From Candidatus Latescibacterota bacterium (lineage in GTDB: Bacteria > Latescibacterota > UBA2968): 64,000 bases of DNA. The stretch is from assembly GCA_965204745.1 (NCBI GenBank), contig OZ242010.1, forward strand, positions 3,584,001 through 3,648,000. The letters run 5' to 3'. Of the stretch, positions 1 to 64,000 are shown piece by piece. The position numbers and the translations under genes are program-made. The notes below the pieces were generated by a model. That model saw nothing but the letters and a program-made list of their open reading frames with translations. It made no database searches and was not told where the DNA came from. Position 1 is the stretch's first letter, and each line of letters begins with the position of its first letter.

Positions 1-12
1 GCGTTTATCCAT
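1..12 (-). CDS. 5' end (MDKR...) of a paralogous AAA-ATPase/PD-(D/E)XK gene running off the left edge
   Basis: 1-70 is a near copy of 3222-3292 (start codon, RBS and leader of the 1686-3233 gene); ATG at 12-10. Confidence 0.65.
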
Positions 13-205
13 CCTTTCCCCCTTCAAGAGCCGAATCTCGCGCCATCGGTCTTGGCGTGGCGGCGTTTTTCCGATTGCGCGGTTGTGTTTCCCGCTGATC
101 CATTTCTCTGCTCATATTGCAAGCGGTTAATGTGCCCAAGCCGAAGATACCACAATATATGCGGTCATGTATTTGGAGGGTGGTCATATCTACGGCTCGG
201 GGTTT

Positions 206-240
206 GCGTGTTGCAACTCTCACGCAGGTGCCACCTCGAA
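206..240. repeat. ~35-bp repeat, copy 1 of 3 (others 1616-1651, 1671-1706)
   Basis: GTTGCAACTCTCACGCAGRTGCCACCTCGAA; copy 3 is the 3' end of the AAA gene (FEVASA-stop). Confidence 0.9.
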
Positions 241-302
241 TTGCCTCTTGCCTCTTACCTCTTGCCTCTTACCTCTTGCTTCTTGCCTCTTGCCTCTCCC
301 CT
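241..302 (+). repeat. heptamer tandem array (CTTGCCT/CTTACCT/CTCCCCT family), interrupted by IS110 and continuing at 1598-1615
   Basis: visible 7-nt periodicity. Confidence 0.95.
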
Positions 303-318
303 CTTGTATCTTGGAAGT

Positions 319-515
319 AAGGGTTAATTAGGAGTTGCGCCCTCGTATCGAGATAAGCCATCTTGATGCCCGGCTCGGGGAAGGCCGGCCCCTCTTGAAG
401 GCGATGACCTTGTAGGTAAGATAGGCCCCCCGACCGCCGGGTCTATGCCGAAGAGTATCTAAGCCCCTTGAGGCTGCATATACAAGACCGGTAGACTTGG
501 CGTCAATGGTCGGGA
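319..515 (+). ncRNA. bridge RNA of IS110 copy 1 (target-binding loop ~371-436, donor-binding loop ~437-500); ends approximate
   Basis: guides CCCCTCT 389-395, AGGTAAG 414-420, AGAGTATCT 452-460 and ATACAAG 480-486 lie in two internal loops closed by stems; outer stem 358-370/499-510. Confidence 0.88.
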
Positions 516-571
516 CGCGACCCCGAGCGCGCACCAGATCCCTTACAACCCCCTCATCACAGGAGGCCCCC

Positions 572-1579
572 ATGTCGAAATCTCACCCCGCTTTTGCCGG
601 CATTGATGTCAGTGCCCGCACGTTGTCCGTTGCCCTGTCCAGACCCGGACAAGCTGTCATGCAAGCGACCTTTGCCAATGATCCCCAAGCCCATAAGCGG
701 TTGCTGAAGTGGCTCACGAAGGGCGGGCACATGGTCTCTGTGTGCCTCGAAGCGACCGGGCTTTACAGTTTGGGGGTGGCCTTGGCCTTGCATCGGCATC
801 GCCACACAAAGGTCATGGTCGTCAATCCCAAAGCGATGAGCAAGTACGCCCAAGCCTGCATGCAACGGGCGAAGACGGATGCGAAGGATGCGTTGTTGAT
901 CCTCGACTATGCCGAGCGCATGCCTTTTGTGCCTTGGCAAGCGCCGAGCGAGCAACGGCTTCAACTGCAAGCCCTCACCAGACGCATTGACCAACTCAAG
1001 CAGGAGATCATCCGCGAACAGAGCCGCAACCACGCGCAGAGCTACCACATCCGCAGCACACGTCTCATCGCACGCGATATTCAGGTGAATATTCGACACT
1101 TCAAACGCCGGATTGCATACTTGGAAAGCCAAGCCCTCGATCTCGTTTTGCACGATGAGCCCCTCAAGCGTGCCTACCAACGCCTCTGCTCGACGCCTGG
1201 CATCGCGCAAACGAGTGCCTTGCGGCTCTTGGCCGAGTTGACCCTTTTGCCAGAGGAGATGCAACCGCCCCAGTGGGTCGCACATGCAGGCCTGGATCCC
1301 AAACCCAAACAATCCGGAACCGCCAATCCACAAAGACGCATCTCGAAAACCGGGAATAAGTACCTCCGCCATGCCCTCTATATGCCTGCCTGGGTGGCCA
1401 TCAGACACGAAGGCCATGTCAAAGCCTTCTATGACCAACTCATCGCCCGCGGCAAGAAACCTTTGCAGGCTATCGTTGCGGTGATGCGAAAGTTGCTCCA
1501 TTCGATCTGGGGCATGTTGCGCCATGACCAAGATTTTGAGGGCGAAAAATTCTATCGAATCACCCCGAAAACCCCTTGA
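572..1579 (+). CDS. IS110-family transposase / bridge recombinase, 335 aa
   Basis: GIDVS, CLEATG, KTDAKDA (DEDD), KQSG serine loop, SKTGNKYLR, AVMRKL; RBS AGGAGG before ATG 572. Confidence 0.97.
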   Translation: MSKSHPAFAGIDVSARTLSVALSRPGQAVMQATFANDPQAHKRLLKWLTKGGHMVSVCLEATGLYSLGVALALHRHRHTKVMVVNPKAMSKYAQACMQRAKTDAKDALLILDYAERMPFVPWQAPSEQRLQLQALTRRIDQLKQEIIREQSRNHAQSYHIRSTRLIARDIQVNIRHFKRRIAYLESQALDLVLHDEPLKRAYQRLCSTPGIAQTSALRLLAELTLLPEEMQPPQWVAHAGLDPKPKQSGTANPQRRISKTGNKYLRHALYMPAWVAIRHEGHVKAFYDQLIARGKKPLQAIVAVMRKLLHSIWGMLRHDQDFEGEKFYRITPKTP

Positions 1580-1685
1580 CCTTTTAAGAGAGTATCTTGC
1601 CTCTTACCTCTTACCGCTGTGTTGCAACTCTCACGCAGATGCCACCTCGAATTGCCTCTTGCCTCTCCCCGCTGTATTGCAACTC

Positions 1686-3233
1686 TCACGCAGATGCCAC
1701 CTCGAAAGCCACCAAGTTGCGGGTCTTTTTGCTGAATGTCACCGCGATGAGATGAATCGGCAGGCCAGCGTCTCGATACTTGTCCGCGTAGTGCCGCGCT
1801 CGCAGTTGCGACAGGCCGATGCCCTCGGAGTCCGATTCGACCACTTTGAACTCGAACAAGTAGATGTTGTCGTTGAAACGCACCGCCATGTCCAAACGCC
1901 CGTGGCTGCTGCTGTCCTCTACGGTGATGTCTAGCCCCAGCGACGCAAAGTAGGAGTAGAACACACTGGCGTAGTAGCCTTCGTAGTCGGCGATATCGTT
2001 TTTCGTGTGCCACTGGTAGGGGATGCTGGCGAAGAATGCCTTGAACAGCGTCTCGAGGCCAGAAAAATCGTTGATGGACAGCAGTTTGTATAACTGGACG
2101 ATGTGCGCGGTCTGGGTGGACGCATTGTGTAGCAGGTGACGCAACAGGCTTTGGTTCAGGCTTTGGCGCACCTCTTGGTTGGGATACCCCAGTTGATAGA
2201 GGGGTTGCCCGACTAGGTCCTCCTCGTCCTGTATGGTCAGATAGCCGGTCTGAAACAACAGGGCTTCGGTAGCCATGTGGTCGATGTCAAAGGCCGACAG
2301 CAACTCGTCGGTGCCGATCATGCGCTCCAGATCAAAGGAACTGACTCTGCGTGCCATTAGGGTCTCGATGAGAAAGGTCGGCGTGGCGGTCTCGAACCAG
2401 TAGGCGCCGAACCGGCGGCGGCGAAAGAGCAACAACACATCAAAGGGGTTATAGACCCGCTCGTTCCCCAGCCAGTTGTAGCCATTGTACCAGCGGCGGA
2501 TTTCGTCGCGATCCAAGCCGGGAAGTTCCGGCGCAAACACCGCGTCCAGATCCGCGTCCGTGTACCCGCACAGTGCGGAGTAGCGCGGTTCGAGGGTGAT
2601 GTCGATGAGATTGTTGAGCCCAGAGAACAGGCTGACCTTGGAAAACTTGCTCACGCCGGTGAGGAACGCAAACTTGATATGTGCGTCGTTATCCTTGATC
2701 GTGGCGTATAGGCCGCGCAGAAAGTCGCGGTTGGCATGGGCGATTTCCGGCTCCTCAAGCGCGTCCAAAATCGGCTTGTCGTACTCGTCGATCAACACCA
2801 CAACCCGCTGTCCCGCACGCTCGTGCAATGCCTCGATCAGAAAGGCAAAACGCTCGGGGACTGTCGCGTACTCGGACTTCATGCCCGCCCGACGTTCCAC
2901 CGCGTCTAATTGTGCCATCAGATTCGCTTGTAGATAGCCCGGCTCTTTGAAGTTGCCGCTACCAAAACTCAGGCGCACCACCGGATAGCGAATCGACCAA
3001 TCCCAGTGGTCGTGGATGTCGAGCCCCTCAAACAGCGGCGCGTTGCCCTCGAACAATTCCTTCAGCGTGTCGAGAAACAGACTCTTGCCAAAGCGGCGCG
3101 GGCGCGAGAGGAAGTAGAGCTTGCCTTCATCGACCAACCGCTGTATGTAGGCGGTCTTATCGACATAGTAATGGTTCTGCTCGCGAATCTCGCGGAAGGT
3201 CTGAATGCCAATGGGCAGTTTGCGCTTATCCAT
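1686..3233 (-). CDS. AAA-ATPase-like protein with C-terminal PD-(D/E)XK nuclease domain
   Basis: KLPIGIQTF, SRPRRFGKS, LIDEYDKP, C-terminal GRLD...FEFK; RBS AAGGAGG. Confidence 0.93.
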   Translation of the reverse strand: MDKRKLPIGIQTFREIREQNHYYVDKTAYIQRLVDEGKLYFLSRPRRFGKSLFLDTLKELFEGNAPLFEGLDIHDHWDWSIRYPVVRLSFGSGNFKEPGYLQANLMAQLDAVERRAGMKSEYATVPERFAFLIEALHERAGQRVVVLIDEYDKPILDALEEPEIAHANRDFLRGLYATIKDNDAHIKFAFLTGVSKFSKVSLFSGLNNLIDITLEPRYSALCGYTDADLDAVFAPELPGLDRDEIRRWYNGYNWLGNERVYNPFDVLLLFRRRRFGAYWFETATPTFLIETLMARRVSSFDLERMIGTDELLSAFDIDHMATEALLFQTGYLTIQDEEDLVGQPLYQLGYPNQEVRQSLNQSLLRHLLHNASTQTAHIVQLYKLLSINDFSGLETLFKAFFASIPYQWHTKNDIADYEGYYASVFYSYFASLGLDITVEDSSSHGRLDMAVRFNDNIYLFEFKVVESDSEGIGLSQLRARHYADKYRDAGLPIHLIAVTFSKKTRNLVAFEVASA

Positions 3234-3435
3234 CCTTTCCTCCTTCAAGAGCCGAATCCCGCGCCAATCGGTCTTGGCGTGGCGGCGTTTTTTTCATTCT
3301 GCGTTTGCAAACAATATCGCCCCAACTATTGCTATGTTACTATATCGCGTCTGTTCTGACAAGGAGTAAGTCAGGGGTCAGCACATCCGCGCCAGAAAAA
3401 CCCCTCGCGATTTATCCTCTCATCGCAACGCTTAC

Positions 3436-3464
3436 TTGACGATTCGCCATTGACTGAGTATAAT
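3436..3464 (+). promoter_or_regulatory. sigma70-type promoter
   Basis: TTGACG-17 bp-TATAAT upstream of ORF 3611 and mod-res. Confidence 0.7.
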
Positions 3465-3610
3465 GGCTTAGCTACCACATTCAACTCGTTGCCCAGATCG
3501 CAGAGGGCGGAAATTAAAACGCATAGCAGAGGAGATAGACATGACTGGCAAAAAGGGACCCATTATGCGTCATCAAGCCTTAATCTCAGTGTTAATGAAA
3601 GGGATGGATT

Positions 3611-4132
3611 ATGACTGAAGCGAAACTCAAAGACACCCTGCGTTTGATGGTTCACCGCTATGGGTTTGAGCGGGTTGAACAATCTCTACATGAGATGCGT
3701 TCAGACCATCGACTCAAAAGCTCTAAGCAGGATAAAGTGCAATCGGTGTCGGGAACGGCGGCAAAGCCGAAAAAAAGGAAAGCAAAAGTGACCGCACCGA
3801 AATACGTGGCGAAAATGGAACTTTCTGCGGATCGGGAAGCCGCAGTCGTTGAGCTTGCGAAAAGGTTTGAGGACAAATGTTTTTTGCCAGCATTTGGCGA
3901 TATTAGAGAATTTTGCCAGATTTATCGCATTCCCGAACCGGCGTCCAAGTCTCGCGCCAGCGCCATCCCAAGAATTTTCAAGTTCCTAGCAACAATGGAA
4001 ATTGACGAACTCCAGAGAATCTTGGACAACGGGATGTTTTCCGGCCCGTCGCGGCTCGGGCCCATTGCGGACGCAATCCGGTACCACAGCCCGCGGAGAC
4101 AACCACAGAAGCCGATCAGCAAAACAACTTGA
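3611..4132 (+). CDS. hypothetical protein, 173 aa, directly upstream of type III mod
   Basis: clean ORF, lower GC, 8 nt before mod ATG. Confidence 0.7.
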   Translation: MTEAKLKDTLRLMVHRYGFERVEQSLHEMRSDHRLKSSKQDKVQSVSGTAAKPKKRKAKVTAPKYVAKMELSADREAAVVELAKRFEDKCFLPAFGDIREFCQIYRIPEPASKSRASAIPRIFKFLATMEIDELQRILDNGMFSGPSRLGPIADAIRYHSPRRQPQKPISKTT

Positions 4133-4140
4133 GGAAGCCC

Positions 4141-7100
4141 ATGACTGACATGACCTCATCTCGACCAAACAAAGTGCAACCTGCGCCCGGGGCAGGGGGA
4201 AAGCTCGACCGGTTGCGGGCGTTGTTGCGCGAGATGTTTCAACTCGACCGCGGCGATTTGGACTTTGGATTGTACCGGATCATGAACTTGAAGGCCGGCG
4301 AGATCGCGGCCTTTCTCGACGAGGATTTGTTGCCGCAGGTCAAGACCAAGTTGAATCTCACCAGCGAGGAGGAAATGGCCTCGCTCGAAGAAAACTTGGA
4401 TAACGCCCGCAAAGCGGCCCAAAAGTTGCGGGTCGATCCAGACACCTCGCCCTTGGTCCAAGAGTTGTACGCGCGGCTCGCGGAAATGCGGAAGGACGCG
4501 GCAGCCGAGGCCGATGTGTACAACCATCTCACCCATTTCTTCGCGCGGTATTACGCCGAGGGCGATTTCATCTCGCAGCGGCGTTACGCCAGCGGAGGGC
4601 ATGCGGCCTATCTGATCCCGTACGATGGCGAAGAAGTCAAGTTGCACTGGGCAAACGCAGAGCAGTATTACGTCAAAACGACCGAGAACTACGCGGCTTA
4701 TGCGTTCACAGTGGGGGCGGGCGACGCGAAAAAGCGCGTGCGCTTCGAGATCGCAACAGCGGATAACGAGAAGGACACTATCGCGGAACCGGCCGGCAAA
4801 CAGCGGCGGTTCGTGCTCGCAGGGGGGACGCGCGCCATTGCGGTCGACGAGGGCGATTTGATCGTGCGCTTCGCGCATCGGCCCCTAACAGACCGCGAAA
4901 AGAAGCGATGGGCGGGCAATGGGGTCAAGCAACAGGGGCGGATCAACGAGGCGATAGTTGCGCGCATCCTCAACGCGGTGACGCCGGACTGGCTGCCTTT
5001 GTTGGCCGCACCCGCGCCCACAGATGCCAATGGCGAGCGCACGGTGCTGGCAAAGCACGTCGAGCGTTATACGGCCAAGAATAGTTTTGACTATTTCATC
5101 CACGAGGATTTGGGCGGGTTTTTGCGCCGCGAGTTGGATTTGTACTTAAACTCGGAAGTGCTGAACTTGGACGATCTGGAACGAGGCGACGTCCTCCGCT
5201 TGGACAGGGCACTGGCGCGGGTGCGTGCAACGCGGTACATCGGCGGCAAGATCATCGACTTTTTGGCGCAGTTGGAGGCGTTTCAAAAGCAACTTTGGCT
5301 AAAGAAAAAGTTCGTGCTCGAGACACAGTGGTGCGTGACATTGGACCGCGTTCCAGACGCGCTATACGCGGAGATCGCCGCCAACACAGCGCAGTGCGCG
5401 GAATGGGTCGCGCTGTTCGCCGCCGATGAGATCGCGGGAGACCTGACCAATGGCAATACGACTTGGACCGACCCGCCGAGCGTGGCATTCCTCAAGGCCA
5501 ACCCCTATCTCGTGCTGGACACGCGACACTTTGACCGCGCGTTCAAGGACCGCCTGTTGACCGCGCTTTCCGATGCTGGCCCGCTAAGCGACCAGTTGGA
5601 CGGCCTGCTCATCCACGCCGAGAATTTTCAGGCGTTGAACCTGCTGCAAGCGCGGTATCAGGGGCAGGTGCAGTGCATTCACATCGATCCGCCATACAAC
5701 ACCCAAACGAGCGGCTTTATGTACAAGAACGGGTACCAGCACTCGAGTTGGCTCGCAATGATGCACAATCGCACAGAGGCCGGGATCGCACTGCTGAATG
5801 AGAAAGGGCATTTCCTGTGCCACATCGATGAAAATGAGTACGAAAAACTTTATATGCTGTTGGACTATATTGGGATTCCCGATGTCGGGACGATTGTTTG
5901 GGATAAGAGAAATCCCATGACTGGAGGCGGGGGAATCGCAACTCAGCATGAGTACATTGTTTGCAGGTCAAACTCGGATGATGCGATCCGGCTTCGGAAC
6001 GCCAACGTCAAATCTATCTTAAACAAAGCCAAAGAACTGGTGGACGAGCACGGTGGCGTGTCTGACGCGGCAAAAAGTGCATTTTCGAGTTGGGTATCAA
6101 AAAACGCCCGATTAACAGGGGGCGAAAGGGCATATCGCTATATTGACGAGGCTGAAAGGGTATATACAAGCGTGAGTTTGAGAGCACCAGAACCGAGAAC
6201 CGATCCAAAGTTTTTTGAGCCACTGATACACCCCTTGACCGGAAAACCCTGTGCAGTTCCACCTAATGGGTTTTCGCGTACGCCAGAGACACTCAAAGCA
6301 ATGGTTCGGCGCGGAGAAATTTTGTTTGGTTCCGATGAAACCACGCAACCTCGACAAAAGCGATTTCTCGAGGAAGGAACTGATCGGCAACTTTCCTCTG
6401 TGATTCAGGATGCCAAGAGAGGAAAAGCCGACCTCGATGGATTGGGCTTAGAGAACTTTCCCTATTGTCATTCGGTGTCCTTGTATGAAGAATTGTTGGG
6501 GGCTACGGCGCCTGACGCCAATGACATGGTGCTCGATTTCTTCGCCGGCTCTGGCACTACCGGGCATGCGGTCGTCAATCTCAACCGCGAGGATGGGGGG
6601 CGGCGCAAGTACGTTCTCGTGGAACTCGGCCACCATTTCGACACGGTGTTGTTGCCGCGCATGAAAAAGGTCGTCTATTCGCCGAATTGGAAGGATGGCA
6701 AGCCGGTGTCGCGCAATGGGATTACGCAACTGGTCAAGTACATCCGCTTGGAATCCTACGAAGATGCGATGGACAGTTTGGACATCGCGCCGCCATCAGC
6801 CGCACAAAAGGAGTTGCTGGCCGAAAATCCCGCGCTGGCCGAGGATTATCGGTTGCGCTACATGCTCGGCGTAGAGACGGCTGGCAGCGCGTCTTTGCTG
6901 GGCGAGGCGTTTGCCGATCCGTTTGCGTACACGCTCTCGGTCGTGCGCGATGGGGGGCGCAGCGAAGTCCCGGTCGATTTGCCCGAGACCTTCAATTTTT
7001 TGCTCGGCTTGCGCGTGGCGTCCCACCGGCAAATCGATGGCGTGCTCGCTATCGCGGGCACAGACGCCGAGCGCCGCGACTGCCTGATCCTCTGGCGCGA

Positions 7101-7293
7101 TTTAGACGCCATGGATCACGCCGCGCTAGACGCTTGGTTTGACCGCAACCGCGACCAATTCTCCGAATCGCTGGACGTCATCTACGTCAATGGCGACCAC
7201 ACCCTAAACGCCATGCGACCGCCGGGCGCGTCTTGGACCGCCGAGACCATCGAGCCTGTTTTTCGAGACCTGATGTTCATGGGAGAATCGTAA
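4141..7293 (+). CDS. mod: type III R-M methyltransferase (Mod), long form
   Basis: DLDFGLYRIMN N-terminus, HIDPPYN, DFFAGSGTT; stop overlaps res start (TAATG). Confidence 0.93.
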   Translation: MTDMTSSRPNKVQPAPGAGGKLDRLRALLREMFQLDRGDLDFGLYRIMNLKAGEIAAFLDEDLLPQVKTKLNLTSEEEMASLEENLDNARKAAQKLRVDPDTSPLVQELYARLAEMRKDAAAEADVYNHLTHFFARYYAEGDFISQRRYASGGHAAYLIPYDGEEVKLHWANAEQYYVKTTENYAAYAFTVGAGDAKKRVRFEIATADNEKDTIAEPAGKQRRFVLAGGTRAIAVDEGDLIVRFAHRPLTDREKKRWAGNGVKQQGRINEAIVARILNAVTPDWLPLLAAPAPTDANGERTVLAKHVERYTAKNSFDYFIHEDLGGFLRRELDLYLNSEVLNLDDLERGDVLRLDRALARVRATRYIGGKIIDFLAQLEAFQKQLWLKKKFVLETQWCVTLDRVPDALYAEIAANTAQCAEWVALFAADEIAGDLTNGNTTWTDPPSVAFLKANPYLVLDTRHFDRAFKDRLLTALSDAGPLSDQLDGLLIHAENFQALNLLQARYQGQVQCIHIDPPYNTQTSGFMYKNGYQHSSWLAMMHNRTEAGIALLNEKGHFLCHIDENEYEKLYMLLDYIGIPDVGTIVWDKRNPMTGGGGIATQHEYIVCRSNSDDAIRLRNANVKSILNKAKELVDEHGGVSDAAKSAFSSWVSKNARLTGGERAYRYIDEAERVYTSVSLRAPEPRTDPKFFEPLIHPLTGKPCAVPPNGFSRTPETLKAMVRRGEILFGSDETTQPRQKRFLEEGTDRQLSSVIQDAKRGKADLDGLGLENFPYCHSVSLYEELLGATAPDANDMVLDFFAGSGTTGHAVVNLNREDGGRRKYVLVELGHHFDTVLLPRMKKVVYSPNWKDGKPVSRNGITQLVKYIRLESYEDAMDSLDIAPPSAAQKELLAENPALAEDYRLRYMLGVETAGSASLLGEAFADPFAYTLSVVRDGGRSEVPVDLPETFNFLLGLRVASHRQIDGVLAIAGTDAERRDCLILWRDLDAMDHAALDAWFDRNRDQFSESLDVIYVNGDHTLNAMRPPGASWTAETIEPVFRDLMFMGES

Positions 7294-10200
7294 TGCCATC
7301 GCGCCAACGCCGCAGGGGAACCGCGCCGCTCCAAACCCGTCTCGCGCTCCATCGCTTTATCTGCCGAGAGTTTGGCTATGACGACATGGGCGCGATGCTC
7401 GAGAGAACGCGCTATGCCCAAGGAACGCACGCCTCGGGCCGGGAGAGCGACTACGCCCAATCCCTGTACCCGCATCCGGCAAATGCCCGCGTACCTGCGG
7501 ATCAATTCGCCGACTACGACGCCAATATCGCCACGCACAGCAACAAGCTGCGAATCACAGAGGAACACGGGCGCACGTGGAAACCCCACCAATACCTCGC
7601 CCTGTTGTTCACCGAACACTACTTGCGCCGGTATTTCGACGACCCCGAAGCCCTGTGCGCGGACCTCAACCGGGAAAAGGCCATGTATCGCCCGACCTGG
7701 GACATGCCGGATTACGAAGCGGACGACCTGCACACGCTCGCCTTTCAAAGCGCGACCGGATCCGGGAAGACGCTCCTCATGCACGCCAACATCTTGCAAT
7801 ACCGGCATTATCTCAATCGCGCGGGCAGGCGGTTAAACAACATCGTACTGGTCACGCCAAACGAGCAACTGTCCATGCAACACGAGCGCGAGATGCGACA
7901 AAGCGGGTTGCGGGCGCGGCTGTTTTCCAGTGAGGCGCGTTCCGATTTGCTCGCGCCGGTGGAAATTATCGACTTGAACAAGTTGGCAGAGAAGAAGGGG
8001 GTGAAGCGCGTTGCCGTGGCGGATTTTGGCGACGACAATCTCGTGCTGGTCGATGAAGGGCATCTGGGCGCGTCTGGCAAGGTTTGGCGCGAACGCCGCC
8101 GGGAGTTGGCGAGCGGGGGCTTTGCGTTTGAATACTCGGCGACCTTCAACCAAGTGGCGGGCCGAGATGCGGATTTGCTCGACGCTTATGGCAAGTGCCT
8201 GTTGTTCGACTACGCGTACCGCCGGTTCTACGCGGACGGGTACGGCAAGGACTACGCGATTTTGAACCTGCCGGGCGGGGTGAAGGACGAGAACAGCGAT
8301 ATGTACTTGCTCGGCTGCTTGCTGACCTTTTACCAGCAATGCCGCATCTATCGGGACAAGGGCGCGCTGTGGAAGGCGTTTAACCCGGCCAAGCCCCTGT
8401 GGGTGTTCTTGGGCAAGACCGTGATCGGATCGAGCAAGGCGGATCGAGCGACCCGCTCCGATGTGGTCCGCATCCTGACCTTTCTCGGCTGGGTGCTCGC
8501 CCACGCCGACATGGTGCGGCCCATGATCGACCGCTTGTTGGGCGGGCAATCGGGCTTGATGGACGACGCGGGCCGCGATTATTTTGCGGGCCGGTTTTCC
8601 CACCTGCCGCGCGGGGAAGACCTGTACGCGGATTTGTGCGAGACCTTGTTCCACGGGCCGGGGCGGTTGTCCGTGGCCTATCTGACCGCTGCCGAGGGCG
8701 AATTGCACCTCCGCACCGCAGACAACGATCCCTTTGGCGTGGTCAATGTCGGAGATTCGACCAAGCTCTACGGGTTGCTCGCGGATAATCCCAATCCTGA
8801 TTTCGACGTCGAGCGGGAGATGGGCTTTGCAACGCGCCTGTTCGCCCATGTGGATCGCCCGGATTCGACCGTGAACATCGTCATTGGCGCGCGGCGTTTT
8901 ATCGCGGGGTGGAACTCATGGCGCGTGAGCACGATGGGGCTGATGCACGTCGGGGTGCGCGAAGGGCCGGAAATCATCCAAATGTTCGGGCGCGGCGTGC
9001 GCCTCAAGGGCTATGCCATGAGCTTGAAGCGGCACAGGGAAACCGGGGTGATGCCGCCCGGGAACAGCGCGGAATTGGCAGAACTGGAAAAGCTGTACAT
9101 CTTTGGGTTGCGCGCCAACTACATGCAGACGTTTCGGGAGTTGCTCGCAAAAGAGGGGATGGGCATCGAGCGAGAGACCTTTCGCTTGCCCATCACTTGG
9201 AATTTTGCCAAGAAGACGGATTTGAAGCTGATCCGCCTCAAGGAAGATCGGCAATACGACCTTTCCGATGAACGGCCCCGTTTACCCGGGCCGGACGATG
9301 AGGACCGCCCGGTTGTGGTGCTGGATCTGTACTCGCGGCTTCAATCCGTCGCATCCAGTGACCACGCGGCCCAAGGGGGAACGCCAAAACAGAAGGTTAG
9401 CCTCGCGCCCTACGCTATGTTTTTTAACGCGGGGCGCATTTACGAGCGCGTGTTGCGGCGCAAGCGACAAAAGGGCTGGCAAAATCTGGTCATCGTGCGG
9501 GGGACCGTGGCGCGCCTCTTGCAAAGCGATGCGTGGTACGAACTCTATCTGCCGCAGGATCGACGCCCTGCCATGGCGTTTGAGCAGGTGCGCGACTTGG
9601 AGGATATCGCCGTCGATCTGATCGCGGAATACGCCGATGTGTTTTACCGCAGGCAGCGCAGGCGTTGGGAACACGGCGAGATCGAGGTCGTCACCCTAAC
9701 CGAGGATGATCCGAACAATGCCGCGACCTACGAACTGTCCGTCGATGCGACCGAGGCGCAGTTGGTCAAGGATGCACGCGATCTGGCGGACGCGATTGGG
9801 GAAGGCCGGGGGCCGGATTTGAAATACTGGTACCGCGAGTTGAAGATCGGCACCATCCAGGCAAACGCCCACGCCTATCGCCCGCTGCTCTACGCGGAAA
9901 AGGAGCGCGTCATCGCGGTTCAACCCGTTCCCTTAGACGAGCACGAAAGGCGCGTTGTCGAAGAACTAGAAGTACTCGCCCGGAACCGCGATCCCTGTTT
10001 GCACGGCAAGGAGTTGTTTTTGATCCGCAATCTGACGCAGGGCCGGGGCGTGTCGTTTTTTGATGATTTTGGTTATTACCCGGATTTCATCGTCTGGTTG
10101 AAAGACGATGTTCTCCAGCACGTCTTGTTTCTCGATCCAAAGGGATTGAGCCGGTTTGGCGAACGAGAACGCAGAAAGGTGTTGTTGCACCGCGAGATCG

Positions 10201-10391
10201 CACAGGTCGAAAAACGGGTGCGAGACGAAGACCCGAATTTGCGATTGCGCGCTTTTGTGTTGTCCGTTACGCCGCCCACAAAAATTGGCGATAGCGGGCG
10301 TTCTGCCCCTGACTGGAAAGCAGATGGGGTTTATTTTTTGGACGAGCGCGATTGTTTGAAGCAGGTTATCGAACACGCGCTCGGCGAGTGA
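7293..10391 (+). CDS. res: type III R-M restriction subunit (Res)
   Basis: ATGSGKT, DEGH, QMFGRGVR helicase motifs; C-terminal YPDF...DPKG nuclease motif. Confidence 0.92.
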   Translation: MPSRQRRRGTAPLQTRLALHRFICREFGYDDMGAMLERTRYAQGTHASGRESDYAQSLYPHPANARVPADQFADYDANIATHSNKLRITEEHGRTWKPHQYLALLFTEHYLRRYFDDPEALCADLNREKAMYRPTWDMPDYEADDLHTLAFQSATGSGKTLLMHANILQYRHYLNRAGRRLNNIVLVTPNEQLSMQHEREMRQSGLRARLFSSEARSDLLAPVEIIDLNKLAEKKGVKRVAVADFGDDNLVLVDEGHLGASGKVWRERRRELASGGFAFEYSATFNQVAGRDADLLDAYGKCLLFDYAYRRFYADGYGKDYAILNLPGGVKDENSDMYLLGCLLTFYQQCRIYRDKGALWKAFNPAKPLWVFLGKTVIGSSKADRATRSDVVRILTFLGWVLAHADMVRPMIDRLLGGQSGLMDDAGRDYFAGRFSHLPRGEDLYADLCETLFHGPGRLSVAYLTAAEGELHLRTADNDPFGVVNVGDSTKLYGLLADNPNPDFDVEREMGFATRLFAHVDRPDSTVNIVIGARRFIAGWNSWRVSTMGLMHVGVREGPEIIQMFGRGVRLKGYAMSLKRHRETGVMPPGNSAELAELEKLYIFGLRANYMQTFRELLAKEGMGIERETFRLPITWNFAKKTDLKLIRLKEDRQYDLSDERPRLPGPDDEDRPVVVLDLYSRLQSVASSDHAAQGGTPKQKVSLAPYAMFFNAGRIYERVLRRKRQKGWQNLVIVRGTVARLLQSDAWYELYLPQDRRPAMAFEQVRDLEDIAVDLIAEYADVFYRRQRRRWEHGEIEVVTLTEDDPNNAATYELSVDATEAQLVKDARDLADAIGEGRGPDLKYWYRELKIGTIQANAHAYRPLLYAEKERVIAVQPVPLDEHERRVVEELEVLARNRDPCLHGKELFLIRNLTQGRGVSFFDDFGYYPDFIVWLKDDVLQHVLFLDPKGLSRFGERERRKVLLHREIAQVEKRVRDEDPNLRLRAFVLSVTPPTKIGDSGRSAPDWKADGVYFLDERDCLKQVIEHALGE

Positions 10392-10403
10392 TTGGAGGAA
10401 GCG

Positions 10404-11087
10404 ATGACGAGAAAGTTCTTCTCGGTTGCGCTGATCGCGGTGTTGGTCGGCTGTGGAACTATGGCGAATCAGGACGCCATGCCAGAGGATTTTGTCGTGG
10501 TGAATGAGGCGATTCCGTCCGCGCTGTTTGAGATTCGGTATTTTACGGACGACAATTTTCTCGGCACAAAAGTGGATGGGTATGAAAAGCCGTTTTGCGT
10601 GCTCTCGGCGCAGGCGAGCGCGGCGTTGGCCCAGGTGCAACGAGACGTGCAACAACGGGGATACACGCTCAAAATTTTCGATTGTTACCGCCCGCAGCGG
10701 GCCGTGGATCACTTCGTGCGCTGGGTGCAGGATGTGGCGGATCAGCGCGCAAAAGCGGAATATTATCCGAATGAGGACAAAGCGCGGTTGATCGAAAAGG
10801 GGTATATTGCAGATCGGTCCGGGCACAGTCGGGGCAGCACATTGGATTTGACATTGGCCCGAACCTCCGATGGCGCGGAGTTGGACATGGGAACGCCGTT
10901 TGATTATTTCGATACCCTGTCCAACACCGCGGATCCGCGCATTGCAGAAGCGCAAAAAAACAACCGCCTGTTGCTGAAAACCGCGATGGAAAACCACGGA
11001 TTTGTCAATTACGACAAGGAGTGGTGGCATTACACGTTGCGCGACGAACCGCATCCGGACACGTATTTTGATTTTCCCGTGAAATAG
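10404..11087 (+). CDS. ddpX: D-Ala-D-Ala dipeptidase (M15, VanX/DdpX family), lipoprotein
   Basis: DCYRPQRA, SGHSRGSTLD, EWWHY; lipobox LVGC. Confidence 0.9.
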   Translation: MTRKFFSVALIAVLVGCGTMANQDAMPEDFVVVNEAIPSALFEIRYFTDDNFLGTKVDGYEKPFCVLSAQASAALAQVQRDVQQRGYTLKIFDCYRPQRAVDHFVRWVQDVADQRAKAEYYPNEDKARLIEKGYIADRSGHSRGSTLDLTLARTSDGAELDMGTPFDYFDTLSNTADPRIAEAQKNNRLLLKTAMENHGFVNYDKEWWHYTLRDEPHPDTYFDFPVK

Positions 11088-11096
11088 GGTCAAGCA

Positions 11097-11543
11097 ATGC
11101 TCGCAAATCTATGGGAATGGCTGGTGACAGGCGTGCGGATCGCACTCGGGGAGCGCGTGCCAAAGCAGTGGATCAGCTTTGGCGGGGTGGGCGCGCTCGG
11201 CATGGCAACAGACGCGCTGCTCACCGGCATCTTGCACGGGATGATGGAATTGTCCTTCGCGCTCGCGCGGCCCTTGCCCATTCTCTTGAGCATGACGCAG
11301 AACTATTTGTTGAACAACCGATTGACATTCAACGACGCGCAACATCGCGGCGCCGCGCAACTGATCCGCGGGTGGGCCGCGTATGTCGCTTGCCAGATGG
11401 CCGGCGCAGTGGTGAACTGGAGTGGGTCCGTGGCCCTCCACTGGACGGGCCTGCCATGGCTGCTCGCCCTGTTCGTCGGGGTCGCCCTGGGCACGGTGAT
11501 CAACTTTGTGATGGCAAAGCGGTTGGTCTGGAAAGGCAGGTGA
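11097..11543 (+). CDS. GtrA-family membrane protein
   Basis: four hydrophobic segments, NYLLNNRLTF, INF...KRLVW. Confidence 0.85.
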   Translation: MLANLWEWLVTGVRIALGERVPKQWISFGGVGALGMATDALLTGILHGMMELSFALARPLPILLSMTQNYLLNNRLTFNDAQHRGAAQLIRGWAAYVACQMAGAVVNWSGSVALHWTGLPWLLALFVGVALGTVINFVMAKRLVWKGR

Positions 11544-11598
11544 GAGGCAAGGCGTAAGAGGTAAGACGCAAGAGGGGAGAGGGGAGACGCAAGAGGCA
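11537..11598 (-). repeat. heptamer array flanking IS110 copy 2
   Basis: AGGTGAG/AGGCAAG/AGGTAAG/ACGCAAG/AGGGGAG units. Confidence 0.9.
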
Positions 11599-11615
11599 AG
11601 ATACTCTCTTAAAGG

Positions 11616-12623
11616 TCAAGGGGATTGCGGGGCGATTCGATAGAATTTCTCGCCCTCAAAATCTTGGTCATGCCGCAACATGCCCCAGATTGAATGGAGC
11701 AACTTTCGCATCACCGCAACGATAGCCTGCAAAGGTTTCTTGCCGCGGGCAATGAGTTGGTCATAGAAGGCTTTGACATGGACTTCGTGTCTGATGGCCA
11801 CCCAGGCAGGCATATAGAGGGCATGGCGGAGGTACTTATTCCCGGTTTTCGAGATGCGTCTTTGTGGGTTGGCGGTTCCGGATTGTTTGGGTTTGGGATC
11901 CAGGCCTGCATGTGCGACCCACTGGGGCGGTTGCATCTCCTCAGGCAAAAGGGTCAACTCGGCCAAGAGCCGCAAGGCGCTCGTTTGTGCGATGCCAGGC
12001 GTCGAGCAGAGGCGTTGGTAGGCGCGCTTGAGGGTCTCATCGTGCAAAACGAGATCGAGGGCTTGGTCTTCCAAGTATGCAATCCGGCGTTTGAGGTGTC
12101 GAATATTCACCTGAATATCGCGTGCGATGCGCCGTGTGCTCAGGATGTGGTAGCTTTGCGCGTGGTTGCGGCTCTGTTCACTGATGATCACCTGCTTGAG
12201 TTGGTCAATGCGTCTGGTGAGGGCTTGCAGTTGAAGCCGTTGCTCACTCGGCGCTTGCCAAGGCACAAACGGCATGCGCTCGGCATAATCCATGATCAAC
12301 AACGCATCCTTCGCATCCGTCTTGGCTCGTTGCATGCGGGCTTGACCGTACTTGCTCATCGCTTTGGGATTGACGACCATGACCTTTGTGTGGCGATGCC
12401 GATGCAAGGCCAAGGCCACCCCCAAGCTGTAAAGCCCGGTCGCTTCGAGGCACACAGAGACCATGTGCCCGCCCTTGGTGAGCCACTTCAGCAACCGCTT
12501 ATGGGCTTGGGGATCATTGGCAAAGGTCGCTTGCATGACAGCTTGTCCGGGTCTGGACAGGGCAACAGACAACGTGCGGGCACTGACATCAATGCCGGCG
12601 AAAGCGGGTTGAGATTTCGACAT
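11616..12623 (-). CDS. IS110-family transposase / bridge recombinase, 335 aa
   Basis: DEDD motifs and QSG intact. Confidence 0.97.
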   Translation of the reverse strand: MSKSQPAFAGIDVSARTLSVALSRPGQAVMQATFANDPQAHKRLLKWLTKGGHMVSVCLEATGLYSLGVALALHRHRHTKVMVVNPKAMSKYGQARMQRAKTDAKDALLIMDYAERMPFVPWQAPSEQRLQLQALTRRIDQLKQVIISEQSRNHAQSYHILSTRRIARDIQVNIRHLKRRIAYLEDQALDLVLHDETLKRAYQRLCSTPGIAQTSALRLLAELTLLPEEMQPPQWVAHAGLDPKPKQSGTANPQRRISKTGNKYLRHALYMPAWVAIRHEVHVKAFYDQLIARGKKPLQAIVAVMRKLLHSIWGMLRHDQDFEGEKFYRIAPQSP

Positions 12624-12677
12624 GGGGGCCTCCTGTGATGAGGGGTTGTAAGGGGTCTGGTGTGCGCTCGAGTTCGA

Positions 12678-12874
12678 TCCCGACCATTGACGCCAAGTCT
12701 ACCGGTCTTGTATATGCAGCCTCAAGGGACTTAGATACTCTTCGGCATAGACCCGGCGGTCGGGGGGCCTATCTTACCTACAAGGTCATCGCCTTCAAGA
12801 GGGGCCGGCCTTCCCCGAGCCGGGCATCAAGATGGCTTATCTCGATACGAGGGCGCAACTCCTAATTAACCCTT
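12678..12874 (-). ncRNA. bridge RNA of IS110 copy 2
   Basis: same four guide segments as copy 1. Confidence 0.86.
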
Positions 12875-12890
12875 ACTTCCAAGATACAAG

Positions 12891-12992
12891 AGGGGAGACG
12901 CAAGAGGGGAGAGGGGTGGCCTTCTCACGTCTTGCCTCTCACCTCTCACTTTTTTGGGGTGGCCTTCTCACGTCTTGCCTCTCACCTCTCAC
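12891..12992. repeat. inverted heptamer arrays around GGGGTGGCC, with a duplicated ~37-bp unit
   Basis: GGGGTGGCCTTCTCACGTCTTGCCTCTCACCTCTCAC occurs twice; related unit at 19841-19863. Confidence 0.85.
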
Positions 12993-13112
12993 CTTTTTGG
13001 GCGATGTCCCCGTGCTCGCCTGAAGACGCGAAAAGGCGAAAGGCAACTGCTGATAAACACAGATGAACGCGAATGGCGAGGTATCCGTTCAACCACTTAT
13101 TTGAGGTATATT

Positions 13113-13361
13113 ATGGCACTTACAAAACGCGCACAATTACTGATGGAACCCGACGACTATCAACAACTCGTGCATATTGCACAATACGAGCAGATTTCAG
13201 TGGCTGAGTTAATCCGAACGGCTGTCCGAGAGCGATATTTGACACAGCCCAAAAAGCCGGAAGAACTGGTTGAAGCAATTTGTGCAATGAATTTAGAGGT
13301 CATCGATTGGGAATCGCTAGAGGCAGATATAACGGAGGCCCACGGTGAGAGCCTTTCTTGA
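13113..13361 (+). CDS. probable antitoxin (RHH/CopG-like)
   Basis: KRAQLL...SVAELIRTAV; overlaps PIN gene start. Confidence 0.8.
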   Translation: MALTKRAQLLMEPDDYQQLVHIAQYEQISVAELIRTAVRERYLTQPKKPEELVEAICAMNLEVIDWESLEADITEAHGESLS

Positions 13362-13773
13362 TACCAATATTTTTCTGTACGCAGCAGGGACAGACCATCC
13401 ACTTCGCGCCTCCTGTCAAGATATTTTGCATTGGTGTAGCCGAGGCATATTAGAGGCGACAACAAATGCGGAAGTTGTGCAGGAAATTCTCTATGTGTTG
13501 CACCGGCGAGGGGAGGTCGCAGGCGCGCCTGCATTGTCTCGTCACATCTTAAATTTGTATCCCAATTTGATTGCCGTGACGCATACAGATATGTTACAAG
13601 CGTGCAATTTGTTGGCGAAATATCCAAATCTACCTGTTCGGGATGCTGTGCATGCAGCCACAGCCTTAAACAATGATATCCAGAATGTGATTAGTGCAGA
13701 TCGACACTTTGATCAAATTGAAAATTTGCACCGAGTAGATCCACTTGATGTGGCAAAGGTTTGGGAATTATGA
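13345..13773 (+). CDS. vapC: PIN-domain toxin
   Basis: FLDTNIFLYA, EVVQE, RDAVHAA, SADRHFD. Confidence 0.92.
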   Translation: MRAFLDTNIFLYAAGTDHPLRASCQDILHWCSRGILEATTNAEVVQEILYVLHRRGEVAGAPALSRHILNLYPNLIAVTHTDMLQACNLLAKYPNLPVRDAVHAATALNNDIQNVISADRHFDQIENLHRVDPLDVAKVWEL

Positions 13774-13827
13774 AATATCAGTTTGCAATTAGCGCGTGTT
13801 TGTGCCACTCATCTTCTCACTTTCACC

Positions 13828-14391
13828 ATGCCCTTTGAATTTATCCCCCTGGACATACCCGCTGTTATCCTCGTGCGGGCGACGCGGTTTTTGGATGATC
13901 GCGGGTTTTTTGTGGAAACGTACAGGCGCGAGGACTTCGCCGCGCATGGCATTGCGGAGTCCTTTGTGCAAGACAATTACTCGCGGTCCGTGCGCGGGGT
14001 GTTGCGCGGGTTGCACTATCAGAAAGACCCGCACGCGCAGGGCAAGATCATTCAGGTGCTCAACGGCGAAATGTACGATGTTGCCGTGGATCTGCGCCGA
14101 GGAGCGCCCACGTACGGGCAGTGGGTCGGGATGCGGCTCTCCGATGCGCGGTCCGAACTGTTGTACGTGCCGCCGGGGTTTGCACACGGCTTTTGCGTTT
14201 TGAGCGAAGTCGCGGATTTCACGTACAAATGCACGGATATTTACGCGCCCGAAACCTATCGCGGCATCGCTTGGGACGACCCGGACTTGGGCATTCCATG
14301 GCCCGTCAAAAACCCCATCCTTTCCCAACGCGACCAAAACCTGCCCCGGTTCAAAGACGCGGACAACAATTTCATTTTTCGAGGACCATAG
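13828..14391 (+). CDS. rfbC: dTDP-4-dehydrorhamnose 3,5-epimerase
   Basis: DDRGFF, GVLRGLHYQ, DVAVDLR, GFAHGF. Confidence 0.96.
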   Translation: MPFEFIPLDIPAVILVRATRFLDDRGFFVETYRREDFAAHGIAESFVQDNYSRSVRGVLRGLHYQKDPHAQGKIIQVLNGEMYDVAVDLRRGAPTYGQWVGMRLSDARSELLYVPPGFAHGFCVLSEVADFTYKCTDIYAPETYRGIAWDDPDLGIPWPVKNPILSQRDQNLPRFKDADNNFIFRGP

Positions 14392-17300
14392 ATGATCCTG
14401 AAGCATTTCTTTCGCACCTCCGGCCTTTCTCCCGCGCAACAACGCAGCCTGATCCAGTCGGCAAAACAATGCGTCTCCGCGCGCATTCGAGACATCCAAA
14501 CCGAAGCCTGTTTCAACATCCAAACCCGCTCCCCCCTCTCTGCGGAACAGCAAACCCGCCTCGCGTATTTGCTCTCTGAAACCTTTGAACCGGACCAGTT
14601 TGCAGAACAGTCCTTCCTCGCCGGCGACGGGACGCTCCTCGAAGTGGGGCCGCGCCTGAATTTTTCCACGGCTTGGTCGACCAATGCCGTGGCGATCTGC
14701 CACGCCTGTGGCCTCGCGCAAGTGGTGCGCGTGGAGCGGTCGCGGCGGTATCTCATCACCCCCACCCTCGCCCCACAACAACAACGCGCGTTTTTGGCAT
14801 TGGTCCACGACCGCATGACCGAATGCCCGTATCCCGAACCCCTCGCGTCTTTTGAATCCGATGCAAAACCCGAACCCGTGTTCGAGATTCCCCTCATCCA
14901 AGAAGGCCGCCGCGCATTGGAGGAAATCAACCGCGCGATGGGCCTCGCGTTCGACGATTGGGACCTCGATTATTATGCGGACCTCTTCCTCGATCAAATC
15001 AGACGCAATCCCACGCAAGTCGAATGTTTTGACATCGCCCAGTCCAACAGCGAACACTGCCGGCACTGGTTCTTCAAAGGTCGCCTCATCATCGACGACG
15101 AGGCAATGCCCGAGCACCTCATCGCCCTCATTCAATCGCCCCTCAAAGCCAATCCCAACAACAGCACCATCGCCTTTCGGGACAATTCCAGCGCGATTCG
15201 CGGGTATCCGATTCGCACCCTCATCCCCACGCGCATTGGCAAGCCGTCGGCATTCGCGCTCTTTGACCGTGCGTACGACATCCTCTTCACCGCAGAAACG
15301 CACAACTTCCCCTCGGGCGTGGCGCCGTTTCCCGGCGCGGAAACCGGCACGGGCGGGCGCATCCGAGACGTGCAGGCCACGGGCCGAGGCGCGCTCGTCA
15401 TCGCGGGCACCGCCGCGTACTGTGTGGGCAATTTGTACGTGCCGGGCTATGACCTGCCGTGGGAAAACCCCGAATTTCAGTACCCGGACAATCTCGCGTC
15501 CCCGCTGCAAATCGCCATCGAAGCCAGCAATGGCGCGTCTGATTACGGCAACAAATTCGGCGAACCCCTCATCCAAGGCTACGTGCGATCCTACGGCGCG
15601 CGCCTGCCCAATGGCGAGCGCAGGGAATGGCTCAAGCCCATCATGTTCAGCGGCGGCATCGGGCAGATGGATGCGCGACACGCGGAAAAAGGCGCGCCTG
15701 CGCCCGAGATGCTCGTCGCCAAACTCGGCGGCCCGGCCTATCGCATCGGCATGGGCGGGGGCGCCGCGTCGAGCATGGTGCAGGGCGAAAACGAAGCCGA
15801 ACTCGATTTCAACGCCGTGCAACGCGGCGATGCCGAAATGGAACAAAAGCTCAACCGCGTGATTCGCGCGTGCGTGGAACTCGGGGATCAAAATCCCATC
15901 GTCAGCATCCACGACCAAGGCGCCGGGGGCAACTGCAATGTGATCAAGGAACTCGTCAGTCCGGCAGGCGCGCGCATCGACATTCGCGCCATCCCCGTGG
16001 GCGACGAGACCCTGTCCGCGCTCGAAATTTGGGGCGCGGAATACCAGGAAAACAACGCCTTGCTCATCCGCCCGGATCACGCCCAACGCTTTGACGCCCT
16101 CTGCGAACGCGAAAAAGTTCCCCATGCGTACATCGGCAAAGTGACCGGCGACGGGCGCGTGGTGGTCTATGACCGCCGGGACGACAGCGTGCCTGTCGAC
16201 TTCGACCTCGACCACGTCTTGGGCGAGATGCCGCAAAAGCCCTTCAAACTCGACCGGTTTCCCATCCGCACGGAACCGCTCGTTTTGCCCGAAGACCTGA
16301 CCGTCGCAGACGCCCTCGACCGCGTGGCGCGCCTCGTCTCCGTCGGGTCCAAGCGATTTCTCGCCAGCAAAGTGGATCGCAGCGTGACCGGCCTCGTCGC
16401 GCAACAGCAATGCGCGGGGCCTTTGCAACTGACCGTGGCGAATGTGGCCGTCGTGGCGCAAAGCCACTTTGGGCTGACCGGCGCGGCGACCGCGATTGGC
16501 GAACAACCGATCAAGGGCCTCATCGACCCGGGCGCGATGGCGCGCATGTGCGCGGGCGAGATGCTCACCAATATCGCGTGGGCGCGCATCAGCGCGATAG
16601 AAGACATCAAGTGCTCGGGCAACTGGATGTGGGCCGCCAAATTGCCCGGCGAAGGCGCCGCGCTCTACGACGCGGCCCACGCGCTCACGGATATTTTGCG
16701 CGCGTGGGGCATGGGCATTGACGGGGGCAAAGACAGCTTGTCGATGGCCGCGATTGCGCCGGGTGATGAGGGCGATGAAACCGTCAAAGCCCCCGGCGCG
16801 CTCGTCCTGTCCGGCTACGTCACCTGTCCGGATATCACGCAGACCGTCACCCCGGATTTGAAATATCCCGACGATGGCGTCATTTTGTACGTGGACCTCG
16901 GCGCGGACGAGCACCGCTTGGGCGGTTCCGCGCTCGCGCACGTCTATGGGCAAATAGGCGATGAGTCGCCCGACGTGGATGATCCGGCACGGGTCAAACG
17001 CGCCATAGCCGCGCTGCAATCCTGCATTGCAAACCACGCGATAGCCGCGGGTCACGACCGCAGCGACGGTGGCTTGATCACCGCGCTTTTGGAAATGGCG
17101 TATGCCGGCAACTGCGGCATCGAGATCGACCTGCACACCCGCGCCGATGCAATAGCCGCGCTCTTTTCCGAAGAACTCGGCTTGGTCTTTGAAGTGCAGT
17201 CGCAAAACCTGAAGACCGTGCGCGACATTTTTGACCGCGCCAACGCGCCCATTCAAACCCTGGGCAAAACGACCGCGAGGCCGGAGATTCGCATTTCCGT

Positions 17301-18297
17301 CAACGCGCAGCGCGTGCTCGCCGCGCCCATGCCCGCGCTGCGCGATGTGTGGGAAGCCACGAGTTTTCAACTCGAACGCCTGCAAACCAATCCGACGTGT
17401 GTCGCGCGAGAAGAAGCGTCTCTCGCCACGCGCACAGGCCCCCAATACACCGCGCCCTTCGCGCCGAAGCCCACGCCGCCTGCGGTGCTCAACGCCCGTT
17501 GCAAACCCAAAGTCGCGATTGTGCGCGAAGAGGGCAGCAATGGCGACCGCGAAATGACCTCGGCATTTTTCGCCGCGGGGTTTGAACCCTGGGATCTAAC
17601 GACGACCGATCTCCTCTCTGGCGCGATCACACTCGACCGGTTTCGCGGGCTCGCGTTTGTCGGCGGGTTCAGCTATGCAGACGTGCTCGATTCGGCCAAG
17701 GGCTGGGCCGGCGCGATCCGCTTCAATGATGGCCTGCGCGCACAGTTCGACGCGTTTTACCATCGCGCCGATACGTTCAGCTTGGGGGTGTGCAATGGTT
17801 GCCAACTGATGGCCCTGCTCGGCTGGGTGCCGTTCCCGGGGCTTGCGGATGTGGATCAACCCCGGTTTGTTCGCAACGAGTCCGGGCGGTTTGAATCCCG
17901 GTTTTCCACCGTGCAAATACAGGACGGCCCGGCGATCATGTTCAACAACATGGCCGGCGCGTCCCTGGGCTTATGGGTCGCACACGGCGAGGGCCGCGCA
18001 TTTTTCCCCCACGCCGACATCCTCTGCCGGGTCATTGCCGACAACCTCGCGCCCGCGCGCTATGTGGATGACGACAACGCCATCACCGAAGCCTATCCCT
18101 TCAACCCCAATGGATCGCCGCACGGCATCGCGGCCCTGTGCTCGCCCAATGGCCGCCACCTCGCCATGATGCCCCATCCAGAACGCGCCTTCCTCAAATG
18201 GCAATGGCCCTACATGCCCCTGCACTGGAAACGCGATCTCAAAGCGTCTCCATGGCTTCAAATGTTCCAAAACGCCCGTGCGTGGTGCGGGAAGTAA
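14392..18297 (+). CDS. purL: phosphoribosylformylglycinamidine synthase (large single-chain type)
   Basis: NSEHCRHWFF, ETHNFP, GGKDSLSM, GVCNGCQ, MMPHPER. Confidence 0.98.
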   Translation: MILKHFFRTSGLSPAQQRSLIQSAKQCVSARIRDIQTEACFNIQTRSPLSAEQQTRLAYLLSETFEPDQFAEQSFLAGDGTLLEVGPRLNFSTAWSTNAVAICHACGLAQVVRVERSRRYLITPTLAPQQQRAFLALVHDRMTECPYPEPLASFESDAKPEPVFEIPLIQEGRRALEEINRAMGLAFDDWDLDYYADLFLDQIRRNPTQVECFDIAQSNSEHCRHWFFKGRLIIDDEAMPEHLIALIQSPLKANPNNSTIAFRDNSSAIRGYPIRTLIPTRIGKPSAFALFDRAYDILFTAETHNFPSGVAPFPGAETGTGGRIRDVQATGRGALVIAGTAAYCVGNLYVPGYDLPWENPEFQYPDNLASPLQIAIEASNGASDYGNKFGEPLIQGYVRSYGARLPNGERREWLKPIMFSGGIGQMDARHAEKGAPAPEMLVAKLGGPAYRIGMGGGAASSMVQGENEAELDFNAVQRGDAEMEQKLNRVIRACVELGDQNPIVSIHDQGAGGNCNVIKELVSPAGARIDIRAIPVGDETLSALEIWGAEYQENNALLIRPDHAQRFDALCEREKVPHAYIGKVTGDGRVVVYDRRDDSVPVDFDLDHVLGEMPQKPFKLDRFPIRTEPLVLPEDLTVADALDRVARLVSVGSKRFLASKVDRSVTGLVAQQQCAGPLQLTVANVAVVAQSHFGLTGAATAIGEQPIKGLIDPGAMARMCAGEMLTNIAWARISAIEDIKCSGNWMWAAKLPGEGAALYDAAHALTDILRAWGMGIDGGKDSLSMAAIAPGDEGDETVKAPGALVLSGYVTCPDITQTVTPDLKYPDDGVILYVDLGADEHRLGGSALAHVYGQIGDESPDVDDPARVKRAIAALQSCIANHAIAAGHDRSDGGLITALLEMAYAGNCGIEIDLHTRADAIAALFSEELGLVFEVQSQNLKTVRDIFDRANAPIQTLGKTTARPEIRISVNAQRVLAAPMPALRDVWEATSFQLERLQTNPTCVAREEASLATRTGPQYTAPFAPKPTPPAVLNARCKPKVAIVREEGSNGDREMTSAFFAAGFEPWDLTTTDLLSGAITLDRFRGLAFVGGFSYADVLDSAKGWAGAIRFNDGLRAQFDAFYHRADTFSLGVCNGCQLMALLGWVPFPGLADVDQPRFVRNESGRFESRFSTVQIQDGPAIMFNNMAGASLGLWVAHGEGRAFFPHADILCRVIADNLAPARYVDDDNAITEAYPFNPNGSPHGIAALCSPNGRHLAMMPHPERAFLKWQWPYMPLHWKRDLKASPWLQMFQNARAWCGK

Positions 18298-18307
18298 GTC
18301 GTTCATA

Positions 18308-18370
18308 AGAGGTGAGAGGTGAGAGGCGAGAGGCAAGAGGCGAGAGGGGAGAGGGGAGAGGGAAGAGGCA
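18308..18370 (-). repeat. heptamer array flanking IS110 copy 3
   Basis: AGGTGAG/AGGCGAG/AGGCAAG/AGGGGAG/AGGGAAG units. Confidence 0.9.
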
Positions 18371-18387
18371 AGATACTCTCTTAAAGG

Positions 18388-19395
18388 TCAAGGGGATTGC
18401 GGGGCGATTCGATAGAATTTCTCGCCCTCAAAATCTTGGTCATGCCGCAACATGCCCCAGATTGAATGGAGCAACTTTCGCATCACCGCAACGATAGCCT
18501 GCAAAGGTTTCTTGCCGCGGGCAATGAGTTGGTCATAGAAGGCTTTGACATGGACTTCGTGTCTGATGGCCACCCAGGCAGGCATATAGAGGGCATGGCG
18601 GAGGTACTTATTCCCGGTTTTCGAGATGCGTCTTTGTGGGTTGGCGGTTCCGGATTGTTTGGGTTTGGGATCCAGGCCTGCATGTGCGACCCACTGGGGC
18701 GGTTGCATCTCCTCAGGCAAAAGGGTCAACTCGGCCAAGAGCCGCAAGGCGCTCGTTTGTGCGATGCCAGGCGTCGAGCAGAGGCGTTGGTAGGCGCGCT
18801 TGAGGGTCTCATCGTGCAAAACGAGATCGAGGGCTTGGTCTTCCAAGTATGCAATCCGGCGTTTGAGGTGTCGAATATTCACCTGAATATCGCGTGCGAT
18901 GCGCCGTGTGCTCAGGATGTGGTAGCTTTGCGCGTGGTTGCGGCTCTGTTCACTGATGATCACCTGCTTGAGTTGGTCAATGCGTCTGGTGAGGGCTTGC
19001 AGTTGAAGCCGTTGCTCACTCGGCGCTTGCCAAGGCACAAACGGCATGCGCTCGGCATAATCCATGATCAACAACGCATCCTTCGCATCCGTCTTGGCTC
19101 GTTGCATGCGGGCTTGACCGTACTTGCTCATCGCTTTGGGATTGACGACCATGACCTTTGTGTGGCGATGCCGATGCAAGGCCAAGGCCACCCCCAAGCT
19201 GTAAAGCCCGGTCGCTTCGAGGCACACAGAGACCATGTGCCCGCCCTTGGTGAGCCACTTCAGCAACCGCTTATGGGCTTGGGGATCATTGGCAAAGGTC
19301 GCTTGCATGACAGCTTGTCCGGGTCTGGACAGGGCAACAGACAACGTGCGGGCACTGACATCAATGCCGGCGAAAGCGGGTTGAGATTTCGACAT
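18388..19395 (-). CDS. IS110-family transposase / bridge recombinase, 335 aa
   Basis: protein identical to copy 2. Confidence 0.97.
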   Translation of the reverse strand: MSKSQPAFAGIDVSARTLSVALSRPGQAVMQATFANDPQAHKRLLKWLTKGGHMVSVCLEATGLYSLGVALALHRHRHTKVMVVNPKAMSKYGQARMQRAKTDAKDALLIMDYAERMPFVPWQAPSEQRLQLQALTRRIDQLKQVIISEQSRNHAQSYHILSTRRIARDIQVNIRHLKRRIAYLEDQALDLVLHDETLKRAYQRLCSTPGIAQTSALRLLAELTLLPEEMQPPQWVAHAGLDPKPKQSGTANPQRRISKTGNKYLRHALYMPAWVAIRHEVHVKAFYDQLIARGKKPLQAIVAVMRKLLHSIWGMLRHDQDFEGEKFYRIAPQSP

Positions 19396-19449
19396 GGGGG
19401 CCTCCTGTGATGAGGGGTTGTAAGGGGTCTGGTGTGCGCTCGAGTTCGA

Positions 19450-19646
19450 TCCCGACCATTGACGCCAAGTCTACCGGTCTTGTATATGCAGCCTCAAGGG
19501 ACTTAGATACTCTTCGGCATAGACCCGGCGGTCGGGGGGCCTATCTTACCTACAAGGTCATCGCCTTCAAGAGGGGCCGGCCTTCCCCGAGCCGGGCATC
19601 AAGATGGCTTATCTCGATACGAGGGCGCAACTCCTAATTAACCCTT
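19450..19646 (-). ncRNA. bridge RNA of IS110 copy 3
   Basis: same four guide segments. Confidence 0.86.
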
Positions 19647-19662
19647 ACTTCCAAGATACAAG

Positions 19663-19864
19663 AGGGGAGAGGGAAGAGGGGAGAGGGAAGAGGGGAGAGG
19701 GAAGAGGGGAGAGGCGAGAGGTGAGACAGTCCCGCCGCCATTAACCGTAGGGATAGGCCCCTGTGTTCGCCCGAAGATACAAGAGGGAAGACGCAAGACG
19801 CAAGACGCAAGACGCAAGACGCAAGACGCAAGACGGGAGAGGGGTGGCCTTCTCACGTCTTGCT
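19663..19864. repeat. heptamer arrays (AGGGGAG/AGGGAAG, ACGCAAG x6) with an embedded GTAG-type REP at 19747-19772
   Basis: direct reading. Confidence 0.9.
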
Positions 19865-22009
19865 TTTGATCTTTTGCTGGTGGAGGAAGGTGCGGACGAG
19901 GCGGAGTTCGTCGTAGGAATAGGCGTCTTCGAGGAGGTTTTTGATCGGTGTTAGGGCCATGCTACCCGAGGTGTGGAAGGCGGATTTGATTTTCTCGACG
20001 TGTTCCTGTGGCGGCATGAGGGGGCGGATGTCCAGGTCCTCGCCCGCCAAAATCAGGCGTTCTATGTGGCTGATGACCGTGCCTTCGGCGAGGCCGCGCT
20101 GTTTTGCCATCTCTGCGATAGACAGCCCTTGTTGTAGCAATTGTTTGGTCAGGTCGTAGGTCGAGCCTTTTTGCCGGGCCGTGCGATTTCTGGCGCGCCG
20201 TTGGGAGGGCAAGTCGCGTTCCGTCAAGGCGTGTTGGCTGGCGTGGTCGCAGATGGTGGATAAGAACGCGTCGCCGAGTTGGGCCAATTTCACCGCGCCC
20301 ACGCCGGAGATGCGAGACAGGCTTTCGCGGGATTGGGGGATGTAGTAGGCCATTTGCTGGAGCGTGGCGTCGCTGAAGATGATGTAGGGCGGCACGTTTT
20401 GTTCGCGTGCAATGTGGCTTCGCAGTCCGCGCAACGCTTCAAAGAGCGTCCGATCATAGTCGAGTGTTGCGCGGGTCAAAGCCGGCGGGGCTTCCTCGCG
20501 TTTTCGCCGGGTGAGGGTGAGGCGGGCGCGGGTTTTGAGGAAGTTGTATCCCTCCTCTGTGACGCCCAAGGTGGGGTATTCCCCGCTGTTTTTGTACAGG
20601 AGACCCCGGGCGATCAGTAGCCCTGCGATTTCTTTGAGGTCGTCATCCGAAAAGTCGTCGACAATGCCGTACACGCTGAGTTTGTCGTGCCCGAGTTCTC
20701 TGATGCGTTTAATGTTCGCCCCCCGCAGCACTTGGCTGACATGGCCGATGCCGAACCGCTCGTTTGTCCGCACCACAGCGGATAGCATTTTTTGCGCGAT
20801 GATCGTGGCGTCGAATGTCTCTGTGTCGGCGACGCAGACGTCGCATCCTCCGCAATTTTCTTTGTGCCAAGGTTGACCGAAATAGGATAGTAGGTATTGC
20901 CTGCGGCACGTTTGCAACTCGCAAAACGCGATGGTCTGCGCCAGTTTTTCCAGTGCGTTTTCCCGCTCGGGTTCGTCTGTAATTTGGTCGATGAAAAAGT
21001 CGTGCTTTCTCTTGTCCGCAGAGGAGTAGAACAACACGCAGTCGCTGGGCAAGCCATCGCGCCCGGCCCTGCCGGTTTCTTGGTAATAGCCCTCGAGGGA
21101 CTTGGGCAAGTCGTAGTGGACGATCAAGCGGATGTCGGATTTGTCGATGCCCATGCCAAAGGCGATAGTCGCCACGATGATGGGCACTTCGTCGCGGATG
21201 AACTTTTCCTGCGTTTGGCTGCGCGTGTCGTGTTCCAAGCCCGCGTGGTAGGGCAATGCGGGAAATCCCTCGTCGCTGAGCCCTGCGGCGACTGCCTCGG
21301 TGTCTTTGCGGGAAAAGCAGTAGATGATGACCGATTCGCCCCGGTGCGTTTCGAGCAGATCCAAAAGCGCGCCAAAGGCTTTTCGCTTGGGCCGCACCGC
21401 GTACTTGAGGTTGGCGCGGTCAAAGCTGGCGATGAAGTGTTGCGGTTCGCACAGGCCGAGTTGGGCGACGATGTCCTCGCGCACGCGCTCGGTGGCCGTG
21501 GCGGTCAGCGCGATAAAGGGCACATGCGACAGGCTGCGGCGCAGGTCGCCGAGGTTGCGATAATCCGGGCGGAAATCGTGCCCCCATTCGGAGATGCAAT
21601 GCGCTTCATCCACGGCGACGAGGCTGACTTGGAGTGGTTGCAAAAAATTTCTGAACCCCGGCAACGCCAGTCTTTCAGGGGCGATGTACAGAATTTTGAG
21701 CACGCCCTGCTGCGCGAGGGCTTGAACCCGGCGCATTTCGGGGTAGGACAAGGTGCTGTTGATGAACGCCGCTTCAATGCCGTTGGATTTCAGGGCATCT
21801 ACTTGGTCTTTCATGAGGGCGATCAGCGGGGAGACGACCAGCGTCAGTCCGTTGAACCGCAGCGCGGGCAGTTGATAGCACAAAGACTTGCCCCCGCCCG
21901 TGGGCATGATCACCAGCGCGTCCCTGCGTTGCATCACGCTGGCGATGATCTCTTCCTGAAGCGGCAGAAAATCGTCATAGCCGAAGTGGTTTTTTAGAAG
22001 ATCGAGCAT
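19853..22009 (-). CDS. recQ: DNA helicase RecQ
   Basis: MPTGGGKSLCYQ, DEAHC, YYQETGRAGRDG, RQC, HRDC and C-terminal HTH. Confidence 0.97.
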   Translation of the reverse strand: MLDLLKNHFGYDDFLPLQEEIIASVMQRRDALVIMPTGGGKSLCYQLPALRFNGLTLVVSPLIALMKDQVDALKSNGIEAAFINSTLSYPEMRRVQALAQQGVLKILYIAPERLALPGFRNFLQPLQVSLVAVDEAHCISEWGHDFRPDYRNLGDLRRSLSHVPFIALTATATERVREDIVAQLGLCEPQHFIASFDRANLKYAVRPKRKAFGALLDLLETHRGESVIIYCFSRKDTEAVAAGLSDEGFPALPYHAGLEHDTRSQTQEKFIRDEVPIIVATIAFGMGIDKSDIRLIVHYDLPKSLEGYYQETGRAGRDGLPSDCVLFYSSADKRKHDFFIDQITDEPERENALEKLAQTIAFCELQTCRRQYLLSYFGQPWHKENCGGCDVCVADTETFDATIIAQKMLSAVVRTNERFGIGHVSQVLRGANIKRIRELGHDKLSVYGIVDDFSDDDLKEIAGLLIARGLLYKNSGEYPTLGVTEEGYNFLKTRARLTLTRRKREEAPPALTRATLDYDRTLFEALRGLRSHIAREQNVPPYIIFSDATLQQMAYYIPQSRESLSRISGVGAVKLAQLGDAFLSTICDHASQHALTERDLPSQRRARNRTARQKGSTYDLTKQLLQQGLSIAEMAKQRGLAEGTVISHIERLILAGEDLDIRPLMPPQEHVEKIKSAFHTSGSMALTPIKNLLEDAYSYDELRLVRTFLHQQKIKSKT

Positions 22010-22027
22010 GAGGAATTGTCAGTTGTC

Positions 22028-22297
22028 AATGCGAATTAAGAGTTGGATCCATCGCGTACTTGTCTTTTCTTGAGGGCGCAACCCTTTCACCCTTAAAGGA
22101 AGGAGCGCGCGATGGATTGGCAAGATAAACGCATTCACTTGTATGTCTCTATTTATCAGCAGTATGACCAAAAGCATCTGTGGTTTTATACACAACGCAT
22201 GAGTAATAACGACACGCCGACCTTCACAGATGAAGAAGTGCTGACGATCTCTTTGTTTGGGATCATGCAACAACACACGCAGATCAAGGCGCGTTGA
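22028..22297 (+). mobile_element. left-end remnant of an IS (IS982-like DDE transposase N-terminus, 22112-22297)
   Basis: terminal AATGCGAATTAAGAGT, RBS, RMSNN...FTDEEVLTISLFG; truncated. Confidence 0.65.
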
Positions 22298-22770
22298 TAC
22301 AACACCGCGTTGTCGTAGATGTGATCGCGCTCAAAAGCCGCGCAATACGTTCGATACAGGTGTTGCAACAAGTGATGCCGCCCACCTTTGCCAGAGACCG
22401 AATCGGGTTCCAATCCCGCGGCGTGCAAGACGTGCAGGGTTCGCAAAAACGGCCGCGTGAGCGCGGCGGCTTGTTGGGCAAAATAATCATCATCAACTTC
22501 GCGCACGACGCGGGGAATCATTTGGTCCAGCCAGAACAAATCCGCATCTTGGGCGAGGCGCGCTCGTCCCTCTGCGACGAGCAACGCGCCCGCGTCCTTT
22601 TCGGCCAGACTGCGCGGCGTCTCGATTTGCAAGTTCATCCATGAGTACCCCGTCGCCGCAAGCCCCATCCCCAGGTTGTGCCCGATGCTCATCGCGGGGA
22701 CGATCAAGACTTTCGGCTCAATCGGATGCGCGTCGCAAAATGCCTTCAGTTGTGCGAGGTGATAGTGCAT
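22290..22770 (-). pseudogene. N-terminal fragment, probably of an AddB-like/PD-(D/E)XK family protein, truncated at the IS remnant
   Basis: KVLIVP...GHNL...WMNLQIETP; ORF runs into IS sequence. Confidence 0.5.
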
Positions 22771-22879
22771 AATGAAAAAAAACGAAATTCTGGAGAGAAT
22801 GGCAAAGAGGAAAAGCAGATCGCTTCTTGCATTATAGGTTTTGTTGTTGATGAATACGATGAATAATAGCAGGGAGCGA

Positions 22880-25669
22880 TCAGTTTATATAGTCGTTCCA
22901 GTCTGAAGTGTGGAATTCGTCTTGAACGACTCTCAGGCGGGATGGAAATCTTCCATTGTAAGTAATGCCCAGAAATTCCGCTGCTCGGGTCAAACTTACA
23001 TAGAGATATTTGTCTACAAGGTTAGGGGTGTTTCTCTGAATCTTATCCACATCTACCAAAAACGCGCCTTGAAACTCAAGACCTTTGATGTATTTGACGC
23101 TGAAGATACGAACCTTTTCACCGTCGCCAACTTTTCCATCAATGCACTTGTCAAGTTCAAAGGCACGATCATTGAGAGGATATACCAAAGTGTCATAGAG
23201 AGGTTCAATATCTGACTCCTCGGGTACGAAGATAGCGATAGATGGCAAGCGGTTTTCATGGATTCTATAAATTTCAGAAATGCGCTCAGACAACCATTCA
23301 GCTAGTGCATCTCGATCCTTCTTGGCATTAAATTGCAAAGGAGGAGGATCATTTTTGTTTTTTTTATATACAGTCTGGAAGGGAGCTTCCTTTTTCATGA
23401 TCTGAACATAGAGATTTTTTGCGACCTGCAATAATCTGGCACTTTGCCGATAGTTTTTGTCCAGCGTGTGCGGTGTAAATTCTTTTAGAAACAGATCACA
23501 CTCTTGCCAATCAGCCAGCCCGTGATTTGTTACGCGTTGCATGGGATCACCCGAAAGCACAAGTGAATTGACGTTCGGGTGTGAGAGAAAAAACATACAT
23601 CCCAATTGCAAAGACGAAAAATCAGTGGCTTCATCAACGAGTACCTGGATTCTATATTCGTCATGAATATTTTCAAGAATCTGGTTTGGAAGCATTGGGG
23701 AGGAAAGTAGGTCTCTATGGCGGTTAAAAATTGATCGCGCATTTTTCAGCATGATAAAAATTAACAGATCAACTTCAGATCGAGAAAGCTTGTTCTCTCG
23801 TATATCTGCTGTGTGGTCAGTTTTTAGATAAGTACTCTTTTCTCGAAGTAGTATCCGACGGAATCTGTTGTAATATACTGGTATCCGATTCAATAGGATT
23901 TCATACCCCTTCGTCAATGGGCTTATAGACCGTAGATCCAAATGTCTCTTGCCCAATTCGACAAGCGTTTTTTCGTTACCAAATGCCGTTGCTACACCTT
24001 GTTTCTCAAGTACTGATTCCACACATTGAATAATTGGCCAATACTTTTTGCTCTGTGTACTTTTCCTGTCTCTCGCCAGCCATTCGACATACCAAGCAAT
24101 AGCCAGCTTAATGCCGTTTACCGCTTGAACACGTTGGTATTGTTCCGCACGGCTTCGCTCCAAAGCAGATATTCCTTCAAAGTCTTCAAGGGATTCACCC
24201 TCGTCCTCGTCTTCCTCTTCCGCAACCATTTGGGCAGTCTCCGAATTTGATTCTTTCTGGAGTAACTCAACGACAGCTTTTAGAACTCCCTTTTTTTGGA
24301 TAATAGTATCGGTGAGCTTTCCCATGTCTTTTTTTAGCTCTTCACGCAATTTCTCAAAAATGGCTTGAAGTTTAGCAAGTTCATCTACAAACTCAACTTG
24401 CTTGTCTGTGTTGGCCAGGGCTTCTTGGGAGTATTTACCAGTGATGCGTTTCAACCCACTTAGTAACTCTGGATTGGTTTTGTTTTTTCGGAGTGTTCTC
24501 ATCACTTCGCGGCAGGTCTTCCAGATTGTTTCCTTCACATACTTCTCAAATCGCTTGGTGTATCGTATCAACTGCCGGTTCTGAGTTCTTGCAAGAATTT
24601 CATCTCTCCCTAAACGGAACAAACCTTTACTGCCATCTCTCACTTTAAGTATATCCAAGTAGCCCGTTCGGGCAAGACGGGTTTGCCAGGTTTCCCACGT
24701 CGCGATATTAGCTTCTGCAATTCCTTCCTTGTTCATGGCTTCTTTGAGGTAGCCCTTCAGAAGATCGCTAGGCGTGAACATAACCCATTGTTTGTTTTGG
24801 TCAAATAGTTGGTTAATTTTTTTTTGTTTCAGAAATTTTTCTTCATCGGAGAGAAACTCTTCTCTGGACTTTTGTGAAATACGCTTAACAAGTGTGGTTG
24901 TTTTTCCTGTACCAGGCGCACCTGTGAGGATAATCTGTGAACCCAATGGAAGGCGAAATATCTCATCCTGATGTTGGTCAAGTATTGGTCTATCGATCAA
25001 TTCCAATTTTTGTCGGATCGCTCTCCGCCTACTCTGCTGACGCACTCTATCACGCTTTAGATGTTCTTCCAATGCCGTTGCTTCTTCACTTGCTTTGCGT
25101 GCTTCTTCTTCATCCAATTCCTCTATCTCGGAGGGAGTGATCAATTCTATAAGTTGACGAAGAGATTCGGTTGAAATATGGCCTTTTTCCAAATAAAATT
25201 GGTTATCGGTTCCATCCCATTCCCCTTCGGACTTTACCGGCCTAAAGATCGTCTTTTCAAGAACTTGATAGCTGAATCCATTCACAGAAATTTGCTGATC
25301 TAAATCAAGGGCAGTGACTCGACCAAGAGGACTTTTGTAACTGGCAAAAAAACTGTTGTCTTTTTTGGGATTTTGACGTGCAGGCGGTGCATAGTTACGA
25401 CAAAAAATTAAATAGGTCTCTGTTTGATCTCGGAGGCATTTGACATAGGCAATAAAGGGTTCTTTTTCCAACTCGCGCATTTGTTGTTCAACAATGGCCT
25501 GACTCTTTCTACTTGAGGAAATTACCGTCGAATTGGCGCGTGTTGTGGGTGGTATAACAGCAGGAACACTGGTTTGGTAATCAATCTTGAAGTGGTCAAG
25601 TTCTACTATGATATCTTGTGCGACCTCACTTGCGCGTGTCTGTGCTTCATTTCGATTTGCTTTATCCAT
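22880..25669 (-). CDS. superfamily-1 (UvrD/HelD-like) helicase-fold ATPase, AT-rich
   Basis: GAPGTGKT, VDEATDF, GDPMQR, NYRQS, KGLEF, LYVSLTRA. Confidence 0.88.
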   Translation of the reverse strand: MDKANRNEAQTRASEVAQDIIVELDHFKIDYQTSVPAVIPPTTRANSTVISSSRKSQAIVEQQMRELEKEPFIAYVKCLRDQTETYLIFCRNYAPPARQNPKKDNSFFASYKSPLGRVTALDLDQQISVNGFSYQVLEKTIFRPVKSEGEWDGTDNQFYLEKGHISTESLRQLIELITPSEIEELDEEEARKASEEATALEEHLKRDRVRQQSRRRAIRQKLELIDRPILDQHQDEIFRLPLGSQIILTGAPGTGKTTTLVKRISQKSREEFLSDEEKFLKQKKINQLFDQNKQWVMFTPSDLLKGYLKEAMNKEGIAEANIATWETWQTRLARTGYLDILKVRDGSKGLFRLGRDEILARTQNRQLIRYTKRFEKYVKETIWKTCREVMRTLRKNKTNPELLSGLKRITGKYSQEALANTDKQVEFVDELAKLQAIFEKLREELKKDMGKLTDTIIQKKGVLKAVVELLQKESNSETAQMVAEEEDEDEGESLEDFEGISALERSRAEQYQRVQAVNGIKLAIAWYVEWLARDRKSTQSKKYWPIIQCVESVLEKQGVATAFGNEKTLVELGKRHLDLRSISPLTKGYEILLNRIPVYYNRFRRILLREKSTYLKTDHTADIRENKLSRSEVDLLIFIMLKNARSIFNRHRDLLSSPMLPNQILENIHDEYRIQVLVDEATDFSSLQLGCMFFLSHPNVNSLVLSGDPMQRVTNHGLADWQECDLFLKEFTPHTLDKNYRQSARLLQVAKNLYVQIMKKEAPFQTVYKKNKNDPPPLQFNAKKDRDALAEWLSERISEIYRIHENRLPSIAIFVPEESDIEPLYDTLVYPLNDRAFELDKCIDGKVGDGEKVRIFSVKYIKGLEFQGAFLVDVDKIQRNTPNLVDKYLYVSLTRAAEFLGITYNGRFPSRLRVVQDEFHTSDWNDYIN

Positions 25670-25774
25670 CTTTGAATCCTCCTTTTGCAATGAATGTGCG
25701 AATCAGTAACTGATAATAAAAAATACCATCACAAAAAGCCAGCAGAAAAGCCATCACGCATCGCGTTCAATGTA

Positions 25775-28243
25775 TCATTCACACCGCAAGGTGACGATGG
25801 GATTTGCGCGGGCGGCTTTCCACGCTTGCGTGCTCACGGTCAATAGCGCGATGCCATAAGTTAGCAGGCCGCCGAGCACAAAGGGTGTGGCACTCAGGTC
25901 GATCCGGTACGCGAAATGTTGCAAGTAGTGATCCATCGCTACGTAAATAATGGGCCAGGCGATCAGATTTGCTATGCCGATCAGCGCGACAAATTCCCGC
26001 GATAACATCACCACCACGTTCCACGCGGACGCGCCCATGACTTTGCGGATGCCGATCTCTTTTGTCCGTTGCTCCGCGGTAAATGCCGCCAAGCCAAACA
26101 GCCCCAAACACGCGACAAAAATTGCGATGACAAATGCCGTGCGGAATATGTGTCCAACGCGCAGATCGTCCCGGTACCAGCGGTCTAAGCGGTCCGTCGC
26201 AAATGCGAGTTCGGGGGCGCGACTCGGCATAAACCGCGACCAGGTGCGTTCTAAAAACGCCATTGTTTCGGCCACCCCTTGCGACTGGATCCGGATGGAG
26301 AGGTGGCTCAGTCGGTACCACGCCGCGGTGATGACCAGCGGTTCGATAGGCTCGTACAGATGCCGAAAGTGAAAGTCCTTGACGATGCCGATTACGCGGC
26401 CTTTGCGGACATGGGACGTCAGCACCTTGCCCACCGGGTCCGTCCAACCAAATACTGCCGCGGCGGTTTCGTTTAAGACGAACAACTCGCCCGGTTTGCC
26501 GCGTCTTTCCGATGCCCGTTCCGCGTACGTGCGGTCGTAATTTCGCCCGGCCAGCAGGGGAATGTCATAGCACGCCAAAAATGCCTCGTCCGCGCCAAAA
26601 ACGCGCACTTCAACGCCTCGGGATGGATCGCCTTCGGGAAAAAACCACTCGCGGTGGGGCCAGCTATGCCCCGGCAAATCCGAGGTTGCCGACGCGGTGA
26701 TGACGCTCGGATGTCGGGAAAAAGCCGCTCGCACTTGGAGGTGTCGTTTTTGCAACTGCCCGCTGTCGCGCAGGTGGCGATCCCGTTGGAATATGGATGC
26801 GACGACGACTTCATCTTTGTTGAACCCCAGGTCCTTGTCCCGAACCAAGCGCATCTGATCGGCGACGATGAGGGTGCCGATGACGAGGGCTATTGAAATC
26901 GCAAATTGCACCACCACCAGGCCTTTTCGCACGCGGCCTTGCCCCGGCCCGGCTTTGATGGCTCCACCCTTCAAGACCGTTGCGGGCTGGAATGCAGAGA
27001 GATATAGGGCGGGATAGGTGGCCGATAACAGGCCGACAACCAGGGCGATTCCCGCGACCCAAATCGCCACCTCGCCATCCAACATCAGGTCTTCGCGCAC
27101 AAAAGCGCTGAACGCGGGCAACGCGAGACAGACCAAGCCGAGGGCCACGACTGCGGCGAGCAGGGATAACAATAGGGATTCGCCCAAAAATTGCGCCATG
27201 AGATGCGCGCGATGCGCGCCGACCACTTTTCGCATTCCCACTTCTTTGGCGCGGTTGGCGGAGCGGGCCGTGGATAGGTTCATAAAGTTGATGCACGCGA
27301 TGAGCAAGATGAAGGCCCCCACCAAGCCGAGCAGATATATTTGAGAGATGTCTTTGTATGGCCTTCCGGAATCGCCCACGAACCCCGGCATGTCGGTTTT
27401 GGAATACAGGTGCATGCGCGTTGTGGGATGCAAGTAATAGCGCGCGGTTTCGGTTTCGTCTTCTGCGATTTCCGCGTACCGCTCGACCAAGCCCGGGAGT
27501 TTTTGGGCGACGGCTTCGGGATCGGCCCCGGGTTTGAGGCGCAAGTACGTATTTGCCGGGCGCGAGTACGAGGGCGGCAACCAGTGATCCCACGACCTGC
27601 GCTGTCGAACGCCCCGTGGCATGGTGGCGGTGATAAAGTCGTACTGAAAGCGCGAGTTGCGCGGGGCTTCCCGAATGATGCCGGCGATCTGGTATTCGCC
27701 GCCGAACAGATTGTGGTCGACCGAGATCACTTTGCCCATGGGATCGGCACCGTTGAAAAACTTCCGCGCAACCGGTGCGGTCACGACGACGGAGAATGGC
27801 TCTTGCAATGCGGTTTGGGGATCGCCTGCCAATACCTCGATCCCGAAAAACGCAAACACATTGGGGTCGCTGAGCCAGAACATTTGCGACGTTGCCATTT
27901 CTCGGTATTGCACCTGGCGCGTACCACTCCAAAACCGGACCGCGGCTTCCACTTCGGGAAATTCTTCGGGCAATACGGTTGCCAGTGGGCCTTGTTGCCC
28001 GCTGTGCCAGGCAATCCTGCCATTTGCGTGTCGGATTTGTTTCATCACGCGATAGGTGCGCGCCGCTTCTGGGCGAAACCGGTCATAGCTCAACTCATGG
28101 CGGATATAAACCACGAGCAGAATCGCGCACGCCATGCCAATCGCCAATCCCAAGAGGTTGATCGCGGAATAAATCGGATGCCGCAGCGCGTTCCGGGTGG
28201 CTATGGCGAGGCAATTTTTCCCGAGTATGGCTATTCGTTTCAT
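25775..28243 (-). CDS. MacB/FtsX-family ABC transporter permease
   Basis: LLIACINFMNLSTARS, RAKEVGMRKVVGA, RTKEIGIRKVMGAS. Confidence 0.93.
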   Translation of the reverse strand: MKRIAILGKNCLAIATRNALRHPIYSAINLLGLAIGMACAILLVVYIRHELSYDRFRPEAARTYRVMKQIRHANGRIAWHSGQQGPLATVLPEEFPEVEAAVRFWSGTRQVQYREMATSQMFWLSDPNVFAFFGIEVLAGDPQTALQEPFSVVVTAPVARKFFNGADPMGKVISVDHNLFGGEYQIAGIIREAPRNSRFQYDFITATMPRGVRQRRSWDHWLPPSYSRPANTYLRLKPGADPEAVAQKLPGLVERYAEIAEDETETARYYLHPTTRMHLYSKTDMPGFVGDSGRPYKDISQIYLLGLVGAFILLIACINFMNLSTARSANRAKEVGMRKVVGAHRAHLMAQFLGESLLLSLLAAVVALGLVCLALPAFSAFVREDLMLDGEVAIWVAGIALVVGLLSATYPALYLSAFQPATVLKGGAIKAGPGQGRVRKGLVVVQFAISIALVIGTLIVADQMRLVRDKDLGFNKDEVVVASIFQRDRHLRDSGQLQKRHLQVRAAFSRHPSVITASATSDLPGHSWPHREWFFPEGDPSRGVEVRVFGADEAFLACYDIPLLAGRNYDRTYAERASERRGKPGELFVLNETAAAVFGWTDPVGKVLTSHVRKGRVIGIVKDFHFRHLYEPIEPLVITAAWYRLSHLSIRIQSQGVAETMAFLERTWSRFMPSRAPELAFATDRLDRWYRDDLRVGHIFRTAFVIAIFVACLGLFGLAAFTAEQRTKEIGIRKVMGASAWNVVVMLSREFVALIGIANLIAWPIIYVAMDHYLQHFAYRIDLSATPFVLGGLLTYGIALLTVSTQAWKAARANPIVTLRCE

Positions 28244-28291
28244 ACAATTCCATTCGGCCAGGCACGGGGGCATGACAACTGACAACTGCCT

Positions 28292-29527
28292 TCATCTGCG
28301 TTCTTTTGGTAACCCATTTGCGACTTTGACAATCGCGGCTGCCGCGTCGCGGATGTCGTTTTCGCGCATGTGTTCGTGCAAGCCCCATACGACTACGGTA
28401 CGCAATGCCTGCACCGCGCCCGGGACGAGTTCGGGAACGTAGTTGTATTCGCGGCTCGTCACGCCGTGGTGGAAGGGAAAACCGCTGTTGCCATACGTGC
28501 GTTTCTCGGTCAGATAATTCCCGCGCATAAAAATCGGGTCTTTGATATAATGGGCACTCATGGAAACGCCCTCGGCACGCACGGCATTGCAAAATTCATC
28601 GGGGTCGTGACCCGTGACGTGAAAAACGAAATTCCACCAGGAAACCTCGCGGTCCTCTTCAGGGGGAATGGCCCTTATCCCCGGTGCGTCGGCGATTAAC
28701 TCGCACAGCAACGCGCCCAAGGCGTGACGGCGTTTGACCACGCCGCGCACCTTTTCCAACTGCGCCAATCCAACCGCGCCCTGCATTTCGGTCATGCGGT
28801 AGTTGGGGGCCACAAAAGCGTGATCGCGCTCGCCCATGTACTCGTAATCCCACCCCTTGTCGGAGAACAGCTTGAGGCGGATGTAGGTGTCTCTGTCATG
28901 GGTGATCGTCATCCCCCCGTCGCCCGTGGTCATGTGTTTGGATTGTTGCAAGCTAAAACAACCCATGTGTCCAAACGTGCCCACGTACCGCCCTTTGTAC
29001 TTTGTGGCGTGGCACTGGCTGCAATCTTCTATGAGCGTAAGATGGTGTTTTTCCGCGATTTTCACCACTTCCTCGACATTGCAGGGCCGGCCGAATAGAT
29101 GCACGAGGATGATCGCACGCGTGCGCTCCGTGATGTTGGCTTCAATGGATTCGGGCGTCATGTTCATGGTGAGGGGATCGACATCGGCGAACACGGGCAC
29201 GGCATTTTGAATCAAGATCGGCATCACACTGCCCGGGTCCGTAATGGGCGCGGTGATGATCTCGTCTCCCGGTTCCGGATCGACGACGCCCACCGCGAGG
29301 TGAATGGCCGCGGTGCCGCTGGTCGAACTCTGTGCATGGCCCGTCCCGTAAAAGTCGGCAAATTGCCGTTCAAACTCCTTGACGTACGTGCCGCTCTTGC
29401 CAAACAAATTTTGACTCCGCACGGCCTTCACCAACAAGTCTTCTTCTGTTTTCCCAAACGGCATACGCGCCGGAAAAGGCGCGGTTCGGACTTTCTCCCC
29501 GCCATATACAGCCAATTTTCCGCTCAT
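28292..29527 (-). CDS. DegT/DnrJ/EryC1/StrS PLP aminotransferase
   Basis: SGTAAIH, IEDCSQ, FSLQQSKHMTTGDGG, NYRM. Confidence 0.94.
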   Translation of the reverse strand: MSGKLAVYGGEKVRTAPFPARMPFGKTEEDLLVKAVRSQNLFGKSGTYVKEFERQFADFYGTGHAQSSTSGTAAIHLAVGVVDPEPGDEIITAPITDPGSVMPILIQNAVPVFADVDPLTMNMTPESIEANITERTRAIILVHLFGRPCNVEEVVKIAEKHHLTLIEDCSQCHATKYKGRYVGTFGHMGCFSLQQSKHMTTGDGGMTITHDRDTYIRLKLFSDKGWDYEYMGERDHAFVAPNYRMTEMQGAVGLAQLEKVRGVVKRRHALGALLCELIADAPGIRAIPPEEDREVSWWNFVFHVTGHDPDEFCNAVRAEGVSMSAHYIKDPIFMRGNYLTEKRTYGNSGFPFHHGVTSREYNYVPELVPGAVQALRTVVVWGLHEHMRENDIRDAAAAIVKVANGLPKERR

Positions 29528-29588
29528 CCCGTCCTCCGATGTCTTATACCAAATCGACCTATATACCACCTCAACGAATCACTGCTTC

Positions 29589-29614
29589 GGACAGGCACGG
29601 GGGCCCGTCCCTAC
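29589..29614 (-). repeat. GTAG-type REP (also 19747, 32806, 37515, 43337, 45421, 55699, 60653)
   Basis: GTAGGGAC/GC...CCCC(C/T)GTGCC(C/T)GTCC imperfect palindrome, 8 copies. Confidence 0.85.
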
Positions 29615-29724
29615 GACCGATGAGACAGGGTGAACTAGGTTGTGTTGACATTTCATTTTTTAGACGTTACGCACAGATTAGCAAATGTGTTGCTTGCTCA
29701 TTTAAGGCGTTTGGTCTTACAGCC

Positions 29725-30018
29725 TCGTTTGCTACCTTCGATGCCTTCGGCGACTTACTTTTTTTCAACAGCAAAAAAAAGTAAGCAAAAAATGCCGCTC
29801 TCAAACGCCGAGAGGCTTGCACAGCGCAAAGCGCTTTTGTAACAGCACAATATGCGTCAGCCTGCAAAGTGGGTTGCAAGATGGCAGTTGGTTGCGAGAC
29901 GGCCTTGCGCGCTGTGCGTGATAGCTTGATCGGAGGGTGTTTTGCGAGGGCCCTTGTTGTGAGGTTCTTTGAACTGCGGAACGGCAGTGAATACGATGAG
30001 AGGGGTAGCAAAAGCGAG
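29725..30018. repeat. MITE-like structured non-coding element
   Basis: imperfect terminal IRs CTCGTTTGCTACC / GGTAGCAAAAGCGAG; internal hairpin CTTACTTTTTTT...AAAAAAAGTAAG. Confidence 0.5.
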
Positions 30019-30103
30019 AAAATTGAAGTAGCGATTGTCTGATTTTCTCGATAAACCGCCCCATCTACTTGCGTCTCACCTCTTGCGTCTCACCTCTTCC
30101 CTC

Positions 30104-31522
30104 TCACCTTTCCTTCCCCGCGACTGTGCCGGACACTTTTTTGTTCCCGGCCTGCAAGCGTGCGGCTTGGCTGGCGGAGCCGATGTGCATCGTGTTGTAC
30201 GCGTCTTCGGATGACTTGAACGGCCCATCGTACTCCTTGCGCCCGTGCCAGTTCAGATTCGTGAACATGGGATTGGCGTGGCCCACTTCTTTTTCGCGCT
30301 TGGCGATCCACGCTTCCATCCGGCCGCGCAGCAGCGCGACCACCTCGGGTTCTGCGTCCGCGAGATTGGTGGTCTCGCCCGGATCTTGGATCAAATTGTA
30401 AAGCTCCACTTCGGGCTTAAAATGAAAATCCGGTTCCAACGCCACGATCAACTTCCACTCGGGCGTGCGCCAGCCGTGTTTTCGCATCCACGTACACTCG
30501 GTGATATAAAACTCGGACTCGTGCGTCTTGCACTCGCCGCGCACCATCGGCATCAGGCTACGACCGTCAAACGCGATCTGCGTCTCCACATCCAAAAGCT
30601 CTAAAATCGTGGGCAGCAAATCCTTGTGCTGATTGTACCCATCCACGCGCGCGCCTTCGGGCAACTGCCCGGGCAAGCGCATTGCCAACGGCACTTTCAG
30701 GGTACACTCATAAATGCCGTGGTGGTCGAAATAACAATCGTGCTCGTCCAAGGTCTCGCCGTGGTCCCCATTGATCACCACCAACGTATCATCCCGCAAG
30801 CCGAGTTCGTCCACCCGCGTCAGCAGGCGTTGGATACACGCATCCATGTACGCGATTTCACCGTCGTATTGCGCCACCACAAAGTCCGCGTCCGTAATGC
30901 CCGGCGGCATCCAACTCAAGTGAAAATCCCGAAACGGCTTGAACGCCTTCACCGGTGCCATCGAGGTCTTGGCCGGGTCGCACGGGTCTTTGCTGTAAAA
31001 CATCGAATCGAACGGCGGCGGCGGCAAATAGGGCGCGTGAGGATCCATGTGCCGCAAAAACAGGAAAAACGGTTTGTCGCCTGCGGCCAACCGCTCCAAG
31101 TGGGGCAACGTCACCTCGTTGAGCAACTCGGCCTTTCGCAGGGGACGCTCGTCCCAACTGCCCCAGGCCTGAAAATTGACGTATTCGTCAAACCCGCGAG
31201 AACTCGGATTCCCGGTGAACCCGACGCACAGGGACTCATAACCCTCGTCGCGCAAAATCTCGGGCAAGGTCGCAACCTCGTCGGTCAGCCCGCCCCGGTG
31301 GCGGAGCGCGACCACGTCGGTCGAAAAACAATCCATCCCGGTCAGCATGGACGCGTACGCAGGCGTCGTGGGGATGTGCGCGCTAAACGTGTTTTCAAAC
31401 AAGACGCCCTGCGTGGCGAACTCGTCGATATTCGGCGTGGTCAAGCGGTGATAGCCGTAACAACTCATGTGATCCGACCACAGGCTGTCGATGCCGAACA
31501 AAATCAAATTCTTTTTTTTCAT
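30104..31522 (-). CDS. sulfatase-like hydrolase (alkaline phosphatase superfamily)
   Basis: LFGIDSL, TTPNID, DPHAPY, GDHGE, ELYNLIQDPGE. Confidence 0.9.
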   Translation of the reverse strand: MKKKNLILFGIDSLWSDHMSCYGYHRLTTPNIDEFATQGVLFENTFSAHIPTTPAYASMLTGMDCFSTDVVALRHRGGLTDEVATLPEILRDEGYESLCVGFTGNPSSRGFDEYVNFQAWGSWDERPLRKAELLNEVTLPHLERLAAGDKPFFLFLRHMDPHAPYLPPPPFDSMFYSKDPCDPAKTSMAPVKAFKPFRDFHLSWMPPGITDADFVVAQYDGEIAYMDACIQRLLTRVDELGLRDDTLVVINGDHGETLDEHDCYFDHHGIYECTLKVPLAMRLPGQLPEGARVDGYNQHKDLLPTILELLDVETQIAFDGRSLMPMVRGECKTHESEFYITECTWMRKHGWRTPEWKLIVALEPDFHFKPEVELYNLIQDPGETTNLADAEPEVVALLRGRMEAWIAKREKEVGHANPMFTNLNWHGRKEYDGPFKSSEDAYNTMHIGSASQAARLQAGNKKVSGTVAGKER

Positions 31523-31571
31523 ATCGTTCTCCTCAAAAACATCAGTCGGGGCCGTCTGCGTCATCTGCGGG

Positions 31572-32390
31572 TCAAAAGCCCTCCGCGATCTTTCTGAACC
31601 CATCGCCGTAGGCTTTCAGGGTCGCATCTGCGTCGTGATCGCTGCCGGGTTTGTGAATGACCTCGACGGAAAAGAACCCGTCGAATCCCGCGGCGTGCAA
31701 CAATTTGAGGGGCGTGGCGTGATCCAAATCGCCGTGGCCCAGCGCGACGGTTGTAATCCGGCCGTTTTCATCGTCATAACGCCCGTCGTGTGCGTGCAGG
31801 TGTTTGGTCAGCGCCCCGATAGTTCGCATGGTTTCTTCGGGGCGTTCCATGTGCCGTTGCGGGTGCATCAAATCCCACAGCACGCCCATGTTGGGATGAT
31901 TCACTTTCTCGACCACAGCGCGCACTTGCGCGGAAACGCACCATTCGTCGTGCGTCTCCATCAGCACAACGACCCCGCGCTCGGCGGCGTGATCCATCAC
32001 GCGCTTGTACGCCTCGGCCGTGCGGTTCACCATCCAAAACACCTCGCCACGGCCGCGCGCGCCGCCAAAGGTGCGAATCGATCCCGCGCCCAAATCCGCC
32101 GCCAAGTCAATCGCGGCATCGGCTTCGGCAATGGACTGATCCAGTGCCGCCGGGTCTTCGGTGGCAAACTTCGCCCCGGTCGCCACGCAACATATCGCCA
32201 GCCCTGCAACCTCGAATTTCGCCCGCGCTGCGTCTCGGGCCGCAACGGGCATATCCAGTTCAAAGCCCGAGGCATGGCCCCAGCCCACGCGCGGCTCCAG
32301 CCCTTCAAACCCATGCCGGTGCATCCCGTCGATGATCTGATCCACAGACCAATCCGGGCACACACTCGTCATCGTTCCCAATCGAATCAT
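31572..32390 (-). CDS. sugar phosphate isomerase/epimerase (xylose-isomerase-like TIM barrel)
   Basis: METHD, WDLMH, HLHAHD, SVE. Confidence 0.9.
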   Translation of the reverse strand: MIRLGTMTSVCPDWSVDQIIDGMHRHGFEGLEPRVGWGHASGFELDMPVAARDAARAKFEVAGLAICCVATGAKFATEDPAALDQSIAEADAAIDLAADLGAGSIRTFGGARGRGEVFWMVNRTAEAYKRVMDHAAERGVVVLMETHDEWCVSAQVRAVVEKVNHPNMGVLWDLMHPQRHMERPEETMRTIGALTKHLHAHDGRYDDENGRITTVALGHGDLDHATPLKLLHAAGFDGFFSVEVIHKPGSDHDADATLKAYGDGFRKIAEGF

Positions 32391-32425
32391 GACTCACTCC
32401 TTTCCGGTGAATGGCTCGGACATTT

Positions 32426-32466
32426 TTAGCCACGAGCGGGGTACAACTGGCGACAGCCAGTTCAAA
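32426..32466. repeat. ~40-bp hairpin repeat (also 37462-37502, inverted 45494-45524)
   Basis: GCGGGGTACAACTGGCGAYAGCCAGTTCAAA; stem AACTGGC/GCCAGTT. Confidence 0.8.
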
Positions 32467-32685
32467 AGCACAAAAGGCACAAAAGCCTGTGGCACTGAAC
32501 CTTTTTAGCCACAGAAAGCACAAGAGGCACAATGGCTACTGAACCTCAGCAGGCTCAATTCAGTCGCCGTCCGAATATCGCGGTTCAAACTAATGCCAAG
32601 TGCCCGCTATTGCAAGCGGAAAACGGGATTAGACCATCGCGTTCACCTTTCGCATTGACGGAATGGGAGTGGTGGTGTATTTTTT

Positions 32686-32716
32686 AGTAGTCAGTTGTCA
32701 GTAGTCAGTTGTCAGT
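32686..32716. repeat. second heptamer family GTCAGTA/GTCAGTT (also ~22016, 28273, 40369, 41566, 54078, 60702, 60793)
   Basis: direct reading. Confidence 0.88.
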
Positions 32717-32971
32717 CCCCGCCCTGCCACCCGGCCCAAAGGTGAGACGCAAGAGGGAAGACGCAAGAAGGCTACCTAACACGAGTTCACCCTGTCCCAT
32801 CCGTCATAGGGACAGGCCCCTGTGCCTGTCTGAAGGAGCGGTCATTTGGAGCCAATCCCGTGCAGTACAAAAAGGAGACGCAAAAAAAATAAGACAGTGG
32901 TCGATAAACTGATAGAACGCGACAAACAGTATGACCAACACCATATCAGACAAAAAACGAACGGGCACGCC

Positions 32972-33946
32972 ATGAAGCGAAAAGCACCGAGAAATCGCAC
33001 GCTGACCTGTAGCAAAGCGGAGATAGATCGGCTATCCGCACGGATTTTTCAAGTGCAACATCCGGTCAGTGCGGGGGAAATTGAGGGCGAGATCATCGGC
33101 GGAGATGTGTTTGAAATCGCCGGGTATTTGCCGAAAAAATTCGTGGATTTGCTCATCTTGGATCCCCCGTACAATCTGTCCAAAAACTATCACGGTCATT
33201 TGTTTAAAGCGCGGGAACGAGACCGCTATCAAAAGTGGTTTCAACGGGTTATTGAAGTTTTGCTCCCCGCGTTGCATCCCCAGGCGACAATTTATGCATG
33301 TTCGGATTGGCGAACTTCTGTGCTCATCGCGCCCATTCTCGAATCGCAGTTTCACATTCGCAACCGCATCACTTGGGAAAGGGAGAAAGGGCGCGGGTCA
33401 AAGGTCAACTGGAAAAACAACGCAGAGGATATTTGGTTCTGCACCGTCTCGGACGAGTACTGCTTTCAGGTCGATGCCGTGAAGATCAAACGCAAGGTCA
33501 TCGCGCCCTATCGCGTGAACGGAACGCCAAAGGATTGGAATGCAGAAGAGCGCGGCAATTATCGCCTGACCCACCCCTCAAATATCTGGACGGACATAAC
33601 GGTTCCATTTTGGTCTATGCCGGAAAATACCGATCACCCCACGCAGAAACCCGAAAAACTCATCGCCAAGTTGGTACTCGCCAGTTCCCAAAAAGGCGAT
33701 TTTGTGTTTGACCCTTTCCTCGGCAGTGGCACGACAGCCGTCGTAGCCAAAAAGTTGGGGCGGCGATTCTGCGGCGTCGAACAAAACCGAGAATACTGCT
33801 GTTGGGCACTCAAACGCTTGGCACGCACGGCCAAAGACGCGGCGATTCAAGGCTATGTGGATGGCGTATTCTGGGAAAGAAATTCATTGCGCGATCAACA
33901 AAAATCCGTCAAACCACCTGCACGCCAAAGCGAGTTGTTCAAATGA
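32972..33946 (+). CDS. beta-class amino DNA methyltransferase (N4C/N6A)
   Basis: DPPYN, then HPTQKP, then DPFLGSGTT. Confidence 0.93.
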   Translation: MKRKAPRNRTLTCSKAEIDRLSARIFQVQHPVSAGEIEGEIIGGDVFEIAGYLPKKFVDLLILDPPYNLSKNYHGHLFKARERDRYQKWFQRVIEVLLPALHPQATIYACSDWRTSVLIAPILESQFHIRNRITWEREKGRGSKVNWKNNAEDIWFCTVSDEYCFQVDAVKIKRKVIAPYRVNGTPKDWNAEERGNYRLTHPSNIWTDITVPFWSMPENTDHPTQKPEKLIAKLVLASSQKGDFVFDPFLGSGTTAVVAKKLGRRFCGVEQNREYCCWALKRLARTAKDAAIQGYVDGVFWERNSLRDQQKSVKPPARQSELFK

Positions 33947-34115
33947 AATCATCATTTTACTACGACGGTCACCACCTGAAAGTGGCCGAGCAGATCAAAA
34001 CGCACATCAATGCGTCTTCCGATTTTTTGTCGCACCAAACAGCCCAGAGCACTCGCGCTGTGGGGGATGCGATAGCGTTTTTGATAGGGGAGAAATTTGA
34101 CTCATTTTTGCAAAG
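33943..34115 (+). pseudogene. truncated gene, probably the cognate restriction endonuclease
   Basis: ATGA overlap with MTase stop; ~57 codons (STRAVGDAI) then a repeat array. Confidence 0.55.
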
Positions 34116-34340
34116 CTCGCCTTTTATGCCTTTTGTGTTTTTGTGTTTTTGTGGCTAAACTTCCATCTCGCCTTTTATGCCTTTTGTGTTTTTGTGTTTT
34201 TGTGTTTTTGTGGCTAAACTTCCATCTCGCCTTTTATGCCTTTTGTGTTTTTGTGTTTTTGTGGCTAAACTTCCATCTCGCCTTTTATGCCTTTTATGCC
34301 TTTTGTGTTTTTGTGGCTAAATGCCCATCTCGCCTTTTGC
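34116..34340. repeat. tandem repeat, four ~50-60 bp units
   Basis: CTCGCCTTTTATGCC(TTTTGTGTT)nTTTGTGGCTAAACTTCCAT. Confidence 0.92.
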
Positions 34341-34384
34341 CTTTCATCCGTCTTCATCCGTGGTTGTTTTTTTTGGAGTATCCC

Positions 34385-37300
34385 ATGCAAACAAACGCTT
34401 TTCGCATCTCGTCCATTCTCTTGTTGTGTGCTGTGTTGGCAGGGCCAGCCGGGGCGCAGTCTCAGGCGACCACTGGGGTTATTCGCGGCGCGGTGTGGGA
34501 CTCGTTCGGCAAGCCCGTTGGCAATGCCACCATCTCGTTGACCGAGACGCGCACCAATTATCGGCGCACCATCGTGTCGTCCGACATGGGGGTGTTCGCC
34601 GCGACCTTGTTGCCCTTGGGCCTTTACGACATCACAGCGCGGGCAGAAGGACGAGCCGACGTGCGGCAGACGGGCATCCAGGTTCGGGTTGGCGAGACCG
34701 TGGAATTGAACATCAAAATGGGACTGCAACGGGGTGAGAACATCAAAACGATGGTCATGGAAGAGACCCTCGTCGAAGCGGTGCGGCCCGCGGTGGACAT
34801 CACGCAGAGCGAGCCGGCGACGCGCCTGCCCAAAGAAGCCGTGGCGGACTTGCCCAACAATGGGCGCAATGTCCTCAACCTCACCTTGTTGACCCCGGGC
34901 GTGGGCATCGTGCAAGGGCCTGATGGGGATGAATTGACCATTGCCGGGCAGCGCGGCATTCACAACAACATCTCGGTCGACGGCGCGGATTTCAACAACC
35001 CCTTCTTCGGGGAACAACGCGGGGGGCAACGCCCGGCCTTCACCTTTAACATGGACGCGGTCGAGGAAATCGTGGTGATTCCCCAAGGGGCCAATGCCGA
35101 ATTTGGTCGATCCAGCGGGGGCTTTGTCAATGCCATCACCAAGTCCGGCACCAACGAGTTGCACGGGTCCATCCATTTCTTCGGCAAACACAGCGCGCTT
35201 TCCGCAACCGCCGAGCACGAGGGCATCACGCGCACGCCCGATTTTGGGCAAGGGCAATTCGGCTTCACGCTAGGCGGGCCGTTGGTCAAAAACAAGGCGT
35301 TTTTCTTTGCGGCTTACGACCAGCAAATTTTCAGAGATACCAAGCAGGACGACATCCACCGCATCCATCCCGACGTGCGCGACTTTATGGACGCCGCGTT
35401 CAACGGCGCGCTAGCAGGCGACTATGGCCCCATCGACCGCACCGATGACGCCCGCGCTTTTCTCGCCAAGATCGACTACCACCTGTCGGAAAACCACTCG
35501 GCCACCTTCAAATACAATTACACCTGGTCCGAGCAGAAAAACGGCACCTTTGACGTGGATTCGTGGGCGCGCAGCGCGAATGCCGTGGAAAGGGATTGGT
35601 CGCACGCTTTCAACGGCAGTTTGGTATCGCTGTTGCCGGGCAACGCGATCAACGAGTTCCGGTTCCAACTCGCCCGGGAGGATCGCCCGCGTCCTTACGA
35701 CGGGCCGATCAACCCCACTACCGCGCGTCCATTTCCCGATACGGCGATGGATTTTGCGGGCGCGTACCGCTTTGGCATGCCCTTTTTTATCCCGGTGGAT
35801 TACCGCGATTCCCGCATCCAACTCCTCAACAACATCTCCGTGGGCATGGGCGATCACTTGATCAAAGCAGGCGTGGAGTGGAACCGAGTCGCGTCCACGC
35901 AGACCTTCATCGGTTTTGCCAATGGCCGCTACATCTTCGGCTCGGTCGGCGGCTTCCTCAATTTTGTGGAACGCGGCAATGACTATGTCGAGTGCGTCGG
36001 CGGCAGTACGAGCACCGCGGGGGCGTGTCCAGATGGCGTCGAGATCACCGGCCCCGTCCTGCTCTATTTGCAACAGGCCGGCGTCGGCGGGCTAACAGTG
36101 GAGGAAGCGGGCACACAGGCTATCCCACAGCACGAGTTGGCCGCGTTTGTGCAAGACAGTTGGCGAGTTTCGGACGAGCTGACGCTCAATTACGGCCTGC
36201 GCTGGGAGGCGCAAATTCAGCCGGATGTGCTCACCGATCCCACCGAAGTCTTCTTCGCCGATTTCATCGGCAAAACAGCGAGCAACGAGACGGGGACGCA
36301 CGCCTTCCCGTCCAATGGCAAAATCCCCTCGGACTGGACGATGTTCCAACCCCGCATTGGCATGGCCTACGACATCCACGGAGACAACAAGACCCTGTTG
36401 CGCGCCAGCGTTGGCATTTACCACGCGCGCATCCCGGGCTTGAACTTGGCCGGCACGCGCTCGACCAATGGCTCGCGCGGGCAGACCATTTTCCGATCCA
36501 GCGCGCTCGCGCCGGTTTTGGGCCCGCCCCCTGCGTACGGCGACTTGTTGCCCGCGCCCGAGGGCGATCCCTTTCGCCCGGACATCACGGTCGTTGACAA
36601 AAATTTCAAAAACCCGCGCACCCTCAGCGCGCATGTGGGCATGGAACGCGAGTTGCACGCAGAGGGCTTGGTCGGCACCCTCGGCTATACGCACGCGCGC
36701 ACGGACCGCTTGACGCGCTTCATCAACCGCAACGACGCGGTCTTCGGCGCGCCGTGGGCCACGGGCTTGGGCGCAGATGGGAACAATGGCATCAACAATT
36801 TGACGGTGGTGGAGAGCACGGCCAAGTCGCGCTACCACGGGATCAGCCTTGGGCTGCGGCACAATGTTCGGGAGGCTTTGCAATTTCAGATCAACTACAC
36901 GCTGTCGTGGGATCGGTCCAATGACGACAACGAGCGCGATCCCTTCACCTTTCGCTATGTCGATCCCACGCGGTTGGACCTCGAGTGGGGCTATTCGGAC
37001 CGCGATCAACGCCACCGCTTCAATGCGTGGGCCTTGGCAAAATTGCCCGGACAGATCGTCCTCAACAACCGCATAAGCTACTATTCGGCGCAACCGATTT
37101 CCGAATCCTGCGGCAACGACAACCGAGGCTCGGGCCTGGCCGCGGTCAATCCGTGGGGCGCGGACTCGGATAGGATCTGCGCGAATGGCAACATTATACC
37201 GCGCAACACCTTGCGAAAGGACAATGCGTTTTTCTCGTGGGACGCGCGCCTGTCCCGCCCCATCCCATTGGGCAAGGGCGAGTTGGAGGCGATAGTCGAG

Positions 37301-37435
37301 GTGTTCAACCTGCTCAACACGGACAACTTCCGCGACCCCTCCAGCGCGGGCCTGCTGTTCAATTTCGATGGCACCGTGCAATCGGGCTTGGGCAACCCCC
37401 GCGAGGTACAGATCGGTTTGCGGTATGTGTATTGA
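34385..37435 (+). CDS. TonB-dependent receptor (Oar-like, N-terminal carboxypeptidase-regulatory-like domain)
   Basis: signal peptide, LPNNGRN, SVDGADFN, ITKSGTNELHGS, LTLNYGLRWE, C-terminal QIGLRYVY. Confidence 0.93.
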   Translation: MQTNAFRISSILLLCAVLAGPAGAQSQATTGVIRGAVWDSFGKPVGNATISLTETRTNYRRTIVSSDMGVFAATLLPLGLYDITARAEGRADVRQTGIQVRVGETVELNIKMGLQRGENIKTMVMEETLVEAVRPAVDITQSEPATRLPKEAVADLPNNGRNVLNLTLLTPGVGIVQGPDGDELTIAGQRGIHNNISVDGADFNNPFFGEQRGGQRPAFTFNMDAVEEIVVIPQGANAEFGRSSGGFVNAITKSGTNELHGSIHFFGKHSALSATAEHEGITRTPDFGQGQFGFTLGGPLVKNKAFFFAAYDQQIFRDTKQDDIHRIHPDVRDFMDAAFNGALAGDYGPIDRTDDARAFLAKIDYHLSENHSATFKYNYTWSEQKNGTFDVDSWARSANAVERDWSHAFNGSLVSLLPGNAINEFRFQLAREDRPRPYDGPINPTTARPFPDTAMDFAGAYRFGMPFFIPVDYRDSRIQLLNNISVGMGDHLIKAGVEWNRVASTQTFIGFANGRYIFGSVGGFLNFVERGNDYVECVGGSTSTAGACPDGVEITGPVLLYLQQAGVGGLTVEEAGTQAIPQHELAAFVQDSWRVSDELTLNYGLRWEAQIQPDVLTDPTEVFFADFIGKTASNETGTHAFPSNGKIPSDWTMFQPRIGMAYDIHGDNKTLLRASVGIYHARIPGLNLAGTRSTNGSRGQTIFRSSALAPVLGPPPAYGDLLPAPEGDPFRPDITVVDKNFKNPRTLSAHVGMERELHAEGLVGTLGYTHARTDRLTRFINRNDAVFGAPWATGLGADGNNGINNLTVVESTAKSRYHGISLGLRHNVREALQFQINYTLSWDRSNDDNERDPFTFRYVDPTRLDLEWGYSDRDQRHRFNAWALAKLPGQIVLNNRISYYSAQPISESCGNDNRGSGLAAVNPWGADSDRICANGNIIPRNTLRKDNAFFSWDARLSRPIPLGKGELEAIVEVFNLLNTDNFRDPSSAGLLFNFDGTVQSGLGNPREVQIGLRYVY

Positions 37436-37822
37436 GACGAATGGGCGAGATGGAAGTGGAATTAGCCACGAGCGGGGTACAACTGGCGATAGCCAGTTCA
37501 AAGGCGAATAGTGTGTAGGGGCGGTGCCCCTGTGCCCGCCCAACGATACAAGAGGGCCGGGGGATAGGTCTTGCGAGAAGGAGGGGATGTGAAGGATGAA
37601 GCGGCAGTAGGGATGTGGGGACGGGTACGCACGGGTGGCGGGGTGGGGTAATCCGCGCAATCCCTTAATCCGTTTAATCCGCGATTCAGACACGGCGGCG
37701 CGGGGACGGGCTGGGCACGCACGGGTGGTTGGGCAGAGCGGCTGGGAAAATCACTTGATATATCTAAAATTTCGGCTATTTTGCAATCGGACTGCAAAGT
37801 AGCCGTTTTTTTGGAGCCGACC

Positions 37823-39022
37823 ATGTACATCTCCCGAACCCTCGAATCCTTTGTCGCGTCTTCTCGATTTCCCGTGCTCATGATCTCTGGGGCCAGGCAG
37901 GTCGGCAAGACGACGTTTTTGCGGCATTTGAGTGCCCCGGACCGCACGTACATCACTTTGGACGATCCACTGGTGCAGAGCTTGGCGCGAGAAGACCCCG
38001 CCTTGTTCATGCAGCGGTTCGCCCCACCCGTGCTCATCGACGAAATCCAGTACGCGCCGCAACTGTTGCCCTATATCAAAATCGCCGTGGACCGAGATCG
38101 CTCGCCCGGCATGTTCTGGCTTACCGGCTCGCAACCATTTCATCTGATGAAAGGCATCTCCGAGTCCCTGGCCGGACGAATAGGCATCGTGCAACTTTTT
38201 GGCCTTTCGAGGCGCGAGCGCGTGGGCATCTCTGCGGATCCGTTCCTGCCCGTTCCCGACGCGATTTGCACCCGCGGCACACTCGGTTTGAAGGCCCTGT
38301 ACAACCTGATCTGGCGCGGCGATTTTCCCGCCATCGCTTTGGATGATCTGATGGATTGGGACTTGTTTTACAGTTCTTACTTGCAGACGTATCTCCAGCG
38401 CGATATCCGAGACCTCGCCCGAGTGGGAGATGAAATCGCCTTTCTCCGGTTTCTGCGATCCGCCGCGGCCCGCACCGCGCAGATCTTGAATTTTTCCGAC
38501 TTGGCCCGCGATGCCGATGTGGCGCCAAATACGGCGAAAACATGGCTTTCCATTTTGCAGGCTTCCGGCGTGATCTATCTTTTGAAGCCCTATTATACCA
38601 ACCTCACCAAGCGACTGGTCAAACGCCCCAAACTCTATTTTTTCGATACCGGGTTGTGCGCGTACCTCACCGAATGGTCGAGCCCGGAAACGCTGGAGGC
38701 AGGCGCGATGTCTGGCCCCATCTTGGAAACGTGGGTCGTAAACGAACTGTTGAAGAGCTACCGACACAATGGCCGCCAAGCCCCGTTCTATTATTACCGC
38801 GACCGAGATGGCAAAGAAGTCGATCTCCTCATCGTGCGGGATGGCGCGATCTATCCGCTGGAAATCAAAAAAACCGCCTCGGCCGACAAGCGCGATGTTC
38901 GCCATTTTCGCACCTTGCAAAAATTGAACATGCCCATCGGCCCAGGCGGCGTAATTTGCTTGGCAGAACAATCCCTGCCGCTCGCGGATTCCGCCCTGTC
39001 CATTCCCGTGTCTGCCCTTTGA
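37823..39022 (+). CDS. AAA ATPase with DUF4143 domain
   Basis: GARQVGKTT, IDEIQYAP, ESLAGR, KLYFFDTGL, EVDLL...EIK. Confidence 0.92.
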   Translation: MYISRTLESFVASSRFPVLMISGARQVGKTTFLRHLSAPDRTYITLDDPLVQSLAREDPALFMQRFAPPVLIDEIQYAPQLLPYIKIAVDRDRSPGMFWLTGSQPFHLMKGISESLAGRIGIVQLFGLSRRERVGISADPFLPVPDAICTRGTLGLKALYNLIWRGDFPAIALDDLMDWDLFYSSYLQTYLQRDIRDLARVGDEIAFLRFLRSAAARTAQILNFSDLARDADVAPNTAKTWLSILQASGVIYLLKPYYTNLTKRLVKRPKLYFFDTGLCAYLTEWSSPETLEAGAMSGPILETWVVNELLKSYRHNGRQAPFYYYRDRDGKEVDLLIVRDGAIYPLEIKKTASADKRDVRHFRTLQKLNMPIGPGGVICLAEQSLPLADSALSIPVSAL

Positions 39023-39043
39023 TTCCCAACTCAGGACTTGCTG

Positions 39044-40078
39044 ATGATTCCCGATCTTCTCCCACTCAACCCCCACCTTTGCGAAACCGTTTGGGGTGGA
39101 TGCGGCCTCGGCACGCACTACGACAAAGCCCTGCCTCCAAATGTGCCCATCGGCGAATCATGGGAGGTTTCGGCGTTTGAAGACAGGCCGAGCATCATCG
39201 CCGATGGCCCCCTTGCGGGTCGGTCCCTCGCGGACCTCGTCGCGACTTGCGGCGCAGAACTCCTCGGCCAAAGCGTTGTCCAACGTTGCGGCGCCGCGTT
39301 TCCCATGCTCGTCAAACTGATCGACGCCCGAGACGATCTGTCCATTCAGGTGCATCCGGACGACGCTTATGCCCGCGCAGAAAATTTGGGCGCGTATGGC
39401 AAAATGGAAGCGTGGTACATCCTCAAATCACAGCGCGGCCGCGTGGCATGTGGGCTGAAAGACGGCGTTGACAAGCGCGGTTTTGAATTGTCCATCCGCG
39501 AGAACCGCGTGCAAGACTCCGTGCGATTTTTCGATGTGCGAGAGGGTGATGTGGTCTTTGTCCCCCCCGGCACAGTGCATGCCCTGTGCCAGAACGTCAT
39601 GATCTACGAAGTGCAACAAGCCAGCGATCTCACCTTTCGGATCTGGGACTACAACCGCCCCGGCAGCGATGGCGAGCCGCGCGAGTTGCACATCGACCGC
39701 GCCCTCGACGTCATCGCCTTTGACGCGCCCGCGCCAGAACCCCAACACTGGCGCCGCCTGCCCGGCGCGACCGACGAGCACGCCATCCTCGTGGAATCCG
39801 ACCACTTTTTCCTCCAACGCTTTGCCCCTACACGCACGACTCACCACACCTATTCCACCTTTGCAACACTCACCCTCATCACCGGCGAAGTTAGATTAAA
39901 CGACACCTTTGCCGCGCAACCGGGCCATACCTTTTTCATCCCCGCCAATCGCACCATCGCGGTCTCGCCCAAAGGACCGACCGCGTATTTGATCGCATCC
40001 TACAATGCGAATAAAGCGTTGAATCCATTTATTGGGACCTACCCCCCTGGCCCCGTTACTCGCTACGCTTCGTTGTAG
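39044..40078 (+). CDS. manA: class I mannose-6-phosphate isomerase
   Basis: VWGG, GESWE, LVKLID, LSIQVHPDD, KMEAWY, GTVHA; last ~20 codons read into a repeat. Confidence 0.88.
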   Translation: MIPDLLPLNPHLCETVWGGCGLGTHYDKALPPNVPIGESWEVSAFEDRPSIIADGPLAGRSLADLVATCGAELLGQSVVQRCGAAFPMLVKLIDARDDLSIQVHPDDAYARAENLGAYGKMEAWYILKSQRGRVACGLKDGVDKRGFELSIRENRVQDSVRFFDVREGDVVFVPPGTVHALCQNVMIYEVQQASDLTFRIWDYNRPGSDGEPRELHIDRALDVIAFDAPAPEPQHWRRLPGATDEHAILVESDHFFLQRFAPTRTTHHTYSTFATLTLITGEVRLNDTFAAQPGHTFFIPANRTIAVSPKGPTAYLIASYNANKALNPFIGTYPPGPVTRYASL

Positions 40079-40268
40079 GCTACGCCTGTGCCTGTGAGGA
40101 AGGGGGAAATGGCGAGAGGTTGTGCGAGGGGTTTGGGTTTCCAGAGCGTGATCTATTCGCTCAAAGCCATCAGAACAGCTAGGGAGACAAACCTTCAAAA
40201 AGCCATGCGCTCCCCCTTTCCTTGTAGGAAAGGGGGCCGGGGGGATAGGTCCTACGAGGAAGGGGAAG
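40027..40268. repeat. composite palindromic repeat (CCCCTTTCCT-N3-AGGAAAGGGG-CCGGGGGATAGG family)
   Basis: 40027-40110 is similar to 50195-50275. Confidence 0.8.
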
Positions 40269-40298
40269 AACATCTCTCGTTGCGGAGAGGAGCCGGAT

Positions 40299-40368
40299 GA
40301 CTCGTCCATGTCTTTGGGCAATTGGTCTCGGCTTGCTTCCTACTCGCTTTCTACTCTTAATTCGCATT
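40299..40368 (+). mobile_element. right-end remnant of the IS982-like element
   Basis: LVHVFGQLVSACFLLAFYS-stop plus ACTCTTAATTCGCATT, the inverse of the 22028 end. Confidence 0.6.
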
Positions 40369-40381
40369 GACAACTGACAAC

Positions 40382-41565
40382 GGCGTTGTTGCATAAATCG
40401 CTATTGCCTGCGAGTTGGGATTGCAAAAAGACAGGCTCCTTCGTAGATTGGGCATATAGATCACCAAAACCACTCACCCTTTCTCACCAGGAACCTGTCA
40501 TGCCCAAGATAACCGCTTCCAAGACCGCCGTCAAGTCCCCGCGTCGCCCGCGTCGCCCGCGCTGTGAGCCTGTCTATCGGGTCCGGAACTGGGCGGCCTA
40601 TGAGGCCGGTCTCAAGCAGCGGGGCAGTCTGACGTTTTGGATTACGCCGCAAGCTCTTCGGGGGTGGTACCATCAAGGGCCAACGCAACGGGGGAGGCAA
40701 AACACCTTTTCAGATTTGGCTATTCAAACGGCATTGATGTTGCGCTTGGTCTATGCCTTGCCCCTGCGTCAAACCGAGGGGTTTCTCACGTCCATCCTGG
40801 CGTTGATGGGGGTGGCTTTGCGCGTGCCCGATCACACGACCCTCTGCCGGCGACAGGGCGATTTGAACGTGGATTTCCCTGTCCAATCCCATCATGCGCC
40901 GATCCACTTCGTGGTGGATTCTACCGGCCTGAAAGTGTATGGCGAAGGGGAATGGAAGGTGCGTCAACACGGCTTTTGCAAGCGCCGGACTTGGCGCAAA
41001 TTGCACATCGGCGTCGATGAGGCCACCGGGGAGCTTGTCGCACAGACCCTGACTTCGGCAAGCGTTGATGACGCTTCGCAGGTCAACCCCTTGCTCGATC
41101 AAGTCCTGGCCCCTGTGATATGATGGGCGCCGATGGCGGCTATGACAAACGCAAGGTCTTCAACACATGCGCCGCCCCCAAACAAGGAGCCCCCATCCGA
41201 CCTCTGATTCCCCCGCGCCATGATGCCAAAATTGAACAACACGGAAACAGGAAGGCACCCCCCCTCGCCCGCGATGAAATCATCCGAGCGATCAGGCGTC
41301 AAGGCCGCCGAAAGTGGAAACGCACCAGTGGCTATCATCGTCGCTCGGTCGTTGAAACCCAACTATGCCGCTACAAACAACTCATTGGGCGGCAGTTGCG
41401 CGCGCGAAATCAGAAGAACCAAGAAACGGAAGCACGGTTGGGATGTGCGGTGCTCAATCGCATGATGAGGATCGCGAAACCCGTGTCCTATCCCATAGAA
41501 AGAAGGGCTTAAATCTCGCGGGAAAGGGACGAACTTCGCCACGACAACATTTATGCAACAACGCC
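40382..41565 (+). mobile_element. IS5-family (IS903-like) insertion sequence
   Basis: perfect 17-bp TIR GGCGTTGTTGCATAAAT; flanks ACTGACAAC / ACTGACCAC (8/9). Confidence 0.93.
40500..41512 (+). pseudogene. IS5 transposase split by a frameshift (40500-41123 and 41120-41512)
   Basis: NWAAYEAGLKQRGSL, VDSTGLKVYGEGEW, WRKLH, then ADGGYD and YHRRSVVET in the -1 frame. Confidence 0.88.
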
Positions 41566-41596
41566 ACTGACCACTGACAACTGACCACTGGCAACC

Positions 41597-43276
41597 ATGA
41601 AAACACGCTTAAACAAACTCTGGATAGCGGTGCTGGCGACGTGTGTCGCCGCAACGGTTGACGCGAGTGACCGCACGTTATCGACCGCGCCGATCAAGTG
41701 GGTTGACCCGGACAATCGCAGCATTCCCAAGCCCAAAGAGATCGAGGAGAATCTCATTTGGGACATTGTCGATCACACCTTTTTTTTCGAGGTGGGCAAG
41801 GTGCTGGATTTGGGATGGAGCGCACGGCGGGTCGGGAATCTGCTACATGTGGCGCCGCGGCGGCAGGCGGACAATGTCAATGTTTTGGACGAGGTGCCCA
41901 ATTCATCGTGGTACACCAATCGGCATTTCTTGCGGCGCATGGATGCCGCGGCATTGGCGCGAGGGCCGGGGTACGCGCAACCGGATACGAGTGGGGCGTG
42001 GGAGGTCATATCGGGAAAATTTGAGGGCTTGGCGCCCGGGTTCACAGTGCGGGATGCGAAGGGCGCGATTTACTTTTTGAAGTTCGATCCCAAAGAGTAC
42101 GATGGGTTGGCGACGACTGCCGAGGTGGTTTCGACGAAGATTTTGTACGCGGCCGGGTATCATGTGCCGCGCAATTCCGTCGTGTTTTTTTCGCCCGACT
42201 GGCTCACTGTTGGCGCCGAGGCAGAAGTGGTCGATGGCAAGGGCGGGCGCAGGGCTATGACTGCGGCGGATTTGCAAGCGGTGTTGGATGGGATCCAAAA
42301 GCAGGCTGACGGGCGTATCCGATGCCTGGCGAGCGCGTCGTTGCCGGGGGTTCCGATTGGGGTTTTCGATTTTCACGGGCGGCGGAAGGACGATCCCAAT
42401 GATCGCATATCGCACGAGCACCGGCGGGAATTGCGCGGCCTGCGCGTGATTTCGTCTTGGCTCAACGATACGGATCGGCGCGCGGCTAATACCCTGAATA
42501 TGTTTGTGACCGATGGGCGAGGACGACAATATATCGAGCACTATTTGATCGACATGGGCGCGACTTTGGGCAGCAGCACGCTGAGGCCCCGAAGCCCCAA
42601 GACGGGCAATGAGTATTTCGTGGATGTTCGCCACCTGACCCGATCCATTTTGGGCTTGGGGCTGTATCGAAAGGCGTGGGAAGAGGCGGGTCCCATGCCC
42701 TTTCCGTCGGTCGGGTATTTGGAAAGCGAGGTGTTTTCCCCCGGGAACTGGGTTACGAATTATCCCAACCCGGCATTTCAGAATTGCACCAACCGCGATG
42801 GGTACTGGGGCGCGAAAATCGCGATGGCATTTGGCGATAGCGATTTGCAGGCCATTGTGAAGACGGCGCGATTGCCCGACAAAAAGGCCGAGGCGCATCT
42901 CGTCCAACTTTTGAAAGAACGCCGCGATAAGGTGGGCAATTACTGGTTTCGGCGCGCCAATCCCCTGGATCGCTTTTGGGTGAACAGCCGGGGATTGCAC
43001 TTTGAGGATTTGGCTATCACAGGCCGGTTGGCTACCGCAAAGGAGACGCGATACGTGTACCGCATCGTCAATCCCGATGGCAAAGCGCGATCTCCCAACC
43101 GCCATCTCGATACGCCGGGTACCATCCCCATCCCACGCGATTTGCCCGAGGGGCAATATTGCGGAATCGAGCTTCGGACGCTGAGGCCCGGTTGGGCGGA
43201 TAAGTACATTCGGGTTTATTTTTACGTGTGGAAAACCGGGCGGTATCAGATCGTGCGGGTTGATCGGGAGGAGTAG
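41597..43276 (+). CDS. exported hypothetical protein with atypical kinase-like motifs
   Basis: signal peptide; YFLKFD, AEVV, WLNDTDRRAAN, YLIDMG. Confidence 0.75.
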   Translation: MKTRLNKLWIAVLATCVAATVDASDRTLSTAPIKWVDPDNRSIPKPKEIEENLIWDIVDHTFFFEVGKVLDLGWSARRVGNLLHVAPRRQADNVNVLDEVPNSSWYTNRHFLRRMDAAALARGPGYAQPDTSGAWEVISGKFEGLAPGFTVRDAKGAIYFLKFDPKEYDGLATTAEVVSTKILYAAGYHVPRNSVVFFSPDWLTVGAEAEVVDGKGGRRAMTAADLQAVLDGIQKQADGRIRCLASASLPGVPIGVFDFHGRRKDDPNDRISHEHRRELRGLRVISSWLNDTDRRAANTLNMFVTDGRGRQYIEHYLIDMGATLGSSTLRPRSPKTGNEYFVDVRHLTRSILGLGLYRKAWEEAGPMPFPSVGYLESEVFSPGNWVTNYPNPAFQNCTNRDGYWGAKIAMAFGDSDLQAIVKTARLPDKKAEAHLVQLLKERRDKVGNYWFRRANPLDRFWVNSRGLHFEDLAITGRLATAKETRYVYRIVNPDGKARSPNRHLDTPGTIPIPRDLPEGQYCGIELRTLRPGWADKYIRVYFYVWKTGRYQIVRVDREE

Positions 43277-43404
43277 GGGGCAGTCTCCTGCCGTGTGCGT
43301 GAGTGCGTTAGAATCAGTGTAGGGATCAGCAATGGCGTAGGGATAGGCCCCGTGCCCGTCCTCGTATCCACCGACCGCCTCCATTGAAAAAGCGAGATTT
43401 TGGA

Positions 43405-44256
43405 ATGTTAAACCGCAAAGACATAATGCCCATCATTGCGCGGGCCTTGGCAGAAGATGTGGGGGATGGGGATGTGACGACGAAATGGACCGTGCCCTTT
43501 GCCAAGCGTGCGGATGCCGCGATCATTGCCAAAGCCGATGGGGTGATCGCGGGTTTGGACGTCGCGCGCTGGGTGTTTGAAGCCATTGACGAGGCGATAG
43601 CGTTCGCGGCGCGGGTGAAAGATGGGGCTCGCGTCGGCGCGGGTGATGTGCTGGTCGAGGTCTCCGGCCCTGCACGCGGATTGTTGACGGGCGAGCGGGT
43701 CGCGCTCAATTTTTTGCAACGCATGTCCGGCATTGCAACGATGACCGCGCAATTTGTCGAAGCCGTGCAAGGGACAAACGCGCAGATTTTGGACACGCGC
43801 AAGACCGCGCCCGGGTTGCGCGTGTTGGACAAGTACGCGGTGGTAGCAGGCGGCGGCGCGAATCATCGGGCGGGTCTGTACGATATGGTGTTGATCAAGG
43901 AAAATCACATCGAGGCCGCAGATGGCATTGGCCCCGCGCTGTTGGCCGTGTGGAAAGGCATGGATTTCGAGGGCCGAGAGGTGCGCGTGGAGGTGGAGGT
44001 GGAGACCCTGTCCCAACTCGACGAGGTGCTCGTGCTGGGCGCGGACCGCGTGATGTTGGACAACATGCGCCTAAACGACATGCGCGAAGCCGTGCGAAGG
44101 GTCAGGCAATTAAAGGGCAAAAGACCCGAGTTGGAAGCCTCGGGCAAGGTGTCCTTGAGCGAGGTACGCGCCATTGCCGAGACCGGCGTGGATTTTATCT
44201 CTATCGGCGCGCTGACGCATTCCGTACAGGCGTTGGACATCAGCATGTTGTTTTGA
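43405..44256 (+). CDS. nadC: quinolinate phosphoribosyltransferase
   Basis: EDVGDGDVT, DTRKTAPG, NHRAGLYD, LIKENH, MLDN, EASG. Confidence 0.97.
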   Translation: MLNRKDIMPIIARALAEDVGDGDVTTKWTVPFAKRADAAIIAKADGVIAGLDVARWVFEAIDEAIAFAARVKDGARVGAGDVLVEVSGPARGLLTGERVALNFLQRMSGIATMTAQFVEAVQGTNAQILDTRKTAPGLRVLDKYAVVAGGGANHRAGLYDMVLIKENHIEAADGIGPALLAVWKGMDFEGREVRVEVEVETLSQLDEVLVLGADRVMLDNMRLNDMREAVRRVRQLKGKRPELEASGKVSLSEVRAIAETGVDFISIGALTHSVQALDISMLF

Positions 44257-44504
44257 AAGCATCTGTATGCTTAACACACAAAGGCTCGGTTCAGCAGTTT
44301 GAATCGCGCCTTTATTTTTTCGGGCGAAAAACAAAAACGCCGAAAAGGTCGGGGGTGATCTTTTCGGCGTCGGTGATAATATAATGAATTGTGCCCTGTT
44401 TGTCAAGTTTGTAAATCTTTTGGAAACAGTAGGTTAGAGGTTGACATTCCGCGCGTGTTCGATTACATTTATCCCCTCTGGTTCCGTTGTCTCAGGAGGA
44501 CGCT

Positions 44505-45386
44505 ATGCGACCGCTCAAAGTCAAGTGTGCGAGGTGCGAGGCGGTGATTTCCGCGCGACGCCTCGAGGCCGTTCCAAACACGCGCTTGTGCGTCGTGTGT
44601 CAGAACGAGGTGGAGCGAGGGATGGTGCGTGGGGAAGCGGGTTGGACCGAAGAACCCGATGTGACGCCCCTTGAGATTCAGGACGACCGGTTGGTGACCG
44701 GGGCGTGGTCTGCCGGGTTTTTGGAATTGACCGCGCAGAGTAGCCAAGTGCGCGACTTGCTCCGCGCGGGAAAGAAAGCAGATGCCGCGGCACTGGTGAG
44801 GGCATTGTCCGTTGAAGCGCAGGCCGCGCTCGTGGTTTTGGACGAAGATCCGGAAGAAGTGTTGTCCATGACCGCTGTGGATGAACGCGGCAAACCGCGC
44901 TATTCTACGGCAGTGGTGGCGCGCTTGCCCACCGAGATGTTGACCGGGCTGATCGACTACGACCCGGAGCACCGGGGGTTTAATACGCATTTGATCCGCG
45001 CCATGACCCCGGGCACATTTCGCCGCGCCGTGGCGGACACCCTGGATCCGATGGACAATGCCGAGGCCCGGTCAAAGGTGTCGTTCGAGTGGTTGCGGGC
45101 ATTGGCTGAGTTGCGCGATGTGAATAAGCGCGCCGAGTTGTTGCAAAGCGTGGATCCCGAGTTGCTCGAAGAAGCCCTGATTCCGCATGTGGAGAAGATG
45201 GGCATGAATGACATCGTGGCCTCGCTGTCCAGACACCGCTTTTTTTCCGATGATGCGGTGATGGGCGAGCGGCCGAGTTCGTTCATAGAAGACCCGGTCG
45301 TCGGGCGCGTTTTAGACGCACTCTACGAAGCCGATGCGGATCTGATGCGCTACATCATCCGCGGCGCCTGGGAACGGATGGGGTGA
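44505..45386 (+). CDS. DksA/TraR-type C4 zinc finger fused to an unknown helical domain
   Basis: CARCEAVISARRLEAVPNTRLCVVCQ; RBS AGGAGG. Confidence 0.8.
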   Translation: MRPLKVKCARCEAVISARRLEAVPNTRLCVVCQNEVERGMVRGEAGWTEEPDVTPLEIQDDRLVTGAWSAGFLELTAQSSQVRDLLRAGKKADAAALVRALSVEAQAALVVLDEDPEEVLSMTAVDERGKPRYSTAVVARLPTEMLTGLIDYDPEHRGFNTHLIRAMTPGTFRRAVADTLDPMDNAEARSKVSFEWLRALAELRDVNKRAELLQSVDPELLEEALIPHVEKMGMNDIVASLSRHRFFSDDAVMGERPSSFIEDPVVGRVLDALYEADADLMRYIIRGAWERMG

Positions 45387-45530
45387 AGATCAGCGATCAA
45401 CCCCACCCACCCCGCCTTGAGACAGGCATGGGGGCCTGTCTCTACGGCTGATGGAACTGGGCAACCTTCTCCTCTTGTATCTCACGTCTCGGTTTTGAAC
45501 TGGGCTATCGCCAGTTGTACCCCGGCCCGA

Positions 45531-46736
45531 CTAAGCTATGATCAGGTCGGTGATGGCGGCTTCGTTGAGGGCGATGCCGAGGCCGGGTTTTTCCGTGAGG
45601 GTGATGTGACCGTTTTCGATTTGCAGGGGTTCGGCGAGGAGGCCGTTGCCGAATGGGCCTTGTGCGAATCCGCTCGGGCATTCCGAGAGAAAGAAATTGG
45701 GCGTGGCCGCGCCAAGGTGCAGGCCGGCCAAGAGGTGGACGGGGGTGCTGGTGCTGACGTGGGACGCCCAAGAGACGCCGAAGACCTCGGCGAGTTGTGC
45801 GATCCGCAGGGTTTCGGAGATGCCACCTGCGCGGCACACGTCGGGCAAGAGGAGGTCGCATTCTCGGTTGAGCAACCGGTCGCGCACCACATAGCGGTTG
45901 CAATCGGTTTCGCCGACGGCAATGCGAATGGCGGTCGCTTGGGTCAGCGCGCGATACCCCTGATGGTCTTCGGGCAACAGGGCGTCTTCAAACCACTCGA
46001 CATTGCCCAAGCCTTCGAGGAACCGGGCAAAGCGCAGGGCGTCTTTGAGGTCGAAGCCGCCGTGCGCGTCAACGAGGAGTTTGCCGCGATCCCCGACGGC
46101 GTCGGACATTTGCCGGACGAGGTCCCTTTGTTCGGAGAACGCGCCCCGGCCACAGGATGTTTTGACGACGGAGAAGCCTTGGTTCAAGATGTTTTCAATC
46201 CCTTCGCGCCGAGATGCGAGGGTTTGCCCGGGCGTGCCCGAGGAGTAGATGGGGAGTTGTGTGCGGTACGCGCCGCCGAGCAGGCGATAGATGGGTTCGC
46301 CGTAGTGTTTGCCGAGCGCGTCCCAAAGGGCGATGTCGATGCCCGCGATGGCTTCGAGGGTGAAGCCCTGCGTGTGCGAGCGCAAGCGCATGGCCGAGAA
46401 CATGCGATCCCACAAGACGGCGATGGCGCGTGGGTCTTCGCCGATGAGGAGCGGGGTCAAGAGGTCTTCGACAATGGTTTTGACGACCCGCGGCGCGACC
46501 GGGGCGTGCGCTTCGCCAATGCCTTCGATGCCGCTGTCTGTTCGCACGCGAATCAAGGCGGTTGATCGGCCTGCGGGATAGACGCAGAGGTGGCGCGTAT
46601 CCGCACGTCCGGGAAAGGATTGTGCGGTTTGAGGCGCGGCTTGCGGAAATTTTAATCCGGCGGTATCTTCATACCGCGTCGCCCCGCGTTGCCGGGCCGT
46701 GGAGAGGATGTCGCAGGTGATGGCGGCGATTTTCAT
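45531..46736 (-). CDS. mandelate racemase/muconate lactonizing enzyme family protein
   Basis: GIEGIGE, AGIDIALWD, LVDAH, WFED, GET, PGLG. Confidence 0.93.
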   Translation of the reverse strand: MKIAAITCDILSTARQRGATRYEDTAGLKFPQAAPQTAQSFPGRADTRHLCVYPAGRSTALIRVRTDSGIEGIGEAHAPVAPRVVKTIVEDLLTPLLIGEDPRAIAVLWDRMFSAMRLRSHTQGFTLEAIAGIDIALWDALGKHYGEPIYRLLGGAYRTQLPIYSSGTPGQTLASRREGIENILNQGFSVVKTSCGRGAFSEQRDLVRQMSDAVGDRGKLLVDAHGGFDLKDALRFARFLEGLGNVEWFEDALLPEDHQGYRALTQATAIRIAVGETDCNRYVVRDRLLNRECDLLLPDVCRAGGISETLRIAQLAEVFGVSWASHVSTSTPVHLLAGLHLGAATPNFFLSECPSGFAQGPFGNGLLAEPLQIENGHITLTEKPGLGIALNEAAITDLIIA

Positions 46737-47079
46737 TTTTGCCTCCTATGAGTGATGGGTTACCAAAAAATAAGATAAATACGAAAAAAGGGCGGAAACT
46801 TGCAATTTGCAAATTTCTGTAAGGTGCAGAAAGAGGTTGTAGAAACCAAATATAAATTGCAAAAACGCCCCAAACCACAACGCAAAAGAATTGACCATGC
46901 CACCGAATCTTTTGGCTTGTTGGCATCTAAATCATCACGTTGTTGGCCCTTGAAACACTGATCCTGTTCACACTCGGAAACCCCTAACTGAACAAAAAAT
47001 AAACGCGCTGTACGGTGCGATCTAGGGCCGTTTAAGACGAGCCACATACCATAGAAATTCACCTGTTTTGGAGGACAGG

Positions 47080-47357
47080 ATGATCGCGCTTCCCAAAGAA
47101 CTTCAACAGACAGTCCGCGCCTCTCGGGGGCAACCCGTGCGTCTGGCCGATCCAAAAACGAATATCGAATATGTCGTGTTGCCAGCCGAGATATTCGACC
47201 AAATGCAAATTTTTTTTGCGATGTCGCGCCGCTAACAGACGCTGAAAAGCAAAATCTGCTCGTCAGTGCAGGGCTCCGTGCAGGATGGGACGACGCAGAG
47301 ATGGCTATTTACGACGAACTCGACCCGCGGAGAGATCATGAAAATCCGACGAGGTGA
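47080..47357 (+). pseudogene. frameshifted putative antitoxin
   Basis: adding one T to the T8 run at 47210-47217 restores an ORF ending ...GWDDAEMAIYDELD that overlaps the toxin start. Confidence 0.6.
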
Positions 47358-47454
47358 GGTGGTCATTGTCGATTTTCCCTCTGCTTCTGCCATGCAAGAG
47401 ATTGACGCTTGTTTGAAGGCCGCGTTGGGCATCTCGGTTAGAGCCGGATTTTGA
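47338..47454 (+). pseudogene. internally deleted PemK/MazF toxin
   Basis: RRGEVVIVDFP joined directly to MQEIDACLKAALGI. Confidence 0.75.
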
Positions 47455-47550
47455 CGCGCTCATAGACCGCCTAAAATCCGATCCATCCGAGCGGCATCCT
47501 CTCGCGTGGGACTTTGTATCGAGGTTGAACTTTCAACGAGGAGATACGCC

Positions 47551-48897
47551 ATGAATCGCAAGTCGTATTTGTTAAATGACGAGGCGATGTTGCATTTTGT
47601 TGCGCGGGGGTTTTGCGTGGTAAAAACAGATGTCGCGCCGCGGGTTCACGCGCAAATTTTGACCGATGCGGAGCGGGCGATGGCACAGGGCAATCCGGGC
47701 AATGATATTTTGCACGTTGCGCCGGGGTTGAATGAAGTTTTTGCGGATCCCGCGATAGTGGGCGCGCTGTCGAGCATTTTGGGCGATTCCTACGCGATGC
47801 ACTGCCACAGGCATTGCCATCTCAATCGCGCAGGCGCAAAGGGCCGAAGGTTTCACCAAGACGGGTCGCCGCGGCGGTTTCAGGGATGGAGCAGGCCGTG
47901 GCGGCGGCAACATCGCCCGCGCACTGTGATGGCGATTTATTACCCGCACGAAACGCCGCTAGCGATGGGGCCGACCGGGGTGATTCCCGGAACGCAGTAC
48001 TACGGCGCGCAACCGGACAATGCGTCTGAGTACGAGTTTCGCTTTGCGGTGGCAGAACCGGGGGATGTGTTGCTCGTGCATTTTGATTTGTGGCATCGGG
48101 TGTCCGACAATGTCAGTGACCGCGACCGATATATGATGAAGTTTTTGTTTGAGCGCGCAGAAGAGCCGACCGCGCCGAGTTGGGCGTTTGCGCCGGATTT
48201 TGAGGTGCTCGGGCATCGACTCAAACCCGCGCATCCCTCCGATGTGTTGTTGCAACATCCGCTCGCGTGGGACTTTATGTGGCGTTGGTTGTGTGGTGAA
48301 TCCCCGGCCGAATGGGGCGATGACGCGCCGGTTTCCGTCGATGATGCGATCCGCGATTTGAACAGCGCAGACCCCGGCGTGGTGCTCGACGCGACTTACG
48401 CGCTGGGGCGATTGGGCAACCGCGCTGTGCCCGCGTTGATGGATGTGTTGCTCGACCCCGATGGGGATTTGCGCGAGCGCGTGCCCGCGGCCCTGTCTGC
48501 CACGGGCGGGCATGCGGTTGACGCGCTCGTGGATGCGTTGGCGCATTCGGATGATTGGGTGCGCGCAACCGCTGCCGATACCTTGGGCGATATCGGGTTG
48601 CCAGCGCTCGGCGCGTTGCCCGCGATTCGCCGCGCACTTGTGGATTCGTGCGACTGGGTGCGCCACAATGCGGCGCGTGCATTGGCGATTTGGGGCAAGG
48701 CCGCCACAGGTGCCCGCGAGGATTTGCTGACCGCGCTGCAAGACGCAGAGCCGTTTGTGGGCTTTAACGCGCTGACCGCGCTGGCACACATGGATTGCAT
48801 TGACGCAAAGGTGTTGCCGCTGTTGGAGGCGATGCAAGACCACGCGCACGGGCGATTGCGCTACCAAGTCCACGAGGTCTTGCGCCGGGTTGCCTGA
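47551..48897 (+). CDS. phytanoyl-CoA dioxygenase-like (PhyH) domain plus HEAT repeats
   Basis: FHQD, MGPTGVIPGT, HFDLWHR; C-terminal VRATAADTLG/VRHNAARALA repeats. Confidence 0.88.
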   Translation: MNRKSYLLNDEAMLHFVARGFCVVKTDVAPRVHAQILTDAERAMAQGNPGNDILHVAPGLNEVFADPAIVGALSSILGDSYAMHCHRHCHLNRAGAKGRRFHQDGSPRRFQGWSRPWRRQHRPRTVMAIYYPHETPLAMGPTGVIPGTQYYGAQPDNASEYEFRFAVAEPGDVLLVHFDLWHRVSDNVSDRDRYMMKFLFERAEEPTAPSWAFAPDFEVLGHRLKPAHPSDVLLQHPLAWDFMWRWLCGESPAEWGDDAPVSVDDAIRDLNSADPGVVLDATYALGRLGNRAVPALMDVLLDPDGDLRERVPAALSATGGHAVDALVDALAHSDDWVRATAADTLGDIGLPALGALPAIRRALVDSCDWVRHNAARALAIWGKAATGAREDLLTALQDAEPFVGFNALTALAHMDCIDAKVLPLLEAMQDHAHGRLRYQVHEVLRRVA

Positions 48898-48922
48898 CCG
48901 CGATAGTCGCCATCCCAAAATA

Positions 48923-48959
48923 GAATCGCCTGTCCAATGGATCGGACGGGCGATTTTTG
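48923..48959 (+). terminator. intrinsic terminator-like hairpin
   Basis: AATCGCCTGTCC / GGACGGGCGATT followed by T tract. Confidence 0.6.
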
Positions 48960-49079
48960 TTTGCCAATGGTCCCGTGCTTTTTTTGCGAATTTTCGCGCT
49001 TTGCTATTTTTTTGTCGTTGTGTATTTTTTTAGCGCGACTGAAATCGCATGACCGAGGACCACTAACCCCTTATTCGCC

Positions 49080-50132
49080 ATGAAAATTGCCGTGCTCATT
49101 TCTGGTGGTGTCGATAGTTCGGTGGCTTTGAGTTTGTTGAAACGGGAAGGCCATGAACTGACGGCATTTTATTTGAAGGTGTGGCTCGAGGACGAACTCG
49201 CTTTTGTGGGGGCGTGCCCGTGGGAGGCCGACCTGAAATTCGTGCGCGCCGTGTGCGAGCAACTCGACGTGCCGTTGCGGGTGATCTCTTTGCAAGCGGA
49301 GTATCTCGACCGGGTGGTGGCTTACGCACTCGGTGAGTTGCACGCGGGACGCACCCCGAGTCCGGATATCTTTTGCAATCAGCGGATCAAGTTCGGCGCG
49401 TTTTTCGACCACATCGACCGCAGTTATGAAAAAGTGGCAACCGGGCATTACGCGCAGATCGCAACGCGCAATGGGGTTTTTCAACTCAAACGCGCCCCGG
49501 ATGCGGTCAAGGATCAGACGTATTTTTTGTCGGGCCTGCGCCAAGTGCAAGTCGCGCGTGCCCTGTTTCCGATTGGGCATTTAACCAAGTCCGAAGTGCG
49601 TGCGTTGGCGCGGGAGTTCGACTTGCCCAATCGCACGCGCAAAGACAGTCAGGGAATATGTTTTTTGGGCAAGATCAGGTACGCGGATTTTATCGCATTT
49701 CACTTGGGCGAACAAAAAGGCGAGATCGTGGATCGGGAAACAGGGCGGATTTTGGGCCACCATCGCGGCTATTATTTCTATACTATCGGGCAGCGGCATG
49801 GCTTGGGTTTGGGCGGAGGGCCGTGGTACGTGGTGCAAAAAGACGTGGAGAACAATGTCATTTTCGTATCCCACGCCACGCGGTACGCAGATGCAGCGCG
49901 GCAACACTTTTTGGTGGCAAATCCCAACTGGATCTCAGAACCGCCGCGCAAGACGGCCTTGCAACTCAAACTGCGGCACGGCCCGGCAATGACGCCCTGC
50001 ACAATCGACCCCGCGGACGACGACCGATTGTCCGTCACCCTGGCAAAAAGCGATTCCGGCATCGCGCCCGGGCAATTCGCCGTGTTTTACGATAGCGAGG
50101 TCTGTCTGGGCAGCGCGGTGATTGAAAGTTGA
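49080..50132 (+). CDS. mnmA: tRNA 2-thiouridylase
   Basis: SGGVDSS, PSPDIFCN, ATGHY, KDQTYFL, KDSQGICF, APGQ. Confidence 0.97.
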   Translation: MKIAVLISGGVDSSVALSLLKREGHELTAFYLKVWLEDELAFVGACPWEADLKFVRAVCEQLDVPLRVISLQAEYLDRVVAYALGELHAGRTPSPDIFCNQRIKFGAFFDHIDRSYEKVATGHYAQIATRNGVFQLKRAPDAVKDQTYFLSGLRQVQVARALFPIGHLTKSEVRALAREFDLPNRTRKDSQGICFLGKIRYADFIAFHLGEQKGEIVDRETGRILGHHRGYYFYTIGQRHGLGLGGGPWYVVQKDVENNVIFVSHATRYADAARQHFLVANPNWISEPPRKTALQLKLRHGPAMTPCTIDPADDDRLSVTLAKSDSGIAPGQFAVFYDSEVCLGSAVIES

Positions 50133-50194
50133 GATAAATCATAACAAGTGCCATCGCAAAACCCCCTCCGATCAAGCCATCAAAGGAACGCTAC

Positions 50195-50800
50195 ATTATC
50201 GGGACCTACCCCCTAACCCCCGTTACTCGCTTCGCTCATTGTAGGCTACGCCTGTGCCTGCGAGGAAGGGGGAACGAGGATCGGTTTTGCGAGGGATTTA
50301 CGCGAGAGGTTTTTGGGGTTCATGGCGTGATCCATTCGCCCAAAGCCATCAAAACAGCCAAGGATACAAACCATCAAAGGAACTTTACTCCCCTTTCCTC
50401 TCAGGAAAGGGGCCGGGGGATAGGTCCCCTCGCGCAATGCCATCAGAGGAGCTTTTCTCCCCTTTCCTTGTAGGAGGAAAGAAGGGGGAACTTGTGAGCG
50501 GTTTTGCGAATCAGGACCTACCCCCCTGGCCCCCTTCCTGCGAGGAAGGGGGGAACAGTGAGCGGTTTTGCGAGGGGATGAGGTGAGGGGGTTTTTTTAG
50601 CGCTTTATGCCCTCGGTCAACGCCATCAGAGCAACCAGAGCGAGAAGCCATCAAATGAACTTTACTCCCCTTTCCTCTCAGGAAAGGGGCCGGGGGATAG
50701 GTCCCAAAAGCCATCAAAATAGCCCTTGCATTCATCTATCAAGAAACCCATGCTCCCCTTTCCTCGTAGGAAAGGGGCCGGGGGATAGGTCCCCTCGCGC
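50195..50800. repeat. cluster of about six long palindromic repeat units
   Basis: CCCCTTTCCT-N3-AGGAAAGGGGCCGGGGGATAGGTCC and inverse units separated by AAGCCATCA motifs. Confidence 0.88.
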
Positions 50801-50870
50801 CACCCCAATTCGCAAGTGTCGTCCGCATACCGCATCGCATTCGGACAACAGCAATTCAATTTGGTGTAAT

Positions 50871-52310
50871 ATGTTCTCTCGAATCAAATCCCTCGCGCAA
50901 CACACGGCGATTTACGGCATGGGCGATTTGCTTGGGCGGGCCGTGTCGGTCTTGCTCGTGCCGGTGTACGCACGGCATCTCGGCGCAGAGGACAATGGCA
51001 TTTTGTCTTTGGCGTTTGCGTTTATTGGGTTTAGCGCGGTGGTGTATTCCCTCGGTCTCAATCCCGCGCTGATACGCCTCTTGTCCGGCAAGGCCGATCT
51101 CGACGAGCACCGCGTCGCGTTCAGTTCGGCATTTTGGACGTTGCTCGCCGTGGGAAGCGTCTTGTCCGGGGCGATTTGGGCGAGTGCCGAGGGGCTCGCC
51201 CATTCCTTGTTGGGCAGCGCGACGTACAGCGCGTTTTTCGCGTTGATGGCCGCGATTATCCTGTTGGACGCGCTGTCAGAACCCCTGTTCACCTGTTGCC
51301 GCGCACGCCAACGGTCGCTTCACTACGCGGTTGTGCGCGTGATTCAGCACACCTTGCAACTCGGCCTGACGGTGTATTTGATCGCGTATCTCGAGCGCGG
51401 GCCAATCGCGGTTTTTGAAGCCAATTTCATCAGTTCCCTGTTCGCGCTCGCGGTCATGCTGCCCGTGGGCGCGCGCGTGATTCGGCCCGCGTTTTCTCGG
51501 CATGCGTTGCGCGAGTTGCTGCGCTTTGGCCTGCCGTTTGTGCCGTCTGCGCTGTCCATTCTCGTCATCGGCTTGTCCGACCGGTTCCTGATTCGCTTTT
51601 TTTTAGGGCTTGAGGACTTGGGGATTTACGGCATTGCGTACAAACTCGGCCTGCCCATCTTCTTCGTGGTCAAGGCGTTTCGCACAGCCTGGGCACCCGC
51701 TGTGCTCGACGAGGATGAATCCGCAGAGGAAACCCCGCGCATGTGCGCGCAGATCACCACGTATTTCGCGCTGTTCGGGGTTTTTGCCTGCTTGATTTTG
51801 GGCGCGTTTGCACGCGAGATCGTCGTTCTGGTCGCCGGCGACAATGCCGAAACCTATCTCGAGGGCGTGCAGGTCGTCCCGCTGGTTGGGCTGGCCTTTT
51901 TCTTTTACGGCCTCTACGTGATTCTCACCGCGGGCGTGTACGCCAAAGGCCGCGCAGGGGCCTTGCCGTTTATCGTGGGCGCAGGGGCGTGTATCAATGT
52001 TGCGATAAATCTCGTCTGCTTGCCCAGGTTTGGATTTGTCGCGGCTGCGTATAGCACGCTCATCGCGCACGTCTCGATGGTGGTGTTGCTCTTTTTTGCT
52101 GTGCGCCGGTTTTATCCGGTGCCCTACGACTACGCGCGGTTGGGCAAAATTTGCGTGACGGCTGTCATCGTTTTTGTGGCCCTGTCCGGGCATTTGCACG
52201 ACATGTCCGCCCAAGGGGTTGGCGCGCGCGCGATTTTTGTGTTGAGCTATCCCCTGATTTTGTGGGGCTGGCGATTTTTCAATCCCCCAAAAGCAACTGA
52301 TAGTCGTTGA
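50871..52310 (+). CDS. polysaccharide flippase (Wzx/MOP family)
   Basis: HTAIYG, LLVPVY, FGLPFVP...SDRF, many TM helices. Confidence 0.88.
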   Translation: MFSRIKSLAQHTAIYGMGDLLGRAVSVLLVPVYARHLGAEDNGILSLAFAFIGFSAVVYSLGLNPALIRLLSGKADLDEHRVAFSSAFWTLLAVGSVLSGAIWASAEGLAHSLLGSATYSAFFALMAAIILLDALSEPLFTCCRARQRSLHYAVVRVIQHTLQLGLTVYLIAYLERGPIAVFEANFISSLFALAVMLPVGARVIRPAFSRHALRELLRFGLPFVPSALSILVIGLSDRFLIRFFLGLEDLGIYGIAYKLGLPIFFVVKAFRTAWAPAVLDEDESAEETPRMCAQITTYFALFGVFACLILGAFAREIVVLVAGDNAETYLEGVQVVPLVGLAFFFYGLYVILTAGVYAKGRAGALPFIVGAGACINVAINLVCLPRFGFVAAAYSTLIAHVSMVVLLFFAVRRFYPVPYDYARLGKICVTAVIVFVALSGHLHDMSAQGVGARAIFVLSYPLILWGWRFFNPPKATDSR

Positions 52311-52345
52311 CTCTGGCCCGCGATTCCGTATATTGATTTTCACAG

Positions 52346-52428
52346 TGGCCCGTGCGACTGGCGAATGAACGTGGAATTGACCACGGGGAAGCGCGGCCCT
52401 TTCAACCGATAGCCGCTCGCCTGGGCTT
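52346..52428 (+). promoter_or_regulatory. ZMP/ZTP (pfl) riboswitch
   Basis: GACTGGCGAA...GTGG-CCACGGGGAAGCG...CCGCTCGCCTGGGC upstream of glyA; TTGACT-16-TATATT just upstream. Confidence 0.88.
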
Positions 52429-52476
52429 CCATATTGCCCAGGCTATTTTTGTACCTGACCACAAAGGAGGAAATCC

Positions 52477-54000
52477 GTGTCCCGTCCCCTCGCCGAGTAT
52501 CTGGCTCAAAATCCCAACCCGAATCCCGGGTTTGTCGCGTATTTGGCCGCGCTGGAGCAAGTCGCGTCCGTGGCGCCGGAGATCGCCGCGACCATCGTGG
52601 CGGAGTTGGCAGATCAGCGCGCCAATCTCAAAATGATCGCCAGCGAGAATTATTGCTCGTTAGCCGTGCAACTGGCGATGGGCAATTTGCTGACGGACAA
52701 GTACGCGGAAGGCATTCCCAACCATCGGTTTTACGCCGGCTGTGACAATGTGGATGCCATTGAAAGCCGGGCCGCAAAACTGGCCTGCGATCTCTTTGGC
52801 GCGGATCACGCATACCTACAACCGCATTCGGGTGCAGACGCCAATATGGTCGCGTTTTGGGCCATTCTCACGGCGCGCGTTCAGGATGTCGCGCTGAAAA
52901 AATCGGGGCACAAATCGCCCTTTGACCTGTCGGGCAAGGCGTGGGACGCGCTACGCAGGCAACTGGGCAACCAAAAGCTCTTGGGCCTCGACCTCTCATC
53001 GGGCGGGCATCTCACGCACGGGTATCGCATCAATGTTTCCGGGCGCATGTTTGACGCGCATGCATACGCGGTGGACAAGGCGTCGGGCTTGCTCGACTAC
53101 GACGCCATCCGGGATCGGGCCAAAGCGGTCCGGCCCTTGATTCTCTTGGCGGGGTATAGCGCGTATCCGCGCAAGATGAATTTTCGCATTTTTCGGGAGA
53201 TCGCCGACGAGGTGGGCGCGGTGCTGATGGTCGATATGGCGCATTTTGCCGGGCTTGTCGCGGGCGGGGTTTTCTGCGGGGATTTTGACCCCATGGCCCA
53301 TGCCCAAGTCGTGACCACCACCACGCACAAGACCCTGCGCGGCCCCAGAGGGGGCATGGTCTTGTGCGATGCGGAGTTTGTAGAGCAGGTCGATAAGGGG
53401 TGCCCGATGGTGCTCGGCGGGCCATTGCCCCATGTGATGGCTGCCAAGGCCATCGCATTGCAAGAGGCCAGCACCCCCGAATTTCGGACGTACGCGGGCA
53501 AAATCGTGGATAATGCCCGAGCGCTCGCGCAGGCGTGTCTAAGCGCGGGGTTGTGCGTGCTCACCGGGGGGACGGACAATCACCTGCTCCAAATCGACGT
53601 CACGCCGTTCGACCTCACGGGCAGGCAGGCCGAGGCCCTGTTGCGCGAGGCCGGGATGACCCTAAACAAAAACACCATTCCCTTTGACCCCAATGGCCCG
53701 TGGTACACCAGCGGCCTCCGCGTGGGCACGGCCGCGCTGACGACCCTGGGCATGGGCACAGGGGAGATGCGCGAAATCGGCGCGATGATGGGCGATGTGC
53801 TGACCCACGCGCGGCCCTTGAAATTCACCCGTGGCAAAAGCGCTGGGCAGTTCAGCAAGATCAAATACAAGGTCGAGGCCGGGATCATCGAAAACGCACA
53901 GCAAAAAATCGCCACCCTACTCGCGCAGTTCCCCCTATATCCAGAACTGGATTTGGCGTATCTTCAAGCGGCGTTCAAAAAAGTAAGAGGTAAGACGTAA
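52477..54000 (+). CDS. glyA: serine hydroxymethyltransferase (long form)
   Basis: IASEN, DKYAEG, GGHLTHG, TTTTHKTLRGPRGG, GTDNH. Confidence 0.97.
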   Translation: MSRPLAEYLAQNPNPNPGFVAYLAALEQVASVAPEIAATIVAELADQRANLKMIASENYCSLAVQLAMGNLLTDKYAEGIPNHRFYAGCDNVDAIESRAAKLACDLFGADHAYLQPHSGADANMVAFWAILTARVQDVALKKSGHKSPFDLSGKAWDALRRQLGNQKLLGLDLSSGGHLTHGYRINVSGRMFDAHAYAVDKASGLLDYDAIRDRAKAVRPLILLAGYSAYPRKMNFRIFREIADEVGAVLMVDMAHFAGLVAGGVFCGDFDPMAHAQVVTTTTHKTLRGPRGGMVLCDAEFVEQVDKGCPMVLGGPLPHVMAAKAIALQEASTPEFRTYAGKIVDNARALAQACLSAGLCVLTGGTDNHLLQIDVTPFDLTGRQAEALLREAGMTLNKNTIPFDPNGPWYTSGLRVGTAALTTLGMGTGEMREIGAMMGDVLTHARPLKFTRGKSAGQFSKIKYKVEAGIIENAQQKIATLLAQFPLYPELDLAYLQAAFKKVRGKT

Positions 54001-54108
54001 GACGGGAGACGTAAGACGGGAGACGTAAGACGGGAGACGTAAGACGGGAGAGGTGAGGCAACCCCGCCACCGCCCAAGTAGTCAGTAGTCAGTTGTCAGT
54101 AGTCAGTC
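53983..54108. repeat. heptamer arrays (ACGTAAG/ACGGGAG alternation, then GTCAGTA/T)
   Basis: direct reading. Confidence 0.9.
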
Positions 54109-54117
54109 CACCCAACC

Positions 54118-54158
54118 CCAAGGACAAGTGCGCGATGGTTCAAATCTTAATTCGCATT
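54118..54158 (-). mobile_element. ~40-bp left-end relic of the IS982-like element
   Basis: reverse complement AATGCGAATTAAGATTTGAACCATCGCGCACTTGTC aligns to 22028-22064. Confidence 0.6.
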
Positions 54159-54204
54159 ATCAGCTATCAACCCCCTCCCATACTCCCAAAGCGAGGAAGC
54201 GATT

Positions 54205-55449
54205 TTGAACACGAGAAGAGGGACGCGCAACAACACCGTGCGTCAAAATAGGCGTGTCTCGCGGCGGAAGCGCGGACGAGAGCACAGCGAAACCGCGAAG
54301 CCGCAACAGCATCAGCCGCGCCGAGAATCGCGCAACCTGACGCGGTGGGACGCGATGGGCATCCTCGCGCTCGGCCTGCTGGTGGTGGTCAGCTACTTCC
54401 CGGCGTTCTTTGCCGGTTTTGTCTGGGATGACCGCGTCTTCACCGAGGCCCGTGCGGTTCGGGACCTGGACGGCCTGTGGCGCATCTATTTCTCGCCCGC
54501 AGAGATCGAGAACGAGGCGCACTACTGGCCGCTGGTCTATACGACCTTCTGGTTAGAGCACAAGTTGTGGGGTTACGCTCCAACTGGCTACCACATCGTC
54601 AATGTTTTGCTGCACCTCGTCAACACCCTGCTCCTTTGGCGTCTGATCGAGCGGTTGACCGTGCCCGGCGCGTGGATCCTCGCCGCCGTGTTCGCAGTTC
54701 ATCCCCTGCATGTCGAGTCCGTCGCCTGGGTGATCGAGCGCAAGGACGTGCTCTCGGGGCTATTTTATCTCGCGGCCTTCTCGACCTACATTCGCTTTGT
54801 ACAGGAGGAGCGTTCGGGACAGGGGCGAAAACACTACCTCTTGGCACTCGCGCTGTTCGCCCTGGGGTTATTGTGCAAGTCTATCGTGGTCACCTTGCCC
54901 GCGGCATTGTCGATCTATCATTGGTGGAAACACGGGCGCATAACCGGCGCGGACCTGCTCGGGTTGGCGCCGTTCTTCGCGGTAGGTCTGATCGCCGCGG
55001 GCGCAGATGTGACATTCGCCGCGTCGCGAGAACCCCTTGCCCTCGGCTACGCCATGCCCGAGCGGCTCCTCATCGCAACGCACGCCTTGTGGTTCTACGC
55101 GGGCAAGTTGCTGTGGCCGGTGGACTTAGCGGTCATCTATCCCCATTGGGAGGTGAACGTCACAGACCCGCTGGCATGGAGCTATGTCATAGCCGCTGTT
55201 GCAGTGGTCGCGGCACTTTATGGCTTTCGACATCGGATCGGGCGCGGCCCACTGGCCGGCGCGCTGTTCTTCGCGGTGACCCTGTCGCCCGTGCTCGGCT
55301 TTGTGGACTTCGGGTACATGCAATTCTCCTTTGTCGCGGACCGTTACCAATATCTGGCCGGTATCGGGTTGATGACCGCGCTCGTCGGTGCCGCGACTTA
55401 TGGCGTGGGACGCTTGCCGGAGGGATGGCGAAAGGGCGCGACGACCTAG
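54205..55449 (+). pseudogene. TMTC-like (GT-C) glycosyltransferase membrane domain, C-terminally truncated (no TPRs)
   Basis: FVWDD, YWPLVY, FAVHPLHVESVAWVIERKDVL, VADRYQY then early stop. Confidence 0.75.
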
Positions 55450-55463
55450 TGGTCAGTGGGACT

Positions 55464-55670
55464 TTATCCCCCCTGCACGGCTTGGATAATATCCACGTGG
55501 TCGCCATTGTGCAGGCGCGTGGTTGCCCACATCGTGCGGGCGATGACTTCGGCGTTTACGGCGATGGCTATGCCGGTGTGGTTCGGGCCGAGGTTCATCG
55601 CGGTCAACAAATCGGTCAGGGTTGACGCATCGGTCACTGCGCGGGTTTGACCATTTACTGTGAGTTGCAT
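55464..55670 (-). CDS. thiS: sulfur carrier protein
   Basis: 68 aa, VNG, AIAVN, C-terminal GG. Confidence 0.95.
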   Translation of the reverse strand: MQLTVNGQTRAVTDASTLTDLLTAMNLGPNHTGIAIAVNAEVIARTMWATTRLHNGDHVDIIQAVQGG

Positions 55671-55727
55671 AGGTGATAATCCAATCGGTACATCAATCGT
55701 AGGGGCAGGCCCCCGTGCCCGTCCGCG

Positions 55728-56864
55728 TTACAATCCAAATCGGTCGATGCCAAAGGGGCGAATAATTTCCGGGGTGTGGCCTTCCAAAATCACTTCGGCG
55801 ATAGCCAGCGCGGTCAAGGGGGTGAGCAAGATGCCCTTGCGATAATGCCCGGTCGCCATGATCAAGCCCTCAACCGGGGTTTGGCCCAAAATGGGCGCGT
55901 CATCCCGGCTGCCCGGACGCAACCCGGCCATGGATTCGACGATGGGCAAATCGTAAATCCCCGGCACGACTTCCCACGCGGCGCGCAGGAGTTCAAACAT
56001 GCCCCCGGCGGTTACGTCTGCGTCAAAGCCCATTTCTTCGGAGGTCGCGCCGAGGACGAGGTGTCCGTTGTTTTTTGGCACGAGATAGGCGACTGCGGAG
56101 GTCGCCACGCGGGAATACCAAACCATTGTGTTGAGCGCGAGTTCCGGGGTCATGCCCAAGCGTGCGATTTGCCCGCGCACCGGGCGCACTGGCGGTTTGG
56201 CACAATCGGGTAGCCCCGGCAACAGGCGGGACCAGCATCCGGACGCCAATACGACGGTGTCGCCTGTGTGGACTTCATCGCGGATTCGTAGCCCGCGCAC
56301 GCGCGTTCCATCGACCAAGAGTTCATCCACTTCTGCGCGTTCAACAATGTCGCCGCCTGCGGTCTCGACTCCGCGTTTCAACGCCATCGTCAGTTGCCGG
56401 TTATCGACTTGGTGATCGCCCGGGCACCACACGGCCGCGCTGACTTGCGCGGACAAATGCGGCTCTTTCTCCCGCGCTTCCGCTCCGGAAAGATAAGTGA
56501 CGGGCAAGCCCAAGTCGCGCTGATAGCGGTATCGAAATTTGAGGTATTCCAGATCGTCTTGCGTGATGCCGACCATCAGCACGCCATCGCGCCGATACCC
56601 CACGCAACACCCGGTTTCGGCCTCCAATTCCCGGACGAAATCCGGATAGACCTCCATCGCTTTCAGCCCGAGACGCAACAGGGCTTCCTCCTCAAACTGC
56701 GCTTCGGACAAGGGAGACAACATGCCGGCGGACGCCCAACTCGCGGAGTGCCCGACGCGGCCTCGGTCAAACACGCCCACGGAACACCCGGCACGCGCCA
56801 GCCGCCAACCTATTGCCAAGCCAATGGCCCCGCCTCCTATGATCAGCACGCGCTTGTGCGACAT
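55728..56864 (-). CDS. thiO: glycine oxidase
   Basis: IIGGGAIG, ASWASAGML, PVRGQ, AGLRP, GHYRKGILL. Confidence 0.95.
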   Translation of the reverse strand: MSHKRVLIIGGGAIGLAIGWRLARAGCSVGVFDRGRVGHSASWASAGMLSPLSEAQFEEEALLRLGLKAMEVYPDFVRELEAETGCCVGYRRDGVLMVGITQDDLEYLKFRYRYQRDLGLPVTYLSGAEAREKEPHLSAQVSAAVWCPGDHQVDNRQLTMALKRGVETAGGDIVERAEVDELLVDGTRVRGLRIRDEVHTGDTVVLASGCWSRLLPGLPDCAKPPVRPVRGQIARLGMTPELALNTMVWYSRVATSAVAYLVPKNNGHLVLGATSEEMGFDADVTAGGMFELLRAAWEVVPGIYDLPIVESMAGLRPGSRDDAPILGQTPVEGLIMATGHYRKGILLTPLTALAIAEVILEGHTPEIIRPFGIDRFGL

Positions 56865-56924
56865 TGCGACCTCAACAAAAAACCACCCTCCGCCGAGCGT
56901 TGAGTGGTCGTCTTCCATGATGCG

Positions 56925-57000
56925 AACTCCCTACGCCGGCACGATCCGGATCAGGTGCAAAGGGTGTGATCTCAGCTCGCCGCAACGAGCACCCCTGTCT
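56925..57000 (-). promoter_or_regulatory. TPP riboswitch (thiO-thiS)
   Basis: GGGGTGCT...GCTGAGATCACACCCTTTGCACCTGATCCGGATCGTGCCGGCGTAGGGA. Confidence 0.93.
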
Positions 57001-57226
57001 TCATTTTGCGGGGACAACATACCATTTTCCCGCATGCAGGTCAAGTTGTTCTCAATAACGCCACAGTACGCGACGTGAACGGGCATCGGAGTACGCCGAG
57101 TTTTTGGGAGTTTTGGGGGTGGCCCTCTCCCGTCTCGCCTCTCCCGTCTCCCTTGCGGGTTCGTCTATTCTGCAATAACGCTTGACACTCCTTGCAATAT
57201 GCCGTAGTTTGTTGGGACAATGCTGA

Positions 57227-59053
<1,827 letters not shown>

Positions 59054-59077
59054 GGAGAAAGGAAGGTCTCTTAAGTT

Positions 59078-59383
59078 ATGAACTTCAAACTAAGTCCCGA
59101 AATCGAAGCATTGATCGCAAAAAAGGTTGCGGGTGGTGAATACAAAAGTGTGAATGCTTTTTTAGAACAGGCCATCCAACAGACCTTAAAGGGTTTAGAG
59201 CGAGCGAAGCCCCGCGATTCCTCGCCATCTTATGATGATGTTGAGGATCTGTTGGTCGATAGCAAAACCTTGCAATATTATGCCAGAGATGCCGATGACA
59301 CGGTCACGCTTGAAGAGGTGCGCCATATCCTTTCAAAAATTTCTGGCTCGCTGGCAGATGATCTCATCGCAGAGAGGGGTTAA
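59078..59383 (+). CDS. putative antitoxin (RHH/ParD-like N-terminus)
   Basis: LSPEIEALIAKKVAGGEYKSV; precedes PIN fragment. Confidence 0.7.
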   Translation: MNFKLSPEIEALIAKKVAGGEYKSVNAFLEQAIQQTLKGLERAKPRDSSPSYDDVEDLLVDSKTLQYYARDADDTVTLEEVRHILSKISGSLADDLIAERG

Positions 59384-59587
59384 GTGGCAAATTATTTTTT
59401 CGACGCTAGTGCGCTTGTCAAACGATATCACACGGAGTTGGGTAGTCAAAAAATAAACCAATTTTTCGAAGATGAGTCTCGTCATTTTATCGCTGAATTA
59501 ACAGTGATTGAAATTCACGCTGCATTTTCTAAGAAAAGGCTTATGAATGAAATTGGGACAGACGAAGAATTGCAAGGTTGCGGGTGA
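59384..59587 (+). pseudogene. truncated PIN/VapC toxin
   Basis: YFFDASALVKRYHTELGS...LTVIE; only 67 codons. Confidence 0.78.
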
Positions 59588-59612
59588 TAGCTAAATTTCA
59601 AAGGACGATGCA

Positions 59613-59837
59613 ATGGCGACGATATTGACAGCAGCGATTTTTTTGGCGGTGGCATTTGCGTTTATGGCGGGTGCATTGGCATTTGCACAGTACAAAAAAA
59701 AGCAACAGAGTTGTTGCGGCGATGCGCTGGAAATCCATGAGCGCGGCGCGGATGAGGAGTCATCGTGCTTTACGTGTCCGCGGCGCAAGAAGGCGGGGCA
59801 TGGTGGACAGGAGACAGTCGCCGCAGAGCAGGTATGA
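59613..59837 (+). CDS. small Cys-rich membrane protein (NqrM/FeoB-associated-like)
   Basis: one TM helix then SCCG...CFTC. Confidence 0.65.
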   Translation: MATILTAAIFLAVAFAFMAGALAFAQYKKKQQSCCGDALEIHERGADEESSCFTCPRRKKAGHGGQETVAAEQV

Positions 59838-59928
59838 TAGGTTCGGCTAGCGGAACAACTGCGCCGAGTGCGAGCACATAGATGCGTAAGACGCGCTCAC
59901 CTCATCCCTCGCGGGGCAGGTAGAACAG

Positions 59929-60237
59929 TCAACGCAACGGGGGATGCCAGTCAAGTTTTCCGTCTTTGAGGCGACAGCGGGTTTCGCGGAGTGTGTCGTT
60001 GCGGTCTTTGTAGATCACTTTCCATTCGATGTATTTTACGGCCAAAAGGTCCGGCTGGTGATTCACCCGGACCTTTTTTGTTTCTCTGATGACGCGCTCG
60101 ATGCTCACGACCCGGCCTTCAATTTTGTTGATGGCCAAGCGGATTTGCGTGACATAGCGGTTGCGCCACGCAAAATAATAGAGAAAGAATCCAAAGATGA
60201 GTGCGGTGAAGACGTAAGCCATGAGGATGGTGGTCAC
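59929..60237 (-). CDS. hypothetical membrane-anchored protein
   Basis: N-terminal TM helix, RBS GAGG, GTG start. Confidence 0.65.
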   Translation of the reverse strand: MTTILMAYVFTALIFGFFLYYFAWRNRYVTQIRLAINKIEGRVVSIERVIRETKKVRVNHQPDLLAVKYIEWKVIYKDRNDTLRETRCRLKDGKLDWHPPLR

Positions 60238-60304
60238 GGATGCCCCTCTCTTCGTCTAATCGCCTGTGGGATGGTGTTAAACATCCAATTCCCGGTCTCA
60301 ATCC

Positions 60305-60512
60305 ACCCGCTTTTATGTTGCTGACTTTCAACTCGTTGTTTTGCCGATCACTAAGGTTGATCGGCGGGAGGAGCGCACCTTCCCACAGGAGACTGCGAAT
60401 TGTCTCGGAAAGTATCTTGGGACGTTGCGTTTGCCACTGTGGTAATTTTGCATGCACACTCAAAAGCGGTTGCGATAACCAAGCCGAGATTCCCTCGTTT
60501 TCAAAACGGGGA
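60305..60512 (-). ncRNA. candidate structured RNA resembling a type V/TnpB-like guide scaffold; ends uncertain
   Basis: consecutive hairpins; CUUUC...AGGUGCGCUCC...CCGAUCAA...GAGUUGAAAG. Confidence 0.4.
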
Positions 60513-60830
60513 GTACGCCAATACAGCAAATATAGGACTGGGCATGATATTTTGCTTGATTTTTATCCGATGGAGATATAAGCTATCAGCGGTCGGGGTT
60601 CAGGGTTCAATCCCGACCATTCGCGGGCAAAAAAACAAAAAGTCACTGCTTCGGACAGGCACAGGGGCCTGTCCCTACGATTGGTTTTTCGCTTTTGGGT
60701 TGTAGTCAGTAGTCAGTCCCCACCTGGCCCTGCCGCCCAAGTAGTCAGTGGTCAGTCCCCGTCCGCGCCCCACCGCTATGTTCGTTAGAATTAGTCAACT
60801 GACAACTGACAACTGACAACTGAGGTTCTC

Positions 60831-61301
60831 ATGCGCTACGTTCTCATGATCATCGTCGTATTCGGCACATGGTTGCTTTGGTCCGGGCATTACACGCTCG
60901 AACACGCGCTCGTTTTTGCGATGGGGGTGGTGTCCTGTGCGTTTGTGGTGTATCTGTGCCATCGTCTGGATATCGTGGATGAAGAAGGGCATCCGATTCA
61001 TCTGCGTTTGGTTTTGTACGTCCCGTGGTTGCTGTGGGCCATTGTCAAAGCGAATGTGGATGTGGCAAAGCGCGTTCTCAACCCGAAGTTGCCCATTGCC
61101 CCGTGCGTGGTGCGCGTCAAAGCCACGCAAAAAAGCGATCTGTGTCGGGTCATTTTTGCCAATTCAATCACCCTGACCCCCGGCACGGTTTCGCTCGATT
61201 TGGATGGGGAAGACATCGTGGTACACGCATTGACGCGAGAAGCCGCTGAGGAGGTGCAAAGCGGCGAGATGAACCGCCGGGTGACGGCACTGGAGCGATG
61301 A
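60831..61301 (+). CDS. mrpE: Na+/H+ antiporter subunit E
   Basis: ANSITLTPGT, VHAL. Confidence 0.94.
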   Translation: MRYVLMIIVVFGTWLLWSGHYTLEHALVFAMGVVSCAFVVYLCHRLDIVDEEGHPIHLRLVLYVPWLLWAIVKANVDVAKRVLNPKLPIAPCVVRVKATQKSDLCRVIFANSITLTPGTVSLDLDGEDIVVHALTREAAEEVQSGEMNRRVTALER

Positions 61302-61302
61302 G

Positions 61303-61587
61303 ATGTTTGTTGCGGCCCTGATCGGCGTTTTGGTGACGATGGTGCTCGCGCTTTGCCGCGCACTGTTAGGCCCTACGGTGTACGACCGCATCTTGGCGGT
61401 GAATACGTTTGGGACCAAGACCGTGTTGTTCATCGCCGTGATCGGATTTTTGACCGGGCGGCCCGACTTTTTGGACTTGGCGTTGATTTACGTGTTGATC
61501 AATTTTATCGGCACATTGGCGGTGCTCAAATTTGTGACCTACAACGATTTGGGGGCCGATCCAGAAGAGAAAGGAATGCCGCGATGA
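61303..61587 (+). CDS. mrpF: Na+/H+ antiporter subunit F
   Basis: GPTVYDRILA, INFIGT. Confidence 0.94.
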   Translation: MFVAALIGVLVTMVLALCRALLGPTVYDRILAVNTFGTKTVLFIAVIGFLTGRPDFLDLALIYVLINFIGTLAVLKFVTYNDLGADPEEKGMPR

Positions 61588-61889
61588 TCGTGGATGTGCT
61601 CAGTTGGATTTGCCTGCTCTTGGGGTGTGCGTCGTGCATCATCGGCGGCCTGGGATTGTTGCGCTTGCCGGATTTTTACAGCCGCATGCACGGCGGGGGC
61701 ATTACCGACACACTAGGGGCAGGTCTCGTTTTGCTGGGCCTGATGTTTCAGGCCGGGTTGACGATGGTCACGGTGAAATTGGCGATGATTTTGGTGGTGT
61801 TGCTCATCACCAGCCCGACCTCGACGCACGCGGTGGGCAAAGCAGCGCTGATTTCCGGGCTTAAGCCCGATGAGCAAGCGGACGGTTGA
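61584..61889 (+). CDS. mrpG: Na+/H+ antiporter subunit G
   Basis: RLPDFYSRMH, DTLG, TSPTSTH. Confidence 0.94.
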   Translation: MIVDVLSWICLLLGCASCIIGGLGLLRLPDFYSRMHGGGITDTLGAGLVLLGLMFQAGLTMVTVKLAMILVVLLITSPTSTHAVGKAALISGLKPDEQADG

Positions 61890-61952
61890 CCGCCGCGGTA
61901 CAACTGCCGACAGGCCGTTCATGTCAAAAACAATGTCCGACGGGAGAGGAGC

Positions 61953-62492
61953 ATGACTGAAATTGCGGATGTGGTTCTGTTGATTTTTATGGTGGTACTC
62001 GCGGTTGCGATTTCCCGGATGCAAAATTTGTTTATGGCCGCGATGATGATGGGGATTTTCAGCCTTTTGTCCGCGGTCGTGTTCACGTTGCTGGACGCCG
62101 TGGATGTCGCCTTCACCGAGGCCGCTGTCGGGGCAGGTGTCTCGACCGTGCTGCTCTTGGGCACGTTGGCGTTGACCACGCGCGAAGAAAAAGTCGGCAA
62201 GCGCAGGAACGCTTTGGCACTGATCGCGGTGCTCGCCACCGGCGGCGCGCTCATTTACGGCACGCAGGACATGCCCCACTACGGCGACGCCAAGGCCCCG
62301 GTTCACACGCATGTCGCGGATCGGTACATCGAAAAATCGGGCGAAGAAATTGGCATTCCCAATATCGTCACCTCGGTATTGGCGAGCTATCGCGGCTATG
62401 ATACCCTGGGCGAAACCACGGTGATTTTTACAGCGGGCGTCGGCGTGATGTTGCTGATGGGCCGTGCGTTGCGACAGGAGGACGAGCCGTGA
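61953..62492 (+). CDS. DUF4040/MrpB-related antiporter subunit
   Basis: AVDVAFTEAAVGAG, NIVTSVLASYRGYDTLGE. Confidence 0.9.
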   Translation: MTEIADVVLLIFMVVLAVAISRMQNLFMAAMMMGIFSLLSAVVFTLLDAVDVAFTEAAVGAGVSTVLLLGTLALTTREEKVGKRRNALALIAVLATGGALIYGTQDMPHYGDAKAPVHTHVADRYIEKSGEEIGIPNIVTSVLASYRGYDTLGETTVIFTAGVGVMLLMGRALRQEDEP

Positions 62493-62914
62493 AACACCAG
62501 AGCATCCCCCGCGTGGTGGGCAAGTTGTTCATCCCCCTAATTCTGTTGTTCGCGCTCTACGTGCAATTTCACGGCGATTTTGGCCCCGGCGGCGGGTTTC
62601 AGGCCGGGGTGATTTTCGCCGCTGCCGTGGTGCTCTACGCGCTGATCTTCGGGTTGGACGTAGCAAAGCAAACCGTGCGGCCGTGCGTCGTGGAATGCCT
62701 GGCCGCACTCGGGGTTTTGATTTTCGCGGGCACGGGGTTGATCTCCTTGGTTACCGGGCGCAATTTTTTGGACTACACGGCGTTGGATCCAGAACATCCG
62801 GCGCACGGGCAACACTTGGGCATCTTTTTGGTGGAACTCGGCGTGGGCGTGACCGTGGCCGCGGTGATGGTGGCGATCTTTTTCGCGTTTGCCGGGCGGA
62901 GGCGATTGCGATGA
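62489..62914 (+). CDS. mrpB: Na+/H+ antiporter subunit B
   Basis: HGDFGPGGGFQAG, ELGVG. Confidence 0.93.
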   Translation: MKHQSIPRVVGKLFIPLILLFALYVQFHGDFGPGGGFQAGVIFAAAVVLYALIFGLDVAKQTVRPCVVECLAALGVLIFAGTGLISLVTGRNFLDYTALDPEHPAHGQHLGIFLVELGVGVTVAAVMVAIFFAFAGRRRLR

Positions 62915-63258
62915 CTGTGGGCTTGTTCAACTATTGGGCGTGCGTGGTCTTGATGATGATCGGCTTGTACACCGCGATAGCGCGGCCCAATCTCATCAAA
63001 AAATTGATCGGCTTGAGTATGTTCCAAGTCTCGGTGTTTTTGCTCTACATCAGCATGGGCAAGGTCAGCGGGGGCACGGCGCCCATTTTGCACGCGGGCG
63101 ACGCGCCGTATTCCAACCCCCTGCCGCATGTGCTCATTTTAACGGCAATCGTCGTGGGTATTGCGACGCTTTCTTTGGGCTTGGCCCTCGTGGTGCGGAT
63201 TTGGGAAGCCTATCAGACTATCGAGGAAGACGAACTTGTGGAACGGGATCATGATTGA
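62911..63258 (+). CDS. mrpC: Na+/H+ antiporter subunit C
   Basis: NLIKKLIGL, NPLPHVLILTAIVVG. Confidence 0.94.
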   Translation: MTVGLFNYWACVVLMMIGLYTAIARPNLIKKLIGLSMFQVSVFLLYISMGKVSGGTAPILHAGDAPYSNPLPHVLILTAIVVGIATLSLGLALVVRIWEAYQTIEEDELVERDHD

Positions 63259-64000
63259 GGCACACCTGCCCATATTGCTGATCGTCACCCCCCTGGTGGC
63301 TGCCCCGCTGTGCGTGTTGTTGCGGCAAAAAACGCTCGTCTGGGCGGTTGCATGCGCGGTGTGTTTGGCCGCGCTGGGCATGGCCTCCTCGTTGCTCATC
63401 CGCGTGTTGCAAGACGGGGTGATTTCCTACGCGCTGGGCGGGTGGATCGCGCCGTGGGGCATCGAGTACCGAGTCGATCCCGTCAATGCGTTTGTGTTGC
63501 TGCTGGTTTCGATCATCGCCGCTGTGCTGCTGGTGTTTGCACTGCCGAGCGTGGCCGATGAAGTTGCCGCACAGCAGCATTACTTGTTTTACGCGGCGTA
63601 TTTGCTGTGTTTTGCCGGGCTGATGGGCATTGCGATCACGGGCGATGCGTTCAATGTGTTCGTGTTTTTGGAGATCTCGTCCCTGTCGTCCTACGCGCTC
63701 ATCGCATTGGGCCGCGACCGCCGCGCATTGACCGCGGCCTATCAGTATTTGATCATGGGCACGCTGGGGGCCACGTTTATCGTCATTGGCATCGGGTTGA
63801 TGTACATGATGACCGGCACGCTCAATCTGGTCGATTTGTCCGAACGCCTGCCCGCGATGTTTGAAACGCGCACCGCGATGGTCGCGTTTGCGTTTTTGAC
63901 CGTGGGCACGGCGATCAAGGTGGCGATGTTCCCGCTGCATGCGTGGTTGCCCAATGCGTATTGTTACGCGCCGTCTGTGGTCACGGCGTTTTTGGCCGCC
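63251..64000 (+). CDS. mrpD: Na+/H+ antiporter subunit D (partial, runs off right edge)
   Basis: GGWIAPWGIE, TGDAFNVFVFLEI, FPLHAWLPNAY. Confidence 0.93.
   Translation, partial: MIEAHLPILLIVTPLVAAPLCVLLRQKTLVWAVACAVCLAALGMASSLLIRVLQDGVISYALGGWIAPWGIEYRVDPVNAFVLLLVSIIAAVLLVFALPSVADEVAAQQHYLFYAAYLLCFAGLMGIAITGDAFNVFVFLEISSLSSYALIALGRDRRALTAAYQYLIMGTLGATFIVIGIGLMYMMTGTLNLVDLSERLPAMFETRTAMVAFAFLTVGTAIKVAMFPLHAWLPNAYCYAPSVVTAFLAA

Follow-up and report, generated by a model that had tools for sequence, protein, structure and literature searches.

A Multicopy IS110-Group Element of a Latescibacterota Bacterium with a Predicted Bridge RNA Matched to Junctions in a Heptamer Microsatellite

Introduction

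IS621 of Escherichia coli is a member of the IS110 group that works with a bridge RNA (Durrant et al., 2024, PMC11208160; Hiraizumi et al., 2024, PMC11208158). Both the bridge mechanism and the targeting of abundant intergenic repeats, in IS621 the REP palindromes, are already established for the family, and the element described here brings no new mechanism. It resembles IS621 in its domain pair and catalytic residues, its long left and short right ends, its CT core, and its preference for an abundant intergenic repeat. In contrast to IS621, its target is a junction in a degenerate 7-nt tandem array, and 52 copies with five co-resident guide types are present in one genome.

ISPpu9 and ISPpu10 of Pseudomonas putida, REP-targeting elements of the IS110 family, are reported to be, like the present element, multicopy and confined to one repeated intergenic sequence. 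Their reported targets are palindromic REP or stem-loop sequences, whereas most sites of the present element lie in plain arrays that have no inverted arm close by. The name seekRNA is used for RNA-guided elements of the IS1111 group. Elements of that group share the protein family and the RNA-guided logic, but carry their RNA in a long right end and have longer sub-terminal inverted repeats (Durrant et al., PMC11208160); the present element would encode its RNA at the left and has a right end of 18 nt. Our literature search found no report of a heptamer array as the target of an IS110 or bridge-RNA element, although the natural-target tables of Durrant et al. could contain such cases. Passages on a "tandem repeat" in two IS110 preprints were considered as precedents and rejected, as they concern other subjects.

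Element Architecture and Genomic Copies

The window analyzed, a stretch of 64,000 nt, contains three copies of one element, which an earlier note on this DNA had reported together with their guide strings; all are present in the sequence.

241..302, + strand: heptamer array of TTGCCTC-type units (TRF), left flank of copy A; left target TCTCCCCT at 295–302
303..1597, + strand: copy A, IS110-family element of 1295 bp, CT core at 303–304 and 1596–1597 (three-copy alignment, blastn)
1598..1618, + strand: right flank of the interrupted array, copy A; right target TGCCT at 1598–1602 (sequence)
11599..12890, − strand: copy B, 96% subfamily, target TCTCCCCT-CT-TGCCTCTT (alignment, blastn)
18371..19662, − strand: copy C, 96% subfamily, target TCTCCCCT-CT-TGCCTCTT (alignment, blastn)

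Copies A, B, and C can be aligned end to end, with ~96% identity between A and the other two. Each has TCTCCCCT-CT at its left boundary and CT-TGCCTCTT at its right, in agreement with the earlier proposal that removal of each would restore the same CT site. Copy C lies 74 nt beyond the purL stop codon, convergent with recQ; what follows purL in G091, G082, and G087 bears no relation to the corresponding sequence of the host genome (G000), so these genomes provided no empty-site counterpart for this copy.

Genome-wide blastn with the element gave 77 HSP rows, 52 of them spanning the full length (1–1295), i.e. one IS110-family element is present in 52 full-length copies in the 5.48-Mb single-contig Latescibacterota genome. 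All 52 copies start with CT-TG, finish with GTAT-CT, and have the CT core at both junctions, such that excision of the element with one CT gives a continuous, scarless array site. The left non-coding end (303–571) comprises 269 nt, as against 18 nt for the right end (1580–1597). Thirty-four copies, 99.5–100% identical overall, have an identical left end and encode an identical protein, as would fit a recent burst of activity.

The copies might instead have spread mainly as passengers of larger repeat blocks, duplicated or transferred by homologous recombination with an element already inside, in which case their flanks would be alike by descent. An 88–89% subfamily of five copies, whose flanks resemble one another over 70 nt or more on either side, is consistent with such a route, and recombination among copies could shuffle flanks. 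However, the flanks of main-subfamily copies are unrelated past ~12 nt, yet contain the same 12-nt site, and the 34 copies with identical left ends are found in dissimilar contexts. There are also 25 empty copies of CGCCT-CT-TACTT, a site occupied by a variant described below, so this repeat occurs without the element. We regard block duplication as a very improbable main route.

Parts of the stretch are found in DNA sequencing runs (20 rows from 8 studies, with no RNA run among them), several of which are labelled sponge or marine metagenome, and contigs from four runs span the element (positions 1–3300). Four single-contig joints that skip 1325–1383 nt from one flanking array to the other (268>1652, 269>1595, 278>1655, and 299>1655) were rejected as candidate empty sites on the grounds of repeated array sequence, low depth or short sides, and, in one case, 39 other letters. 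No joint of right end to left end (RE>LE), as expected at a circle junction, was found in the contigs of the four runs over positions 1–3300, which does not imply that circles are absent.

Recombinase, Predicted Bridge RNA, and Junction Promoter

The long open reading frame of copy A is preceded by a ribosome-binding site.

561..566, + strand: ribosome-binding site AGGAGG, 5 nt ahead of the ATG (sequence)
572..1579, + strand: recombinase gene, 335 aa (Pfam PF01548 and PF02371; alignment to IS621 chain 8wt6_A)

The product matches PF01548 (1.2e-24) and PF02371 (4.8e-20), and its residues D12/E60/D103/D106 and S248-G249 align with D11/E60/D102/D105 and S241-G242 of IS621 (IS621 residue numbers from PMC11208158). 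Both domains, the DEDD residues, and the catalytic serine-glycine pair place the element, as judged from its sequence, in the IS110 group. The best solved structures are the ISCro4 transposase (PDB 9t56; E 7.6e-40, residues 7–326), compared by alignment only, followed by the IS621 transposase, to whose chain the match is modest (phmmer E 5.8e-36, 127.6 bits, query residues 8–326). The 335-aa frame is intact in 51/52 copies. It had been described in the earlier note as compact, but the solved IS621 chain has 328 residues, so the protein is no more compact than IS621.

Alignment of left ends enabled the assignment of a candidate bridge RNA with two loop-containing modules, as follows.

303..571, + strand: left non-coding end, 269 nt, with the predicted bridge RNA at ~320–530 (span from sequence and fold)
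373..379, + strand: closing helix, 5′ strand, enclosing both loops and pairing with 516 and 523–528 (RNAalifold)
383..427, + strand: target-binding module, with outer stem 383–386/424–427, 5′ loop 387–397, inner hairpin 398–411, and 3′ loop 412–423 (RNAalifold, pair counts)
389..395, + strand: left target guide CCCCUCU (DNA CCCCTCT), the same as the top strand of the left target plus core
414..420, + strand: right target guide AGGUAAG (DNA AGGTAAG), complementary to CT-TACCT, and to CT-TGCCT with one U:G wobble
421..422, + strand: handshake dinucleotide AU, complementary to donor positions 6–7 (AT of GTAT-CT), read against the IS621 scheme
436..501, + strand: donor-binding module, with outer stem 436–450/489–501, 5′ loop 451–461, inner hairpin 462–475, and 3′ loop 476–488 (RNAalifold, pair counts)
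452..460, + strand: left donor guide AGAGUAUCU (DNA AGAGTATCT), the same as the right-end terminus plus core
480..486, + strand: right donor guide AUACAAG (DNA ATACAAG), complementary to the core plus left-end start, CT-TGTAT
487..488, + strand: handshake dinucleotide AC, of which A is complementary to the T at position 7 of the target and C does not pair at position 6
516..528, + strand: closing helix, 3′ strand (RNAalifold, pair counts)

Folded together (RNAalifold and pair counts), 14 left ends drawn from 10 genomes give a consensus of 32 pairs, with 92.9% of cells paired and compensatory changes at 15/32, including 4/6 pairs of the closing helix (helix 1) and 9/13 pairs of helix 5 in the donor module. 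As controls, 15 compensatory pairs were reached in 0/500 shuffles, and slid alignments gave 25–49% pairing. A single-sequence minimum free energy fold of 303–571 (z = −2.26), in which the guide segments partly paired together, was replaced by this alignment-based structure. Rfam holds no family matching the left end at its gathering score, and a search of 280–620 with E up to 10 returned chance-level matches only (E ~1–5); the bridge RNA is inferred from our own left-end alignment.

The predicted RNA is like that of IS621 in its left-end location and in the order of a target loop followed by a donor loop, the 5′ side of each matched to the bottom strand and the 3′ side to the top. The handshake rule sets the base that follows each right guide on its 3′ side against the seventh position of the other DNA. 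The bases concerned here, A421 and A487, can pair with donor T7 and target T7, respectively, as with the position-7 base of IS621; pairing at position 6 is seen in the target loop only (U422 with donor A6). The covarying helix 373–379 with 516 and 523–528 encloses both modules here.

Abutting the ends of the element places two promoter-like hexamers in register.

307..312, + strand: −10-like hexamer TATCTT of the predicted circle-junction promoter (RE and LE abutted)
1576..1581, + strand: right-end −35-like hexamer TTGACC, which overlaps the stop codon (1577–1579; sequence)

At 85 of 86 sites the RE-LE junction gives, by consensus match only, TTGA[CA]N and a 17–18 nt spacer followed by TATCTT, TATGTT, or TACCTT, which predicts a σ70-like promoter rebuilt across the junction, as in IS621. 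In the linear copy, the region ahead of the left end has no promoter-like site. The domains, aligned catalytic residues, CT core, covarying two-loop RNA, handshake bases, and predicted junction promoter all agree with the IS621-type layout that the earlier note had proposed.

These features, with the guide/site matches and the occupancy gradient below, suggest that this IS110-group insertion sequence very probably works like IS621 and is still active, or was so until very recently. In such a scheme a copy would be excised, or copied, into a circle; the joined right and left ends would create the promoter TTGACC-N17/18-TATCTT, which would drive transcription of a ~200-nt bridge RNA from the left end. 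The first internal loop would pair with CCCCT-CT-TACCT, CCCCUCU on the bottom strand and AGGUAAG on the top strand, and the second with the element's joined ends, AGAGTAT-CT-TGTAT. The DEDD/Ser recombinase would then swap strands at the common CT.

Target Loops and Occupied Sites

The site is one specific junction of two unit types in a degenerate heptamer microsatellite, (CTYNCST)n. The earlier note's view of the arrays as a safe harbour has to be set against insertions that lie as little as ~20 nt ahead of a gene's ribosome-binding site and start codon. The flanks of the genomic copies were collected, as the earlier note had advised, and among the 45 copies with the CCCCUCU/AGGUAAG loop the left target is CCCCT in 41/45 and the right target is TACCT (24) or TGCCT (17), again 41/45, a pattern well in excess of chance. 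The occupancy table is limited to these 45 main-guide copies. The perfect site CCCCT-CT-TACCT is filled in 20/25 cases, compared with 17/82 for the U:G-wobble site CCCCT-CT-TGCCT (Fisher p = 1.2e-7), counts that are not fully independent, given the kinship of the copies and the possibility that array units change once an element has inserted. The TACCT/TACCT junction is filled in 4/87 cases, and other mismatched junctions are unfilled: TGCCT/TGCCT 0/241, CCCGT/TACCT 0/53, TGCCT/TACCT 0/48, CCCCT/CCCCT 0/45, and CCCCT/TGCGT 0/38. Occupancy thus falls as mismatch grows, from 80% (perfect) to 21% (one U:G wobble), 5% (two distal left-arm mismatches), and 0% (internal mismatch).

Five guide types are present in the host genome, with one donor loop common to all, and 6/7 minority-guide copies are in sites matching their own loops. 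The copies with CGCCUCU/AAGUAAG lie at CGCCT or CACCT, then CT, then TACTT (3/4) or TACCT (1/4). The UCCCUCU/AGGUGAG copy, in TCCCT-CT-CACCT, matches at 7/7 and 7/7 positions, and TACCT-CT-TACTT is the site of a UGCCUCU/AAGUAAG copy (216675), with a G:T wobble at one position. In nine other genomes, too, orthologues occupy sites that match their own loops. Guides were scored with a sliding 7-nt window that allows for loops shifted by one base, against a non-cognate control. Over 17 guide types from 10 genomes the best 7-nt match was 6.12 (cognate) versus 3.98 (non-cognate) on the left, and 6.23 versus 4.22 on the right; L016 was dropped from the counts and rows marked "?" were excluded from the right-target means. 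The probe for the right-end terminus missed five rows and mis-hit L016; flanks read by eye for the "?" rows are CT-CACCT (G000, 1297034), CT-CACTT (L035), and CT-TTTCT (L002 and L005).

These observations are strong evidence, at the sequence level, that the target is set by the RNA loop, and they extend the guide/target pairing, proposed earlier from three events, to the 52 copies and five guide types of this genome, as well as to orthologues from nine others. Some copies count against it. The left target is TACCT, with two mismatches to the main guide, in 4/45 copies, and the right target is CCCGT in 2/45; a hybrid copy at genome position 602780 has the UGCCUCU/AAGUAAG loop but sits in TCCCT-CT-CACCT, the site of another variant. 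The left guide match, 7 nt including the core, also counts against it, as 8–9 nt are reported for the family.

The target might instead be read by the recombinase protein itself, or through the structure of the array DNA, with the loop/site matches a by-product. The near-invariance of the target-binding loop (TBL) stems among orthologues is compatible with this, and some sites adjoin inverted purine/pyrimidine arrays or a GGTGGCC motif, which could form hairpins; an ISPpu10 preprint describes a target stem-loop as an extra layer of specificity. However, many filled sites have no inverted array nearby, purine-strand units being present upstream in ~12/52 and two or more such units in only ~8. 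The site also shifts with the letters of the loop, both among the five guide types of this genome and across nine others, with proteins that are 52–100% identical. With G in place of a single A in the right target, occupancy is 21% instead of 80%, as a U:G pair in place of U:A would predict. Target reading by protein or DNA structure therefore appears most unlikely, and we favor recognition by the RNA loop.

The closest sister element (in G082, 81–84% aa identity) has different loops and a non-heptamer site, and because of this the earlier suggestion that the recombinase was retargeted to the heptamer is supported. Targets also differ between two close sister genomes.

Heptamer Arrays and Their Relation to the Element

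CTTGCCT and CTTACCT, which the earlier note took to be common units, occur 539 and 242 times, respectively, as array units in the genome. Arrays of the form (CTYNCST)x4 number 1283 in G000 and 1196 in G091, compared with 0–20 in the other 19 genomes of the genus, i.e. they are abundant only in the two genomes with array-aimed elements. With the repeat so hugely expanded, the element has many near-identical landing sites, the best of which are saturated.

This distribution would also be expected if the element or its recombinase helped to create or expand the arrays, e.g. by recombination between CT-phased units, and a preprint reports that IS621 is able to recombine half-matched substrates. 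However, 15 genomes of the genus without a detectable element nonetheless have a few such arrays, so the repeat either predates the element or does not depend on it; the genome also contains another expanded family of heptamers, (CTGACNA)n, which is unrelated and untargeted; and no known mechanism would let IS110 recombination add 7-nt units. We consider a contribution of this kind improbable. The arrays, with ~1300 pattern hits in two genomes and at most 20 in others, are an unexplained host feature that merits separate study.

More speculatively, and with only a low probability of being correct, element and microsatellite may be a co-evolving pair, in which depletion of targets (the best sites being 80% full) would select new guide variants that open other heptamer junctions, the guides being coupled in cis to their cargo. 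Each variant would keep to its own site, since the sole source of its bridge RNA would be the excised circle encoding that RNA. The coexistence of five guide types, and a sister genome with few arrays whose element moved to a different site, bear on this proposal. In a bolder extension, the recombinase itself may contribute to the at least 60-fold array expansion that is confined to the two array-targeting genomes.

The 52 insertions and several hundred empty near-cognate sites in one closed genome constitute a natural specificity data set, an in vivo profile for a bridge recombinase. The five guide types on one donor loop, and the differing targets in the two sister genomes, represent natural reprogramming. 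The mismatches tolerated in nature, and a diverged orthologue, may be of use in the design of bridge-RNA editors. The results also show that degenerate microsatellites, besides REP palindromes, can host the IS110 family. The arrays themselves are pyrimidine-rich and free of stop codons, which gives rise to spurious open reading frames.

The Element, Its Copies and Its Recombinase

Three copies (A–C) of the IS110-family element lie in the window; B and C align end to end with A, and the sole gene of the element encodes the recombinase:

303–1597, +: copy A, 1295 bp, starting CT-TGTATCTT and ending GAGTAT-CT
572–1579, +: recombinase gene, 335 aa, with AGGAGG ahead of the start
11599–12890, −: copy B
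18371–19662, −: copy C

The coordinates and strings reported for the element in the earlier note all agree with the window sequence, as does the shared site it proposed: all three copies are bounded by TCTCCCCT-CT at the left junction and by CT-TGCCTCTT at the right one. A blastn search of the closed host genome (5,482,115 bp, 56.5% G+C) returned 77 HSP rows, 52 full length and 25 partial. The full-length copies total 67,303 bp (1.2% of the genome) and all have CT at both ends; the 335-aa frame is intact in 51, the exception being a frameshifted copy at genome position 3890249. Ten versions of the left 275 nt are carried by 34, 8, and 3 copies and seven singletons, and the 34 copies identical over this stretch point to a recent burst.

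The protein contains PF01548 (1.2e-24) and PF02371 (4.8e-20), and only two solved relatives were found, the ISCro4 (9t56, 7.6e-40) and IS621 (8wt6, 5.8e-36) transposases. Its D12, E60, D103, D106, and S248-G249 align to residues 13, 62, 104, 107, and 243–244 of chain 8wt6_A, the numbering of which is offset by two residues, and hence match IS621 D11, E60, D102, D105, and S241-G242, described as the composite active site (Hiraizumi et al., PMC11208158).

Outside the window, at C1:1121591–1124182, two copies, one of the 99.9% and one of the 96% subfamily, stand head to tail with only TACCT between their CT cores; one is inserted at a site partly made by the other's end. The genome search also found solo left-end fragments without the gene, covering element positions 1 to 61–384 (e.g., C1 921770–922155, 2972659–2972844, 950644–950704, 2089406–2089468, and 4730100–4730171); those longer than ~230 nt would still hold both predicted RNA modules. 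Copies B and C, in the same orientation (11599–19662), flank purL (14392–18297, FGAR amidotransferase), and the 5.5-kb segment could be deleted or duplicated if the two copies recombined homologously. An ORF antisense to the recombinase gene (557–1531, −, 324 aa) probably arises as a side effect of G+C content.

Predicted Bridge RNA and Junction Promoter

Left-end positions 15–245 of 14 elements from 10 genomes were aligned and folded with RNAalifold, giving a 32-pair consensus in which the first module would bind the target and the second the donor:

373–379 with 516 and 523–528, +: closing helix
383–386/424–427, +: first module, outer stem
387–397 and 412–423, +: first module, internal loop
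398–411, +: first module, inner hairpin
436–450/489–501, +: second module, outer stem
451–461 and 476–488, +: second module, internal loop
462–475, +: second module, inner hairpin
389–395, +: left target guide CCCCUCU, with the same letters as left target plus core on the top strand
414–420, +: right target guide AGGUAAG, complement of CT-TACCT
452–460, +: left donor guide AGAGUAUCU, identical to the right-end terminus plus core
480–486, +: right donor guide AUACAAG, complement of CT-TGTAT

In this fold 92.9% of cells are paired and 15 of the 32 pairs show both-sided changes; none of 500 column shuffles scored as high, and sliding partners by 1–3 columns reduced pairing to 25–49%. The two target-module stems are nearly invariant, so it is the closing helix and the stem of the donor module that supply most of the covariation. 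A search of the left end against Rfam models gave no match. For IS621, loop polarity is confirmed by structure and handshake guides are defined (Hiraizumi et al., PMC11208158). In the present element, A421 and A487, each 3′ of a right guide, are able to pair with donor T7 and target T7, respectively, and at handshake position 6, U422 is able to pair with donor A6, whereas C488 has no partner in the target. Apart from C488, the four predicted guides and the handshake bases match the IS621 scheme, and together with the fold they agree with the IS621-type layout that the earlier note had read from the left end.

A promoter rebuilt across the abutted right and left ends (RE-LE) is described for IS621 (PMC11208160), and the same arrangement is predicted here, with matching consensus:

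1576–1581, +: −35-like hexamer TTGACC, overlapping the recombinase stop codon
307–312, +: −10-like hexamer TATCTT, in the left end

Abutting the ends places the hexamers 18 nt apart (17 nt in the 96% subfamily), and at 85 of 86 element sites in the genomes examined TTGA[CA]N is followed, after a spacer of 17–18 nt, by a TATCTT-like hexamer. A simple promoter scan upstream of the left end of an integrated copy found no promoter-like site.

The Target Loop and Insertion Site Choice

The element sites are junctions within arrays of degenerate heptamers, among them CTTGCCT, CTCACCT, CTCCCGT, CTTACCT, and CTCCCCT. For the 45 copies carrying the main guide (CCCCUCU/AGGUAAG), occupancy tracks match quality to this guide.

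Table. Occupancy by the 45 main-guide copies of left/right target pairs in the genome (filled/total sites)
CCCCT / TACCT: 20/25 (80%)
CCCCT / TGCCT (one U:G wobble): 17/82 (21%)
TACCT / TACCT: 4/87 (5%)
CCCCT / CCCGT: 2/10 (20%)
CCCCT / TACTT: 1/5 (20%)
CCCCT / TGCCC: 1/2 (50%)
TGCCT / TGCCT: 0/241 (0%)
CCCGT / TACCT: 0/53 (0%)
TGCCT / TACCT: 0/48 (0%)
CCCCT / CCCCT: 0/45 (0%)
CCCCT / TGCGT: 0/38 (0%)
CGCCT / TACCT: 0/26 (0%)
CCCCT / TACGT: 0/18 (0%)
CACCT / TACCT: 0/17 (0%)

The first two pairs differ in occupancy with p = 1.2e-7 (Fisher). Minority guides have sites of their own. Four CGCCUCU/AAGUAAG copies have left target CGCCT (three) or, by a G:T wobble, CACCT (one), and TACTT (three) or TACCT (one) after CT; the UCCCUCU/AGGUGAG copy lies in a perfectly matching TCCCT-CT-CACCT, and the UGCCUCU/AAGUAAG copy at genome position 216675 in TACCT-CT-TACTT, with one wobble. 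Orthologues with 52–84% amino acid identity in nine genomes (G082, G091, G128, G101, G120, G041, G097, G152, and G151) have differing loop letters, each set agreeing with the flanks of its own element in unchanged geometry. Across 17 guide types, the best 7-nt left match averaged 6.12 for cognate (n = 17) versus 3.98 for non-cognate (n = 262) combinations, and the right match 6.23 (n = 13) versus 4.22 (n = 144). The occupancy gradient, minority variants, and orthologue flanks thus bear out the guide/target pairing put forward in the earlier note and, at the sequence level, indicate that the target loop of the predicted RNA chooses the insertion site.

An exception is the 94.9% hybrid L059 (C1:602780–604074), which lies not in the site predicted by its own loops but in TCCCT-CT-CACCT, the site of the UCCCUCU/AGGUGAG variant. 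All guide variants in the host genome share the donor loop and element ends, except that the variant at 1297034 differs by one base in its left donor guide. RNA of any variant could in principle move any copy; mobilization in trans, or recombination between variants, is a possible source of the mismatch. Six of the seven minority-variant copies, a small sample, nevertheless occupy sites of their own type and not that of the 45-copy majority. Such use of the guide in cis would follow if the predicted RNA were made mainly from the excised circle encoding it, as the junction promoter predicts. Five copies of the 88–89% subfamily have homologous flanks, so some may have been duplicated along with their surroundings. 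Recent reports of excision, and of recombination by copy-and-paste or half-match, would be compatible with the copy number and the few half-matched sites. The sequencing runs listed as containing part of this DNA included no RNA run, and read contigs from four runs across 1–3300 of the window showed no circle junction; contig joints spanning the arrays there are ambiguous.

Guides and the Host Repeat Landscape

Within the genus the element is present in 3 of 21 genomes, the host (G000), G082, and G091, which by PurL identity are mutually closest kin (91% and 91% versus ≤84% for the rest). The pattern (CTYNCST)x4 has 1283 hits in G000, 1196 in G091, and 0–20 per genome in the remaining 19; the reversed-pattern control gave 0–1 in 20 of 21 genomes and 9 in G084. 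At most of the 18 loci seen, the G091 element, with loops UCGCCUCU and GGGAG, is inserted at array junctions reading C[GA]CCT-CT-CCCGT. The G082 element, the closest to that of G000 (81–84% amino acid identity), carries loops UCCYCCU and AGAAAAG; its sites, of the form TCCYC-CT-TTTCT, are outside arrays, and G082 has only three array hits. Guide content thus follows the host's repeat landscape.

Bridge-RNA elements of the IS110 family, with their RNA and a preference for abundant intergenic repeats, are already established (PMC11208160); a literature search, supplementary target tables aside, found no bridge-RNA element described as aimed at a heptamer microsatellite. The value of the element lies in its being a natural data set on specificity and reprogramming.

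Site contexts vary: some are plain arrays, some are arrays with a GGTGGCC motif or an inverted purine-strand arm beside them, others adjoin a second heptamer family, (CTGACNA)n, and in at least two cases a ribosome-binding site and start codon follow ~20 nt downstream. Given this variety, we infer only, if reasonably, that the arrays act as a "safe harbour". TRF finds about ten targeted-type arrays in the window. The second, unrelated family (CTGACAA/CTGACCA/CTGACTA; 661, 519, and 487 units in arrays) is similarly abundant, frequently adjoins CTYNCST arrays via a CTTGAGGAAC...GGTGGCC linker, and is not a target of the element; it occurs genome-wide and in the window at:

32686–32716, 41564–41595, 54077–54107, and 60796–60823: (CTGACNA)n arrays

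Other Features of the Window

At 1597–1706 and 205–240, a ~35-nt GCTGTRTTGCAACTCTCACGCAGATGCCACCTCGAA-like repeat alternates with short heptamer stretches (TRF period 55 nt, 2 copies, 92%). A 43-nt unit present twice at 12913–13001 contains GGGGTGGCC, heptamers, and a T-run, and with the upstream purine-strand heptamers could form a long, terminator-like hairpin followed by Ts. The 51/110-nt tandem repeat at 34116–34338 is TTTTGTGT-rich and ends in GGCTAAACTTCC; its GTGGCTAAACTTCC motif is also found beside the arrays of several element sites elsewhere. The riboswitches are ordinary, and the genes at 1686–10391 may form a restriction or defence locus:

52344–52433, +: ZTP riboswitch, upstream of a serine hydroxymethyltransferase gene
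56911–57006, −, and 57223–57312, +: TPP riboswitches, one upstream of thiC
1686–3248, −: AAA-ATPase-like protein with a PD-(D/E)XK nuclease domain (Pfam)
4129–7293, +: 1054-aa protein with an N6/N4 DNA methylase domain, in the group adjoining 1686–3248
7233–10391, +: 1052-aa ORF of the same group, without a Pfam match
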